Notes under the pieces: model-generated
Database searches by the model: none
The model's input: only the letters and a program-made list of their open reading frames with translations
Told to the model about the DNA's origin: nothing
Part shown: one piece after another, positions 1-64,000 of the stretch
How the letters are laid out: each line of letters opens with the position of its first letter
Position numbering within the stretch: position 1 is the stretch's first letter
Translations under genes and position numbers: made by a program
Assembly (NCBI GenBank): GCA_041394245.1
Contig: JAWKIR010000004.1
Coordinates: forward strand, 2,797 to 66,796
DNA length: 64,000 bases
Reading direction: 5' to 3'
Source: Acidimicrobiales bacterium
GTDB taxonomy: Bacteria > Actinomycetota > Acidimicrobiia > Acidimicrobiales > Aldehydirespiratoraceae

Positions 1-1
1 C

Positions 2-376
2 TCCCGCCAGGGCTACCTGTTCAACACGCTCGGCACCGGTCACGGTGCCGCGTGCCTGGCCGGCGAGGACGCACTCGCCCCGCTCTTCCTGGCGTTGTCC
101 GAGGCCGTCGGCGCGATCGAATCCGGCGACACCGACCCGACGATGGCCACCATCGACGTGTCGACGCCGGAGCCACCTGGCGACGCGTCCGGTGCGATCC
201 GCGACGCATGGAAGCGGTTGACGCGGCAGGTCGACGCGGCGAACGCCATCATCGCCGGTTCCGGCTCCGATGCCCTTTGGGACGAGTGGCGCATCCAGAC
301 CCGCGAGGCGCTCGACTCGGTCGTGCGACGCTCGGTCGAGCTCCGCCTCGTCGCCTCGGTCATCGACGACGACTAG
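2..376 (+). CDS. hypothetical protein, C-terminal part (5' end lies upstream of the window)
   Basis: Frame 2 is open from base 2 (SRQGYLFNTLGTGHGAACLAGE...) and continues into the listed 95..376 ORF. GC3-rich. No family recognised. Confidence 0.45.
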   Translation, partial: SRQGYLFNTLGTGHGAACLAGEDALAPLFLALSEAVGAIESGDTDPTMATIDVSTPEPPGDASGAIRDAWKRLTRQVDAANAIIAGSGSDALWDEWRIQTREALDSVVRRSVELRLVASVIDDD

Positions 377-440
377 GGACCACGCGTGGGCCCACTCGAT
401 CGGGGTGACGGCGGCGCATCGTCGCGCTGGGCGCCGCGGG

Positions 441-1373
441 TCAGGCGGTCTCGAAGCTCCCCAGCCCGTAGTCGCCGGCGATTGTCGTGCGGTGCATGCA
501 GCGGGGATGCTCGGGCGGCATGCCCGATACCGAGTGCAGCACCCGCCAGTTGTCCCAGATCACCATGTCGGTCGGCTCCCACTCGTGGAAGTAGCTGAGA
601 TCGCGGGCGGCGGCGACGATCTCGTCGCACACCTCGTGCAGGAGCGCGGCACCGTCGGCCGGGGAACGCCCGGCGATGCCCTTCGCCATCCACGGGGAGA
701 CGTGGAGCACCTTCTCGCCGGACGCCCGGGTCCACACGGCGGGATGCAGGGCCAGCGGCCGATCGGCGTATTCGTCCATCACGTTCTGGGCCTGGGCCGC
801 CGGTCGGACCTCCTCGAACCCGTCGGGTCGTCCGAACTCGAGGTTGTCGAGGATGACGTCCATCGCATAGCGGACCGTCTCGCCCTCGATCCGGTCGCGC
901 ACCTCGGGCGAAATGGCGTCGTACAGGGCGATGCCGTCGACGAAGCCGGTGCGACCCCCCTCCGGCGGGATCTCGACGGCCCGCAGCACGCCGGCCCGGT
1001 TGAGCTCGTTGTTGTAGCAGTGGTCGAAGTGCCACGGCAGCCACTGCGACAGCATCTCGCCGCCCATCCGCACCATGCCGCCCTGCTCGGGGTTGTGGCG
1101 GATCTCGATCACGCCGAGGAGGTCGTCGCCGTCGCCGACCCGGGGAGTGGCCTTGCTCGGGTGGTCCTTGAGTGGCCCGAACACCGTGCTGAGGGCGACC
1201 TGCATCGCCGACGTGGGCTCGACATCCTCGAAGATCAGCACCCCGCGCTCCTCGAAGAGGGCGTTGAGCTCCGCCCGGAGCGCGTCGTCGGCGAGACCTT
1301 CGGGGGTGATGCCACCCACGCGGGCGCCGAGATCGAGGCCCTCGCGGGCCGGCTGGATGCTGAGGGTGGTCAT
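441..1373 (-). CDS. TauD/TfdA-family Fe(II)/2-oxoglutarate-dependent dioxygenase
   Basis: WHFDH...GGRTGFVD...WDNWRVLHS motif pattern. Start set at MTTLSIQ (ATG 1373), which overlaps the upstream stop as ATGA. Confidence 0.85.
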   Translation of the reverse strand: MTTLSIQPAREGLDLGARVGGITPEGLADDALRAELNALFEERGVLIFEDVEPTSAMQVALSTVFGPLKDHPSKATPRVGDGDDLLGVIEIRHNPEQGGMVRMGGEMLSQWLPWHFDHCYNNELNRAGVLRAVEIPPEGGRTGFVDGIALYDAISPEVRDRIEGETVRYAMDVILDNLEFGRPDGFEEVRPAAQAQNVMDEYADRPLALHPAVWTRASGEKVLHVSPWMAKGIAGRSPADGAALLHEVCDEIVAAARDLSYFHEWEPTDMVIWDNWRVLHSVSGMPPEHPRCMHRTTIAGDYGLGSFETA

Positions 1374-2239
1374 GATCCTGCTCCGATCGTGCGGTCCGAC
1401 CATTCGATGAGCTGCGGCACGAGGAGCGGCCAGCGCACGAAGAGCGAGCCGGTCTCCTCCACCGCGGCACGGCGTTCGTTCCATTCCTCGTCGCCCCACG
1501 GCGGTTCGGCGAGTTCAGCGCCGGGGAGTCCGACGGCCAGCGCCTCCGATGTCGCCCGGGTGTGCGACATGTCCGATGCCCCGCTGCGGAACACGAGGAT
1601 CGGTGCGGCCAGGGCGGCGACGTCGTCATCGGACAGACCGGGGACGAGCGTGTCCTCGCACGGGCAGTAGGCGAGCATCCAACGATCGATCACGTCCATG
1701 AACTCCTGGCGATCCATCGCCAGGAACCGGTCCCGGTTGGCCGGGTTCTTCGCGATGACCTCCTGCCACTGGTCGAGCTCGACCACCGCCTCCATGCCGC
1801 CGTGCCACGCGGCATCGGCCGAGGGCATGCAGTAGTAGTTCGCCAGCTGGATCAGGCCCGGTGCGCCGCCGCTGATCCACAGCATCGCGAGGCCGGCGGT
1901 GACATCGGGATTGCGGGCCGCGGCGATGAGCGACACGCGGGCACCGCCGGAGCCACCGACCATCACGGTCGGGCCGAGATCGAGATGGCGCAACAGGGCG
2001 CCCAATGCCTCGGCCTGGACCTCCGACTCCGATGCCCCCCGGAACACGACCGACGATGCCCCGCAGTTGGGCCGGTCCCACGTGAGCACCTGTTTGCCGT
2101 GGTCGACCAGCGTCTGCGCCATCTCCGGAAGGCCGCCGACCTCCTTGGTGAAGCGACCCCCGGGCGTGAGTACCCACGGCTGTCCCTCGCCCACGAGCTC
2201 GTAGGCGATCTCCATCCCGTCCAAGTCCGCGATCGGCAT
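1370..2239 (-). CDS. alpha/beta-fold hydrolase
   Basis: GGSGG nucleophile-elbow-like motif (VMVGGSGGARV) and alpha/beta hydrolase length. ATG 2239 (MPIADLDG) is preceded by AAGGGG. 4-nt overlap with the dioxygenase gene. Confidence 0.8.
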   Translation of the reverse strand: MPIADLDGMEIAYELVGEGQPWVLTPGGRFTKEVGGLPEMAQTLVDHGKQVLTWDRPNCGASSVVFRGASESEVQAEALGALLRHLDLGPTVMVGGSGGARVSLIAAARNPDVTAGLAMLWISGGAPGLIQLANYYCMPSADAAWHGGMEAVVELDQWQEVIAKNPANRDRFLAMDRQEFMDVIDRWMLAYCPCEDTLVPGLSDDDVAALAAPILVFRSGASDMSHTRATSEALAVGLPGAELAEPPWGDEEWNERRAAVEETGSLFVRWPLLVPQLIEWSDRTIGAGS

Positions 2240-2316
2240 GTGACGACCCCTTTCGTCGAAACCCGTTTCTAACACTCGCGTCAGGTCCCGTCACGGCCGA
2301 CCGCGCGGGTGATGGG

Positions 2317-3018
2317 TCAGCCGAGCTCGGCGGACAAGGCCGTGAGAACGTCGGCAGCGACGGCGGCGCCCGCGTCGGCGTCCATCCGTTGCTCGAGCTC
2401 CTCCGCACTGTCCGCGAGGCCACCGGCCGACATGAAGTCGGGTGTGACCATCACCGTGATCAGGTTGGTGCCGTCGTGAGTGATGGCCCGGTAGGAGTTG
2501 GCGGTGGCCTGACCGTCGTCTTGATCGACGAAGCTGCGGAAGTAGATCGCCAGCACGGTTCGTCCGGCGAGCTCGACCGGGCCGATCTCCTCGACGAGGT
2601 CGGGGTTGTCGATGTGGAGACGCGGCAGCAGGCTGCGGGCGTTCTCGCGGCGCTGCTCGTCGATCTCGGCGTTGAGGTCGGTGCAGCTGAACGGGTCGCA
2701 CGCCTGGAAGGTGACCAACGCCGACAGCGCCACCGGCCCGGCGGGGACGTCCTCGAGGTACTGCACGGTCGCGTTGCCGAACTCGGAGACGTTGGGGTTC
2801 TGGAGCGTGTAGCCGTCGACCTCGAGGGTCACGAGCCGTTCGAGGTCGACGTCGGTCCAGGCCGTACCGCCTGCGTCGCTGCCGTCGCTCTCGCCCGCCG
2901 GTTCCCCGGTGTCGATGGTGTCGCCGTCATCGCCGCACGCACCGAGCGCGAAGCCGCCGACGGCGAGCATCGCGACGAGCCAGGTGAACGTGGACTTCTT
3001 CCGCTGCTTGTCTGCCAT
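2317..3018 (-). CDS. secreted lipoprotein, unknown function
   Basis: MADKQRKKSTFTWLVAMLAVGGFALGAC has a signal peptide plus lipobox Cys, followed by an acidic linker. It is the last 233 codons of the composite 630-aa ORF. 65 nt downstream of the GT2-PilZ gene. Confidence 0.7.
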   Translation of the reverse strand: MADKQRKKSTFTWLVAMLAVGGFALGACGDDGDTIDTGEPAGESDGSDAGGTAWTDVDLERLVTLEVDGYTLQNPNVSEFGNATVQYLEDVPAGPVALSALVTFQACDPFSCTDLNAEIDEQRRENARSLLPRLHIDNPDLVEEIGPVELAGRTVLAIYFRSFVDQDDGQATANSYRAITHDGTNLITVMVTPDFMSAGGLADSAEELEQRMDADAGAAVAADVLTALSAELG

Positions 3019-3083
3019 CGCACGAAAGTAGTCCGGACCATGGCGGGTTCGGCCGATGTCACCGGGTGTTCGACGCGGTCCGG

Positions 3084-5177
3084 CTAGCCCGATCGTCGGG
3101 CGTCGGTCGGCTCGAGCTGCTCGGTCTGGCCGAGCTGCTCGGTCTGGTCCAGTGGGCGCGTGCCACGGAGCCGCTCGTAGGGGCACACGATGTAGCAGAA
3201 CTCCACCAGCCGACGCATCACGGTGGGTGAGATGTCGTCGAACACGGTGCCGAGCTGGAACTCGTCGCCTTCGGGTCGGCACAGCACGACCCGGGCCCGG
3301 AGCTCGGCATCGAAGGGCGCACCCATCGCGTCGCACAGTCGGGTGGTGAGGGTCACTTCCGTTCCCGGCTCGATGGCCGCCGCGACGACCACACGGGCGC
3401 CACGCGTGGAGATGTCGAGCAGGCGGCCCGCCGTCGACAGGGGGGCGACGCGCAGCGCGCCGGACTCGATCGTGATGATCTCGGCCGGTTCGTGACACGG
3501 GAAGCGGAACTCGCTTCGTCGCTGGCGTCGCCGCGCCACCAGCCGCAGGGTCCGAGCGACGCGTCGCAGCTCGATGACGGCGAGTACCGGCACGATCGAC
3601 GAGGCGATGCCGGGCAGCGAGGGCAACACGTCCGGTCCGAAGAGCCCGATGATCCGAAGGATCACCCCGAGCGTGAGCGCGCCGGCCACGGCCATGACGA
3701 CCTTGAGACGACGCAGGTTCGCCAGGCCGGCATCGTCGGTCCCGCTCTTCGGCGTCACCTTGAAGGCGGTCTTCGCCGGCCTGACCGCGCAGCGCAGCGC
3801 CCGGCCGTAGACCTCGGCCGTGCAGAGCTCGAAGTGGGTCGAGTCGGCGATCTTCATGAACCCCCGGGAGAGCGCGGACGCGGCCAACAGGGACAGCACG
3901 ACCGAGGGGAACCAGAACACGGCTAGCGGCAGCAACGATGCCCGCAGCGGGAGCGCCCCCGTCCACAGTGTGCCGACCAGGATCAGCAGCGACAGCACCC
4001 GGACCGGACCGGCGGCATACGACGTGAGCGACGCGAAGAACGACAGCCGCTGCTTGGCGGTGAGCTCCGACGCCCGCAGCGGCGACTCCGGGGTCGTGAA
4101 CACGGCGAGGTTGCCGCGGGCCCAGCGATCGCGCTGCAGCAGGTAGCCGTCGAGGTCGTGCGGGCCGAGCCCCTGCACGAGCACCTCGTTGTGGTACTTC
4201 GTCGTCCAACCCTTGCGGTGCATCTTGATCGTCGTGTGGAAGTCCTCCGCGATGGTCTCGACCGCCACGCCCCCCACCTCGACCAGCGCCTCACGGCGGA
4301 TCAGTGTGGCCGATCCGCACCAGAACGCTGCGCCGTGGCGGTCCTTGCCCGGGCAGATGACGTCGTAGAAGATCGATTGTTCGTGACGCCCCACGGCGTA
4401 GTGCTGGGCCGAGTCCTGGTTGTAGAAGTCGTGCGGGGTCTGCACGAGCGCCAGGTTCGGATCGTCCATGTAGCCGACGACGGCGCTGAGCGCGTCGGGC
4501 ATCGGGACGTGATCGGCATCGAGGATGAACAGCAACTCGCTGCCGGTGCAGCCCAGCGCATGGTTGATGTTGCCGGCCTTGGCGTGGCTGTTGTCGGGGC
4601 GGGTGAGCCAGATCGCACCCATCTCCTCGGCGAGCTGTTGCATCTCGGGGCGACGCCCGTCGTCGAGCAGGTACGTCGTGTGTGGGTAGTCGAGGGCGGC
4701 GCAGCCGGCGAGTGTGGTGCGCAGCAAGTCGACACTCTCGTCGTAGGTGCACACGAGCACGTCGACCGAATGATCCGCCGACACCGGCGGCCGGATGCAT
4801 GCCGGGCGTTCCCACCCGAAGAACGTCAGGGTGAACAGCGACCAGAACCCGAACATCTCGGCGACGAGAAGGGGAAGCCACAACCACCACACGGTGCCCT
4901 CGCCGCTCCAGCCGACCCGCCAGGTCAGGTACACCGCCGTCCACAGCAGTGCCCCGACCGCGACGGCCTTGATCGCCCGCGGGTGATCGCACCACCAGGC
5001 CCCGAGACGGGTCTGTGTCGGGCCGGGATGGGTCTGAGGTTCGCTCGCGTTGTAGCGCTCCGGCGCGCCCAGCACGCGGTCCACCACGTCGAACGGACGC
5101 GGCATCCGGCGGCGCCGAGGCGCAAAGGGCGGTCCGTCCGCAGGCGCGTCGAGAACGTTCGTCACGGGGGGAAGCAT
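3084..5177 (-). CDS. cellulose-synthase-like family-2 glycosyltransferase with C-terminal PilZ (c-di-GMP-binding) domain
   Basis: GT2 processive-synthase motifs LLDDGRR, ILDADHV, TIAEDFHT and LLQRDRWARG (QxxRW). Multiple TM helices. PilZ motifs RRRQRR (RxxxR) and DISTRG (DxSxxG). Confidence 0.85.
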   Translation of the reverse strand: MLPPVTNVLDAPADGPPFAPRRRRMPRPFDVVDRVLGAPERYNASEPQTHPGPTQTRLGAWWCDHPRAIKAVAVGALLWTAVYLTWRVGWSGEGTVWWLWLPLLVAEMFGFWSLFTLTFFGWERPACIRPPVSADHSVDVLVCTYDESVDLLRTTLAGCAALDYPHTTYLLDDGRRPEMQQLAEEMGAIWLTRPDNSHAKAGNINHALGCTGSELLFILDADHVPMPDALSAVVGYMDDPNLALVQTPHDFYNQDSAQHYAVGRHEQSIFYDVICPGKDRHGAAFWCGSATLIRREALVEVGGVAVETIAEDFHTTIKMHRKGWTTKYHNEVLVQGLGPHDLDGYLLQRDRWARGNLAVFTTPESPLRASELTAKQRLSFFASLTSYAAGPVRVLSLLILVGTLWTGALPLRASLLPLAVFWFPSVVLSLLAASALSRGFMKIADSTHFELCTAEVYGRALRCAVRPAKTAFKVTPKSGTDDAGLANLRRLKVVMAVAGALTLGVILRIIGLFGPDVLPSLPGIASSIVPVLAVIELRRVARTLRLVARRRQRRSEFRFPCHEPAEIITIESGALRVAPLSTAGRLLDISTRGARVVVAAAIEPGTEVTLTTRLCDAMGAPFDAELRARVVLCRPEGDEFQLGTVFDDISPTVMRRLVEFCYIVCPYERLRGTRPLDQTEQLGQTEQLEPTDARRSG
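3113..3148. repeat. 18-bp tandem duplication (2 copies, 1 mismatch) in the 3' tail of the GT2-PilZ gene
   Basis: cgagctgctcggtctggc / cgagctgctcggtctggt. In frame, it encodes QTEQLG-QTEQLE. Confidence 0.9.
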
Positions 5178-5261
5178 CGGCAGCCCGACCGCGAATACGA
5201 CAGCGCGGCCCGGGGCTGTCGGTCGCGGTAGCGTGGCGATCGCGGACGAGGGGAGTCAGCC

Positions 5262-5801
5262 ATGGGGATACGGCGGGTCGTGACCGGCCACGACGACAAG
5301 GGCGCGGCGGTCTTCGCGAGCGATGAGATCGTCGAACCCATCACCTCGGACCTCGTGCCGGGGATGGAGTTCTTCCGGCTGTGGGGCAGCGACGAGACCT
5401 GCCGCTTCCCTGACGACGGCTCGCCGCCCTCGGCGGTGCAGTACTTCCCGCCGGTCGGTGGCTTCCGTTTCGGCCTGTTCAACGTGCCGCCCGACGCGAC
5501 GGCGATGCTCGCGGATCTCGATCTCGGGGCCGCCTTCGCCGAGGCCGAGGTCAAGTTGCCGGGTCTGCTCGAGCACATGGAGCCCGACAACCCGGGCATG
5601 CACACCACGGCGACGGTGGACTACGAGTTCGTCGTCTCGGGCCGTGTCATCCTCGAGCTCGACGACGGGGCGACCCGCGAGCTCGGCCCCGGCGACACCG
5701 TGGTGCAGAACGGCACCCGCCACGCGTGGCGCAACCCGTTCGACGAGCCCTGTGTACTCGTGGTCGTGCTCATCGGCGCACACCACGACGCGACGGGCTG
5801 A
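5262..5801 (+). CDS. cupin-domain protein
   Basis: About 180 aa. C-terminal GDTVVQNGTRHAWRN beta-barrel motif pattern. ATG preceded by GAGGGGAG. Confidence 0.7.
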   Translation: MGIRRVVTGHDDKGAAVFASDEIVEPITSDLVPGMEFFRLWGSDETCRFPDDGSPPSAVQYFPPVGGFRFGLFNVPPDATAMLADLDLGAAFAEAEVKLPGLLEHMEPDNPGMHTTATVDYEFVVSGRVILELDDGATRELGPGDTVVQNGTRHAWRNPFDEPCVLVVVLIGAHHDATG

Positions 5802-5823
5802 CCCGAGCACCTAACGTCGACGC

Positions 5824-7149
5824 ATGGACTTCGACATCCCCGCCGACATCGAGGATCTCCTGCGCCGGCTCGACGAGTTCATCGCCGACGAGATCACGCC
5901 GCTCGAACGGGAGAACGACAACATCCGGTTCTTCGATCATCGTCGGGAGGACAGCCGCACCGACTGGGACCGCGACGGCTGGCCCAACGCCGAGTGGGAG
6001 GCGCTGCTCGGCGAGATGCGGCGGCGGGCCGATGCCGCCGGGTTCCTGCGCTACCACCTGCCCGAGCGCTTCGGCGGCCAGGACGGCACGAACCTGGCCA
6101 TGGCGATCATCCGTGAACACCTCGCCGCCAAGGGCCTCGGTCTCCACAACGACCTCCAGAACGAGGCGTCGATCGTCGGCAACTTCCCGACGGTGCTGAT
6201 GATGGAGAAGTACGGCTCACCGGCGCAGCAGGAGTACTGGATTCCCCGGATGCTGGCGGGTGAGGCCCGCATCGGGTTCGGACTCACCGAACCGATGTAC
6301 GGCACCGATGCCACGCGGATGGAGACGACCGCCCATCGCGACGGCGACGAGTGGGTCATCAACGGCGCGAAGCGCTGGAACACCGGCCTCCATTCGGCCA
6401 CCCACGACTACATCTTCGCCCGCACCTCGGGGGAGCCCGGCGAGGCCGGCGGCATCTCGAACTTCATCGTCCCGGTCGACACGCCGGGCTTCAACGTCGA
6501 GTTCATGTGGTGGACCTACAACATGCCGACCGACCACGCCGAGGTGACCCTGACCGACGTGCGGGTGAGCGATGCCGACATGCTCGGACCCGAGGGCCAC
6601 GGCCTGGCCACCGCCCAGCTCTTCGTGCACGAGAACCGCATCCGCCAGGCCGCCTCCAGCCTCGGCGCCGCCCAGTACTGCATCAACGAGGCGGTCAAGT
6701 ACTCGCGCGAGCGCATCATCCACGAGAAGCCGCTGTCGGCCAACCAGGCGATCCAGTTCCCGCTCGTCGAGCTCCACACCGAAGCGGCCATGCTGCGTGA
6801 GCTCATCCGCAAGACGGCGTGGCAGATGGACCAGCTCGACGACGCAACGGAGATCTCCGACCGCGTCGCCATGTGCAACTACCGGGCCAACCGACTCGTC
6901 GGCGAGGCCGCCGACAAGGCGATCCAGGTCCACGGCGGGATCGGCTACAGCCGTCACCTGCCCTTCGAGCACATCTTCCGTCACCACCGCCGGTACCGGA
7001 TCACCGAGGGCTCCGAGGAGATGCAGATGCGCCGGGTGGGGCAGTACCTGTTCGGTTTCGGGGGCGACCGCTCGATGTTCGACACCCCGTCGTTCGCGAG
7101 CCGGTTCAATCGGGTGCAACGAGGTGCGCCCGCCAGCTGGCTCGACTGA
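5824..7149 (+). CDS. acyl-CoA dehydrogenase family protein
   Basis: GLTEPMYGTDA, WNTG and the C-terminal QVHGGIGY...RITEGSEEMQ signature pattern of ACADs. Confidence 0.9.
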   Translation: MDFDIPADIEDLLRRLDEFIADEITPLERENDNIRFFDHRREDSRTDWDRDGWPNAEWEALLGEMRRRADAAGFLRYHLPERFGGQDGTNLAMAIIREHLAAKGLGLHNDLQNEASIVGNFPTVLMMEKYGSPAQQEYWIPRMLAGEARIGFGLTEPMYGTDATRMETTAHRDGDEWVINGAKRWNTGLHSATHDYIFARTSGEPGEAGGISNFIVPVDTPGFNVEFMWWTYNMPTDHAEVTLTDVRVSDADMLGPEGHGLATAQLFVHENRIRQAASSLGAAQYCINEAVKYSRERIIHEKPLSANQAIQFPLVELHTEAAMLRELIRKTAWQMDQLDDATEISDRVAMCNYRANRLVGEAADKAIQVHGGIGYSRHLPFEHIFRHHRRYRITEGSEEMQMRRVGQYLFGFGGDRSMFDTPSFASRFNRVQRGAPASWLD

Positions 7150-7188
7150 CGGCCCACGGGGCGGGGGCCCCGGGCCTACGCTCGGGGC

Positions 7189-9006
7189 GTGGTCTCCGGT
7201 CGCCGCCTTCCGATCCTCATCCTGGCCATCCTCGCCGTGCTCCTTGCCGAGCTGCCCGTTGCCGCCCAGGTCGCCGCGCCCGCCGGGCTCTCTGTGTTGG
7301 TCACCGATCTCTCGGGTGGGCCGCTCCCTGGGGTGACGGTGGAGGCGGGAGCCGTCACGGCGACCACCGATCCGGCCGGTCGGGCGCACCTGGCGGGCGT
7401 CGGTGCCGGCGTCGTCACGGTCACCCACCCCGCGGCGGGGTCCCGATCCGTGGATTGGGACGGCACCGGGGATCGGCTCCGGATCCCGCTCGGGCGTTCC
7501 ACGCTGCGGGCGCTCCACATCCCGGGCTCGTTTCCGACCCGCAGTGAGTGGGCCGATCTTCTCGCGCTGGCTGATCGCACCGCGCTCAACGCGGTGATGC
7601 TGGACCTGAAGGACGAGAGCGGCCTGGTGCACGCGGCCTGGAGCGGATCCGCGCCTGCGCCACCCGGGCTCGGTTCCTGGGACCTCGACGCGGTCGTCGA
7701 CGAGGTCCACGCCCGCGGTCTCGCCGTCATCGTCCGTGTCGTCGCCTTCCAGGATCCCCGGCTCGCCGGTCTCGCACCGTCGTCGGCCGTCTTCGACAGT
7801 CGGACCGGTGGACCGTTCACCCGAGGGGGGCAGGTGTTCCTCGACCCCACCGATCCGGTACCCCGCCGCTACGTGCGTGAGCTGGCCGAAGCTGCGTGCG
7901 CGGCCGGTGTCGACGAGGTCCAGCTCGACTACATCCGATTCCCCGACGGGCTGCGGCCGGAGCTGCGGTTCGACGGCGTCGATGCCACCGACGAGGCCCA
8001 GCGGGTCGCGACGATCACCGACTACGTCGCCGAGTTGCGGTCGGGGCTTCCCGCCGGTTGTGCGTTGTCCGCCGACGTCTTCGGTTTCGTCACCTCGATC
8101 GCCGGTGACGGGGGTATCGGACAGGATCTCGACGTGCTGGCGGGCGCACTCGATGTGCTGTCGCCGATGGTCTACCCGAACCACTGGGGTCGGGGATGGT
8201 TCGGCTTCGCGGTCCCGGCCAACCATCCGGGCGAAGTGGTGACCGCGTCGATGTCCAACGCACGCGACCGCCTCGGCGATCGGGTCGGGCTTCGCCCGTG
8301 GCTTCAGGACTTCGGCGGCTACGGCCCTGGTGAGGTCCGGGCCCAGATCGATGCCGCCGATCGTCTCGGCATGGGATGGATGCTGTGGAACGCCAGTGGC
8401 CGCTATACGACCGCCGCGCTGCCCACCGACGCCGAGATGCGCACGCCGGCCGACCCGCCCGCGGCCCGAGTCCAGTGGCTCCCGCGGTCGGGCTTCTGGG
8501 ACGTCACGGCAGGCCACACCTTCGCCGCCGACGTCGAATGGACGGGGTCCGAGACCATCACGCGGGGCTGCAACCCGCCGTGGCGCGACGAGTACTGCCC
8601 CGAGCGTCCGGTCACCCGGGGTGAAGCGGCGACGTTCTTGGCCCGAGCGCTCGACCTCCCGCCCGGGCCCGACCGGTTCGCCGACGACGACGGCACGACC
8701 CACGAAGCATCGATCGACGCACTCGCCGCGGCCGGGATCACCCGCGGCTGCGGCCCGGATCGTTACTGCCCCCACGACTGGCTCACCCGAGCCCAGATGG
8801 CATCCCTACTAGCGCGGGCCCTCCAACTGCCCGTGGCAACGGGGGACACCTTCCGCGACGACGACGGCTCCACTCACGAGGCCGACATCGAGCGCATCGC
8901 GGCCCCGGGGATCACGCGTGGCTGCGGTCCGGGGCGCTTCTGCCCGCTCGAACCAGTGACCAGAGGGCAGATGGCGGCGTTCCTGCACCGGGCCCTGGGC
9001 GATTGA
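7189..9006 (+). CDS. secreted glycoside-hydrolase-like TIM-barrel protein (DUF4015-like) with three C-terminal SLH-like repeats
   Basis: GTG start and signal peptide (LAILAVLLAELPVAAQVAA). LDLKDESG...VQLDYIRFPDG...SPMVYPNHW pattern. Three ~55-aa repeats at 8494-9003 (F.D.....H...I..L...GITRGC.....CP....TRG..A.FL.RAL). Confidence 0.7.
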   Translation: MVSGRRLPILILAILAVLLAELPVAAQVAAPAGLSVLVTDLSGGPLPGVTVEAGAVTATTDPAGRAHLAGVGAGVVTVTHPAAGSRSVDWDGTGDRLRIPLGRSTLRALHIPGSFPTRSEWADLLALADRTALNAVMLDLKDESGLVHAAWSGSAPAPPGLGSWDLDAVVDEVHARGLAVIVRVVAFQDPRLAGLAPSSAVFDSRTGGPFTRGGQVFLDPTDPVPRRYVRELAEAACAAGVDEVQLDYIRFPDGLRPELRFDGVDATDEAQRVATITDYVAELRSGLPAGCALSADVFGFVTSIAGDGGIGQDLDVLAGALDVLSPMVYPNHWGRGWFGFAVPANHPGEVVTASMSNARDRLGDRVGLRPWLQDFGGYGPGEVRAQIDAADRLGMGWMLWNASGRYTTAALPTDAEMRTPADPPAARVQWLPRSGFWDVTAGHTFAADVEWTGSETITRGCNPPWRDEYCPERPVTRGEAATFLARALDLPPGPDRFADDDGTTHEASIDALAAAGITRGCGPDRYCPHDWLTRAQMASLLARALQLPVATGDTFRDDDGSTHEADIERIAAPGITRGCGPGRFCPLEPVTRGQMAAFLHRALGD

Positions 9007-9017
9007 GCGGAGGTGCG

Positions 9018-10064
9018 TCAGACCATCAGATGGCGGGCGGAGTAGACGGGCAGGTCGAGCTGGGTGAGCACCCCCGGCTCGGCCTCGATCACGTGGGGGA
9101 TCGCGTTGAGCACGTGCATGGCGGTGGCGAGACAGCCGGCGTGGTTGTGGTCGCCCTTGCGTGACGACAGCTGGAGCTCCACCTTCAGGTCGGGCTCGCC
9201 GTCGATGAGGATGCGGTAGCCGTCGCCTTGCGGCCAATCGGGCGCATCCTGATCGCGCATACGGGTGACGTGTTCGACGACGATCCGTGGTTCGTCGCCG
9301 ATCATCCCCCGGATCTCGAACCTCATGCCGGAGATCGTGCCGGCCCGGATCCTGCCGCTGGCGATCTCGATGTCCTCGTCGGCCCGGATGACCTCGTGGG
9401 TCTCGGTGATGTCGTCGAGCTCGACGCCGAGGGCGTCGGCGACCGTGGCGACCACCGGGCCCCACGCCATCGTCGTCGAACCGGGGGAGAGCAGCAGTGA
9501 CTGGTGCGGCTCCGCCTTGCCGAACCCCATGATGTCGAACAGCGTCGGCGCGTTGTCCCAGGTCGCGTAGTTGATGATCTCCATCATGCGGACGCGCTCG
9601 ACCTCCTTGCAGAGGGCGAGCGTGTGCACGGCGAGGCCGACATTGCCGTAGCCGGGGTCGATGCCCGACGTGTAGAACGAGGTGCCGCCCTCCTCGCATG
9701 CCGCCTGCAGCTGGTCGTGGAACCCGGCCTGGCGGGGGTTGAGCAGGGGGACGAACGAGGTGTTCACGACGTTCTTGCCGCCGGCCAGCATCCGGCAGAG
9801 GTCGTCGACCACCTCGGCCGGCCGCACGTCGGAATGGGCCATGTAGCTGACGCAGTCGGCGTCGAGGGCGAGCAGGGCGTCGGCGTCCTGCGTCGCCGTC
9901 ACCCCGATCGGACCGATACCGCAGATCTCACCGGCATCGCGGCCGGCCTTGTCGTCGGAGTGCACCCACAGGCCGGCCAGCTCGAGGTCGGGATGCGCGT
10001 GGATGGCCGGCACGGCATGGACGCCGACCGTGCCGGTCGCCCATTGGATCACTCGATAGGTCAT
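9018..10064 (-). CDS. NAD(P)-dependent oxidoreductase, dihydrodipicolinate-reductase-like / amine-dehydrogenase-like family
   Basis: N-terminal Rossmann segment VIQWATGTVG. Overall pattern of the DapB-N-domain family. Confidence 0.65.
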   Translation of the reverse strand: MTYRVIQWATGTVGVHAVPAIHAHPDLELAGLWVHSDDKAGRDAGEICGIGPIGVTATQDADALLALDADCVSYMAHSDVRPAEVVDDLCRMLAGGKNVVNTSFVPLLNPRQAGFHDQLQAACEEGGTSFYTSGIDPGYGNVGLAVHTLALCKEVERVRMMEIINYATWDNAPTLFDIMGFGKAEPHQSLLLSPGSTTMAWGPVVATVADALGVELDDITETHEVIRADEDIEIASGRIRAGTISGMRFEIRGMIGDEPRIVVEHVTRMRDQDAPDWPQGDGYRILIDGEPDLKVELQLSSRKGDHNHAGCLATAMHVLNAIPHVIEAEPGVLTQLDLPVYSARHLMV

Positions 10065-10127
10065 GTCGTTCCTCGTGTCGGTCGGTCGCGGAGCCGGCCG
10101 ACCCGCAGTGTTGCACCTCCGGGTCGG

Positions 10128-11291
10128 TCAGAGGGCGGCGTAGAGCGCGTCGAAGATGCCCTCCCAGCGGGGATCGGACCTCGTCGGCCCCCACCACAGC
10201 CGGTTCATGGCGTAACCGAGCGACACGCCGGTGTCGGGGTCGACGATCCCGAGCGACCCGCCCGAGCCGTTGTGCCCGTAGGTCCGCTCGCCGGGACCGA
10301 ACGGCCACTCCGGGATCGTGTGCTCGAACCCGAGCCCGAACGCGGTCGGCAACTCCATGACCAGGTCGTCGCCGCGCACGTGGCAGCGGCCGAACTCCTC
10401 GACCAGCTCGGGCGACGCCACCCGCAGCTCCGGCACCGACCCGCCGCAGGCCAGCACCGCGTAGAGGCGGTCGAGCGCTCGCGCGTTGGCGTGCATGTTG
10501 GCGGCCGGGATCTCGGCCCGGCGAAACATCGGGGTCGTGCAGTGGTTGGGATCGTTGCTGTCGGGCGGATTGCCGAACGACTTCGGTCCGAGCGACGTTT
10601 TCGGGTCCCAACGATCGAAGAACGTGCCGTCGGGTGCCATCTCCACGACCAGATCCGACGTGCGGGCGTCGTCCCCGGCCGGCAGCGGCATCAGCAGATC
10701 GACGCCGAGCGGACTGCCCAGTTCGTCGCGCACGATCTCGCCGACGGTGCGGCCGGTGGCCCGGCGCAGCACCTCACCGATCAGATGGCCGTAGGTCACC
10801 CCGTGGTATCCGTGCCCCGAGCCCGGCTCCCACCACGGCGTCTGCGCGGCGAGCGCCGTGGTCATCGCGTCCCAGTCGCTGAGGGAGCCGAACGGCATCC
10901 GCGTTCCGATGGCGGACAGGCCGGCCTCATGGGTCAGCAGCCATCGGACCGGCAGGTCGGCCTTACCCTCGGCGGCGAACTCGGGCCAGTACTCGGCAAC
11001 CGGACGGTCGAGATCGACCAGGCCCTGCTCCACCGCCCACATCGTCGCGATCGCCACCACACCCTTCGTGCAGGAGAACACGCATACGAGCGACTCGCGC
11101 TGCCACGGCCGCGTTCGGGCTGCATCGAGATGACCGCCCCACAGGTCCACCACGTTGCGACCGTCGATACTCACCGCCAGCGACGCGCCGAGCTCGAGCC
11201 CCGCTTCGAAGTTGGCGGCAAACGCGTCGCGCACGGCGGCGAAGGCCGGGTCGACGGTCCCGTCGATCGGCGCGGCGGCCACGCCGTTCAT
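10128..11291 (-). CDS. serine hydrolase (beta-lactamase/esterase family)
   Basis: SxxK motif SCTK (VFSCTKGV) and class-C-like length. Start at MNGVAAAP (ATG 11291) overlaps the upstream stop (ATGA). Confidence 0.85.
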   Translation of the reverse strand: MNGVAAAPIDGTVDPAFAAVRDAFAANFEAGLELGASLAVSIDGRNVVDLWGGHLDAARTRPWQRESLVCVFSCTKGVVAIATMWAVEQGLVDLDRPVAEYWPEFAAEGKADLPVRWLLTHEAGLSAIGTRMPFGSLSDWDAMTTALAAQTPWWEPGSGHGYHGVTYGHLIGEVLRRATGRTVGEIVRDELGSPLGVDLLMPLPAGDDARTSDLVVEMAPDGTFFDRWDPKTSLGPKSFGNPPDSNDPNHCTTPMFRRAEIPAANMHANARALDRLYAVLACGGSVPELRVASPELVEEFGRCHVRGDDLVMELPTAFGLGFEHTIPEWPFGPGERTYGHNGSGGSLGIVDPDTGVSLGYAMNRLWWGPTRSDPRWEGIFDALYAAL

Positions 11292-11707
11292 CGCAGCGCC
11301 TTGGTGGCGTCGGGGTTGTGGAACTCTTTCCAGCCGCACACGAGACCGTCGCGGAAGCGGAGCACCCCGATGTAGCTGTTGCGATAGTCGTTGCCGTTGT
11401 GGGTCACCACGGCATCGCTGTGGTACTCGGCGATCAACGTGTCGGGGTCGACGAGGTCGTACACCGCGTCGACATGCTGCACGAACGACGAGAACATGGC
11501 GAACGTCTGGGTGGTGTTGGCCATCCAGGCATCGCGGCCCTCCACGGGGTTGGGCATGAACGACGGGCCGTAGGGGAGATCGAAGAGCAGGTCTTCGGTC
11601 ACCAGCGCGCCCAGCGCCTCGTACTCGCCGGCCGTGATGGCATCCATGATGGCCGTGAACGTGGCCCGGTTCGCTGCTCGCCGCTGATCATCGGCGGTGT
11701 CGGTCAT
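11288..11707 (-). CDS. SnoaL-like / NTF2-fold protein
   Basis: 139 aa. Pattern typical of ketosteroid-isomerase-like/SnoaL polyketide-cyclase-fold proteins. Confidence 0.65.
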   Translation of the reverse strand: MTDTADDQRRAANRATFTAIMDAITAGEYEALGALVTEDLLFDLPYGPSFMPNPVEGRDAWMANTTQTFAMFSSFVQHVDAVYDLVDPDTLIAEYHSDAVVTHNGNDYRNSYIGVLRFRDGLVCGWKEFHNPDATKALR

Positions 11708-11761
11708 GGTGATCGTCTCCTGTTCGGTGAACCCGGTCGGTTCGGTGATTCGGGTCGTGGG

Positions 11762-12721
11762 TCATGTGCGGGCGAGCTCGCTCAAGGTGGCAATGCACTC
11801 GGCTTGCGACGCAGCCGGATCGGCGCCGACCCCGAAGGGCGACAACACCACCTCGTCGGCCCCGGCGGCGAACAGCGCGCTCACCTGATCACCGATGCGG
11901 GCGGCGTCGCCCCACACCACGGCGGCGTCGATCATGTCGTCGCTCCACCGTCGACCGTCGAGTTCCACACCCGCGGCCTCGAACATGTTCCGGTAGTAGG
12001 GCATCTGCGGATAGATGCCGAGGTCTGTGGCCGCCATCGCGTGCACCTCGTCGCGGTCGGTCGTGAGCGCGCAGGGCAGCTCGGCGATGAGCGGGGGCGG
12101 CGTGTCCCGCTCGGTGTCGTCGGCGCCGCGGGCCATGGCCGGCGCGACCACGGCGGTCAGGTACGGCGCCGGCGTGAGCCAGCACAGGGCGCCGTCGGCG
12201 TGCCCGCCCGCCACCCGGGCCATCTGGGGCCGCAGCACCGCCAGCAGCACGGGTGGCGCGGTGTCCGGCGACCCGATCCCGGCCCCTTCGACATCGAGGA
12301 AGGCCTGCACCCGGAAGCGATCGCCCTGGTGTTCGACGGCGCCGGTGTGCAACAGCGTGCGGACGACATCGAGGTACTCCCGGCTGTGCGACACCGGCCG
12401 GTCCATGTCGATGCCGTACATGCCCATGACGGGCACGTGGCTGGGGCCGACGCCGAGCCGGAAGCGGCCCGAACAGGCGGCGTTGGCGGTGGCGGCCTGT
12501 TGTGCGGCGACCACGGGATGGCGGGGCCAGCTCGGGATCACGGCGACACCGAGGGCGATCCGGCTGGTCGCCGGGCCGGCCATCGCCAGTGCCATGACGG
12601 GGTCGAACCCGAAGGCGGAGCCCAGCCACATGCCGTGGAAGCCCTGCGCCTCCGCCGCGACCGCGAGGTCACGTACCGCATCGAGGCTCCGGGTCTCGGG
12701 GAACAGCAGTGAGAGCTTCAT
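11762..12721 (-). CDS. LLM-class flavin/F420-dependent oxidoreductase
   Basis: Luciferase-like monooxygenase pattern (FHGMWLGS...RFRLGVGPSH). Confidence 0.85.
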   Translation of the reverse strand: MKLSLLFPETRSLDAVRDLAVAAEAQGFHGMWLGSAFGFDPVMALAMAGPATSRIALGVAVIPSWPRHPVVAAQQAATANAACSGRFRLGVGPSHVPVMGMYGIDMDRPVSHSREYLDVVRTLLHTGAVEHQGDRFRVQAFLDVEGAGIGSPDTAPPVLLAVLRPQMARVAGGHADGALCWLTPAPYLTAVVAPAMARGADDTERDTPPPLIAELPCALTTDRDEVHAMAATDLGIYPQMPYYRNMFEAAGVELDGRRWSDDMIDAAVVWGDAARIGDQVSALFAAGADEVVLSPFGVGADPAASQAECIATLSELART

Positions 12722-13506
12722 CGCGGCAGGTTGGGGGATCCGATGGGACCGCTGAGGTACCCACCATCGACCACGAACTCACCGCCGGTGCAGTACGACG
12801 CTTCGTCGGAGAGCAGGAAGGCGACCAAGTGGGCCACCTCGGCGGGTTCGCCGACCCGACCGAGCGGCACCACGCCGCCCAACGCCTCGATGTGGTCGGT
12901 GCCGGGCGGCATGCCCCCGGCCAGCATCGGCGTGTCGATCGGTCCGGGATGGACCGAGTTGACCCGCACGTTCTTGCGAGCCAGCTCCAGCGCCGCCACC
13001 TTCGTGAGTCCCCGCAGGGCGAACTTCGACGACACGTAGCCGGCGATCCCCCACGCCCCCACGAACCCGTTGACCGACGAGACGTTGACGATGCTGCCCC
13101 CGCCGGCCGCCACGATGGCCGGCGCCACCACGTGGACGCCGGTGAACGCCCCGATCTGGTTGATCTCGATCAGGTTGCGGTAGTCGTCGACCGAGGTCTT
13201 GACGATCGGCTTGGGCTGCCCGCTCACGCCGGCGTTGTTGACGAGGCCCGTCACCGGACCGAAGGCGGCCTCGGCCGCGGCGAGCGCAGCCCGCCAATCG
13301 GCCTCGGACCGCACGTCGAGGTGCTGGTAGATGGCCGGGTCGCCGATGTCGTCGGCCACGGCCTGGCCGGCCCCGTCGTCGACGTCGGCCACCACCACCC
13401 GGGCGCCCTGGGCGGCGAGGAGGCGGACCTCGGCCGCGCCCTGACCGCCGGCCGAACCCGAGACGATCACCACCTGCCCGGCGAGTCGGTCGGACATGTC
13501 GGTCAT
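12718..13506 (-). CDS. SDR-family oxidoreductase
   Basis: VSGSAGGQG cofactor motif, NNAG, and the S...YxxxK catalytic motif (YVSSK). ATGA overlaps at both ends. Confidence 0.9.
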   Translation of the reverse strand: MTDMSDRLAGQVVIVSGSAGGQGAAEVRLLAAQGARVVVADVDDGAGQAVADDIGDPAIYQHLDVRSEADWRAALAAAEAAFGPVTGLVNNAGVSGQPKPIVKTSVDDYRNLIEINQIGAFTGVHVVAPAIVAAGGGSIVNVSSVNGFVGAWGIAGYVSSKFALRGLTKVAALELARKNVRVNSVHPGPIDTPMLAGGMPPGTDHIEALGGVVPLGRVGEPAEVAHLVAFLLSDEASYCTGGEFVVDGGYLSGPIGSPNLPR

Positions 13507-14699
13507 GTGGAACTCCCTTGGTCGAAGACCGGGATCAGCTCTTCGCCGACGCGGCGAATGCTGGTCATGACCCGGTCGTGGTCGAGATGGCCGAACTGCA
13601 TCAGGCACATGAGACGGTCGAACCCGACGTCTCGGTACTTCTCGATCTTGCGCCGGCACGTCTCGACGTCGCCGATGATGACCGAGTCCTGGTCGGCCAG
13701 GGCCTCGTAGGCCTCGACCGGGTCGATCGGTTGGCCGAGCACCTGGCGGTTCATGAGCCGGATGATGGGGTTGGGATCGTCGGGGTCGAGGTCGACCATG
13801 ATCTTCGACTCGTCGTCGAGGGCCGCTCGCCCCCGTGAGTCGCCCGCGTTCACGTTGCCCCGGATCATGTTGGTCCAGATCTTGCGAGGTACCGCGAACA
13901 CCTTCGGCGCGGCGTTGACGTACCACATGGCGGCCTCGGCGGCCCGGCTGGCGATGGCCTCGTCGATCGTCTCGGTGCAGTGCACGAAGGTGAACACCGC
14001 CCGCTGGTCGTTGGGCTCGACGCCCACGATGTCGGTGGCCTCGGCTCGGCCGGCGTCGTACTCGGCGAGCATCTCCTCGAGCACCGACACGGGCGACAGC
14101 AGCGTGGTGCTCAACACACCGAGCCCGAGCTGACCGGCCAGCCGGAAGCTGCCGGGCGACGAGACGGTCTGCCACAGGCGCGGGTGGGGGCGCTGCACCG
14201 GCTGTGGGACGAGGGTGCGGGAGGGGATGTCGAGCCGCTCCGACGACCAGCTGAACTCGGGCTCGGTCCAGGCGGTGACCATGAGCCGGGCCGCTTCCTC
14301 GAGCTCGGCCAGGGTGTGGTCGCCGTCGATCTCGAACGTCGCCCACTCGGCGCCGCCGGAGCGGGCCAGGCCGACCTCGGCCCGACCACCGGAGAGGTGG
14401 TCGAGCACGGCCACCCGCTCGGCCGCGCGCAGCGGATGGTTGATGCGGAACGGGGTGAGCACCCCGGCATGCCCCACACGGAGTCGTGAGGTTCGCATGG
14501 CGATGGCCACGTTCATCAGTTCGGGGGCGCCGGAATGCGAGAACTCCGGGGTGCAGTGGTGCTCGACCGACCACCAGCAGCCGTAGCCGAGCCGGTCGGC
14601 CAGCTCGGCCTGCTCCAGGGCGTCGGCGAAGACGCGGCTCTGGGTGGCGGTGTCGGTCGGGCCCGGTCGCTGGAGCTCGTTGAACAGGTCGACGATCAT
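13503..14699 (-). CDS. LLM-class flavin-dependent monooxygenase
   Basis: Luciferase-like pattern (GYGCWWSVEHH...). Start set at MIVDLFNEL (ATG 14699). Confidence 0.85.
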   Translation of the reverse strand: MIVDLFNELQRPGPTDTATQSRVFADALEQAELADRLGYGCWWSVEHHCTPEFSHSGAPELMNVAIAMRTSRLRVGHAGVLTPFRINHPLRAAERVAVLDHLSGGRAEVGLARSGGAEWATFEIDGDHTLAELEEAARLMVTAWTEPEFSWSSERLDIPSRTLVPQPVQRPHPRLWQTVSSPGSFRLAGQLGLGVLSTTLLSPVSVLEEMLAEYDAGRAEATDIVGVEPNDQRAVFTFVHCTETIDEAIASRAAEAAMWYVNAAPKVFAVPRKIWTNMIRGNVNAGDSRGRAALDDESKIMVDLDPDDPNPIIRLMNRQVLGQPIDPVEAYEALADQDSVIIGDVETCRRKIEKYRDVGFDRLMCLMQFGHLDHDRVMTSIRRVGEELIPVFDQGSST

Positions 14700-14700
14700 C

Positions 14701-15648
14701 TCAGAGCACCGCCACCGGATTGATCGGCGAACCGGTGCCGCCGGCGATGCGCAGCGGCGACACGACGAACTGGAACTCGTACCGCCCCGCCGCCGCGCAG
14801 GCATCGGCGAGGGCGTCGAGCCGGAGGTTGTCGAGCAGGTGTACCCCCATGCCCACGAGCAGGCACTGGTGCAGGGGCATCGACCACCGATGGTCGTTCG
14901 CGGGCAGCGGATCGGTCACACCGTCGGCGCCGACCACGGCCGGGTCGGCCTCGACCAACCAGGGCACGCACTCGGGGTGGAGCCCGGCGAGGCCACCCCG
15001 GTTCGGCTCCCACGGCCCGAGGGCGGACCGTCGCCGGTCGCGCCCGGTGTGCACGAGGAGGATGTCGCCCGGCTCGGTGGCCACGTTCTGTTCCGCCAGC
15101 GCGGCGTCGAGCTCGTCGGGGCCGGCGGCATCGCCGGGCTCGAGCCAGTCCACCCCGCGGTGTGCAGCGAGGTCGATCAGCACACCCCGGCCGACGAGAC
15201 CGCCGAACCCGGCATCGATGCCGCCGTGGCGGGCGCCGAGGGTGGTGACCGCGGCGGCCGGGTGCCCGTTGTACATCTGGCCGTCGACGAACACGTGACA
15301 GAGGGCGTCGATGTGCGACACCGACATGCCGTGGAACGCCACGCCCACGAAGTCGAGCGACGCCTGGAGGGCATCGGGGCCGAAGGCGCCGCACACGTCG
15401 CCCCCCATGACCATGTGGTGCATGGCCGGGCTGGGGTTGTCGACTCCGGGACGCACCGCCAGATCGCGCCCGCACGACACCACGGTGCCGTCGACCACCA
15501 ACCCGGCGGCCCGGCGGGTACGTTCGGCGGTGAGCAGGTTGAGCGCGCCGCGTTCGTCGGCCTCGCCGAAGCGTCCCCACCGCCGGGCCTGGGCGAACAG
15601 CTCGTCGCCGCGCTCGGCCGTGATCCGCTCGATCGACGGGTCAGCCAT
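14701..15648 (-). CDS. cyclase-family protein (kynurenine-formamidase-like fold)
   Basis: HIDALCH metal-binding-type motif, GVLIDL, ILLVHTG. The stop lies 1 nt from the downstream start. Confidence 0.7.
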   Translation of the reverse strand: MADPSIERITAERGDELFAQARRWGRFGEADERGALNLLTAERTRRAAGLVVDGTVVSCGRDLAVRPGVDNPSPAMHHMVMGGDVCGAFGPDALQASLDFVGVAFHGMSVSHIDALCHVFVDGQMYNGHPAAAVTTLGARHGGIDAGFGGLVGRGVLIDLAAHRGVDWLEPGDAAGPDELDAALAEQNVATEPGDILLVHTGRDRRRSALGPWEPNRGGLAGLHPECVPWLVEADPAVVGADGVTDPLPANDHRWSMPLHQCLLVGMGVHLLDNLRLDALADACAAAGRYEFQFVVSPLRIAGGTGSPINPVAVL

Positions 15649-16171
15649 CCGTGGTCCTCTCGGGTAGGTGGTCGATCCGGCTGCCGAGCAGGCCGTCGGC
15701 GTATTCGATCAGCTCGACGATGTAGCCGTCGGGGTCGCGGCACGAGCAGACGTTGACGATGCCCGCCTGCTCCGCCGACTGGGGCTGCGACACGAACTCG
15801 ATGCCGCGCGCCGAAAGGTCCTCGTAGGCGGCCGCGACGTTGCGGGTGCGCAGCGCGATGATGCGGGGGACGCGTTCCTCGCGTGGCCCCGCTGGTGGCG
15901 GCGCCAGCTCGGGTTCGAGCCACTGGATCAGGTCGAGTCGGGTGTGGTCGGGGCCGTCGCCGATGCCGAGCAGCGCGCCGCGGCCCTGGGCCACCGGCAT
16001 GCCGAAATTGCGGGCCACCATCCGGGGCCAGACCACGTCGCGGTTGTCGCGCAGGACCCGGAAACCGAGCGTCGTGTAGAAGTCGAGCGACCGTTCGAAG
16101 TCGGTGACCTCGACGGTGAAATGGAACAACGACTGGACCTCCCAGTCGCGTCCGTCCGGCTGGTCGTCCAT
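15641..16171 (-). CDS. VOC/glyoxalase-family protein
   Basis: SLFHFTVEVTDFERSLDFYT...DPDGYIVELIE, the typical glyoxalase/bleomycin-resistance fold pattern. 8-nt overlap with the cyclase gene. Confidence 0.8.
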   Translation of the reverse strand: MDDQPDGRDWEVQSLFHFTVEVTDFERSLDFYTTLGFRVLRDNRDVVWPRMVARNFGMPVAQGRGALLGIGDGPDHTRLDLIQWLEPELAPPPAGPREERVPRIIALRTRNVAAAYEDLSARGIEFVSQPQSAEQAGIVNVCSCRDPDGYIVELIEYADGLLGSRIDHLPERTTDG

Positions 16172-17718
16172 CACCCCACCCTCCGCTCGTGACCCGCCCA
16201 GTACCGTTCGCGCAGGGCGGATTTGAGAATCTTCCCCCCGGCATTGCGGGGGATCGCGTCGGCCACCTCGATGCTCTGCGGCGCCTTGAAACGGGCGAGG
16301 AAGACGGCACAGTGCGCCACGAGCGCATCGAGTTCGATGTCGTGTCCGGCCGCGGGCACCACCACGGCATGGACCGCCTCTCCCCACCGCTCGTGGGGGA
16401 CGGCGATCACTGCGACGTCGGCCACCGCCGGGTGGGCGAGGAGCACCGACTCGACCTCGCGCGACGCCACGTTCTCCCCGCCGCTCACGATCATGTCCGC
16501 CCGCCGGTCGCAGACCGTGAGCAGGTTCTCCGCGTCCACGAATCCGAGATCGCCGGTATGGAGCCATCCGTCGGCCAGCGCGGCGGCAGTGTCGTCGGGT
16601 CGGTTCCAGTAGCCGTCCATGAGCTGGGGTCCGCGGGCCACGATCTCGCCGACCGTGCCGACCGGAACCGGGGCACCCGCGTCGTCCACGATGCGGATCT
16701 CGGTGCCGGGAAGCGGTCGCCCGCACGATGCCAACAGCTCGGGTCGCTCGGCGAGAGCGGTGCGGTGGTCGGCCTCGGTGAGATAGGTGAGTCCGGCCGA
16801 CGACTCGGTCTGACCGAACCCCTGGTAGAAGTCGCAGTCGAAGACTTCCATGGCCCGGCGAAGCACGGGCTCGGCGATCGCCGAGCCGCCGTAGGCGATC
16901 GACTGGAGGTCGGGGTACTCCCGCCCGTCGACCCCGGGAACCGCCAGGCACGCCTGGATCATCGCCGGCACCAGCGTCGTGAGCGCGATCCTGTCGTGCT
17001 GCAGTGCCTCCACCACACGGGCCGGATCGAAGCCCCGGTGGATCACCAGGCAGCCGCCGCCGATCACACAGTTGAAGGCGGTGATCACCGCGGCGGCGTG
17101 GAAGAGCGGTGCCACGATCAGCCACCGATCGCCGACGTCGACACCGGTCGCCACGCCCGCGGTGACCTGGGCACAGTTCGCCAGCACCGAGCGATGCGAC
17201 AGGATCACACCCTTGGGGGAGCCGGTCGTGCCGCTCGTGTACATCTGGTAGAGCGTGGCATCGGGGTTCGGGCGCGGGTGCCCCACGGGGAGCGGCTCGC
17301 CGTCGATCCACTCGTCCCACGCCACCCATCCTTCGGGAGGTACACCGACCGCCACGTGGATGGGCAGGTCGACGGAGTCCTCGACGGTCGCCGCCACCTC
17401 GGTATCGGCGATCAGTGCCCGCGCGCCGCTGTCGGCCAGAACGAACGCGATCTCCGCCGGGGCCAGTCGGGGGTTGAGCGGCACGGGCACCGCCCCGACC
17501 ATCGAGGCCGCGTAGTAGACGATCGCGTGCTCGACCGAGTTGGGCCCGGCGAAGGCGAAACGGTCGCCCGGGCCCACGCCCGACCGCACGAGGGCGCCGG
17601 CCGCCCGCCGCGCCATGTCGAGCGCGGCGCCGTACGTCAGCGTGCGGTCACCGTCGACGGCGAACACGATCTCGGGTCGGGACCGGGCATGGAACTCGAA
17701 GACGTCGTGCAGCAGCAC
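16171..17718 (-). CDS. AMP-dependent acyl-CoA synthetase/ligase
   Basis: YTSGTTGSPKG AMP-binding motif and a C-terminal GKILK. Start placed at GTG 17718 (VLLHDVFEF...), preceded by GGGGGAGG. The listed longer ORF start is probably spurious. Confidence 0.8.
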   Translation of the reverse strand: MLLHDVFEFHARSRPEIVFAVDGDRTLTYGAALDMARRAAGALVRSGVGPGDRFAFAGPNSVEHAIVYYAASMVGAVPVPLNPRLAPAEIAFVLADSGARALIADTEVAATVEDSVDLPIHVAVGVPPEGWVAWDEWIDGEPLPVGHPRPNPDATLYQMYTSGTTGSPKGVILSHRSVLANCAQVTAGVATGVDVGDRWLIVAPLFHAAAVITAFNCVIGGGCLVIHRGFDPARVVEALQHDRIALTTLVPAMIQACLAVPGVDGREYPDLQSIAYGGSAIAEPVLRRAMEVFDCDFYQGFGQTESSAGLTYLTEADHRTALAERPELLASCGRPLPGTEIRIVDDAGAPVPVGTVGEIVARGPQLMDGYWNRPDDTAAALADGWLHTGDLGFVDAENLLTVCDRRADMIVSGGENVASREVESVLLAHPAVADVAVIAVPHERWGEAVHAVVVPAAGHDIELDALVAHCAVFLARFKAPQSIEVADAIPRNAGGKILKSALRERYWAGHERRVG

Positions 17719-17888
17719 CGATCGACCTCCCCCAAGGCTCTCGACCGAGACCGGACCGTACCCTGCCGACCCGCACGCCTGCCAGCGGCACGTCCGGGCC
17801 GGTCGTGTCGATCGATCTGGGCATGAGGGCGCCGATCCTCTAGCGTCGCGGCGCGCCGCAACCGGCACCCGAGCCAGGGGAGACCTCC

Positions 17889-20042
17889 ATGCCCATCGCC
17901 ATCTCCGACGATCACCTCACCCTCGGCGAGACCGCCGCCGACCTGCTCATCGCCCGCGACTCCCGCGGCGCCAACCGGGCGCTTCTCGACGCCGCGGAGG
18001 AGACGCTGCCCGATCTGTGGAGCGAGATCGTCGGGCTGGGATGGCTCGGCCTCCACGTGCCAGAGGATCTGGGCGGCTCGGGCTACGGCCTCGAGGAGCT
18101 CGTGGTCGTCGTCGAGGAGATGGGTCGGGCGCTGACGCCCGGTCCGTTCGTGCCCAGCGTCATCGCCAGCGCCGTGCTGCTCGCGTCCGGCGACGAGAAC
18201 GCCCGCCGGTTCGTCTCCGGCCTGGCCGACGGATCGGTCACCGCCGGCATCGGTCTGCGGACGGGCGTGCGGGTCGACGGCGGCACCGTCTCGGGAACCT
18301 GCGACGCCGTCCTGGGTGGTGCCCTCGCCGACGTGTTCGTGCTGGCGGCGGGAGACGACCTGGTGGTCGTGGAGAACGGCGCCGGCGTGACCGTCACCGT
18401 GCCTCCGGCCCTCGACCCCAGCCGGCGCTCGGCCCGGGTGACGCTCGACGGCGCCGACGCGACCGTCGTTCCCGGCTCCGCCGCTCACCTGGTCGACATC
18501 GCGCGGCTCGTGCTGTCGGCCGAAGCGGTCGGGGTGGCCCGGGAATGCACCCTGCTCGCCGCCGACTACGCCCGTGAACGAGAACAGTTCGGCCGCCCGA
18601 TTGCGATGTTCCAGGCCGTCAAGCACCACTGCGCCAACATGTCGGTGGCAACAGAGATGGCGACCGCAGCGGTGTGGGACGCGGCGCGGGCCGCGTCGAC
18701 CGGTGGCGACCAGTTCGCCTTCGCCGCGGCGGTGGCGGCCACGCTGGCCGCACCGGCCGCCGATCTCTGCGCCAACCTCAACACCCAGGTCCACGGCGGC
18801 ATCGCCATCACCTGGGAGCACGACGCGCACCTCTACATGCGCCGGGCCACCACGCTGCTCCACTACCTCGATGCGGCCGGTGCCGCGGAGGACGTGACCG
18901 ACCTCACCCGTCGGGGCGTCGCCCGCGCCAAGGCGATCGAGCTCCCACCCGAAGCCGAGCAGATGCGGGCCGACGTCCGCTCCTTCATCGGCGAGCTCGA
19001 GGGTTTGGGCGACGACGAGCGACGCGACCGGCTCGTCGAGTCCGGCTATCTCCTGCCCCACTGGCCCGAGCCCTACGGTCGTGCCGCCGGGGCCGTCGAG
19101 CAGCTGGTGATCGAAGAGGAGTTCACGGCGGCCGGGGTCGAGCGCCCGTCGCTCGGCATCACCGCGTGGAATATCCTCACCATCATCCAGCACGGCACCG
19201 AGGACCAGCTCGAACGCTGGGTGCTCCCCGCCCTGCGCCAGGAGGTGGTCTGGTGCCAGCTCTTCTCCGAGCCCGACGCCGGGTCCGACGCCGCCGGTGT
19301 GAAGACCAAAGCCACCCGGGTCGACGGCGGCTGGCTGGTCAACGGCCAGAAGGTGTGGACCTCCGGTGCCCACGTGGCCGGGATGGGGTTCGCGACGATC
19401 CGCACGAACCCCGACCTGCCCAAGCACGAGGGCATCACGATGATGGCCATCGATATGCACGCCGAGGGCGTGGAGGTGCGGCCGCTGAAGATGACCACGG
19501 GCAACTCCGAGTTCAACGAGGTCTTCTTCAACGACGTGTTCGTGCCCGACGACGACGTGGTCGGGCCCGTCGACGGCGGGTGGACGGTCGCCCGCGCGAC
19601 CCTCGGCAACGAGAGCGTGAGCATCGGCAGTGGGACCGGCGGGGGCGCGTCGCTGTCGGCCCAGCTGATGGTGGGGTCCTTCGACGCCCACCCCGAACGG
19701 CTCGCCGGCGGTGCGGCCCGAATCGGTCGCCACCTGGCCGACAACCAGGCGATCGGCCTGCTCAACCTGCGCTCGGCCCATCGGGCCGTGGCCGGCGGCG
19801 AGCCGGGCCCCGAGGGCGCGATGACCAAGCTGGTCCTGTCGGAGATCGGTCACGAGGCGGCCGCCATCGGCACCGAGCTCGCCGGACCCGATGCTGTCTA
19901 CCTCGATGGCGCCGGCTTCGCGAGCAACATGATGGTGCTGATCCACCGGGGCATGTCGATCGCCGGCGGGACGTCGGAGATCAAGCGCAACCAGATCGGC
20001 GAACGCATCCTCGGTCTGCCGAGGGATCCGCTGATCCGCTGA
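17889..20042 (+). CDS. fused two-module acyl-CoA dehydrogenase (717 aa)
   Basis: Two ACAD-like halves. The N half ends with ...QVHGGIAITWEHDAHLY. The C half has LFSEPDAGSDAAG...WTSGAH...GGTSEIKRNQI. Confidence 0.85.
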   Translation: MPIAISDDHLTLGETAADLLIARDSRGANRALLDAAEETLPDLWSEIVGLGWLGLHVPEDLGGSGYGLEELVVVVEEMGRALTPGPFVPSVIASAVLLASGDENARRFVSGLADGSVTAGIGLRTGVRVDGGTVSGTCDAVLGGALADVFVLAAGDDLVVVENGAGVTVTVPPALDPSRRSARVTLDGADATVVPGSAAHLVDIARLVLSAEAVGVARECTLLAADYAREREQFGRPIAMFQAVKHHCANMSVATEMATAAVWDAARAASTGGDQFAFAAAVAATLAAPAADLCANLNTQVHGGIAITWEHDAHLYMRRATTLLHYLDAAGAAEDVTDLTRRGVARAKAIELPPEAEQMRADVRSFIGELEGLGDDERRDRLVESGYLLPHWPEPYGRAAGAVEQLVIEEEFTAAGVERPSLGITAWNILTIIQHGTEDQLERWVLPALRQEVVWCQLFSEPDAGSDAAGVKTKATRVDGGWLVNGQKVWTSGAHVAGMGFATIRTNPDLPKHEGITMMAIDMHAEGVEVRPLKMTTGNSEFNEVFFNDVFVPDDDVVGPVDGGWTVARATLGNESVSIGSGTGGGASLSAQLMVGSFDAHPERLAGGAARIGRHLADNQAIGLLNLRSAHRAVAGGEPGPEGAMTKLVLSEIGHEAAAIGTELAGPDAVYLDGAGFASNMMVLIHRGMSIAGGTSEIKRNQIGERILGLPRDPLIR

Positions 20043-20045
20043 TGG

Positions 20046-21230
20046 TCAGGCGCCGGTGAGTCGGGTGCGTTCCGGTTCGATAGCGAAGCGGTCGCAGTAG
20101 GAGCGAATCGGCGCACTGGCGAGCACCTGGTCGTGCTCGTAGCCCATCGTTGCCAACTCGGCAGGCGGCGACGACCGCCGTCCGGCCCGTTGCGCATCCA
20201 GGAAGGCGTCGATGCCGGCTGCGTCGTCATCGTCGAACGCGATGTCTGCGGCGCCGAAGACGTCCGATACGACCGCGCTCGGGTCCGAGACCAGCGCCGG
20301 ATACGCCACATGGGTCGGTCCCTCCTTCGACGTGTCGGTGAAGGCGTGCAGCGCAGCGAGTTTCGGCTCCACGCCCGCTTGGATCACTCGACCTCGTACA
20401 CCGTCATCGGTCATCGGATTGTTCACGCAGAACGGGTCGACGATGGATTCGCCCATCGCCGCCATCGACACGATGCATCGGAACGGGTCACGGTCGGTGA
20501 TGACGAAGCGTGCTTCGGGGAACACCGTTGCGAAGGAGTCGATGTGTCGCCCGATCTGGGGTGCCTTCAGCACCAGAAATCCGCCGGGCTCCACCGGGTG
20601 CTTCCACAACAGGAGCTGGACCACGCGTCGGTAGTTCTCGTAGGAACGGCGCTGATCTTCGAGCGCCAGGAAGTCGGCCCATGCCGGCATGCACAGGCCA
20701 GCAGCGCCCCCCAGCATCGAGACACCATCGATGAATCCCCACACGCACTCTTCGGGTTCGTCGGCGTTGACCCAGTGCATGCGTTCGAGCAGTGATCCCC
20801 GGAGCTTGTCGACGGACTGCTGCACCATCTCGATCCGTGGGTCGGTGTCGAAGGTCGCGGTCTGCGGCGGTGGCAGCGGTTCCATCAACTCCCACCGCAG
20901 CAAGGAGCGTCCGTGTCGATGGGTGGCGAGCAGATTGTGGAGGAGTGTCGTGCCGCTCCGTTCGAGTCCGGTGATGTAGAGAATCGGTGGGAGAGCGACC
21001 TCGGCGATCTCGGGATGGGCGTCCAGCGTCGCGATCACCCGAAGCCGCCGGGCCACGTCTCGCACTGCGAGACTGCGGAGGAACCGTCGTCCGAAGTCGG
21101 TCAGATTGTCCTGTGCGAGATCGTTCACCCACGCCGCGAGGGGCGCGAGAAACCAGTCGTCACCGAAGTCGTCGAGGCCGGTCTGCCGGCTCGCCTCGTC
21201 CAGAATCCCCTGCACGGATCCGGTGTCCAT
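20046..21230 (-). CDS. sulfotransferase-family protein
   Basis: PAPS 5'-phosphosulfate-binding loop ITGLERSGTTLLHNLL. Start at MDTGSVQ (ATG 21230). Confidence 0.7.
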   Translation of the reverse strand: MDTGSVQGILDEASRQTGLDDFGDDWFLAPLAAWVNDLAQDNLTDFGRRFLRSLAVRDVARRLRVIATLDAHPEIAEVALPPILYITGLERSGTTLLHNLLATHRHGRSLLRWELMEPLPPPQTATFDTDPRIEMVQQSVDKLRGSLLERMHWVNADEPEECVWGFIDGVSMLGGAAGLCMPAWADFLALEDQRRSYENYRRVVQLLLWKHPVEPGGFLVLKAPQIGRHIDSFATVFPEARFVITDRDPFRCIVSMAAMGESIVDPFCVNNPMTDDGVRGRVIQAGVEPKLAALHAFTDTSKEGPTHVAYPALVSDPSAVVSDVFGAADIAFDDDDAAGIDAFLDAQRAGRRSSPPAELATMGYEHDQVLASAPIRSYCDRFAIEPERTRLTGA

Positions 21231-21261
21231 GCGAGCCGACGCTAGCGGACGGCCCGAAGTC

Positions 21262-22422
21262 CTACCGGCGTCGCTCCGAGCGGACCGCGGCGCCGCCGAG
21301 GCGGAGGAAGCGGAGATCGCCGAACGGCGTGCCCGCCACCGCGTTGCACACGAAGGCGACCGCCAGGCCTGAATCGGGGTCGCCCCAGCCTCCCGAACCA
21401 CCGAATCCGAAGTGCCCGAACCCGTGCGGCAACACCCCGGCCGTCGTGGCCGCCATGTGGTAGCCGAGGCGCCAGCGCATGTTGAACCCGATCACCGAGT
21501 CGCGCGCGCTCGTCTGGATCTCGGTGGCCCGCGCGGTGGTCTCGGGCGACAGCAGACGCGGCTGGTCGAACGCATCGGGAGTGGCGAGGGCGGCGTACAT
21601 GCGGGCCAGGGACCGGGCGGTGAACACACCATTGGCGGCCGGGATCTCGCCGTCGTGGATCCGGTCGGTCAGGGTGAGATCGAGGAAGCCGTCGACCAGG
21701 AGCGCTTCGACGAACGGGCGGTAGCGGTCGCGCGTCTCCAGCCGGCGGCCCAGCCGCTCCAACCGGTCGACGGATTTGCGCGACATCAGCAGGTCCGCCG
21801 CCCGCGCCCGCTCGGACTCGGGGAGACCGATACGGAGCCCGTCGAGACCGAGAGGCTCCGCGATTTCGCGTTGGACGGCCTCGTCGACCGTGAGCCCGGT
21901 GACGCGACGGATCACCTCGCCGACGAGCCACCCGTAGGTGACGGCGTGGTAGCCGGGTCGAACGCCCGGCTCCCAACGCGGTGCGGCCGCGGCGAGACGC
22001 GCGGTCATGTCGTCCCAGTCGAGGAGCGTCTCTGGTGTACTCACCAACCTCCGCACGTCGTGCATGCCGGCCTGGTGGGTGAGGAGGTGACGGATCGTGA
22101 TGCGGTCCTTGCCCGCCGCCGCGAACTCGGGCCAGTAGCGAGCCACCGGATCGTCGTAGTCAAGTTCGCCGCGATCGACGAGCCGGTGCACGACCGTCGC
22201 GACCACTCCCTTCGTCGTGGAGAAGCTCGTCGCCATGGTGTCGCGCTCCCACGGGTTGCCGGCTGCGTCCTTGACGCCGCCCCACGCGTCAACGACCAGC
22301 TCGCCGCGGTGGTACACCGCCACCGCCGCGCCACCGCGGCCGTTCCGGAACCGGCCACCGCCCAGCGCGCGACGCAGCTTCTCGGCAACCGGGGCGAAAT
22401 CGGGGTGGACGTGTCCGTGCAT
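21262..22422 (-). CDS. serine hydrolase (beta-lactamase/esterase family)
   Basis: SxxK motif STTK (FSTTKGV), followed by YWPEF...LLTHQAGM. Confidence 0.85.
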   Translation of the reverse strand: MHGHVHPDFAPVAEKLRRALGGGRFRNGRGGAAVAVYHRGELVVDAWGGVKDAAGNPWERDTMATSFSTTKGVVATVVHRLVDRGELDYDDPVARYWPEFAAAGKDRITIRHLLTHQAGMHDVRRLVSTPETLLDWDDMTARLAAAAPRWEPGVRPGYHAVTYGWLVGEVIRRVTGLTVDEAVQREIAEPLGLDGLRIGLPESERARAADLLMSRKSVDRLERLGRRLETRDRYRPFVEALLVDGFLDLTLTDRIHDGEIPAANGVFTARSLARMYAALATPDAFDQPRLLSPETTARATEIQTSARDSVIGFNMRWRLGYHMAATTAGVLPHGFGHFGFGGSGGWGDPDSGLAVAFVCNAVAGTPFGDLRFLRLGGAAVRSERRR

Positions 22423-22441
22423 GAGCGAGAGCTTGCCTCGG

Positions 22442-23458
22442 CTAGCCCTCGCTGCCGGGCTCGTCCGGGGGTGTGGCTGGGACGACGGGCTTCCAGTCGT
22501 CGGCCGCGTTCTGGACCACAGAGGTCGAGACGATCTCGATGCCGGCCCGCTCGAGGCTCGTATGGATCCGGCGCGTCACGTCGTCTTTCACCGTCCGGGC
22601 GTTTCGAATCGGGACGACGAATCGGACCGCGAGGCGCATGTAGTCGGTGTCGGCGGACGCGAAGACCTTCGGCTCCACTTCGGCCGCGGGCACCGGGAAA
22701 CGCCGACGTACGTCACTCATGGCCTGCCGCGCCCCTTCGGAGGCGGACTGGCGGCGGGCTTCGCGTTCGAGGATCTCCGAGGCGCCGTGCCAGTCGCCGT
22801 GGTGCGGGATGGCTACTTCGAGTTCCTCCCAGATGAACTCGAAGTAGCTGCTGTAGTTGTAGACGGGTTCCGTGAACGACGACTTGTTCGACACGGTCAC
22901 GACCCGGCCCGTGTATTGGTTGCCCTGCACCCAGGTGGACCCGCCGGCCGACCCGATCTCCATCAATCGCGTCTTCAGCAACGAGATGTCGATCACGTCG
23001 CCGTGCACACCGGCCATCTGGACCCGGTCACCGACCCTGAAGATCGAGCCGAAGGTGATGTTGAACCAGCCCGCGATCGCGCCGATCACTTCCTGCATGG
23101 CGAACGCGACACCGGCCGTGGCCAGTCCCAGTGCCGGCGCGAGGTTGCCGTCGAGTGGGCGCCAGATCAGGATCAGCGCGACCAGGAGCGCGAGCCAGCC
23201 GCCGGCGCGGATCAGCCGCCGGGCGTTGTAGCTCTGCTGAGGGTCGTCGAACGCCCGACCCACGCCGCGGCCGAGGCTCCACGTCACCAGGAGCGCCACC
23301 GCGGCGATCGCGACCGTCAGTGCGCCTCGCCCCCACGCCGAGTCGACTTCGAGGGCCGCAACCACTGTCGGGTGCTCGGCCGCAACCGTCATCAGTTTCG
23401 TCGTGTGCACGTGGCGTGCCCCCTTGCCGGGTTCGGGCCCCTGCCCAGCGGCTCCCAT
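22442..23458 (-). CDS. mechanosensitive ion channel (MscS family)
   Basis: TM helices followed by FRVGDRVQMAGVHGDVIDISLLKTRL, the MscS beta-domain pattern. Start uncertain (M1 or M23). Confidence 0.8.
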   Translation of the reverse strand: MGAAGQGPEPGKGARHVHTTKLMTVAAEHPTVVAALEVDSAWGRGALTVAIAAVALLVTWSLGRGVGRAFDDPQQSYNARRLIRAGGWLALLVALILIWRPLDGNLAPALGLATAGVAFAMQEVIGAIAGWFNITFGSIFRVGDRVQMAGVHGDVIDISLLKTRLMEIGSAGGSTWVQGNQYTGRVVTVSNKSSFTEPVYNYSSYFEFIWEELEVAIPHHGDWHGASEILEREARRQSASEGARQAMSDVRRRFPVPAAEVEPKVFASADTDYMRLAVRFVVPIRNARTVKDDVTRRIHTSLERAGIEIVSTSVVQNAADDWKPVVPATPPDEPGSEG

Positions 23459-23497
23459 CGACCCTAGCGATGTCGGCGTCGGTCGGTGCGGGCTCGG

Positions 23498-24820
23498 TCA
23501 GCGGCCGCCGAGGGCGAGATCGTGGAGCATCCGTTCGGCGACGTCTCGACGGGCCCGGGTCGGTCGGCTGTTGGCGATCCCCACGAACTGACGGACGGTG
23601 CCGGCGCGGAGCTCGAGGGCGGCGACGAGTGTGCCGCGCTCCTCGAGGCCGACGACCACCGACCGGCCGCTGCGCACCGGACCGGCATAGTCCGCGAGGC
23701 AGTTCGAGAGCCGCCGACCCCACCGCGCCAGCTCCGCCGGGTCGCGGGGCAGTACCAGTCGGTGCTCGCCGAGTCGATAGCCGTGGGCGATCCCGACACT
23801 CGGCGGATAGTCGAACACGCCGGCGCCGGCGGGGCCGTCGTTCGGGGCGATGCGGGGCACGGCCGGGAGGGGATCCGGCTCCGCCGCGGGTGCGGGGTCG
23901 ACCGGCTGGGCACACGGCGTCCGCTCGACCCTGGGGACGGCTGGTTCGCGCCGCTGGAGCGGCACGGCCCGTGCGGCCTGGCGTTCGAGATCGGCGACGT
24001 TGCGGGCCAGGGTCAGCTCCGCGACGACCGCGAACGGCTCGACCACCGTCAACGCCCGTCGCAGCCGGGCGCCGCCATGCTCCACACGGAGCGCATCGAC
24101 GGCGAGCTCCGTGGCAGTGGTCTCGCCGACCGTGCGCCACAGTCGGCGCAGCTGCGCGATGTCGTCGTCGCTCGGCCAGTGCTGTGGTGGCAGCCATCGG
24201 CCCCCGCCGGCGAGGACCGTGGCCAGCCGCTCCGGCGGGAGGTGGTCGGCCAGCGAGATGGCGAGTCCGAGGGGCCGCAGGTCGGGCGCGGCCCCGGCGG
24301 GTGCGCCGTCGCCGGGCATCATTCCCCGAGGGAGGGCGCGAGCGACACCGCGCGTTGCCGTAGGGCCGAAGGCGACCCGGGCCGCGGCACCGGCCGACTT
24401 CGCCCGCAGGATCGCAGCCGCCCAGCGGGGAACGTGCGGAAGGGGCCCGGCGCCGCCCCGCCGGGCCAACAGGGCAAGGGGGAACGACAACGACGCGAGC
24501 AACGCATCGAGATCGCCGCGGTCGCGGTCGGGGAGGTCGCCGAATCCCCACCGGTCGGCCTCGTCGTACGCGGCGCCGGCCACACCGGCGCACCACCGAT
24601 TCGGGTCCTCGCGCCGAGCCCGCGCCTCACGGCGCAACATGGTGGGAAGGGTTCCGGGCTGGGTGCTGACATCGATGCAGCGGTCGCCGCCGAGCATGGA
24701 GATCCACACGTGCACGACGCCGTCGTGATGGTCGATCCGCGCCACCGTCCGGTCGAGGATGGTGATGTCGAGCCGACCGCTCGAAGGGGTCGCCGAAAGA
24801 GAAGAGGTGATCACAGGCAT
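23498..24820 (-). CDS. hypothetical protein with C-terminal PcfJ-like domain
   Basis: The C-terminal ~80 aa (PAELARWGRRLSNCLADYAGPVRSGRSVVVGLEERGTLVAALELRAGTVRQFVGIANSRP) fits the PcfJ-like pattern. The N-terminal ~340 aa are unrecognised. Confidence 0.5.
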   Translation of the reverse strand: MPVITSSLSATPSSGRLDITILDRTVARIDHHDGVVHVWISMLGGDRCIDVSTQPGTLPTMLRREARARREDPNRWCAGVAGAAYDEADRWGFGDLPDRDRGDLDALLASLSFPLALLARRGGAGPLPHVPRWAAAILRAKSAGAAARVAFGPTATRGVARALPRGMMPGDGAPAGAAPDLRPLGLAISLADHLPPERLATVLAGGGRWLPPQHWPSDDDIAQLRRLWRTVGETTATELAVDALRVEHGGARLRRALTVVEPFAVVAELTLARNVADLERQAARAVPLQRREPAVPRVERTPCAQPVDPAPAAEPDPLPAVPRIAPNDGPAGAGVFDYPPSVGIAHGYRLGEHRLVLPRDPAELARWGRRLSNCLADYAGPVRSGRSVVVGLEERGTLVAALELRAGTVRQFVGIANSRPTRARRDVAERMLHDLALGGR

Positions 24821-24951
24821 GGGGAATGCCGGCCCCGCAACCGGCTCGACCCATACAAGTGTTCGCCCGGGCCGCCGTCAAGCGCGTCGTTGCGATCGGC
24901 TCGTAGGGTCGTGGTCGTACCGGCCGAACCGATCAAGGGAGACTCACGACC

Positions 24952-25161
24952 ATGCCCACCACCGTCACCTACCTGGTTCCCGGCATCAGCTGCGATCACT
25001 GCAAGCGGCGCATCGAGAACGGAGTCGCGCCGGTCGACGGCGTGGAATCCGTGGATGTCGACGTCGATGCGAAGACGGTCGCGGTGACGGGTGGTGACGC
25101 GGCCGCCATCGAGGCGGCGCTCGTCGAAGCCGGCTACGCCCCGACGAGCAGTTCGCGCTGA
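24952..25161 (+). CDS. copZ: heavy-metal-associated (HMA) domain metallochaperone
   Basis: 69 aa with a GISCDHC (CxxC) metal-binding motif in a ferredoxin-like fold context. Confidence 0.8.
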   Translation: MPTTVTYLVPGISCDHCKRRIENGVAPVDGVESVDVDVDAKTVAVTGGDAAAIEAALVEAGYAPTSSSR

Positions 25162-25179
25162 CGGGTCGACCGGCGGCGG

Positions 25180-25872
25180 TCAGGTACGCGTGGGTTTCGC
25201 GCCGGCCGCCGTCACCCGGATGACCGGCCGGCCGGCGAGGGACTGACGTGACGCCTCGACGTCGGTCAGGCCGGCCGCGCGGAGCAGCACGCCCATCTCG
25301 TCGGCGTCGACCATGGTGAAGCCGTGGTGTTCGGGACCGTGCTCGCGCCCGAAGCGTTCGTAGTCGGGGTGCGACGGATCGGTGAACAGTTCGTCGACCA
25401 GCAGCACCCGGCCCCCCGGCTGGAGCACACGGGCGATCTCGGCCACACCGCGTTCGACGTCGTTCCAGTGATGCATCGTGTTCACCGCCCAGATCGCGTC
25501 GATGGTGTGATCGCCGACGGGGAGACGCTCGGCGGTTCCGTCGACGACCTCGACGTTGCGGCGGCGGCTTCCCATACGGCGGATCGTGAGCACCCGCCGC
25601 ATGAACGGTGTCGGTTCGACGGCAACCACATGCACGCCGGTGCCGGCGGCCCGCATGGTTCCGGCGCCCATGCCCGCACCGATGTCGAGGACCCGCTCGC
25701 CCGGCTGCGGATCGATGCTGTCGACCACGGCGTCGTTGAGCGACGACCGCCACATCGTCGGCAACCAACGGAGGTAGCGCAGCGCACCCTTGATCCCCTG
25801 GTCGTTCTCGTGACCGTGATGGTGATCGTGGTGCTCGTGAGCGTGCTGCTCATGGTCGTGCTCGTTCGGCAT
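25180..25872 (-). CDS. class I SAM-dependent methyltransferase with His-rich N-terminus
   Basis: VLDIGAGMGAGT motif I and VLQPGGRVLLVD. N-terminus is MPNEHDHEQHAHEHHDHHHGHEND. It is the last 230 codons of the artefactual 966-aa ORF. Confidence 0.85.
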   Translation of the reverse strand: MPNEHDHEQHAHEHHDHHHGHENDQGIKGALRYLRWLPTMWRSSLNDAVVDSIDPQPGERVLDIGAGMGAGTMRAAGTGVHVVAVEPTPFMRRVLTIRRMGSRRRNVEVVDGTAERLPVGDHTIDAIWAVNTMHHWNDVERGVAEIARVLQPGGRVLLVDELFTDPSHPDYERFGREHGPEHHGFTMVDADEMGVLLRAAGLTDVEASRQSLAGRPVIRVTAAGAKPTRT

Positions 25873-26082
25873 GTGGTCAGTGTCGCAAGACTTCGTGGGG
25901 TTCGCTCGACTCGAGCGCCGTCGGTGGCCGTCTGGTCTACGGTTCGGAGAGGCGAGCGACTTCCGTCTCGTCGCTCGGGCTCCCCCGACGATCGGCGGGA
26001 CCCCGTCACCGGCGATGACCGTACGTTCGATCCGTTCACCCTCGTGGCCACCTGCGGCGGGTGACATCAGGGGAGTAGACCG

Positions 26083-27951
26083 GTGCATGTGATCTTCGCC
26101 GCAGCACAGTCGATCGACCCGAATCCGTTCCTGCTCACGCTGGCCCTGGCCGCGGTCGTAGGTGCCGGCGCGGTGCTCGTCGTGCTGTGGGCGACCACCC
26201 GGCCGCCGCGCCCGGAGGTCGGATCCGTCACGATGGATGTCGGCGCGGAGCCGCCGGCGATCGTGGATCTCCTGACCGGTGGGTTCGAGGTGGAGGACGA
26301 TGCGGTGCCCGCCACCGTGGTCGACCTCGCCGCCCGGCGATGGTTCGACATCGAGGAAGTGGCCGGCGGCAATGTGATCGTGCGCCTCCGTCGACGCGAG
26401 GGCAAGGGTGAACTGGCTCGCTACGAGGCGCGGGTCATGCGTCACGTCGAGCAACATGCCGTGGACGGCGTCGCCCCTGCCGCCGCGCTCACCGTCGGCC
26501 CCGAGGGTGTGTCGAAACGATGGTGGAGGGGATTCGTCCGCGAGGTCACTCGTCACGGTCGCGATCTCGGCCTGTGCCGTCGGCGGTGGGACTTCGTCCA
26601 TCTCGCCATCCTGTGGGTGCCGATCGTCGTGGCGTTCGCTCTGCTGTACCTCACGGTGGCCACGGCCGAGCGGGTGGAGGCGGCCGGCGGCTGGGGGGAG
26701 CCCGGCTCGGTGCTCGCCACCGTCGGATTCGCAGCTGCGATCGCGATTGCGGCCATCGCCCGCCGGATCACCAGGTCCGACGCGCAGGCCGAAACGGCCG
26801 CCGGGATGGAGGCAGCCTCGCGCTGGCTCGGCGTGCGCGAGTACCTGGCCCAGACGGGCTCGTTCGACGAGGCCGGCGCCGCCTCGGTGGCGATCTGGGA
26901 GCGACAGCTCGCCTACGCGACGGCGATGGGTCTGGCTCCGGTCGTGCAACGCCAGCTCCCGTTCGAGACCGAACACGACCGTCATGCATGGAGCCTCGCC
27001 ACCGGTCGATGGCGACGGGTCAAGATCCGCTACGTGTCGCTGCGCCCCGGCTGGGGCGAACCGCCATGGTGGGTTGCCATCGGTGGCGCCGTGCAGACGG
27101 CGCTGCTCGGTGTGGTGGTGTGGGTGGGTCTGTCGCTGGCCAGGGAGGACTTCGACCTCGGCGACTTGCCCGACGGCGCGCAGACATGGCTTCCCGTCGC
27201 GGGCACCGTCGCTGCGGCCATCGCCGCTGTCGTCATCGTGTGGACCGCCGCGAAGGCGGTGTTGGGTGTGCTCGACCTCTTCCCCCGCCGCGAGATCGAG
27301 GGTGTACTGGTCCGACGCCGCGAGTACCGGACCGGCCATCGCCTGCCCAAGGTCGTCCAGTGGGCGATCTGGTCCGGACGCGACTCCGGGGGCATCTCGC
27401 GAGATCAACGACGCCGGCGGCGGTACATGCTGGCCATCGACGACGGAACCGACGAACGCATCGTCGCGTACCGGTGCCGGCGTTCGGTGTTCGACGCAGT
27501 GCAGCAGGGGGCGACGGTGAAGGCGAAGGTGACCCCACGGCTGGGCTATGTCGCGTCCATCGAGCAGCGGCGGGCCCCGCTCACCGGCGGCGAACCCGCC
27601 GTCGTCCACGAACTCGTCGAAGACATGACCGGGCGGGCCACGGCCGCGGCCGGAGCGTTCGCCGCCCAGGTCGCCGAACGGTTCGGTCAACTCGAACACA
27701 TGACCGACGAGGATGGCCGACCGGTGCTCGATCGGCGCGACGAGAACGGTCGTTCGATGCGAGAGGCGTTGACCGGGGCGCAGGAGCAACTCCGGGGACT
27801 CCAGGTCCCGACGACCGGTGTCGGCCCGCGAGACTCCGCGGGAGCGAGCGTCCTCGGGGGGTTGATGAGCAGTGTCGCGGAGGTCGTCCGCCGTCTCGAG
27901 GAGCCGGGCGACACGACGGTCGACGACCCGTCGACGCATCCGTCGGAGTGA
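26083..27951 (+). CDS. multi-pass membrane protein, DUF2207-C-terminal-like
   Basis: GTG start after GGGGAG. PPAIVDLLTGG...VVDLAARRWFDIEE pattern, then four or more TM helices and a soluble C-terminal region. Confidence 0.55.
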   Translation: MHVIFAAAQSIDPNPFLLTLALAAVVGAGAVLVVLWATTRPPRPEVGSVTMDVGAEPPAIVDLLTGGFEVEDDAVPATVVDLAARRWFDIEEVAGGNVIVRLRRREGKGELARYEARVMRHVEQHAVDGVAPAAALTVGPEGVSKRWWRGFVREVTRHGRDLGLCRRRWDFVHLAILWVPIVVAFALLYLTVATAERVEAAGGWGEPGSVLATVGFAAAIAIAAIARRITRSDAQAETAAGMEAASRWLGVREYLAQTGSFDEAGAASVAIWERQLAYATAMGLAPVVQRQLPFETEHDRHAWSLATGRWRRVKIRYVSLRPGWGEPPWWVAIGGAVQTALLGVVVWVGLSLAREDFDLGDLPDGAQTWLPVAGTVAAAIAAVVIVWTAAKAVLGVLDLFPRREIEGVLVRRREYRTGHRLPKVVQWAIWSGRDSGGISRDQRRRRRYMLAIDDGTDERIVAYRCRRSVFDAVQQGATVKAKVTPRLGYVASIEQRRAPLTGGEPAVVHELVEDMTGRATAAAGAFAAQVAERFGQLEHMTDEDGRPVLDRRDENGRSMREALTGAQEQLRGLQVPTTGVGPRDSAGASVLGGLMSSVAEVVRRLEEPGDTTVDDPSTHPSE

Positions 27952-27954
27952 CCA

Positions 27955-29685
27955 GTGCCTGATCCGGGACCGATGGCTCGGTGGATCCCGGGTCTGGCGC
28001 GTCTGCGTACGCCCACGCCAGGCGGCCTGCGGGCCGATCTCGTCGCCGGCCTCGCGGTCACATCGCTGCTGATCCCGCACGGGATGGCCTACGCCGAACT
28101 GGCCGGTGTCCCCGCGGTGACGGGTCTCTACACGACGGTGTTGGCGCTGATCGCCTACGCCCTGTTCGGGCCGTCGCGGCTGCTGATGCTGGGGCCCGAC
28201 TCGGCGCTCGCCCCGCTCATCGCCGCAGCGATCGTGCTCGTGGGGGCCGACGGCGACCCGGGCCAGGCGGTCGCCGCCGCCGGAATGCTGGCCCTGCTCA
28301 CCGGCGCGGTGTGCCTTGCCGCGGGTCTGGCTCGGCTGGGCACTCTGGCCGAGTTGCTGTCACGGCCGGTGCGGGTCGGTTACCTCAACGGGCTGGCGAT
28401 CGTGATGGTCGTCAGCCAACTCCCGAAGCTGCTCGGTTTCGCCACCGACGGCGACACGACCCTCGAGACTGCGATCGACGTGGTCGAGGGCGTGGCCGAC
28501 GGGGCGACCGACACCACCACTCTCGTGGTCGGGCTCGCCAGCCTCGCGGTGATCGCGGCGTTGTACGTGCGCTCGCCGCGCGCGCCGGGGGTGCTGGTCG
28601 CCGTGGCCGGGGCGACGTTCGCGGTGGCGGTGTTCGATCTCGACATCGCCATCATCGGCGAGGTGCCGTCGGGGTTCCCGCGACCCGATTGGCCCGGGAT
28701 CGAGGCCGGCGACGTGGCGCCCCTGCTCGGTTCGGCCGTCGGCATCGCCTTGCTGACGCTGAGCGACACCTCCGCATTGTCGCGAGGTTTCGCGTCCCGC
28801 CACGGGCAACCGGTCGATCCCAACCGGGAGATCGCGGCGTTGGGGATCGCCAACCTGTCGGTCGGGGTGTTCCAGGGCTTCCCGGTCAGCGCCAGCACCA
28901 CCCGGACGACGGTCGCCGAGGTGGCCGGCGGGCAGTCGCAGCTGGTGGGTGTCATCGGCGCGGTGCTCGTGTTCGCGCTCGTCGCGCTCGGGAGCGGCCT
29001 CGTGCACGACGTGCCGTCGGCCGCGCTGGCTGCGATCGTCATCGCCGCGGGCGTGCGGCTCTTCGACCTCGCAGCCTGGCGATGGTTGCTCTCGGCCCGC
29101 CGCAGCGAGTTCCTCCTGTCGCTGACCGCGACGGTCGGTGTGGTCGTCATCGGTGTGCTCGAAGGGATCGTCGTCGCCACGATGCTGTCGCTGGGCGTCT
29201 TCATCCGACGCGTGTGGCGTCCACACGACGCCGTGCTCGGCCGGGTGGAGGGTCGCAAGGGCTACCACGACCTGGGGCGTCACCCCGACGCTCGCCAGGT
29301 CCCGGGGCTGCTGCTCTTCCGTTTCGACGCACCCCTCTTCTTCGCCAACGCCGATCACTTCGCCCGTCGGGTGTGGCTGGGGATCGACGCTGCCGCTGAT
29401 CCGGTGCGTCGGGTAGTGGTGGCGGCCGAGCCGATGTCCGACATCGACACCACCGGTGCCGAGGTCCTGTCGCGTCTGCTCGACGAGCTCGACGAGGCCA
29501 ACATCACGCTGGTGTTCGCCGGCCTCAAAGGCCCGGTCAAGGACCGTCTGCACCGCTACGGCCTGTACGAACGGATCGGGGCCGGTGGTTTCCACTCCAC
29601 CCTCGGCCGCGCCGTGCAGGACTATGTCGACGCGAGCGGGGTCGAGTGGGTCGACTGGGAGGAACGTCCCGAGACTCCCGACTGA
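27955..29685 (+). CDS. SulP-family anion transporter with C-terminal STAS domain
   Basis: DLVAGLAVTSLLIPHGMAYAELAG SulP signature region, more than 10 TM segments, and a STAS-like tail (LLFRFDAPLFFANA). Start is GTG 27955 or ATG 27973. Confidence 0.9.
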   Translation: MPDPGPMARWIPGLARLRTPTPGGLRADLVAGLAVTSLLIPHGMAYAELAGVPAVTGLYTTVLALIAYALFGPSRLLMLGPDSALAPLIAAAIVLVGADGDPGQAVAAAGMLALLTGAVCLAAGLARLGTLAELLSRPVRVGYLNGLAIVMVVSQLPKLLGFATDGDTTLETAIDVVEGVADGATDTTTLVVGLASLAVIAALYVRSPRAPGVLVAVAGATFAVAVFDLDIAIIGEVPSGFPRPDWPGIEAGDVAPLLGSAVGIALLTLSDTSALSRGFASRHGQPVDPNREIAALGIANLSVGVFQGFPVSASTTRTTVAEVAGGQSQLVGVIGAVLVFALVALGSGLVHDVPSAALAAIVIAAGVRLFDLAAWRWLLSARRSEFLLSLTATVGVVVIGVLEGIVVATMLSLGVFIRRVWRPHDAVLGRVEGRKGYHDLGRHPDARQVPGLLLFRFDAPLFFANADHFARRVWLGIDAAADPVRRVVVAAEPMSDIDTTGAEVLSRLLDELDEANITLVFAGLKGPVKDRLHRYGLYERIGAGGFHSTLGRAVQDYVDASGVEWVDWEERPETPD

Positions 29686-29712
29686 TCCTCGGACCGCCCG
29701 TGTCGAGGTCGA

Positions 29713-30288
29713 TCAGAGGTCGCCGAGGAGATCGGCGAGGAGACGGGCGGCGTCGGGATCGAGCACGACGGTGCGGTCGAACGCGTCGGTGTGGAGACGA
29801 AGTCGTACGGAGTCGTCCTCGCGGGCGACGCCGATCCCGCGCCAGCGTGGGTCGTCGATCAGCGGGCCGGTGGTGCGGCCCGGCCTGTCGCCCAGGGCGA
29901 TGCGAACCCGCTCCGCCAGCCGGTGGGCGCCCGGATGGGGCAGATCGGCGCGTACCGGCAGTCGACCCCTGGTGAGAAAGATGACCGATGGTCTCGACGG
30001 CCGGGACAGGAGGACCAGACCAGTGGCGCCGCGCTGCTGCCAGGCGCTGCGGGGAACGAAGCGGGCGCCACCTCGTCGGAGGACGTCGATGTCCTCGGCG
30101 AAGAGCTCGTCGCTGTCCGGAACCGGAATCGCATTGCGTTCCCCGGCCCGCAGAGTGGTGATCGACAGTCCGCGCATGGGGTCCCGCGGCCGTGTCCGGC
30201 GCCTCGGGCGAGGCTCCCGCAGCTGTGCGATGGCGCGCTGGAGTTCGGTGCGGTTGTCGTAGGGACCCGAACTGCGGTCGTCGGACAT
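29713..30288 (-). CDS. hypothetical protein (191 aa)
   Basis: GC3-rich frame starting at MSDDRSSG (ATG 30288). No family recognised. The opposite-strand ORF 29791..30315 looks non-coding. Confidence 0.5.
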   Translation of the reverse strand: MSDDRSSGPYDNRTELQRAIAQLREPRPRRRTRPRDPMRGLSITTLRAGERNAIPVPDSDELFAEDIDVLRRGGARFVPRSAWQQRGATGLVLLSRPSRPSVIFLTRGRLPVRADLPHPGAHRLAERVRIALGDRPGRTTGPLIDDPRWRGIGVAREDDSVRLRLHTDAFDRTVVLDPDAARLLADLLGDL

Positions 30289-30301
30289 CGATCGAGTGGG
30301 C

Positions 30302-30430
30302 TCAGCTGCCCGTGAGTCGCAGGGCAAGTCGGACCGCGGCGACGACCGCGGCCCAGCTGGCAAGTGCGAGTCCTGCGATGACCACCGCCCGTCGTCGTCG
30401 CTGCCGCCAGGTCTCGTGTCGTTCCGCCAT
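30302..30430 (-). CDS. possible small membrane protein (42 aa)
   Basis: Hand translation: MAERHETWRQRRRRAVVIAGLALASWAAVVAAVRLALRLTGS. One TM helix after an Arg-rich segment. Below the ORF-track cut-off. Ends 13 nt before the next gene start. Confidence 0.25.
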   Translation of the reverse strand: MAERHETWRQRRRRAVVIAGLALASWAAVVAAVRLALRLTGS

Positions 30431-30451
30431 GTGGGAATTGTCGCTCGTTGC

Positions 30452-30473
30452 TGTGACATCCGGGAGTGTCACA
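30452..30473. promoter_or_regulatory. inverted repeat TGTGACA-N8-TGTCACA (candidate operator)
   Basis: Read directly from the sequence. Lies in the 110-nt divergent region upstream of the sigma-like gene. Confidence 0.45.
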
Positions 30474-30494
30474 CCCCCTCTGCATCATGGGGAT

Positions 30495-30516
30495 CGTGAC
30501 ATCGGGGGATGTCACG
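30495..30516. promoter_or_regulatory. perfect palindrome CGTGACATC-GGGG-GATGTCACG (candidate operator)
   Basis: 9-4-9 perfect inverted repeat, 25 nt upstream of ATG 30541. Shares the GTGACA half-site with the 30452 repeat; the centres are 43 nt apart. Confidence 0.55.
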
Positions 30517-30540
30517 GACTTCCCCGACTGAGGAGATGCA

Positions 30541-31218
30541 ATGGTTGAACAGGCGATGAACGAATCCGACGACCCCCTGAATCAGGTGATGGCGGGCATG
30601 GCCGCGGGCGATGCTGCGTTCCTGTTCGCCTTCGTCGACGAGTTCGGTCTCAAGGTGCGCTGGGTGGTGCGCTCCATCCTCGAGGGGATGGGTCGCCACG
30701 ACGTCGTGCGCAATGCCGATGAGCTCGATGGGCTCACGCTCGACGCGTGCGACGTGATCTTCCGTCGGGCCGGTGGGTGGAAGCCCGGCGGCGCGGCGCC
30801 GTGGAACTGGGCGTTCAAGGCGATCCGGGCCGACGTGGCTCGCTCGATCGGTCATCGGGTCGTGGAGCTCGGCACCGACGACGATCGCGACGGCGAAGTG
30901 GAATCCCACGGCGACGTGGTGTTCGACTCCGCCGTCGACGATCTGGCGGTGCTGATCGGGCGACATCCACGGGTCGGGGTGCTCGACCGGGCGATCCGCT
31001 CGGTCGGTTCCGAACGCGATCAACTCGTGTACTGGGAGTACCGGATCCAGCAGGGTATGGGCGATCCGTCGCCGGCTCATACGGTGGGCGCGAGGTTCGG
31101 GCTGAAGCCCGACAACGTGCGCCAGCTGTGTCGGCGCCACGGCAAGAAGGTGTGGTCCCTCGTCGAAACCGATCCCGACTTCGCCGAGCTCCGCGATCAT
31201 GGATGGTTCGCCGCATGA
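30541..31218 (+). CDS. sigma-70-family (ECF-like) RNA polymerase sigma factor-like protein
   Basis: Region-2-like segment (...DELDGLTLDACDVIFRR...PWNWAFKAIRADVAR) and region-4-like HTH (SERDQLVYWEY...VGARFGLKPDNVRQLCRRHGKKV). GAGGAG RBS. Confidence 0.55.
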   Translation: MVEQAMNESDDPLNQVMAGMAAGDAAFLFAFVDEFGLKVRWVVRSILEGMGRHDVVRNADELDGLTLDACDVIFRRAGGWKPGGAAPWNWAFKAIRADVARSIGHRVVELGTDDDRDGEVESHGDVVFDSAVDDLAVLIGRHPRVGVLDRAIRSVGSERDQLVYWEYRIQQGMGDPSPAHTVGARFGLKPDNVRQLCRRHGKKVWSLVETDPDFAELRDHGWFAA

Positions 31219-31532
31219 GCGGCATCGATCCGACCGTCGTCATCGAACGCATGGCCCGGCGGCTCAGAGCCGACCGTGCGCCGCATCCGGTTGCCGGTGC
31301 GGTCGCGCTCGCGGCTCGGGGACACACCTGCCTGACGCTGCACGAGTTCGCCGCTGTGGTGGATCTGCCGGCGGCGACGGTCAGATCGGCCGAGCTCGGC
31401 TGTGTCGCGTTCGGCGAACTCCCATCGGCGATCGGTGCGCAGGCGGGGGAGACGGGTGCCGACCTTCTCTCCCTCGCCGATCTCGAAGTCGAATGGCGCA
31501 GCGGCCCACCGGCCAGCGCGGCCGCCCCGTGA
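31215..31532 (+). CDS. small HTH-domain protein (105 aa)
   Basis: ATGA overlap with the sigma-like gene. LTLHEFAAVVDLPAATVRSAELG resembles an XRE-type HTH. Confidence 0.45.
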   Translation: MSGIDPTVVIERMARRLRADRAPHPVAGAVALAARGHTCLTLHEFAAVVDLPAATVRSAELGCVAFGELPSAIGAQAGETGADLLSLADLEVEWRSGPPASAAAP

Positions 31533-31605
31533 CCGAGCTTTTGGGCTGTCCAGCGGCGCCTGAGCTGCGTGCGGCGGCCGCGGCTGGACGCCGCAGAGGT
31601 CGCGA

Positions 31606-32421
31606 TCAGAGTGTCATCGAACCCGATGGCGAGTTGATTCTGGCCCGCAAGGGAGCGATGTCGATCCTGAGGTTGCCGCGATCGGCGGCACTCTTGGGCT
31701 GAGACTCGGACAAGTGTGTGGCCAGCACTTCCCTGACTCCGGGATCGCCCCGCTCGATGTGATCGGCGATCGAGCGATGGAACGAGAGGGCGTCTCGGCG
31801 CTCGGCCATAGTCGGATGGTTGCCCGCGTGGACGACCTCGGACACCCAGCGATGCTCGTGTGCAGACCACAGGCGCTCGAGAGCTCCGGTGACGAGGCTC
31901 AACGCGCCGTTGCCACAGTTGGCCACGAGCGCCTCGTGGAACTCGCGTGACAGCGCAACCGCCGAGATCGCGTCGTCGAGCTGTTCCTCCATGCCATCGT
32001 TCAATCTCGTGAGCAGGGGAACGACGGCTTCCGCTCGGTCTTCGCGCAGGGCGCAGAACACTGCACACTCGGGTTCGAGGACTCGGATCGCATCGCCCAC
32101 CTCGCCGAGGGTGACACTGTCGGCGGTGAGGACGAGGCCCAAGGTGTAGGCCGCCGACGCACTGGTCGGGAGGTGGATGTCCGATCCGCCGACATTGCCG
32201 CGACGCACGGTGATGAGGCCCTCCGCCTCCAGAATCGCGAGGGCCTCGCGGATCGAAGCCTTTCCGACCCCGAAGCGGGCCCGCAGCTCGTCCTCCTTCG
32301 GGAGGTGGTCGCGCAACGAGCGGTCGAGGATGTCCTCGCGGATGGCGTCGGCGACCAGCTCAGAGGTCTTCATCGGTCGTACGCTGCGTTGTTCGGCCGC
32401 CGTCGACGGTTCGGAATTCAT
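31606..32421 (-). CDS. GntR-family transcriptional regulator, FadR/FCD subfamily
   Basis: Winged-HTH LPKEDELRARFGVGKASIREALAILEAEGLITVRRG plus an all-helical C-terminal FCD-like domain. Confidence 0.85.
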   Translation of the reverse strand: MNSEPSTAAEQRSVRPMKTSELVADAIREDILDRSLRDHLPKEDELRARFGVGKASIREALAILEAEGLITVRRGNVGGSDIHLPTSASAAYTLGLVLTADSVTLGEVGDAIRVLEPECAVFCALREDRAEAVVPLLTRLNDGMEEQLDDAISAVALSREFHEALVANCGNGALSLVTGALERLWSAHEHRWVSEVVHAGNHPTMAERRDALSFHRSIADHIERGDPGVREVLATHLSESQPKSAADRGNLRIDIAPLRARINSPSGSMTL

Positions 32422-32478
32422 CTCGTTGGTTCCTCAAGCGGTGCTAGGGCCGACAATCGGCGATGTGCGGATCCCGCC

Positions 32479-32496
32479 ATCATTCGTACCATATGC
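32479..32496. promoter_or_regulatory. AT-rich box copy 1: ATCAT-tcgt-ACCAT-atgc
   Basis: 58 nt upstream of the GntR start codon. Same architecture as the other four boxes. Confidence 0.5.
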
Positions 32497-32772
32497 ACGT
32501 CGCGTCCTGACGGCCCGATCGTTGCTCGGCGCCGACGCGCCGAGGCGCATTCTCCGGTTCCGGGTGGTAGCGGTTGCTGCAAGGGCCAGGCGGCAAGGGT
32601 GCCAAGCGAGACCCGACCCGGTCCCTGCCGGTGCGCCCGACGGGTCCGAAGCCATGTCGGAGACACGGCGAGATGTGGCAAGGGACGCTGCGACGGACTC
32701 GGTCGATGCGATGAGGGGATCATCATCGGAGTCATGCTCGAGGGCATGAGTTGCGCTCCAGTCGACAGGCAT

Positions 32773-32795
32773 ATCATCAGTATGATACGAATCAT
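32773..32795. promoter_or_regulatory. AT-rich box copy 2: ATCAT-cagt-ATGAT-acga-ATCAT
   Basis: Three half-sites spaced 9 nt apart, about 50 nt upstream of the SBP gene ATG. Confidence 0.6.
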
Positions 32796-32845
32796 ACGCC
32801 CACCGCACTGGTACGGGCCGTAGATCATCTCGTGAGGGGAAGTTG

Positions 32846-34513
32846 ATGAGGAACGTCCGATACTGGGTGTGCCTGTTGTTGGCGCTGATGCTGATTGCCG
32901 CATCGTGTGGTGACGACGACTCGGGCACCGCCGACGACATCGGCGGTGACAGTGGTGACAGCGGTGGCTCCGGCGACGCTGAAGACAGTGGGGACTCCGG
33001 CGACGCCGGTGACGCGACCGAGTGCACGGCAGAGAACGTCGGCGGTGATTTGACCTTCGGAACTTTCGCCCCGACGGCGGGTCTCGATCCGGTCCAGATC
33101 ACGGGCGGCGGCACGTCGGGCGAGATCGAGAGCGTGGCGGTGTTCGACACGCTCGTGCGCTACGACCAGGCGTTGAACGACTTCGTGCCCCACATGGCCG
33201 AGTCGGTCGAACCCAACGACGACTACTCCGAGTGGACGGTTGTGCTCCGTCCAGGTATCTCCTTCTCGAACGGCGATGCTCTCGACGCCACCGCGGTGAA
33301 GGCGAGTATCGAGCGACACACCGCCGAAGACAGCACCTCTCGGCTTCGCGGTCTCGTCGCCGGCAACGTGGTGGCCATCGAGATCGTCGACGATCTCACC
33401 CTCTCGTTCGAGCTCGCGGAGTCCTGGCCGAAGTTCCCGTACCTGCTGAGCCGCCCGCCCGGAATGATCACGAATGAAGCCGTCGTTGCCGATGTCGGCG
33501 CCGAGGCATTCCAGCTCGATCCGGCCGGCGGTGGTGCGGGTCCGTACACCGTCGCTCGTTTCGTGCCGAACGAGGAACTCGTTCTCGAGGCCCGGGCCGA
33601 TTACTGGGGTGGCCCGGTGTGCATCGAAACGCTTCGTTTCATCTGGGTGCCCGGGGGGCAGGGAACCTGGGAGGCTTTCCAGTCCGGTGAGATCCAGGCC
33701 GGGTTCCTTCGGGAGCCGGCCGCGAACGCCGACGCGATCGATGCCGGTGTCGACGTCTTCCGCTACCTCAAGAACGCAGGTGGCATCGTCGTTGCGAACA
33801 ACGGTGCGAGAGGTTCGGACACGCCGACGTCGGACGTTCGGCTCCGCCGAGCGCTCCAGTTGGCGATCGATCCGGTGCTGTTCGACGATCGCGTGAATGA
33901 TGGTGAGAGCCTCCCGACATCCGCGGTCGTCCACCCCGACAGCATCTTGTCGACGGGAGCCGAAGGCTTGCCCTACGATCCCGACGCTGCTGCGGCGCTG
34001 GTCGAGGAAGTGAAGGCCGAGGGCGAGTGGGACGGTTCCATCCGTCTGTACTGCCACAACGCTCCGAGTCGTGCCGACTGGCCAATCGCCATGGAGGCGC
34101 AGCTCGAAGCGGTCGGCTTCGACGTCGAGGTGAAGAACGACTGGGACATCCACTCGATGATCAAGGCGGTGCTCATCGATGGTGACTTCGACCTGGCGTG
34201 CTGGGGTTTCAACATCGAAGAGGAGATTCCCTACAACGCCATGCAGCTGAATTTCACGACGGACAATCCCTCGAACTTCATCGGCTACTCGAATGCCGAG
34301 ATGGATCAGGCGATCGCCGATCTGAAGGCTGCGGACTCGCTCGAAGCGGAACAGGCAGCGATCGCGGACATCCAGGAGGTCTGGAACGAGACCGTGCCCA
34401 GCCCGATCTACGAGGCGCTCGAGGAGATGATCATTGCCGACGATTCGGTCCGGGGTCTTCTCAGCGGTTCTGCAGCCAGCGTGGTGTTCAGCGACGCGTA
34501 CCTCGTCGGCTGA
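32846..34513 (+). CDS. ABC transporter substrate-binding lipoprotein, family 5 (peptide/nickel/opine type)
   Basis: Signal peptide plus LIAASC lipobox, then an acidic GDS-rich linker. Family-5 SBP length and pattern. ATG 32846 (the track starts at TTG 32843). Confidence 0.85.
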   Translation: MRNVRYWVCLLLALMLIAASCGDDDSGTADDIGGDSGDSGGSGDAEDSGDSGDAGDATECTAENVGGDLTFGTFAPTAGLDPVQITGGGTSGEIESVAVFDTLVRYDQALNDFVPHMAESVEPNDDYSEWTVVLRPGISFSNGDALDATAVKASIERHTAEDSTSRLRGLVAGNVVAIEIVDDLTLSFELAESWPKFPYLLSRPPGMITNEAVVADVGAEAFQLDPAGGGAGPYTVARFVPNEELVLEARADYWGGPVCIETLRFIWVPGGQGTWEAFQSGEIQAGFLREPAANADAIDAGVDVFRYLKNAGGIVVANNGARGSDTPTSDVRLRRALQLAIDPVLFDDRVNDGESLPTSAVVHPDSILSTGAEGLPYDPDAAAALVEEVKAEGEWDGSIRLYCHNAPSRADWPIAMEAQLEAVGFDVEVKNDWDIHSMIKAVLIDGDFDLACWGFNIEEEIPYNAMQLNFTTDNPSNFIGYSNAEMDQAIADLKAADSLEAEQAAIADIQEVWNETVPSPIYEALEEMIIADDSVRGLLSGSAASVVFSDAYLVG

Positions 34514-34556
34514 GACGGGGCGTCGGGCGATGTGCGCTGAGGTGCTCACGCCGAAC

Positions 34557-34589
34557 GGTCGGAGGACCCCTCGTGGGGGTCCTCCGACC
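34557..34589 (+). terminator. 14-bp perfect stem-loop between the SBP and permease genes (possible partial terminator or mRNA-stabilising hairpin)
   Basis: GGTCGGAGGACCCC-tcgtg-GGGGTCCTCCGACC. There is no T-tract. Confidence 0.4.
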
Positions 34590-34597
34590 GGAGCGCC

Positions 34598-35575
34598 ATG
34601 ACTGCGGGGCGGGTACGAGTATCGCTGGGCCGGGTCGCATCCCAGCTTTTGCGGTTGGTGGTCGTGTTGCTGATCGTTTCGATCGGCACGTTCGGGTTGG
34701 TCGAGTTGATCCCGGGCGATCCGGCGCAGAACTTTCTGGGGGAGACGTCGACGCCTGAGGAGTATGTGCGGATCCGGGGTGAGCTCGGGTTGGATCGGCC
34801 GGTGGTCACCCGTTATGTCGATTGGTTGGGTTCGGTGCTGACGGGTGATTTCGGCAAGACGCTTTCCCAGCCGGTGCAGCCGGTGAGTGATGTGATCACG
34901 GCGGCGTTGCCGGTCAGTTTGCAGTTGGCGGCGATGGCGATGGCGATCGCGTTGTTGATCTCGATTCCGGCGGCGATGTTGTCGGCGCAGAGGCCCGGTT
35001 CTCGGCTTGATCGGGTGATCGGGGTGGTCACGTTCAGTGCGGTGTCGATTCCGAGCTTTCTGGCGGCGTTTTTGTTGATTCTTTTCTTCGTGCGGACGTG
35101 GTCGTTCTTTCCTCGTGTCACGTGGGTTCGGCTCAGTGCGGACCCGCTCGACAATCTGCATCATGCGTTCCTTCCGGCGTTGTCGATGGCGATCGTGGAG
35201 ATCGCGGTGTTCACGCGGCTCCTACGGAGCGATCTGATCTCGTCGTTGCAGGAGAGCTATGTCCTCGCGGCGCGGGCGCGCGGCATGGGGAAGTGGGAGA
35301 TCATGTTCAAAGAGGTTCTGCGGCCGTCGTCGTTCTCGCTGGTGACGCTGGCGGGTGTGAGCCTCGGCCGTCTGATCGGCAGCGCAGTGATCGTGGAGAC
35401 GATCTTCGGCCTGCCGGGCCTCGGCCGGGCGATCGTGGGTGGTGCCGGGCAACGTAATTACACCCTGGTGCAGGGTGGGGTCCTGGTTCTGGCGTTCATC
35501 TATGTGCTGGTCAATGCTGCGGTCGATGTCGGCTACACGCGACTCGATCCCCGTCTACGGAGGCGTGCGACATGA
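34598..35575 (+). CDS. ABC transporter permease (DppB/OppB-like)
   Basis: N-terminal LIPGDPA motif and the EAA-loop region typical of the BPD_transp_1 family. Confidence 0.9.
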   Translation: MTAGRVRVSLGRVASQLLRLVVVLLIVSIGTFGLVELIPGDPAQNFLGETSTPEEYVRIRGELGLDRPVVTRYVDWLGSVLTGDFGKTLSQPVQPVSDVITAALPVSLQLAAMAMAIALLISIPAAMLSAQRPGSRLDRVIGVVTFSAVSIPSFLAAFLLILFFVRTWSFFPRVTWVRLSADPLDNLHHAFLPALSMAIVEIAVFTRLLRSDLISSLQESYVLAARARGMGKWEIMFKEVLRPSSFSLVTLAGVSLGRLIGSAVIVETIFGLPGLGRAIVGGAGQRNYTLVQGGVLVLAFIYVLVNAAVDVGYTRLDPRLRRRAT

Positions 35576-36639
35576 CCGACACCATGCCCGAGCCGACACT
35601 GGCCGACAACGCAGCCACCGGTGAGGACGAAGCAACGGCGTCCAGAACCCAGCTGGTCGGCGCCGGGCTCTTCGTGCTCGGTCTGGTGGTCGTGTGGGTC
35701 GGTCTCGATCTGATGTCGGGATTGTCGGCGTGGCCCCGGTCGATCGTGTCGGTGGTCGGGGTGACGGCGTTGTATCAGGGGTTCGATCAGTTTGTCCGGC
35801 TGCGCTACCCGAGTGTGGAGCCGGGCCTGGTCTTGGCGGTTGGCTGGCTCGTTCTCGTCGTGTTGGTGGCCGTTTTCGCTGGTGTTCTGCCGTTGGGTGA
35901 GCATCAGAACGCGTCGGCGACGCTTCGGGTGCCGTCGTATGAACGCCCGGACCTGTTCAGTTCGCACCCGCTCGGGACGAATCAGCAGGGTCTCGACATG
36001 CTGGGCCGTCTTGTGCACGGGGCGCGGGTGTCGCTGGTGGTCGGGATCGGCGCGGTCGCGGTCGGCATGTTCATCGGTGGCATGGTCGGCCTGATCGCCG
36101 GTTTCTACCGGCGCGGTGTCGACACGATCGTCGGCATCATCACCGACGCGTTGTTGGCGTTCCCGCCGCTGGTCATGCTGGTGGCGTTGGCGTCGGTGCT
36201 CGACCGGAACCTGCGCAACACGGTCATCGGTCTCGCAATTCTCGCGGTGCCGACCAACATCAGGCTCGCGCGGGCCAACACGATGCGGTTCACCGAGCTC
36301 GAATTCGTCCAGGCCGCGCGGGGCATGGGGGCCAAGAACCGACGCATCATCCTGCGCGAGCTGCTGCCCAACATCGCGTTGCCGATGCTGTCCTACGCGT
36401 TCATCATCGTCGCAGTGTTGATCGTCGCCGAAGCATCGATCAGCTTTCTCGGTCTCGGTATCCAGCAGCCCAAGCCGACCTGGGGCAACATGATCGCCGA
36501 AGGCGACGGCGGCGTCTTCGAAGACCACCCCCACATCGTTCTCGTGCCCGGCCTCACGATGTTCCTCACCGTGTTCGCGTTCAACCGGGTCGGGGAGTCC
36601 GCCCGCAACAGCCTCGGAGCCAGCGAGCTCAGCCTGTAA
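35572..36639 (+). CDS. ABC transporter permease (DppC/OppC-like)
   Basis: ATGA overlap with the upstream permease. LGTNQQGLDMLGRLVHGARVSL pattern. Confidence 0.9.
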   Translation: MTDTMPEPTLADNAATGEDEATASRTQLVGAGLFVLGLVVVWVGLDLMSGLSAWPRSIVSVVGVTALYQGFDQFVRLRYPSVEPGLVLAVGWLVLVVLVAVFAGVLPLGEHQNASATLRVPSYERPDLFSSHPLGTNQQGLDMLGRLVHGARVSLVVGIGAVAVGMFIGGMVGLIAGFYRRGVDTIVGIITDALLAFPPLVMLVALASVLDRNLRNTVIGLAILAVPTNIRLARANTMRFTELEFVQAARGMGAKNRRIILRELLPNIALPMLSYAFIIVAVLIVAEASISFLGLGIQQPKPTWGNMIAEGDGGVFEDHPHIVLVPGLTMFLTVFAFNRVGESARNSLGASELSL

Positions 36640-37654
36640 CCGAACCCGCTCCGCCGACCGCCACCGGAACCTCGGCCGGGTGATGGCACGCCACGAAACG
36701 GCCCCCGCCGAGCGCCCTGATCTCGGGCTCCTCACGGGCGCACAGATCGCTCGCTCGGTCGCAACGCGTGCGGAAGCGACAACCCGACGGCGGGTCGAGC
36801 GGGGACGGCGGCTCCCCGACGATCGCAGTGTCCGGCAACAGCCGGGTCGGATCGGGTTGCGGGATCGAGTCGAGCAACACCCTCGTGTACGGATGCGCCG
36901 GCGACTCGTAGAGCGCCTCGGAATCGGCGATCTCACAGATTTTGCCCAGATACATCACGATGATCCGGTCACTCACGTTCTTGACCACCGCGAGATCATG
37001 CGAGATGAACAGCATCGTCAGCCCGTAGCGGGCCTTCATGTCCTGCAGCAGATTCAGGATCTGAGCCTGCACCGAGACATCGAGCGCCGACACCGGCTCA
37101 TCACACACCAGCACCGCCGGGTCGAGCATCAACGCCCGGGCGATGTTGATCCGCTGGCACTGACCACCGGAGAACTCGCCCGGCATGCGATCACCCACCA
37201 CATCGGGATCGAGACCCACGTCGAGCAGGATCTTGTCGATCCGCTCCTCGGTGGAACGGGCCGGATCGGCACCCCAGATATCGATCGCCTCGGCAACGAT
37301 GTCGCGCACCTTGCGGCGCGGATTCAGCGCCGCGATCGCGTCCTGGAAGATCATCTGGAGCCGGGTCCGGTGGCGACGCATCTCCTCGCCATGCAACGTC
37401 GTCAGTTCCTGCCCCTCCAGCTTCACCGACCCACTCGTCGCCGGCTGCAACTGCACCACCGCACGACCAGTGGTCGACTTCCCACAACCCGACTCACCAA
37501 CGAGCCCGAGCGTCTCACCGCGAAGAACGTCGAAGCTGACCCCCGACACCGCGTGGACCTTCTGGCCACCGGCGGCCGGATACTCCACGACCAGATCCTC
37601 GACCGAGAGGACGACATCGCCATCGCGAAGATGCGCCGTACCCGTACCCGCCAT
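36629..37654 (-). CDS. ABC transporter ATP-binding protein (DppF/OppF-like)
   Basis: Walker A GESGCGKST, signature FSGGQCQR, Walker B LLVCDEP. C-terminal oligopeptide-type extension with CRFRTRC. Confidence 0.9.
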   Translation of the reverse strand: MAGTGTAHLRDGDVVLSVEDLVVEYPAAGGQKVHAVSGVSFDVLRGETLGLVGESGCGKSTTGRAVVQLQPATSGSVKLEGQELTTLHGEEMRRHRTRLQMIFQDAIAALNPRRKVRDIVAEAIDIWGADPARSTEERIDKILLDVGLDPDVVGDRMPGEFSGGQCQRINIARALMLDPAVLVCDEPVSALDVSVQAQILNLLQDMKARYGLTMLFISHDLAVVKNVSDRIIVMYLGKICEIADSEALYESPAHPYTRVLLDSIPQPDPTRLLPDTAIVGEPPSPLDPPSGCRFRTRCDRASDLCAREEPEIRALGGGRFVACHHPAEVPVAVGGAGSVTG

Positions 37655-38724
37655 CAGACCGGAACCTCCACGTCCACACGCAACCCCGCAGCGGTCACCC
37701 CCGCACGACGATTGATCTCCAACGCCTCTTCACCCGCCTCGGTACCGATCGGGAAGTGACACCGATGCCAATGATCTCCATCGACCGCAACCGGCGCCGG
37801 TTCCGTCTCGAGACACTCAGGCTGCGCAAGACGACACCGCGGCGCATACCGACACCCCGCCGGCGGCGCCGCCAGATCCGGTGGCCGTCCACCAATCGCC
37901 TGCAACCGTTTGCCCGGCGGATCCTCGATCCTCGGGATCGACCTCATCAGATCCACCGTGTACGGGTGCCGGGTCTCCGCGAACAACGCACCAGTCGGCG
38001 CCGACTCCACCACCCGCCCCGCATACATCACCAAAATCCGATCCGTCCGCCCGGCGACGACACCGAGATCATGCGTGATCAAAATCACCGACATGTGATG
38101 ACTCTGCTGCAACGACTCCAGCAGATCGAGAATCTGCTTCTGAACCGTCACATCCAACGCAGTCGTCGGCTCATCCGCAATCAACAACGCCGGATCACAA
38201 CTCAACGCAATCGCAATCATCACCCGCTGACGCATCCCACCCGACAACTCATGGGGATACTGACGAAGCCGCTTGGTCGGCTCAGGAATCCCGACCTGCC
38301 CCAACAACTCCACCGCCCGCGCCGTCGCATCCGCACGACTCCCCCCGAGATGACGTCGGATGTTCTCGACCAACACCCGCCCGATCCGGCGAACCGGATT
38401 CAACGACGTCATCGGATCCTGGAACACCATCGAGATCTGATCACCCCAGTAATGCTTGCGCTCCGACGAAGTGATCGCCGAGAGGTCCACGCCATCGAAC
38501 ACGATCTGCTGCCCGGACCCGGTCACCGCCGAGGACGGCAACAAATCCATCAACGAACGAACCAACACCGACTTCCCCGAACCCGACTCACCCACGATCC
38601 CGATCGTCTCCGCCCGCCGCAACGAGAACGAAACATCATCCACCGCCACCAACGGCCCACGAGGCGTCGAAAACGTCGTCCGCAGCGACCGCACGTCCAA
38701 CAGCACGTCGTTCTCAGCCGCCAT
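37654..38724 (-). CDS. ABC transporter ATP-binding protein (DppD/OppD-like)
   Basis: Walker A GESGSGKS, signature LSGGMRQR, Walker B LLIADEPTTALD. Start at MAAENDVL (ATG 38724). Confidence 0.9.
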   Translation of the reverse strand: MAAENDVLLDVRSLRTTFSTPRGPLVAVDDVSFSLRRAETIGIVGESGSGKSVLVRSLMDLLPSSAVTGSGQQIVFDGVDLSAITSSERKHYWGDQISMVFQDPMTSLNPVRRIGRVLVENIRRHLGGSRADATARAVELLGQVGIPEPTKRLRQYPHELSGGMRQRVMIAIALSCDPALLIADEPTTALDVTVQKQILDLLESLQQSHHMSVILITHDLGVVAGRTDRILVMYAGRVVESAPTGALFAETRHPYTVDLMRSIPRIEDPPGKRLQAIGGRPPDLAAPPAGCRYAPRCRLAQPECLETEPAPVAVDGDHWHRCHFPIGTEAGEEALEINRRAGVTAAGLRVDVEVPV

Positions 38725-38745
38725 CAATCGCCCCCTGTGTAAGTA

Positions 38746-38763
38746 TCGTAAAATATGTATAAT
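38746..38763. promoter_or_regulatory. AT-rich box copy 3 (minus orientation): ATTAT-acat-ATTTT-acga; overlaps a TATAAT hexamer
   Basis: Most degenerate copy. Plus-strand TATAAT at 38758-38763, about 98 nt upstream of GTG 38861. Confidence 0.35.
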
Positions 38764-38860
38764 AGTCGGGTTGGCGTCAGCGCACCCCTTCCGTCGGGAT
38801 TGCGAACGCGGCGCCTTGCTGTCGTATGGTCCGCCGTCCGTCTGACTCGAGGGGGTCATC

Positions 38861-40510
38861 GTGCTGGAACCGCAAATGAGCTGGGATGAGGCGGTCGCGA
38901 TCCTGACGGCGCCTGGTGCCGACTTCGAAACGGTCGAGGAGATGGTGCTGGGCGAGTCGATGCTCGTCTTCAAGAACCGGGCTCGCACGTTGCCCGATCT
39001 CCTTCGCTCTACGGCGGAACGATTCGGCAACGCGGACTGTCACGTGTTCGACGGTGGCCCCCGCGCCACCTTCACCGATGTCGCGGATCGGGCTGCGTCG
39101 GTCGCCCTTGCGCTGTCCCGTGACCACGGCATCGGACCCGGCGACCGCGTCGCGATTCTCGCCGCGAACTGCATGGAGTGGATCGACGCCTTCTGGGCCG
39201 TCGTTTCGTTGGGCGGGATCGTCGTTGCCATGAATGGCTGGTGGACCGCCGAGGAAGTCGACTACGGCATGGCCCTCACCAGCCCGAAGCTGCTCGTGGT
39301 CGATCGGCCCCGTCTCGAACGCATGTCCGAGCCGCCGGATGTGCCGACCATCGTGATCGAGGACGACTTCGCTGATCTGCTTGGCACTGACGCCTCCGCC
39401 GGACTCCCCGAGGTCGAGATCGCCGAGGACGACCCGGCGGCGATCCTGTTCACGTCGGGTACCACCGCGCGGCCGAAGGGTGCCGTCACCTCTCACCGTT
39501 GTTTCGGCGCGTTCGTGTCGATGTCCCACGTCGGTGCGGCCATCAATGCGCTTCGATTCCCACCGACCGATCCTGCGCCGGCTCCAGCCGGGCTCGCGAC
39601 GAGCCCGCTGTTCCACGTGTCGGGGCTGCACACAAGTGCCATCACGGGCATGGCCAGCGGCGTCAAGTCCGTTTGGCCGGCGGGTCGTTTCGACGCCGAC
39701 AACATCATGCGGCTCACCGCCGAGGAGAAGATCTCCCATTGGGGAGGAGTCACAACCCACCTCTGGCGGCTCGTGCAGTCTCCCAACATGGCGAACTACG
39801 ATCTCTCCAGCGTCCGATCGGTCGGCGGTGGGGGGTCGGTGTGGTCGCCCGAGCTGCAGCGCACCATCAGACAGGCACTCCCGAACGCCTCCCACTCGGT
39901 CATGGTCGGGTACGGCCTCACCGAATCCGGTGGGCTCGCCTGCACCGCGCACGACGAGCTGCTTCGCCGTCATCCCGACTCCGTCGGGCGGCCGATTCCC
40001 ACGGTCGAGGTTGCGATCAAGGACCCGTCGGACGTCGACCTGCCGGAAGGGGAGGAGGGTGAGGTGTGCCTGCGGGGGCCGGGGATCATTCCCGGCTACT
40101 GGAACAACCCGGAGGCGACCCGACTCGCCCTGCGCCCGGGCCGGTGGCTTCGCACCGGCGACATCGGCCGGTTGGTCGATGGCGTCCTGTATCTCTCCGC
40201 GCGCAAGGGCGACATGATCATCCGCGGCGGCGAGAACATCTCCCCGGTGGAGATCGAGAACCGCCTGGATGAGCATCCGTTTGTCGTCGAAGCGGCAGTC
40301 ATCGGCGTCGAGCATCGTGAGCTGGGCCAGGAAGTGAAGGCCATCGTCGTGCATGCTCCGGGTGCTCCCGTCACGTCAGAGGAACTGTCGGCCTTCGTCG
40401 GCCAGGCGCTGTCGTACTACAAGGTGCCGAGCATCTGGGAGATCCGCACCGAGCCGTTGCCGCGCAACATCACCGGCAAGGTGCTCAAACGTGAGCTCCT
40501 CGAGGGCTAG
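38861..40510 (+). CDS. AMP-dependent acyl-CoA synthetase/ligase
   Basis: FTSGTTARPKG AMP-binding motif, GYGLTE, and a C-terminal GKVLK. Confidence 0.9.
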   Translation: MLEPQMSWDEAVAILTAPGADFETVEEMVLGESMLVFKNRARTLPDLLRSTAERFGNADCHVFDGGPRATFTDVADRAASVALALSRDHGIGPGDRVAILAANCMEWIDAFWAVVSLGGIVVAMNGWWTAEEVDYGMALTSPKLLVVDRPRLERMSEPPDVPTIVIEDDFADLLGTDASAGLPEVEIAEDDPAAILFTSGTTARPKGAVTSHRCFGAFVSMSHVGAAINALRFPPTDPAPAPAGLATSPLFHVSGLHTSAITGMASGVKSVWPAGRFDADNIMRLTAEEKISHWGGVTTHLWRLVQSPNMANYDLSSVRSVGGGGSVWSPELQRTIRQALPNASHSVMVGYGLTESGGLACTAHDELLRRHPDSVGRPIPTVEVAIKDPSDVDLPEGEEGEVCLRGPGIIPGYWNNPEATRLALRPGRWLRTGDIGRLVDGVLYLSARKGDMIIRGGENISPVEIENRLDEHPFVVEAAVIGVEHRELGQEVKAIVVHAPGAPVTSEELSAFVGQALSYYKVPSIWEIRTEPLPRNITGKVLKRELLEG

Positions 40511-40650
40511 GCATGTCCGGGCATGGCGATGCCGGCGCGCCAAAGGGGTGAGAGCTTCGTAGCGGGGTGAGCATGCCGGTTGCGCGCCGCCGCGCCTATT
40601 GGCGAGGCCCACTGAAAGGAGCGCGACACCGTTGCACCGCCCTGGGATCT

Positions 40651-40668
40651 ATCATTCGTATGATACGA
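40651..40668. promoter_or_regulatory. AT-rich box copy 4: ATCAT-tcgt-ATGAT-acga
   Basis: Best copy. Contains the perfect palindrome TCGTATGATACGA. 29 nt upstream of ATG 40697. Confidence 0.6.
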
Positions 40669-40696
40669 TTAATTCGTTCAGAAAGGACGACCCCCC

Positions 40697-41578
40697 ATGG
40701 CGAATCTCCAGTGGAAGATCGGTGATGTCACCGTGACGAAGATCGTGGCCCTCGAAACCGCGCTGCCGGAGGGCATGCTCGTCCCGGAGGCGACCACTGC
40801 GGCGCTCGAACCGTACCGTTCCTGGTTGGCCCCGAACTTCATGACGAGCGACAGCCAGCTGCGCGTGTCCTTCCATGCGCTCGTCGTCCAGACGCCCACC
40901 TGTCGAATCGTCGTCGACACCTGCGTCGGCGAGCACCGGATCCCGGGGATGGGAGGGCTCTTCGCCGGCGCCAAGAGCCTGCCTGACGCACTCGCCGAGA
41001 ACGACACACCTCGCGAGAGCATCGACTACGTGATGTGCACCCACCTTCATTTCGATCATGTGGGGTGGAACACCATGCAGGTCGACGGTCGCTGGGTACC
41101 CACCTTCGAGAACGCTCGCTACATTTTCGCCCGGGAGGAATGGGAACACTGGAGTTCGGTCGAGGAGAACCATTTCGCGATCAACTTCAATGATGCGGTC
41201 CGTCCCGTAGTCGATGCCGGTCTCACCGAACTCGTCGACACCGACCATCAGCTCTGCGATGAGGTCCGGCTGGTCCCGACTCACGGCCATTCTCCGGGCC
41301 ATGTGTCGGTGCTGATCGAGTCGGGCGGCCAGCAGGCACTGATCACCGGGGATTCGGCCCACCACCCGGTCCAGTTCGCAGAGCCCGATTGGGGCGTGCC
41401 CGCAGACAGCGACACCGTGGCTGCCGCAGCGACCCGCCGCTCCATGCTTGCCGAGTACGGAGACCGCGACGTGCTCGTCATCGGTACCCACTTCGCCGGC
41501 TGTACGGCGGGTCATCTTGTCCAGACCGACGAGGGCTGGCAGTTCCGTCCCCACGATGGGGGAACGGACGCAGCGTGA
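40697..41578 (+). CDS. MBL-fold metallo-hydrolase
   Basis: HLHFDHVGW (HxHxDH) motif plus downstream His and Asp ligands (PTHGHSPGH). Confidence 0.85.
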   Translation: MANLQWKIGDVTVTKIVALETALPEGMLVPEATTAALEPYRSWLAPNFMTSDSQLRVSFHALVVQTPTCRIVVDTCVGEHRIPGMGGLFAGAKSLPDALAENDTPRESIDYVMCTHLHFDHVGWNTMQVDGRWVPTFENARYIFAREEWEHWSSVEENHFAINFNDAVRPVVDAGLTELVDTDHQLCDEVRLVPTHGHSPGHVSVLIESGGQQALITGDSAHHPVQFAEPDWGVPADSDTVAAAATRRSMLAEYGDRDVLVIGTHFAGCTAGHLVQTDEGWQFRPHDGGTDAA

Positions 41579-42663
41579 ACGAAGACATCCGCGCGATGGT
41601 GCAAAGCGCGCCGGAAGTGCTCTCGCTCGAGTCCTTCCGGAGGCCGAAGACGGGTGACAACGACGGCTTGGTGCGCATCGAGGTCTGTGGCATCTGTGGC
41701 ACCGATGTCGAGACGCTCTCCGGTTCAGGGCCCAAGCTGACGTACCCGCTGATTCCGGGCCACGAGCCAGTCGGCATCATCGAAGAGATCGGAGAGCGTG
41801 CGGCGCAGCGTTGGGATCTCGTCCCCGGTGATCGCGTCGTTCTCCAGTCGGACTTCGGGTGTGGGCGATGTCGTCGCTGTATGGACGGCCATTTCTGCGC
41901 CATCGCCCCCGGCAACTACGGCTTCATGCCCACGGCTGTCGAGCCGTCGCTCTGGGGGGGATTCTCCGAAATGCTGTACCTCGCCCCCGGCGCGGTTCCG
42001 CACAAGATCTCGAAGGACCTCGATCCCCGTATCGCTGCTCTCTACAACCCGTTGGGTGCGGGGTTCGCGTGGGCGATCGAAGCCCCCGGACTTCAGTTCG
42101 GTGACACCATCGCGATTCTGGGGCCGGGGCAGCGCGGCCTGGCTTGTGTCATCGCCGCGAAAGCGGCCGGCGCTGATCGCATCTTCGTCACCGGGCTCGG
42201 GTCGAAGGACCAGATGAAGATGTCGTTGGCGGTCGAGTTCGGCGCCGACGTCGTCATCGACGTCGAAGAGGAAGCCGCACTCGAGCGCGTCCTCGAGGAG
42301 ACGGACGGGCGCGGCGTCGATGTCGTGGTCGATACCACCCCGTACGCCACGCAGCCGGTGGTCGACGCCATCCGTATGGCGTGCCTCGGCGGCACGATCG
42401 TCCTCGCCGGCATGAAGGGTGCGGACACGGCCATTCCGGCCTTTCCGTCCGATGAGGTGCTGCTGCGCTATCAGACGATCAAGGGCGTCCGTTCGGTCGA
42501 CTACAAGAGCTTCCAGCGTGCCGTCAAGCTGATCGAGTCGGGCACTGTTCCGGTGGAGAAGCTCCACACGCACCATTTCCCGCTCGAAGCGGCATGGGAG
42601 GCAGTTCACGCGCTGGCGGGAGAATCGGACCGTCCTGCGGTCTCCGTCACCGTCGAGCCATGA
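41575..42663 (+). CDS. zinc-dependent medium-chain alcohol dehydrogenase/reductase
   Basis: GICGTD and GHEPVG catalytic-Zn motifs, CGRCRRC structural-Zn motif, GPGQRG Rossmann motif. GTG 41575 overlaps the upstream stop (GTGA); an ATG a few codons downstream is possible. Confidence 0.85.
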   Translation: MNEDIRAMVQSAPEVLSLESFRRPKTGDNDGLVRIEVCGICGTDVETLSGSGPKLTYPLIPGHEPVGIIEEIGERAAQRWDLVPGDRVVLQSDFGCGRCRRCMDGHFCAIAPGNYGFMPTAVEPSLWGGFSEMLYLAPGAVPHKISKDLDPRIAALYNPLGAGFAWAIEAPGLQFGDTIAILGPGQRGLACVIAAKAAGADRIFVTGLGSKDQMKMSLAVEFGADVVIDVEEEAALERVLEETDGRGVDVVVDTTPYATQPVVDAIRMACLGGTIVLAGMKGADTAIPAFPSDEVLLRYQTIKGVRSVDYKSFQRAVKLIESGTVPVEKLHTHHFPLEAAWEAVHALAGESDRPAVSVTVEP

Positions 42664-42728
42664 CTCAACTCGGCGGCGCAGCGAGACCGCGCCGCGTTCG
42701 TCGACCAACTACAGAAGGATTGCCAACC

Positions 42729-43178
42729 ATGGAGCATGAGCATTTCGCCACTGCGACCTACGTCACCTACTCGCTCGAGCGCACGCTCTCATCGGAACCC
42801 GACGCGGTCTGGGAGGTGGTCAGGGACTTCGGCAATGTCGGCTGGATTCCGGGCGCGACCAAGGCGGTGTCCTATGACGGCGGGCCGGGGGTCGGACTTT
42901 CCCGCATTCTGCACAACCGGGACCAGGGTCCGATTCGGGAGACCCTGATTGCGTTGAGCGAGGCGGATCGCACGATCACCTACACGGTCAGCCGCAACAT
43001 CCCGTTTCCGGTGAACTACTACTGCGCCACCATGCGGGTTGGCGAGGACGGCGGCAAGGCTCATGTCACGTGGTCCTGCGTGTACGAACCCGAGGACGCC
43101 ACTCCCGAGCAGGCAGCCGCGGCGATCGAGGCGCTCTACAACCTCATGCTCGACTGGATTGACGACTTCGCCGCCTGA
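42729..43178 (+). CDS. SRPBCC-superfamily (START/Bet v1-like) protein
   Basis: 149 aa. PDAVWEVVRDFGNVGWIPG..., typical of polyketide-cyclase/dehydrase-like ligand-binding folds. Confidence 0.7.
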   Translation: MEHEHFATATYVTYSLERTLSSEPDAVWEVVRDFGNVGWIPGATKAVSYDGGPGVGLSRILHNRDQGPIRETLIALSEADRTITYTVSRNIPFPVNYYCATMRVGEDGGKAHVTWSCVYEPEDATPEQAAAAIEALYNLMLDWIDDFAA

Positions 43179-43184
43179 TCGCGG

Positions 43185-44744
43185 TCAACCCGCGTCGGGA
43201 CGGTGCCCATGGTCGCCGAAGAGTTCGGTGACGCGGGCGCGGAGTTCGGCCTTCGCGATCTTTCCACCCGAGGAGATCGGCAGCGCATTGAGTACGGCGA
43301 TGTGTTCCGGCCACCATTCCTTCGAGACACCCCGCCGGTCCAGGTGCTCGGTGATGTCGCCGAGTTCGAGTGAGTGGCCGTGGCGTGGCTGGATGCAGAT
43401 GCCGACCCGTTCGCCGAGTGCGGTGTCGGGGACTGCGATTGCTGCGGCGAAGGCGACGTCGGGGTGGGTGAGTACCTCTTCCTCGACTGCGGGGGCGCTG
43501 ATGTTCTTGCCGCCGCGGACGATGAAGTCGGCGGATCGGCCGATGACTGTGAGCCATCCGTCGTCGTCGATCTCGACGATGTCGCCCATGAGCATCCAGC
43601 CGTCGTCGGTGAACAGCTCGTCGTTGGCGCTGTCGTCGTCGAAGTAGCCCGGGCTGGTCGCCCGGCCGCGGCAGGCGGGTCGGCCGATTCCCTGGTCGCC
43701 GGGGATGCGATGGCGCTGCTCGTCGTAGAGGCGGACCTGCATTCCGGGAATGCATCGACCCCCGGTTCGGATGCGCTTCTCGAGCGGATCGCTGACACGC
43801 GTTCCGGAGAGAAGGCCCGTCTCGTTCGAGCCGTAGAAGTTGAGGACGGCGCACCCGGTGGCTTCTTCGAAGGCGCGCGCTTTGGCGATCGGGAGCCGCT
43901 CGCCACCGGTGAACAGCACCCGCAGCGAGGACAGGTCGAGACCTTCCGCCTGATCGAGAATCATCGCGAACTGAGAGCTGACGGCGCACAACACGGTGAC
44001 CCGGTGGCGTTCGATCAGCTCGGCGGCGGCGCGGGAATCGAACTTCCGCTGCACGACGCAGGGCACGCCAAGGATCGTGGGGCTGTAGTGGCTGGTCCAG
44101 AGTCCGAAGCCGAACGGGGCCGGCACGACACTCATCCACACCTCGTCGCGTTGAAGCTCGCCGAATTCCGCGGCCAGCTCATGGAAGTAGAACCATCGGT
44201 CCTGCGTTTGCATGACGCACTTCGGGAGGCCGGTCGTCCCGGATGTCGAGTTGAGCATGCAGAGCTCCGAGGGCCCCACCGGTTGGAGGGGTTTGGCGGT
44301 GGGACCCTCGTCGAGCCCGGGGGATCCGTCACCGTCGTGAACGGTGATGAGATTCGCAATTCCGAGCCGCCCGCACAGCGATCGAGCGGCGCCGAGCCTG
44401 GTGCTTTCCGGCATGATCGCGATCGTCGGGGACGTCTTGGCGACCAGGCTGGCCAGTTCGCGCTCTCCCGCGCGCCATCCCACTCCCACGGAGACCACGC
44501 CGGCGCGTTCGCAACCGAGCAGGGCCGCGTGGACGGCGCCGCCGTCGGGAAGGAGGACCACGGCCCGTTGGCCGTACCGCACCCGCATACCGGCGAGGCG
44601 CTCGGCAATCGCGTCGCCCAAGGCGTCGTACCCGGACCAGGTGAGGGCGGTGTCGCCCCAGCGGTAGGCATCGTCCGTAGGCCGTCCGGCGGCGAGCGAC
44701 CGGACCTTGTGGTCGAGTGTCGAGGGCACCATTGAATCAGACAT
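43185..44744 (-). CDS. AMP-dependent acyl-CoA synthetase/ligase
   Basis: NSTSGTTGLPK AMP-binding motif, YGSNETG, and a C-terminal GGKIAK. Confidence 0.9.
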   Translation of the reverse strand: MSDSMVPSTLDHKVRSLAAGRPTDDAYRWGDTALTWSGYDALGDAIAERLAGMRVRYGQRAVVLLPDGGAVHAALLGCERAGVVSVGVGWRAGERELASLVAKTSPTIAIMPESTRLGAARSLCGRLGIANLITVHDGDGSPGLDEGPTAKPLQPVGPSELCMLNSTSGTTGLPKCVMQTQDRWFYFHELAAEFGELQRDEVWMSVVPAPFGFGLWTSHYSPTILGVPCVVQRKFDSRAAAELIERHRVTVLCAVSSQFAMILDQAEGLDLSSLRVLFTGGERLPIAKARAFEEATGCAVLNFYGSNETGLLSGTRVSDPLEKRIRTGGRCIPGMQVRLYDEQRHRIPGDQGIGRPACRGRATSPGYFDDDSANDELFTDDGWMLMGDIVEIDDDGWLTVIGRSADFIVRGGKNISAPAVEEEVLTHPDVAFAAAIAVPDTALGERVGICIQPRHGHSLELGDITEHLDRRGVSKEWWPEHIAVLNALPISSGGKIAKAELRARVTELFGDHGHRPDAG

Positions 44745-44758
44745 AAGATACGAATGAT
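44741..44758. promoter_or_regulatory. AT-rich box copy 5 (minus orientation): ATCAT-tcgt-ATCTT-atgt
   Basis: Overlaps the ATG (44742-44744) of the second acyl-CoA ligase, in the 99-nt divergent region shared with the aldolase-like gene. Confidence 0.5.
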
Positions 44759-44843
44759 AAACCTAGCTGACGGCGTTGATCGCGTCGAAAGTGGTGTAAT
44801 ATCCGAATGATTCTGATGTAGAGACCTTGGAAAGGTGTCGAGC

Positions 44844-45590
44844 ATGGCACTCCAGCAAGATGCGTTGGCCGTACCGCCGCTGGGGGTCACGTTGCGCCCC
44901 GAGCAGGAACTCGCCTGCGCGTTTCGCGCGCTCGCCGCGGATGGGTTCAGCGAGAACCTCGCCGGCCACATCACCTGGGTCGATCGCACCGATGGGTCCA
45001 TGCTCGTCAACCCCTGGGGTCTCTGGTGGGGAGAAGTCTCGGCGTCGGACATCTGTCGCATCAGTGCGGGCGGCGCGGTCCTTCAGGGTCATTGGGATGT
45101 CACGCCGGCGATCCACATCCACACCGAGCTTCATCAGGCGCGCCCCGACGCGGCGGTAGTCGTCCACAACCATCCCTACTGGTCGACCGTCCTCGCCGCA
45201 CTCGGTGAGCTTCCTGAGATCTTCCACCAGACGGGTTGCCTCTTCCACGAGGAGATGGTCTTCGTCGACGAGTACGACGGCACCATCGAGACCCCGGAGA
45301 TGGGTTCGGCCCTCGCGGCGGTCATCGGCGACGCGAACATCGCGCTGCTCGCCAACCACGGCGTCATCGCGATGGGCGCCACTCTCGCCGAAGCGGTGTA
45401 CCGAGCCGGGACGTTCGATCGGCAGTGCCGGTTGGCCTACGACGTCCTCCGGGCGGGCGGAAGCCCTCGCTCGGTCCCGGAGGCGGCCCGGCGTCCGTTG
45501 CAGAGGACCTTGGTCGAGCGGGCCGCAGACGTCTACTGGGCCGGCGTCGTGCGTCGCGTGGTCGGGTCAGAGCCGAGAGTGTTGGCGTGA
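44844..45590 (+). CDS. class II aldolase/adducin-family protein
   Basis: HIHTELH...VVHNHP...LLANHGV metal-ligand pattern. ATG 44844 after GGAAAGG (the track starts at GTG 44835). Confidence 0.8.
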   Translation: MALQQDALAVPPLGVTLRPEQELACAFRALAADGFSENLAGHITWVDRTDGSMLVNPWGLWWGEVSASDICRISAGGAVLQGHWDVTPAIHIHTELHQARPDAAVVVHNHPYWSTVLAALGELPEIFHQTGCLFHEEMVFVDEYDGTIETPEMGSALAAVIGDANIALLANHGVIAMGATLAEAVYRAGTFDRQCRLAYDVLRAGGSPRSVPEAARRPLQRTLVERAADVYWAGVVRRVVGSEPRVLA

Positions 45591-45626
45591 CCTCGCGCCG
45601 CCGAAACGACGGAATGAGGACTGAGC

Positions 45627-46901
45627 ATGGCAAGTCTTGAGGAACTCCAGAAGAACACTGCGTTCACTGTTGCCGGCAGGGAGGGCAGCAGGGCGGTCAC
45701 CTTCCTTCCCGAGCCACCGAGGGCGAGACGTCGCTTTCCGGTCATCTCCGTCGACGATCACATCGTCGAACCCCCGCACACATTCGAGGGCCGCTTTCCG
45801 GCGGCGCTTGCGGACCGCGCGCCCCGCGTCGTCGAATCCGACGACGGCGGGCAGGCGTGGGTCTACGACGGTCAGGTGATGCCCAACGTCGGATTCAACG
45901 CCGTCGTCGGTCGTCCGGTGTCGGAATACAGCTTCGAACCGGCACGATTCGATCAGATGCGGCGCGGCGCCTGGGACATCGACCACCGCGTCGCGGACAT
46001 GGACCTCGCCGGGATCTGGGCATCGATGTGCTTTCCGTCCTTTTTGCCCGGGTTCGCCGGTCAGCGTCTTCAGCTGACGGTCGACGACCCTGCGCTGGCG
46101 TTGGCATCGGTGCGCGCGTGGAACGACTGGTGCATCGAGGAATGGGCCGGAACTCATCCAGGCCGGATCATCCCGATGCAGCTCCCCTACCTCCTCGACG
46201 TCGAGATCGCCGCCGAGGAAGTGCGGCGCAACGCCGATCGGGGGTTCAAGGCGATGACGTTCTCCGAAGCACCCGACAAACTGGGTCTCCCCAGCCTCCA
46301 CAGCGGTCACTGGGATCCGCTGATGGCCGCCTGCGAAGAAACGGACACGGTCGTCTCGTTGCACATCGGATCGTCGGGAGAATCGCCGTCCACCGCGGCG
46401 GACGCTCCGCCAGATGTCGTCGGCGTGCTGTTCTTCGGCCACGCGATGTTCTCCGCCACGGACTGGCTCTACTCGCAGATCCCCGTCCGGTTTCCCGGTC
46501 TCAAACTGTGCATGTCCGAGGGGGGCATCGGGTGGGTCGCCGGTCTCCTCGACCGACTCGACCACGTGCTCAAGTACCAGGAGATGTACGGCACCTGGAA
46601 AAGCGACCTCACGCCTCGCGAGGTCATGCAGCGCAACTTCTGGTTCTGTGCAATCGATGATCCCGCAGGCTTCGAAACCCGCCACCACATCGGGGTCGAT
46701 CACATTCTGATCGAGTCCGATTACCCACACGCCGACTCGAACTGGCCCGACACGCAGGCACACTTCCAGCGTCAGTTCCGAGACATCCCCGACGACGAAG
46801 TCGCGCGGATGGCTTGGCAGAACGCGGCAGACCTGTTCCGCCTCGACGTCCCGGCCCCTGTGATCGCCGACCCCAACGCGCTCTGGCCCAGCGAGCGCTG
46901 A
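45627..46901 (+). CDS. amidohydrolase-2 family protein (ACMSD/decarboxylase-hydratase type)
   Basis: ISVDDHIVEP N-terminal metal motif, SLHIGSS, and C-terminal ESDYPHAD. Confidence 0.8.
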   Translation: MASLEELQKNTAFTVAGREGSRAVTFLPEPPRARRRFPVISVDDHIVEPPHTFEGRFPAALADRAPRVVESDDGGQAWVYDGQVMPNVGFNAVVGRPVSEYSFEPARFDQMRRGAWDIDHRVADMDLAGIWASMCFPSFLPGFAGQRLQLTVDDPALALASVRAWNDWCIEEWAGTHPGRIIPMQLPYLLDVEIAAEEVRRNADRGFKAMTFSEAPDKLGLPSLHSGHWDPLMAACEETDTVVSLHIGSSGESPSTAADAPPDVVGVLFFGHAMFSATDWLYSQIPVRFPGLKLCMSEGGIGWVAGLLDRLDHVLKYQEMYGTWKSDLTPREVMQRNFWFCAIDDPAGFETRHHIGVDHILIESDYPHADSNWPDTQAHFQRQFRDIPDDEVARMAWQNAADLFRLDVPAPVIADPNALWPSER

Positions 46902-46912
46902 TCTTCGCAGGG

Positions 46913-47074
46913 TCAATCGTCGTCGGTGGGGAGCGTCTCGCCCTCGTTGTCGCAGATCCGCGGGTTCTGCGCGAGTTCGACGGATTGCATGGCCAGGCTT
47001 CCGGCGATGACGGCCCCGTGAATCGTGAGGGCGAAGACGGCGACGCCGATGATGAAGATCCAGATCTCACTCAT
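46913..47074 (-). CDS. small membrane protein (53 aa)
   Basis: MSEIWIFIIGVAVFALTIHGAVIAG... is one TM helix plus an acidic tail. GC3-rich. The start overlaps the native stop of the SBP pseudogene by 8 nt. Confidence 0.45.
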   Translation of the reverse strand: MSEIWIFIIGVAVFALTIHGAVIAGSLAMQSVELAQNPRICDNEGETLPTDDD

Positions 47075-47711
47075 TGGTGACCCTTCCGGCCGGCTGGGCG
47101 GCAGCATCGTTCTCCCAGACGGCCTGCACCTCGGGATCGGCCGCGACCTCGGCGTTGACCGGCAGATACGAGCCCTTGGGGTGGATGATCTTCTGCTGGC
47201 CGGCCTCGGAGCGGTCGGGGAACGGCGCGACGTCGACGTCGATGGTCAGGTCGGTCGTGCCGACGGCCTCCGGGTCGAGTCAGGCGTCGGCGATCAGGTC
47301 CGACAGGTTCGACGTCCCGCCGAGCACGCCGGCGATCGTGGTCGACGCCGTGGAGGTCTCGAAGAGCATCGACGCGGTGCCCGGGTTCGCCAGGGCAAGG
47401 AACTGGCCGACCTCGCCGGGCACGTTGCTGAACGGGAGGATGAGTCCCTCGTCGTTCATCTCCTTCAGGAGTTCGTAGATCTCGAGCGCCTCGGGACCGT
47501 TGAAGATGGCTTCGGTGGCGTTGCCGGCCCGGCCGTTGTCGGCGTTGATCAGCGCGACGTCGGCACCGGTGAGCCAGGTGTCGACGAATAAGCCCTGCAT
47601 CAGGAACGACAGGGGGGTCGTGGCGACGCCCGCTGCCTTGATGGCCCGGCCGGCGTCGCGCACCTCGGCGAGGGTCTGCGGTGGCGAATCGGGATCGAGG
47701 CCGGCCTCCTC

Positions 47712-47759
47712 GAAGTGGGTGCGGTTGTAGTAGAGGAAGTGGGTGCGGTTGTAGTAGAG
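47712..47759. repeat. perfect 24-bp tandem duplication inside the SBP pseudogene
   Basis: gaagtgggtgcggttgtagtagag x2. Encodes LYYNRTHF twice. Confidence 0.95.
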
Positions 47760-47852
47760 CACCGGCGTCGAGATGAAGGTGGCGGACGGATAGAGCGTCC
47801 CCTCGATGCTGAACGACGAGCGGATTAACTCGTCGATCCCGGTCAGGGGCAA

Positions 47853-48821
47853 CTAGTTGTAGATCCCAGTGAGGTTGTTCAGTCGTCTTCGTGGTGAAGG
47901 CGACTGATGGGTGTCTTGTGGCCGAGGGCGCTGTGGAGTCGTTGGTTGTTGTATCGCCAGACCCAGGGTCCGCCAGACCCAGGGTCCGAGTGCCTCGCGG
48001 CGCTGGTCTGAGCTCTGGTAGACGGCAGCGTAGGCCCATTCGCGCAGCATGGTTTGAATGAAGCGTTCTGCTTTGCCGTTGGTGCGGGGACGGTATGGCC
48101 GGGTCCGGAGGTGTCGGATCTCGAGCTCGGTGCAGTGCTCGGCCCAGGCTTTTGAGACGTAGGCGGAGCCGTTGTCGGTCATGACCCGTTCGATGGTGAT
48201 GCCGTGGGCGGCGAACCAGGCGATGGCCCGATCCAAGAACCCGATACAGGTCACGGTTTTCTGGTCGGGGAGTACTTCGTGGTAGGCGACGCGGCTGGTG
48301 TCATCGACACAGACATGCACGGCTTCCCAGCCGGCCTGGTGGGTGTGGTGTCCGGGTCCGCGGCCGGTCACGCGATGGCCGGGCTTGTTGAAACGGCCGA
48401 GTTTCTTGATGTCGATGTGGATCAACTCGCCGGGGTGGCGGCGGCAATACCGGTTCGGTGGCTCCGGCGGTTCGAGCTTCGATAACCGGTTCAGACCGAT
48501 CCGTTTCAACACCGAGGTCACGGTCGACAACGGCATCGACAGCTTCTCCGCGATCTGCGGACCGGTCATCCGCAACCGGCGCAGCGCCTCGATCACCGCT
48601 TCGGTCTCGGCCGGCGTGCGCGTCGGCGAAGAGTGCGGCCGCGACGATCGATCGGTCATTGGTTCGCCGGCGTCGAAACGAGCCAACCACTTCTGGACGG
48701 TTCGTTCGCTGCACCCGGCCGCCGCTGCGGCCCTGGCGATCGGCCAGCCCTGGCGGCGGACTCGGCGGCACATCAGCTCGCGCTGAAACGGACAAAGGCG
48801 GGCGTTACCGTGAAGATCCAC
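47853..48821 (-). pseudogene. IS481-family DDE transposase, C-terminus frameshifted by a 16-bp duplication
   Basis: GTG start. N-terminal HTH (GCSERTVQKWLARF) and DRSSRPHSSP. DDE core (IHIDIKK...TDNGSAY...TNGKAERF). Deleting one 16-bp copy restores WRYNNQRLHSALGHKTPISRLHHEDD with a stop at 47879-47881. Confidence 0.8.
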
Positions 48822-48903
48822 GGGTCTCCTTGAGGTGTGAGTGACTAAGCACCCTCATTCTCAAGGAGACCCACCAAACCGAACAACGTCCTCAGGATCT
48901 ACA
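47858..48903 (-). mobile_element. IS481-family insertion sequence (1046 bp) with about 23-bp imperfect terminal inverted repeats and a 6-bp ACTAGT target-site duplication
   Basis: Ends are TGTAGATCCCAGTGAGGTTGTTC and, reverse-complemented, TGTAGATCCTGAGGACGTTGTTC. ACTAGT lies at 47852-47857 and 48904-48909, matching the NCTAGN target preference known for IS481. Confidence 0.85.
47957..47988. repeat. perfect 16-bp tandem duplication (ccagacccagggtccg x2) inside the transposase gene
   Basis: Read directly from the sequence. The length is not a multiple of 3, so it shifts the reading frame. Confidence 0.95.
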
Positions 48904-49150
48904 ACTAGTCGGCCTCGACACAGCTCTGGGCCGGCAGGATCGTGCCCGAGTCGACGACGTCACGAAAGGCCTGGGCGTCGGTGACGGCCAGGGCCGGGAG
49001 GTCATCGAACGCGATCGACTCGCGGTACTTGGCGAGCAGTTCCTCGTAGCTCCCCTGCGCCTGGGGCGTGACCACGATCTTGTCCTGGTTGGCGTTGAAT
49101 CAAAGCCGGACGAGGAACGAGGAGTTCGCGGTCGAGCGCGACCGCCGGGA

Positions 49151-49561
49151 TCAGGCGACGAGCAGGCGCTCGTCGACGCCTTCGAGCACACGTGCGGAGA
49201 TCGCCGGGCACGCTCGCAACAGCGAGGTGAACTCTCGCCGGCTGAACGCGTAGACGATGCTGTCGTGCGTCGCGGTCACGGTCGCGTTGCGCGGCTGCGA
49301 GGTCAGCAGAGCGATCTCGCCCATGAAGTCGCCGGGAACGAGGTCGGCGATCCACTCGCCGTCGCGCTCGACGACGAACGAACCGTCGACGACGACCATG
49401 CATTCACGGCCGACGGCGTTCTCGACCATGGCGGTGCGGCCTGCGGCAATGCGGACTGCGGTTCCCATGGACTGCAGCACCTGGAGCTCGCGGGCCGGGA
49501 CGGCCTCGGCGAGCGCGCTCTCGGAGAGGGGGGTGGGGATCGGGTTGATGCGTCGGAACAT
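49151..49561 (-). CDS. stand-alone cyclic-nucleotide-binding domain protein (136 aa)
   Basis: GDFMGEIALLTSQPRNATVTA is the cNMP-binding phosphate-binding-cassette pattern. No DNA-binding domain follows. AGGAGG RBS before ATG 49561. Confidence 0.75.
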   Translation of the reverse strand: MFRRINPIPTPLSESALAEAVPARELQVLQSMGTAVRIAAGRTAMVENAVGRECMVVVDGSFVVERDGEWIADLVPGDFMGEIALLTSQPRNATVTATHDSIVYAFSRREFTSLLRACPAISARVLEGVDERLLVA

Positions 49562-49774
49562 GTCGACACCTCCTGCTGACAGGCTACGGAGCCTGCGGTT
49601 CTTCCGGATGCACGCGTGGTCGCGCTCCACAGATTCCATCGGCGCACAGTGAGGCTGCCTTGACCCGAATGCGCGTGACCTCGGTCGCACCCTGGCTGGC
49701 GGTCGTCGGTCACCCGACGTAGACGTGACCTACGGCCCTGCCCGCTGTCTCCCCGGTTCTGCCATCATCACGAC

Positions 49775-51433
49775 GTGAGCGACACCTCGGATCCGCGTCT
49801 CGATGCGCTCGAAGCGCGCGTGTTGCAGCTCGAGTCCGAACTCGCCGAACTCCGTCGCCCGTCCTCGCTCGTGGAAGCGGCGCCGCAGCCTCCGCCGCCG
49901 TCGCCCGATTCGTTGTTCGTTCCCGGCGCCCCGCAACCGTCGGTCCCGCCCGAACCCCGAACCCCGATCGCCGTCGAGAGCGAGACGGTGCTCAAGTGGG
50001 TGGGAGTGACGCTCGTCGTCCTCGCCGTCGGTTTCGCGGTGAGCACGGCGATCAGTCGCGGATGGATCGGGCCCGAGCTCCAGCTGGCCGGCGCGGTGGC
50101 GCTCGCCATCGCGTTGGTCGCCGCCGGGCTGCGGCTGCGCGACACCCGCATCGCGTGGGCCCACGCACTGTGCTCGGGCGGCGTGGCCGCGCTCTTCACG
50201 ACGTTCGCGTCGAGCCTCTTCGTCGATCAGACGAACACCGATGTCGCGTTCGCCGCCATCGCTGCCGTGGCGGTGGCCGGCTACGCACTCGCCCGGTTGG
50301 TGCCGTCGGAATGGGTCGCCATCGTCGCACTCGCGGGAGCCCTCGTCGGATGGTTCGTGGTCGCCGACGGCACCCCGCCCTTCGAGAGCACGCTGGCACT
50401 CGCCGCCGGGCTCGCGCTGGTCGCCGTCGGGCTGTCGCTCGACCGCGGCTGGTTCGGGCTGCGCCTGCTCGGGCATCTCACGGCACTGGTGATGATCCTC
50501 GCGCTGGCGTCCGACGCCGACACCGGTCCTCGCCAGGCCGCCATCGTGGCCGCCGTGATCGCGGCATTCCTGTCGCTCGCCCGGGTGCCGAGCATCGGAG
50601 ACCAGGACAACCCCTGGGTGCAGATCGAGACCCAGCTGGCGATGGTCGGTGCGCCCTGGGCGGTGGCGGTGGGTGCAGCGACATTCGAGATCGACGACCG
50701 CTACGAGATCGGGTTGTCGGCCTTCGCGGTCGCCCTTGTGACCGCAGGTGTCGCGGTCGCGCTCCAACCCGTTCTCCGCCGAGTCCATCTGACATCGCTC
50801 GTGGTCGGCGCGAGCGTGGCGGTCACGATCGGGCTCGCCTCGGTGCTCGACACCGAAGCCGTGTTCGTGGCGCTCGCCGTGCAGGGCGCCGGGCTGCTGG
50901 CGATCGGGCGTCAGTTCGGCAGCACGATCAGGCTGCCGATCAACGCCGGCATCCTGCTCTTCATCGCGGCGATGTCTGCGCTGGTGGGCGGCGTCGACGC
51001 GTGGAGCGACGACGCGTCGGTCGGCGTCGACCTCGCCCATGCGGCCGTGATCGTCCTCCTGGGTGTCGCCTCTTGGCAGACCGGTAGCGACCTCGTCCGC
51101 CGCTGGGGCGCGGCCGTCGTGCTCGGCCTCACGCTGATCTGGCTCGGTTCGGTGCTCGTCCATCTGCCCGAGGGTCAGGCCGCCGTGTCGGTTTCGTGGG
51201 CAGTCGTCGGTACGGCCCTGCTCGTCGCCGGCGCCGTCCGCAAGGTGCCCGAGCTCGGCGCGGCCGGCCTGGCGGTGCTGGCGCTCACCGTCGGCAAACT
51301 GCTCCTCGTCGACATGCAGGAGGTCGACACGCTGTGGCGGGCCGGACTCTTCCTCCTCGTCGGCCTCGGTCTCATGCGGCTCGGGTTCCTGCTGCCTCGC
51401 CTCACCGGAGTCGACGACCGCGACCGCCGGTGA
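49775..51433 (+). CDS. polytopic membrane protein, DUF2339-like
   Basis: N-terminal coiled-coil (LDALEARVLQLESELAELR), a Pro-rich linker, then more than 12 TM helices. GTG start. Confidence 0.65.
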   Translation: MSDTSDPRLDALEARVLQLESELAELRRPSSLVEAAPQPPPPSPDSLFVPGAPQPSVPPEPRTPIAVESETVLKWVGVTLVVLAVGFAVSTAISRGWIGPELQLAGAVALAIALVAAGLRLRDTRIAWAHALCSGGVAALFTTFASSLFVDQTNTDVAFAAIAAVAVAGYALARLVPSEWVAIVALAGALVGWFVVADGTPPFESTLALAAGLALVAVGLSLDRGWFGLRLLGHLTALVMILALASDADTGPRQAAIVAAVIAAFLSLARVPSIGDQDNPWVQIETQLAMVGAPWAVAVGAATFEIDDRYEIGLSAFAVALVTAGVAVALQPVLRRVHLTSLVVGASVAVTIGLASVLDTEAVFVALAVQGAGLLAIGRQFGSTIRLPINAGILLFIAAMSALVGGVDAWSDDASVGVDLAHAAVIVLLGVASWQTGSDLVRRWGAAVVLGLTLIWLGSVLVHLPEGQAAVSVSWAVVGTALLVAGAVRKVPELGAAGLAVLALTVGKLLLVDMQEVDTLWRAGLFLLVGLGLMRLGFLLPRLTGVDDRDRR

Positions 51434-51702
51434 GGGTCCTGCGATGGTGGTTCGAGAACCGCGAGACGGGCGCCATCACCGTGGCCCAGTTCCCCAACTG
51501 GCCGCTGTTCGGCGTCGGTTCGGCCTGGCTCGTCGGCTGGATCGCGAGTGACGGTTCACGGCTCCACGACATCGCCGGCGTCGCCGCGACGGGGCTGTGG
51601 CTCTACTGGGGGGCCGATGAGCTGGTCCGTGGGGTGAACCCGTGGCGGCGCCTGCTCGGGTCCACCGCGATCGCATGGCAGCTGGGCGGACTGGTGCGCT
51701 GA
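51430..51702 (+). CDS. small membrane protein (90 aa)
   Basis: GTG 51430 overlaps the upstream stop (GTGA). Two or three hydrophobic helices. GC3-rich. Confidence 0.55.
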   Translation: MRVLRWWFENRETGAITVAQFPNWPLFGVGSAWLVGWIASDGSRLHDIAGVAATGLWLYWGADELVRGVNPWRRLLGSTAIAWQLGGLVR

Positions 51703-51795
51703 CCGGGTTGAAGTACCGCAACTGGCAGTCGATCGGGTCGACGTGCGTTCTCCATGTTCCGGAACGGGTCCCCGTCGGCGCCCGGCGTCGGCAGG

Positions 51796-52851
51796 TCAGT
51801 CGCGGGTCGACCAGTAACGCGCGACGCGATCGACGAACGCGGTCGGGGTCTCCGCGTAGAGCCGTGTCGCCAGCACCGACGCCACGGTCATCAACTCGCC
51901 GCGCTCGTGCCCGCACAAGGATTCGACGACCGCGGCGGTGATCTCGTCGACGGCGACAGGCCGAGAGTCGTCGGGCCCGGGCTCCAAGGTCGATCGGAGC
52001 GCCCCGATGTGTGCGTACTCGGCGAGGACATCGGCCAGGTCGAGCGACGTGGCGACGGTGCCGGCCATGCCGTCGGGCCAAGCAGCGCTGATCAGCTCGA
52101 CCTGATGGGCCAGGTCTCGCGCATGACGCTGCCACATGGGCGACTCGCGTTCTTTGCCGGCGCACTTCCGACCCTTGCGGTAGCTGCGCTCGAGGCCCTC
52201 GGCGAAGGCGTCGAAGGAGTCGGGCACCGGCCGTTGGCCGTGCATCGGCTGATCCACGGGCCAGGCCGCGAAGCGGGCCCGGGCCCGACGCAACTGGTGG
52301 ACCACGTCCTCGAGCGCGCCGCCCGGCTGGAGCGCGGGCAGCTGCTCGAGCCGTGCCAGTTGATGGCGTTCCACGAGCTGGTCCCGGAGATCGGCGAGTG
52401 CGTCGGGGCGCAAGGCCGATTCGTAGCGGGAACGGATCTCGTCGAGCGAGCGGATCTCGATGGAACCGGCAACCAGCCGATCGAGAAGCGCCGTGGCATC
52501 CCGCAGGATCGCGATCTCTGCAGCGCAGGTGTCGGCCCCGATCGACGAGCGGACGAGCCGCAGGAGCGCGGCGATCCGACCGAGACTCGATGCTGCGGTC
52601 GACACGGCGGCGCCGATCTCGATGCCGGGGTCGGACAGCGCATCGATCGCGACGCTGAACTGGTGTGTGGTGATCCGCTGCAGGGCGGTCGCGACCGACT
52701 CGTCGGTGCCGATCACGTGTGGTTCGGCGACGACGGCGGGGAGATAGCGCCGGCGTGGCATCGCCGCCTTCACCCGAGTGAGCTGCACGGGCATCCCCAT
52801 CACGCCGCCCCGCTCCGTTGGCTCCACAGCGAACGGCATCCGGTCCTCCAC
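51796..52851 (-). CDS. CHAD-domain protein
   Basis: All-helical. Arg/His-rich repeated helices (VHQLRRARARF..., RHARDLAHQVELI) typical of CHAD. Start uncertain. Confidence 0.55.
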   Translation of the reverse strand: MEDRMPFAVEPTERGGVMGMPVQLTRVKAAMPRRRYLPAVVAEPHVIGTDESVATALQRITTHQFSVAIDALSDPGIEIGAAVSTAASSLGRIAALLRLVRSSIGADTCAAEIAILRDATALLDRLVAGSIEIRSLDEIRSRYESALRPDALADLRDQLVERHQLARLEQLPALQPGGALEDVVHQLRRARARFAAWPVDQPMHGQRPVPDSFDAFAEGLERSYRKGRKCAGKERESPMWQRHARDLAHQVELISAAWPDGMAGTVATSLDLADVLAEYAHIGALRSTLEPGPDDSRPVAVDEITAAVVESLCGHERGELMTVASVLATRLYAETPTAFVDRVARYWSTRD

Positions 52852-52940
52852 ACAACCCGCTTCGGACGGTCAACCTACTGCCGGAGGGGGCGCCTGTCCC
52901 GTTCGGGCGCGGCGGTGCGCTAGACCGGCCCGATGACCCG

Positions 52941-55271
52941 ATGGGAATCGACGTGAGCGGAGAGGCGCTCGATGGCCGAGACGTTCTCGGCCTGTGGGTC
53001 GACGCGCACGGGCCGTTGGACGCGGCGAAGCAGGCTGCGTTTCTGGCTCGGCCCGAGCTCGACGAGTTCCGGCGAATGGATCGAGACACCGTCAGAACGG
53101 CGATCGGGTCCTCGCCGAAGCTGGCGGAGGCGCTCGAGCACGCTCGCGCGCTGATCGGCACGAGACGGCACCCCGGCGAGCGAACCGATGACCGAAAAGG
53201 CGACCCGGGCGACTTCGACGGTGAAGCCCACCGACACCTCGCGGCCCTCACCCAGCGAAGCGATGCCGAGTTCCGTGCCGGGCAGCTCGACGCGATCCGT
53301 GCCCTGGTCGTCGACCGTCGGCGCACGCTCGTGGTGCAGCGCACCGGCTGGGGCAAGTCGGCCGTCTACTTCCTGGCGACCCGCATGCTGCGCGACCGCG
53401 GTGCGGGCCCGACCCTGCTCGTCTCGCCGCTCATCGCCCTGATGGACAACCAGGTGCAGGCCGCGGCCCGGATGGGTCTGCGGGCGGCCATCGTCAACTC
53501 CACGAACCGCGACGAGTGGGACGACATCAGGGCGCGGATGGAGAACAACGAGATCGACCTGCTCCTCATCGCCGAGCAGCGCCTGTCGAACCCGAAGTTC
53601 CGCGACGAATGGCTCGACCGGATGGAGAGCCGCATCGGTCTCGTGGTGGTCGACGAGGTCCACTGCATCAGCGACTGGGGTCACGACTTCCGGCCGCACT
53701 ATCGGCGGATCGGGTCGTTCCTGGCCGGCCTGCCGGCGACGCTTCCGGTGATCGGTTGCACGGCGACGGCCAACGATCGGGTGGTGGCCGACGTCGAGAG
53801 CCAGCTGGGCGACGACATCCTCACGATCCGCGGTGGGCTCGGCCGGGAGGGTCTGCGACTCGAAGTCCACACCGACAAGCGTCGGCCCGACGCTCGTCTC
53901 GCCTGGCTCGCCGAGAACGTGCCGAACCTGCCGGGCAGTGGGATCGTCTATTGCCTCACGCGGCGTGATGTCGAGGTCGTGGCCGCCTTTCTGCGCGACC
54001 ACGGCATCCGCTGCGCCCAATACGTCGGCGGTGGACCCGAGGACGAGGTGGCCGAGAAGCGCGCCGTGCTCGACGCGTTCCTCGGCAACGAGATCAAGTG
54101 CGTCGTCGCCACGTCGGCGCTGGGCATGGGCTACGACAAGCCCGACGTGGGGTTCGTGGTGCACTTCCAGATGCCGCAGAGCCCGATCGCCTACTACCAG
54201 CAGGTGGGTCGTGCCGGTCGTGCGCTCGACGAGAGCTACGGCATCCTCCTCAGCGGATCGGAAGACCGTGACATCCAGGACTGGTTCATCGGCCAGGCGT
54301 TCCCGGCCGAGGAGGAGGTCGACAGCATCCTCGCTGCAGTCGAACAATCGGAGGAACCGGTGCGTCGCGGTCAGCTCGCAGCCCGGGTCAACATCGCGAC
54401 CGGTCGACTCGACAACCTGATGGTGCAGCTCGAGGTCGAGGGCATCGTCGCCAAGGACGGCACCGGCTGGGTGCGCACCGCCACGCCATGGGTCTACCCC
54501 CGCGAACGCGTCGACCAGGTCAACGGGTGGCGGCGCGCCGAACAGGCCGCGATGGAGGAGTACCAGCGCATCGACAGCTGCCGCATGCAGTACCTGCGGG
54601 CCCAGCTCGACGACCCCGCCGGCGAGCCGTGTGGCGTGTGCGACAACTGTCGTGCCGCCCGGTTCGGCACCGCACCCGATCCTGGCGTGGTGACCGAGGC
54701 CGGAGTCCGGCTGCTCCACGACCATGTGGAGATCCCGCCACGCAAGCAGTGGGCTGCGGAGGTCGATGGCGTCTCGGGACGGATTCCGGCCGACGAGCAG
54801 GCGGCCCCCGGCTGGTGTCTGGCCCGCTGGGGTCAGTCCGGATGGGGTCCGCTGATCCGGCAGGGGAGAGACGACGGCGAGTACGCCGACGAGCTGGTCG
54901 ATGCGTTGGCCGCGGCCTGTGTGTCGCAGATCTCGCCGATGCCGGCCTGGTTGACCTTCGTGCCGTCGGAGCGGCGTCCCGAATCGGTGTCTTCGCTGGC
55001 CCAGCGCCTCGGGGAGCGGCTGTCGGTGCCGGTGGTCGAAGCGGTGAGGCAGATCCGGCCGACCGAACCTCAGGCGAGCATGCACAACTCGACGGCCCAG
55101 CTCCGCAATCTGTGGGGCGCCTACGCGGTCGGTGAAGTACCCGAGGGTGACTGCCTGCTGCTCGACGACCTGATCGACAGTCGGTGGACGGTCACCGTCG
55201 TGGCTCGCGAGTTGCGGCGGGCCGGATGCGAACGGGTCGTGCCGATCGCCCTCGCCGCCATGGGGCAGTGA
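52941..55271 (+). CDS. recQ: RecQ-family ATP-dependent DNA helicase with C-terminal phosphoribosyltransferase/ComF-like extension
   Basis: FRAGQLDAI, Walker A TGWGKSAVY, DEVHCISDWGHDFRP, and the Zn-finger cluster C...CGVCDNC. The C-terminal ~200 aa end in CLLLDDLIDSRWTVTVVARELRRAG (PRPP-loop-like). Start uncertain (ATG 52941 or 53076). Confidence 0.8.
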   Translation: MGIDVSGEALDGRDVLGLWVDAHGPLDAAKQAAFLARPELDEFRRMDRDTVRTAIGSSPKLAEALEHARALIGTRRHPGERTDDRKGDPGDFDGEAHRHLAALTQRSDAEFRAGQLDAIRALVVDRRRTLVVQRTGWGKSAVYFLATRMLRDRGAGPTLLVSPLIALMDNQVQAAARMGLRAAIVNSTNRDEWDDIRARMENNEIDLLLIAEQRLSNPKFRDEWLDRMESRIGLVVVDEVHCISDWGHDFRPHYRRIGSFLAGLPATLPVIGCTATANDRVVADVESQLGDDILTIRGGLGREGLRLEVHTDKRRPDARLAWLAENVPNLPGSGIVYCLTRRDVEVVAAFLRDHGIRCAQYVGGGPEDEVAEKRAVLDAFLGNEIKCVVATSALGMGYDKPDVGFVVHFQMPQSPIAYYQQVGRAGRALDESYGILLSGSEDRDIQDWFIGQAFPAEEEVDSILAAVEQSEEPVRRGQLAARVNIATGRLDNLMVQLEVEGIVAKDGTGWVRTATPWVYPRERVDQVNGWRRAEQAAMEEYQRIDSCRMQYLRAQLDDPAGEPCGVCDNCRAARFGTAPDPGVVTEAGVRLLHDHVEIPPRKQWAAEVDGVSGRIPADEQAAPGWCLARWGQSGWGPLIRQGRDDGEYADELVDALAAACVSQISPMPAWLTFVPSERRPESVSSLAQRLGERLSVPVVEAVRQIRPTEPQASMHNSTAQLRNLWGAYAVGEVPEGDCLLLDDLIDSRWTVTVVARELRRAGCERVVPIALAAMGQ

Positions 55272-55277
55272 GGCGAG

Positions 55278-55748
55278 TCAGCCGGTTGCGATGTAGGTCG
55301 CGGCGAGTCCGAGCACGCCGGCGAACAGCAGGACGACCGACACGACCACGAGCCGTACTGCTTCGGTGAACCGCAACGACAACCGGCCTTCGAGCCCGAC
55401 CAGCTCATTGGAGATGTAGCGCTCCATCTGATCGAAGCGATTGTCGTGTTGGCGGAAGCGCCCATCGATCAGATCGAGTCGACCGTCGATCTGATCGAAG
55501 CGATCGTTGACCTGTTCGAAGCGATCGTTGACCTGTTCGAAGCGATCGTTGACCTGTTCGAAGCGATCGTCGACCTGTCGAAAGCGGGCGTCGATGCGCT
55601 GTTCGAGCGTGGTCAGGTCGCTCTTGGTGGCGATCTCGGACCACGGGATGGGCGGCATGGACTCCATGATGGCATCTGCCAGCTCTTCGTTCATCAGTTC
55701 GACGAAGTGCTGTCGGATGAGAAGGCGGGTGCGTTCGTCGGCTGGCAT
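55278..55748 (-). CDS. tail-anchored coiled-coil protein with heptad tandem repeats
   Basis: RFRQVDDRFEQVNDRFEQVNDRFEQVNDRFDQIDGRLDLIDGRF followed by a C-terminal TM helix (VVVSVVLLFAGVLGLAATYI). Confidence 0.7.
   Translation of the reverse strand: MPADERTRLLIRQHFVELMNEELADAIMESMPPIPWSEIATKSDLTTLEQRIDARFRQVDDRFEQVNDRFEQVNDRFEQVNDRFDQIDGRLDLIDGRFRQHDNRFDQMERYISNELVGLEGRLSLRFTEAVRLVVVSVVLLFAGVLGLAATYIATG
55480..55584. repeat. 21-bp tandem repeat array: 3 perfect copies (55501-55563) flanked by 2 degenerate copies
   Basis: The unit is cgatcgttgacctgttcgaag. In frame, it encodes DRFEQVN. Confidence 0.9.
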
Positions 55749-55854
55749 CTCGTACTCCCTCGGGTTCGCCCTGGAGGCGGGTGACGAAGGCTCCTGAGAG
55801 GCCGGGAGCGAGCTGAGACGAGCGTAGCGAGGGGGTGTGACGCGGGGAGTGGAC

Positions 55855-56331
55855 TCAGATGTCGGTGTCGATCAACAATGCGGCGAGGTCGAGGGCGCTC
55901 AGGATGCCGACGAGCTTGCCGCCATCGGTGACGAGCACCCGGTGGAGGCGCCCGGAGACCATGGCCTCGGCGGCAACCGAGATGTCGTCGGCGGGAGCGA
56001 CCGTGACAGGGAGCTCGGTCATGGCCTCGGCGACGGTCATCTCGACCATCCGGTCGGCGATGGCGGCACGGTTGCGGGAGATCTCGGCGAGGGCCGGCAG
56101 CGGGATGGGGAACGGGCTCAGCAGGAACTGCGATACCTCGGTGGTGGCGACCTGATGGTCGTAGAGCACCCGCACCACGTCGGACTGCGAGATCACGCCG
56201 ACGACGATCCCGCCATCGAGCACCGGTGCGCCCGAGATGCCGTGGGTGGTGAAGAGGTGGTCGACATCCTTCAGCGTCATCTCGGGTGACGCCGTCACCA
56301 CCTCGTCGGTCATCAGGTCGGCTACCAGCAT
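55855..56331 (-). CDS. CBS-domain pair protein
   Basis: Two CBS motifs (MTDEVVTASPEMTLKDV...GAPVLD and MTELPVTVAPADDI...RVLVTDGGKLVGILS). Confidence 0.8.
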   Translation of the reverse strand: MLVADLMTDEVVTASPEMTLKDVDHLFTTHGISGAPVLDGGIVVGVISQSDVVRVLYDHQVATTEVSQFLLSPFPIPLPALAEISRNRAAIADRMVEMTVAEAMTELPVTVAPADDISVAAEAMVSGRLHRVLVTDGGKLVGILSALDLAALLIDTDI

Positions 56332-56400
56332 GAGAGAACCTCCGGTTCCCTTCCGACACTAGGCACGCGAGGCGTCGTCGACCCGGGACCAAGGGCCCGA

Positions 56401-57401
56401 TCAGCTCGGTGGTGCGTAGCTCGTGAGCGTCTTCATGTAGTTGGCCCGCTCGAATGCGACCGGGTCCGGTACCGACGCCTGGCTGACACTGCCCCGAGCC
56501 TGCTGCAGCGAGTCGTAGTCGCGTTCGGTGAACCACCGTTGAACCTCGTCGAGGACGGCCGTCAGGTGCGTCGGTCCATGGCGCAACAGCGCCGAGGTCA
56601 TCATCGTCACCTGGGCGCCGGCCAGCAGGAGCTTGACCACGTCGTCGGCAGTGTGGACACCGGTGGTCGCCGCGAGGTCGGCGTCGACCCGGCCGGCCAT
56701 GATGGCGATCCAGCGGAGCGTGAGGCGCATCTCGCTGCTCGTGCTGAGCTCGAGGTCGGACGCGACGTCGAGGGTGCGCAGGTCGATGTCGGGTTGGTAG
56801 AAGCGGTTGAAGACGACGAGCGCATCGGCCCCGGCTTCGGACAGCCGCCGGGCCATGTTGGCCGGTGAGCTGAAGTGCGGCCCGATCTTGACGGCCAGGG
56901 GGAGATCGACCGCCGCCCGCACCCCGTCGACCAGGCGGAGATAGCGATCCTCGACCTCGCGGCCGGTGGCGTCGGGGTCGGCGGCCACGAGATAGATGTT
57001 GAGCTCGAGTGCATCGGCGCCACGATCCTGGAACGCCTTCGCATAGGCGGTCCAGCCGCCGTCGGTCGTGCCGTTGAGGCTGGCGATGACAGGGATGCGG
57101 AGCTCGTCCTTGGCGCGTGTCACCAGATCGAGGTGGTCCTCGACCCCGGACTCGTCGCCGCCGATGTCGGGGAGATAGCCGCCCGATGCCTCGACATTGA
57201 AGTCGGCCCCGGCGACCGAAAGGTGGTCGAAGGCCCAGGCGTGGTGCTCGATCTCCTCCTCGAACAGCGACGGCAGGACCACCGCGGCGGCGCCGGCCGC
57301 CTCGAGCGCCAGGAGCGAATCGATCGAACCGGTGAGGGGCGATGCCGACGCCACGATCGGGTGATCGAGGTTGAGGCCCATGTAGTGCGTGTAGAGATCG
57401 G

Positions 57402-57405
<4 letters not shown>
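56401..57405 (-). CDS. dihydroorotate-dehydrogenase-like protein (PFOR-associated)
   Basis: TIM-barrel DHOD/DHPD-like pattern (MGLNLDHPIVASASPLT...ELNIY...VFNRFYQPDID). GTG 57405 overlaps the PFOR stop (GTGA). Confidence 0.75.
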
Positions 57406-60983
<3,578 letters not shown>

Positions 60984-61066
60984 TCGTGGCACCTCCGGAC
61001 CTTCGACCCTGTGGTCGGTCGTTCCCGGCGTCTTCACTGGGCTCGTACCGCCAGGAAGGACTCGCC

Positions 61067-61496
61067 ATGGCCCCCGCTCCCACCCCTGATTCCGCCGCCC
61101 CCGAGCCGGTGGCGATCGATCTCGTCAACCACACCGGCGTGCTCGATCGGACCACCTGCATCGAGCTGATCGAGTCGACGCCGATCGGCCGGATCGGTTT
61201 CCAGGTCGACGGGGCGCCGATGGTCCTCCCGGTCAACTTCGCCTGGTCCGAGGAAACGATCGTGTTCCGGACGTTGGAGGGAATGAAGCTGGCCGCAGCG
61301 GCGGACGAACAGGCCGTCTGTTTCGAGGTCGATCGCTGGGACGAATCGGCACGGTCCGGTTGGAGTGTGGTCGTGACCGGCGTCGCGAGGGAGGTCACCG
61401 AGTGGGCCGAACGCGAGCTGCTCGAGCAGATCGGACTCGTGCCCTGGGCCCGCGAGGCGTGGCGGACGATGTGGGTGCGGATCGAGCCGAACGACA

Positions 61497-61519
<23 letters not shown>
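61067..61519 (+). CDS. pyridoxamine 5'-phosphate oxidase-family (FMN/F420-binding split-barrel) protein
   Basis: GRIGF...PMVLPVNFAW...IVFRT...SVVVTG pattern. AGGAAGGA RBS before ATG 61067. Confidence 0.7.

Positions 61520-64000
<2,481 letters not shown>

Follow-up and report, generated by a model that had tools for sequence, protein, structure and literature searches.

Which protein, if any, recognizes the AT-rich inverted-repeat boxes that recur in a gene cluster of the window (the whole 64-kb stretch of DNA analyzed here)? A sequence-only reading had reported five such boxes in promoter regions and assigned them to an autoregulated GntR repressor of the cluster. The five were all found at the positions and on the strands reported, and the distances given to the neighboring start codons were correct (Table 1), but a sixth box is also present on the minus strand at 44794-44814. 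Boxes are present in each of the cluster's four intergenic regions, one of which lies upstream of its sole regulator, the GntR protein (Pfam scores of 54 bits for PF00392 and 43 bits for PF07729). NCBI annotates this protein in a 255-aa version with its start at 32373; the long N-terminus is also found in a homologue with 87% identity, and a protein 100% identical to the regulator is annotated in an Acidimicrobiales MAG.

Table 1. Candidate boxes, regulator gene and predicted or possible target units in the window.
Feature	Coordinates	Strand	Sequence or content	Position and remarks
GntR regulator gene	31606..32421	-	271 aa, winged helix-turn-helix + FCD effector domain (Pfam)	
Site 1	32479..32496	+	ATCATTCGTACCATATGC	58 nt 5' of regulator ATG (32421); candidate autoregulatory operator
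Site 2	32772..32798	+	27-nt array TATCATCAGTATGATACGAATCATACG, three dyads in 9-nt phase	~50 nt 5' of SBP gene
SBP + permeases unit	32843..36639	+	family-5 solute-binding protein (SBP), two permeases; peptide/opine-type ABC transporter (Pfam)	site 2 upstream
ATPase unit, possible target	36629..38727	-	two ABC ATPases (Pfam)	convergent with permease genes; upstream only weak site 3
Site 3	38746..38763	-	ATTATACATATTTTACGA	divergent ATPase/ligase-1 region; weak candidate
Acyl-CoA ligase 1, possible target	38861..40510	+	Pfam assignment	weak upstream boxes: site 3 and 38823
Site 4	40650..40677	+	array TATCATTCGTATGATACGATTAATTCGT (18-mer ATCATTCGTATGATACGA at 40651)	29 nt from 18-mer to MBL ATG (40697); strongest array
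MBL unit	40697..43178	+	MBL-fold hydrolase, Zn-dependent alcohol dehydrogenase (ADH), SRPBCC protein (Pfam)	site 4 upstream
Acyl-CoA ligase 2	43185..44744	-	Pfam assignment	site 5 over start
Site 5	44735..44761	-	27-nt array, minus strand TTTATCATTCGTATCTTATGTCTGATT	overlaps ligase-2 ATG (44744)
Site 6	44794..44814	-	box CGAATGATTCT, directly after -10-like TAATAT	by aldolase gene
Aldolase/oxygenase unit	44844..46901	+	class II aldolase-family protein, DitZ-like amidohydrolase-related dinuclear oxygenase (Pfam)	sites 5 and 6 upstream

We first consider how far the boxes exceed expectation. With the 18-mer of site 4 as query and up to five mismatches, the 64 kb contain 12 matches confined to six places (the five reported sites and the new one at 44794), whereas a Markov null predicts 1.2 places and a null that preserves local composition in 30-nt blocks predicts 0.58. 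At three or fewer mismatches to the full 18-mer, the window holds 3 matches against 0.01 expected. The shorter 11-mer CRWATSATWYG, allowing one mismatch, occurs six times in the cluster's 994 intergenic nt, where shuffles that preserve composition predict 0.11, and just twice in the other 63 kb, both times within ORFs. An independent repeat finder recovered a 27-nt repeat family at 32772, 40650, and 44735, in which site 2 is the reference copy (family D5). A weight matrix built exclusively from sites of other genomes placed its top seven window matches all in sites 4, 2, 1, and 5. Leave-one-out scoring against local shuffles gave sites 1, 2, 4, and 5 a P value of 2e-4; site 6 reached 0.0014 and site 3 reached 0.004.

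The inverted repeat had been described as ATCAT/ATGAT. The boxes are indeed two-fold symmetric, but what is informative in this symmetry is a dyad of 13 nt whose two arms each contain a CG step; it reads TCGTAT-S-ATACGA or ACGAAT-S-ATTCGT (two indistinguishable registers), and the 18-mer is one such dyad with a flanking ATSAT box. At three promoters, overlapping dyads spaced 9 nt apart form arrays of 27 nt. The recognition unit would be an AT-rich dyad of 11-13 nt, CGWAT-S-ATWCG, in the forms TCGTAT-G-ATACGA and ACGAAT-C-ATTCGT. Dyads share a CG step where they overlap. The resulting alternation of ATSAT and WCGW blocks, with a period of 9 nt, would build sites of 18 to 27 nt.

Individual sites vary in quality. 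Site 2 comprises the 18-mer ATCATCAGTATGATACGA at 32773 and an extra ATCAT at 32791, with 11-mer matches at 32770, 32779, and 32788. Site 4 contains the perfect dyad TCGTATGATACGA, centered 35 nt upstream of the MBL start codon. The 18-mer of site 5 is ATCATTCGTATCTTATGT (44741, minus strand; repeat families D5 and I11), and the ligase-2 start that it overlaps is backed by an in-frame 3-nt indel in a related locus, L137, which loses the downstream ATG. Site 1 has four mismatches to the 18-mer and an external-matrix score of 23.1, while site 6, centered 35 nt 5' of the aldolase start codon (44844), has five mismatches to the 18-mer and one to the 11-mer. Among the five boxes originally claimed, sites 1, 2, 4, and 5 hold, but site 3 is marginal: it has five mismatches and an external-matrix score of 9.9, not above one coding-region match, and may be no more than a bidirectional -10 patch (plus strand, TGTATAAT; minus strand, TATTAT). 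A further weak box, CGTATGGTCCG, lies at 38823, upstream of ligase 1. Given the marginal status of site 3, control of the ATPase and ligase-1 genes is the least secure part of the putative regulon.

A check of orthologous clusters showed that the boxes are conserved footprints in close relatives whose regulators are 66-87% identical. In L001 (87% identity), site 2 is identical except for two spacer bases, and site 1 is retained in part, with its TTCGTACCATA core unchanged and its ATCAT box altered. In L137, which comes from the same sample as L001, a 25-nt block of site 5 is 100% conserved and the adjacent intergenic DNA has diverged. For site 6, L137 retains CGAATGAT and L138 the entire box, in both cases after a TAnnnT hexamer; L138 carries a GntR gene with 84% identity, divergent from the aldolase gene. 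The GntR/aldolase divergent region of L003 (66%) contains ACGAATCATTCGTATGATACGC. Five loci with regulators of 51-56% identity (L005, L008, L057, L139, and L142) have other AT-rich boxes, which indicates that the motif is narrow in range.

Could the boxes be real operators of a regulator encoded elsewhere, such as a HutC-type GntR protein, a BxlR-like repressor of the LacI type or a Fur-family metalloregulator, with the local GntR gene a target and not the binder? Two metagenome contigs of high GC content (L014 and L019) contain the exact 17-mer, each in the divergent promoter of a HutC-type GntR-family regulator, a finding that also counts in favor of the cluster's own GntR regulator. This identical 17-mer, ATCATTCGTATGATACG, lies there within a perfect 15-nt palindrome, TTCGTATGATACGAA, and the divergent genes encode solute-binding proteins of the TctC and NMT1 types. 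These regulators have a UTRA effector domain, in contrast to the FCD domain of the window regulator; in BLASTP, the L019 protein aligns with the latter over the DNA-binding region only (~33% identity), and the L014 protein gave no significant alignment. Furthermore, a listed site of BxlR from Streptomyces, which recognizes CGAA-N3-TTCG, is CGAATCATTCG, and Fur was crystallized on GCAAATCATTTGC (PMC4506495), a sequence identical to the mycobacterial box. Several metal-dependent enzymes are encoded by the cluster. Both BxlR (LacI family) and Fur belong to protein families unrelated to GntR; the resemblance means only that a short palindrome alone cannot name its regulator.

The distribution of the box nevertheless follows the FCD-type GntR gene. 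A total of 35 perfect 11-mers were found across 1.55 Mb from 80 syntenic loci, and for 34 of them a GntR orthologue is no more than 231 nt away. Regulator and motif occur together in 18 loci, the regulator without the motif in 18, the motif without the regulator in one, and neither in 43; of 43 loci with the same enzymes but without the FCD-type GntR gene, only one has the box and 42 do not. Boxes track the regulator across three different gene arrangements. In 18 mycobacterial loci, the orthologous GntR gene has a related palindrome beside it, and the mycobacterial box lies across a clear TTGACG-N16-TATGAT promoter that serves a leaderless operon. In nine Mycolicibacter loci an analogous box, oriented as site 4, is found just upstream of the MBL ribosome-binding site. 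The window and mycobacterial groups have in common a winged-helix region with a K-x-S-[IL]-R-E-A stretch, corresponding to the recognition helix; the Dactylosporangium group has a different winged-helix region and is without the motif. No LacI-, Fur- or HutC-type gene is encoded in or next to the cluster, and the Fur box, phased in hexamers and without CG steps, does not fit the 9-nt phase and conserved CG steps seen here. We therefore consider control by a regulator encoded elsewhere unlikely.

No specific regulator would be needed if the boxes were core-promoter sequence (-10 hexamers and start regions) or sites for nucleoid proteins that silence a lower-GC, horizontally acquired island. At 63-66% GC, the cluster stands out as an island in DNA of 70% GC; it adjoins an IS481 transposase, and it contains all AT-rich patches of the window. 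Its boxes include TAnnnT hexamers, and site 3 has the bidirectional character described above. In the mycobacterial box upstream of ligase 2, the left half is the -10 hexamer, kept also in loci without the GntR gene. However, the mycobacterial box upstream of the regulator lies off the -10, and shuffles preserving local composition fail to reproduce the box. The motif is also not typical of AT-rich DNA in general: among 741 unrelated AT-rich patches from related high-GC loci (1.5 Mb), only 4 (0.5%) matched it with five or fewer mismatches, compared with five of nine in the window. Dyad symmetry and the G/C positions of the CG steps are conserved, and neither promoter hexamers nor AT-tract binding need them. 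This explanation is, in our view, very improbable. Chance similarity among a few AT-rich intergenic stretches, which might be argued from the weakness of sites 3 and 6 taken alone, is effectively refuted by the window statistics and by conservation in independent genomes.

Motif enrichment, dyad symmetry, intergenic placement, conservation, and co-occurrence with the regulator gene form the basis for reading the boxes as operators, and very probably they are those of the cluster's own GntR/FCD regulator. The autoregulated repressor proposed earlier thus gains support from placement, conservation, and co-occurrence, and we infer from these that the protein binds the boxes and represses rather than activates. 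Without inducer, one or two regulator dimers would sit on the sites, at or beside the -10 region and the start of transcription; a consensus scan of the window found no sigma-70-type promoter against which to place them. The dimers would block RNA polymerase at the promoter of the regulator itself, at the transporter and MBL/ADH/SRPBCC operons, and at the divergent ligase-2 and aldolase/oxygenase promoters, and, less certainly, at the ATPase and ligase-1 promoters. Binding of an acid substrate or its CoA thioester to the FCD domain may then release the repressor.

NanR of Escherichia coli, an FCD-type regulator (PDB 6ON4), is the best NCBIfam match of the window regulator (60.9 bits against a 260-bit cutoff) and its second-best PDB match, and its operator is likewise multi-unit and not a single palindrome. 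NanR binds cooperatively as several dimers. It recognizes direct repeats of TGGTATAW (PMC4494728), whereas the units of the window arrays alternate in orientation. The same domain layout is found in PdhR, LldR, GlcC, DgoR, and UxuR/ExuR, E. coli repressors of acid catabolism in the FadR subfamily. NCBIfam matches to LldR, GlcC, PdhR, and UxuR are weak, with scores so far below the cutoffs that none of these proteins is an orthologue of the window regulator. The AT-rich palindromic operators of FadR-subfamily proteins lie at the promoter of the regulator itself and at neighboring operons for catabolism and transport, and release is expected by the acid or acyl-CoA of the pathway (PMC4494728). 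TCGT-N5-ACGA fits the GntR family consensus NyGTNxACNy, but the GT-to-AC distance of 5, compared with the 2-3 typical of the FadR subfamily, counts against this assignment (PMC4494728). The E. coli repressors also differ in their half-sites (TKGT-N2-3-ACMA, not TCGT/ACGA), in lacking the 9-nt-phased overlap of dyads into 27-nt arrays, and in their target pathways. Suvorova et al. (2015) described additional, weaker half-site boxes at distances of 7-12 nt from the center of many FadR, HutC, and YtrA palindromes and proposed that they recruit further subunits (PMC4494728). The ATSAT boxes match these, with a spacing of 9 nt to the dyad center, except that in the window conservation of the flanking units equals that of the core and in the mycobacterial orthologues the conserved unit is the neighboring dyad, not the central one.

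A cluster-wide regulon is supported, although the gene count is 13 instead of the approximately 14 first suggested. Ligase 1 is most similar to the steroid-24-oyl-CoA synthetase CasG (NCBIfam NF052580, 613 bits, under the 750-bit cutoff), and in many genomes ligase 2 shows synteny with GntR orthologues. The pair of aldolase and DitZ-like oxygenase forms the conserved core of this synteny; the latter enzyme matches DitZ (PDB 8UYR) with E = 6e-77 and has the D-x-H and D-x-P-H-x-D motifs. The predicted switch is of an ordinary kind, acting on an uncharacterized pathway, and is of modest extra interest in that the regulon would take in a DitZ-like dinuclear oxygenase widespread in Actinobacteria.

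The AT-rich boxes of this gene cluster are most probably operators of its own autoregulated GntR/FCD repressor (a winged helix-turn-helix protein of 271 aa), a reading in which we infer binding, its sign, stoichiometry and effector. This upholds the autoregulated repressor proposed by the sequence-only reading, with the correction that the cluster comprises 13 genes rather than about 14. These are arranged in up to seven transcription units with four intergenic regions.

Features of the gene cluster, its candidate operator boxes, and a shared element near more distant regulators (loci of relatives carry L handles)
Feature	Position	Strand	Basis
GntR/FCD regulator	31606-32421	-	Pfam
Family-5 solute-binding protein and two permeases	32843-36639	+	Pfam
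Two ABC ATPases	36629-38727	-	Pfam
Acyl-CoA ligase 1	38861-40510	+	Pfam
MBL-fold hydrolase, Zn-dependent alcohol dehydrogenase, SRPBCC protein	40697-43178	+	Pfam
Acyl-CoA ligase 2	43185-44744	-	Pfam
Class II aldolase-family protein and 'Amidohydro_2' protein	44844-46901	+	Pfam
Site 1	32479	+	
Site 2	32772-32798	+	
Site 3	38746	-	
Site 4	40650-40677	+	
Site 5	44735-44761	-	
Site 6	44794-44814	-	
TTGATT...AAGTTAG..TAGAT element	L139:1110-1150, L142:1165-1200, L057:9090-9125, L008:2845-2885		

GC content is 63-66% from about 32 to 49 kb, compared with about 70% in the flanks, and the end of this lower-GC stretch is marked by an IS481-family transposase (47853-48821, minus strand) that adjoins a fragment of a family-1 solute-binding protein (47280-47852). 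The transposase and gene fragment closing the stretch suggest that the cluster was acquired horizontally and that one gene was broken by the IS481 insertion. The ABC transporter is split, with the binding protein and permeases on the plus strand and the two ATPases on the minus strand, convergent with the permease genes, whose end they overlap by 11 nt; a separate promoter is therefore required for the ATPases. Encoded at the N-terminus of the family-5 binding protein (32909-33048) are a direct repeat of 99 nt and a Gly-, Asp- and Ser-rich stretch with 9-nt periodicity, probably a flexible lipoprotein linker. Just outside the island lies a gene for a 179-aa protein with a cyclic-nucleotide-binding domain (49151-49690), in which a DNA-binding domain was not detected.

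By both domain tests the regulator belongs to the FadR/FCD subfamily of the GntR family. Its N-terminus (residues 20-76) matches PF00392 with 54 bits (cutoff 27), and its C-terminus (residues 110-237) matches PF07729 (FCD) with 43.2 bits (cutoff 24.3), in agreement with the all-helical effector/oligomerisation domain expected of such proteins. The closest PDB relatives are the FCD proteins 2DI3 and NanR (6ON4). The top NCBIfam score, also for NanR, is 61 bits against a cutoff of 260, and the protein is thus not orthologous to any named regulator.

The sequences and start-codon distances first reported for five boxes proved exact. Taking the 18-mer of the best copy, ATCATTCGTATGATACGA, as reference and counting mismatches at each position on both strands, we recovered 12 matches with at most five mismatches, all within six places in the window: the five reported boxes and one more on the minus strand, at 44794 (ATCATTCGGATATTACAC). 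The closest match outside the cluster has six mismatches. The number of places expected at this threshold is 1.2 under a first-order Markov null and 0.58 in shuffles within 30-nt blocks, which preserve local AT-richness. Boxes occupy all four intergenic regions of the cluster and are absent from the rest of the intergenic DNA of the window. A weight matrix built from sites of other genomes only placed its seven best window matches in sites 4, 2, 1 and 5; for sites 3 and 6 the score is about 10, a value that one match in coding sequence also reaches. Leave-one-out scoring against local shuffles gave P = 2e-4 for sites 1, 2, 4 and 5, 0.0014 for site 6 and 0.004 for site 3. An independent repeat finder reported a 27-nt family at 32772, 40650 and 44735; a mobile repeat as the origin of the boxes was rejected, as the similarity stops after 27 nt. 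Rfam gave no match over 31-49 kb, so the boxes are not explained by a known cis-regulatory RNA.

The sites share a common register, [ATSAT][TCGT][ATSAT][ACGA][ATSAT][TCGT], in which AT-S-AT and W-CG-W blocks alternate with a 9-nt period. Perfect 13-nt dyads occur in two forms, TCGTAT-G-ATACGA (TCGTATGATACGA at 40656, in site 4) and ACGAAT-C-ATTCGT (ACGAATCATTCGT, in L003, a locus of a relative), which lie 9 nt apart and both fit CGWAT-S-ATWCG; the CG step is common to neighbouring dyads. The ATCAT/ATGAT repeat initially regarded as the key symmetry is the less informative, AT-only part, and the 18-mer amounts to one dyad plus one flanking box. The degenerate palindrome CRWATSATWYG is perfect at 32788 and 40657 and has one mismatch at 32485, 32779, 44742 and 44804. 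These six copies fall in 994 nt of cluster intergenic DNA, where 0.11 are expected, and the remaining 63 kb holds only two one-mismatch copies, both within ORFs. In sites 4 and 6 alike, the dyad is centred 35 nt upstream of an ATG. A further weak box (CGTATGGTCCG, 38823-38833), 38 nt upstream of the ligase-1 start, resembles the form that site 1 takes in the relative's locus L001 (CGTATGGTACG); it could be the real ligase-1 operator.

Operators of the FadR subfamily follow NyGTNxACNy, typically with 2-3 nt from GT to AC (PMC4494728). In TCGT-ATGAT-ACGA the GT and AC stand in the expected order but are spaced 5 nt, and the register ACGAAT-C-ATTCGT is without GT...AC. The window operator is dyadic and AT-rich, as the family expects, and its 5-nt spacing lies outside the usual range of the subfamily. 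Many GntR sites are also described as having extra boxes at 7-12 nt from their centre, for which recruitment of further subunits was proposed (PMC4494728); the 9-nt-phased units seen here match these.

As the original proposal had called for, we looked upstream of orthologous clusters, and boxes are present in four loci of relatives. In L001 (regulator 87% identical), site 2 is kept except for two spacer bases and the TTCGTACCATA core of site 1 is kept; the 420-nt intergenic region is diverged in its middle part, which carries an 86-nt indel. L137, which shares its source sample (SRR14511798) with L001, shows the ligase-2/aldolase arrangement and carries an identical 25-nt block at site 5 amid scrambled intergenic sequence, which, judged from the alignment, is a clean footprint. 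At the ligase-2 start this alignment shows an in-frame 3-nt indel and loss of a downstream ATG, which support 44744 as the start and hence a site 5 that covers the start codon. The core of site 6, CGAATGAT, is kept in L137 and the whole box in L138, a locus in which the aldolase gene and the gene of an 84%-identical regulator diverge; a TAnnnT hexamer precedes it in both. In L003, the regulator (66% identical) is divergent from the aldolase and oxygenase genes, with ACGAATCATTCGTATGATACGC in the divergent region. The closest ligase-1 homologue, 66% identical, has only 37 nt upstream on its contig. In L004 a 64%-identical regulator lies behind a TetR gene on a contig without DNA upstream. Boxes of this type were not found near regulators 51-56% identical (L005, L008, L057, L139, L142), which have other AT-rich boxes, indicating that specificity drifts within the family; a 47%-identical regulator (L067) also has an AT-rich box of another type. 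Loci with 51-55%-identical regulators share a different conserved AT-rich element, TTGATT...AAGTTAG..TAGAT, in the aldolase divergent region, apparently the operator or promoter of this sister group.

No relative emerged when genomes were scanned with the GntR protein by itself. A second scan, seeded by aligned sequences of the oxygenase, by far the better conserved protein, gave 80 syntenic loci, and the set of regulator, ligase 2, aldolase and oxygenase recurs in Mycobacterium, Mycolicibacter, Dactylosporangium and Acidimicrobiia; Mycolicibacter algericus and Mycolicibacterium tusciae are culturable species with the orthologous locus. Regulator and motif occur together in 18 loci, the regulator only in 18, the motif only in one, and neither in 43. 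There are 35 perfect 11-mers in 1.55 Mb, against about 2 expected from composition, and 34 of them lie within 231 nt of a GntR orthologue. The sole perfect box away from a GntR gene (L125:14168) is upstream of a small secreted/lipoprotein gene on a Mycobacterium contig.

Nine Mycolicibacter loci carry ATGATT[CT]GTG[GTC]CATACGA immediately before the ribosome-binding site of a divergent MBL gene, in the same orientation as site 4 and at a similar position. Mycobacterial loci have CAAATCATTTGG upstream of the regulator and CATATGATTTGG over the -10 of a TTGACG-N16-TATGAT promoter of a leaderless ligase/aldolase operon. In L090-L133 the order is TTGACG, 16 nt, TATGAT, 6 nt, start codon, about 80 nt downstream of the GntR orthologues. 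GntR-less mycobacterial loci have kept TATGAT and lost the ATTTGG half, so part of that mycobacterial box is simply promoter. The window and mycobacterial groups have in common a winged-helix region that includes K-x-S-[IL]-R-E-A, the stretch corresponding to the recognition helix; the Dactylosporangium group differs in this region, and the motif is absent there.

The palindrome also occurs beside a different kind of regulator. The exact 17-mer has 48 matches in metagenomes, 46 of them on low- or mid-GC contigs without related genes, about the number expected by chance. The two high-GC matches (L014:8890-8925 and L019:945-985) are each embedded in TTCGTATGATACGAA, a perfect palindrome of 15 nt; it occupies the divergent promoter shared by a GntR gene of the HutC/UTRA type and a gene for a binding protein of the TctC or NMT1 type. 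The GT-to-AC distance is also 5 here, and these loci, like the window-type sites, favour TCGTAT-S-ATACGA as the dyad axis; mycobacterial orthologues keep the neighbouring dyad. By this resemblance the operator appears to be shared with another GntR subfamily, although the L014 and L019 regulators are mutually homologous and make one independent case only.

Binding by a distant regulator of the Fur or LacI type instead of the local GntR protein is unlikely. A literature search with the box sequences gave only two leads, Fur, which was crystallised on GCAAATCATTTGC (PMC4506495), and the LacI-type BxlR, which binds CGAA-N3-TTCG, a pattern seen in some units (CGAATCATACG at 32788, CGAATCATTCG in L003). 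The Fur box, however, is a 19-nt GATAATGATAATCATTATC of NATWAT units phased at 6 nt and has the AATSATT core alone in common with the window boxes, whose units are phased at 9 nt with conserved CG steps; we rejected a Fur-family box on these grounds and because the boxes track the GntR gene. A BxlR-type operator was rejected as well: it would be expected together with a LacI-family regulator and xylan or sugar-utilisation genes, whereas this cluster contains neither a LacI-family gene nor a glycoside-utilisation gene. Among the ORFs checked, no second regulator was found in or beside the cluster, and no Fur-family gene around it. Since proteins of the GntR, LacI and Fur families use nearly identical palindromes, the regulator is to be assigned by co-occurrence, not resemblance, and the boxes co-occur tightly with the FCD-type gene.

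We regard as very improbable that the boxes are shared promoter sequence, or nucleoid-protein sites on an AT-rich island. All nine AT-rich patches of the window (at least 12 of 18 bases A or T) do lie inside the island, and site 3, which resembles a two-way -10 patch, is quite possibly promoter sequence rather than operator. The G/C positions of the boxes, however, are conserved. The original proposal had raised the concern that the motif might be as common in unrelated AT-rich DNA; among 746 such patches from 1.5 Mb of related high-GC actinobacterial DNA, nine have at most five mismatches and five of these are orthologous boxes, leaving a background of 4/741 (0.5%) against 5/9 in the window. 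Mere chance similarity among the boxes is a negligible prospect.

Under control by the local GntR/FCD repressor, dimers of the protein would occupy the dyads, which would overlap or abut -10-like hexamers and start sites (the start codon in the case of site 5), and a pathway acid or acyl-CoA intermediate would release it. Scanning the four intergenic regions for consensus promoters gave no hits; promoter positions in the window thus rest on -10-like hexamers identified by eye and on the clear mycobacterial promoters.

The 'Amidohydro_2' protein (45627-46901) contains SVDDH (D-x-H) and DYPHAD (D-x-P-H-x-D), signatures of amidohydrolase-related dinuclear oxygenases, and in the PDB it is closest to the diterpenoid hydroxylase DitZ (8UYR, E = 6e-77) and to PtmU3. 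The protein is probably an oxygenase rather than a hydrolase, and reference genomes contain at least 561 relatives. For ligase 1 the closest similarity is to the steroid-24-oyl-CoA synthetase CasG (613 bits, under the 750-bit cutoff), and a 59%-identical paralogue elsewhere on the same 515-kb contig indicates that the copy in the island either arose by duplication and diverged or was imported. Hundreds of actinobacterial genomes contain the core trio (CoA ligase, class II aldolase-family protein, dinuclear oxygenase), and many of these, environmental mycobacteria included, have a GntR orthologue alongside.

The regulator-operator pair is a further case of a well-known kind of system. More tentatively, the 9-nt-phased 27-nt arrays may be a distinct operator design, in which at least two GntR dimers sit in register over the -10 and start, reached independently by FCD- and HutC-type proteins. 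The box might also mark a conserved actinobacterial regulon (DitZ-like oxygenase, class II aldolase, CoA ligases), and the inducer would name the substrate, possibly a terpenoid or steroid-like acid. What was a gene list becomes a defined regulon, with a concrete DNA probe. As this regulon includes a DitZ-like oxygenase and a ligase closest to a steroid-acid CoA synthetase, a repressor with its operator offers a practical route to the inducer, and hence to the substrate of a pathway widespread in Actinobacteria.
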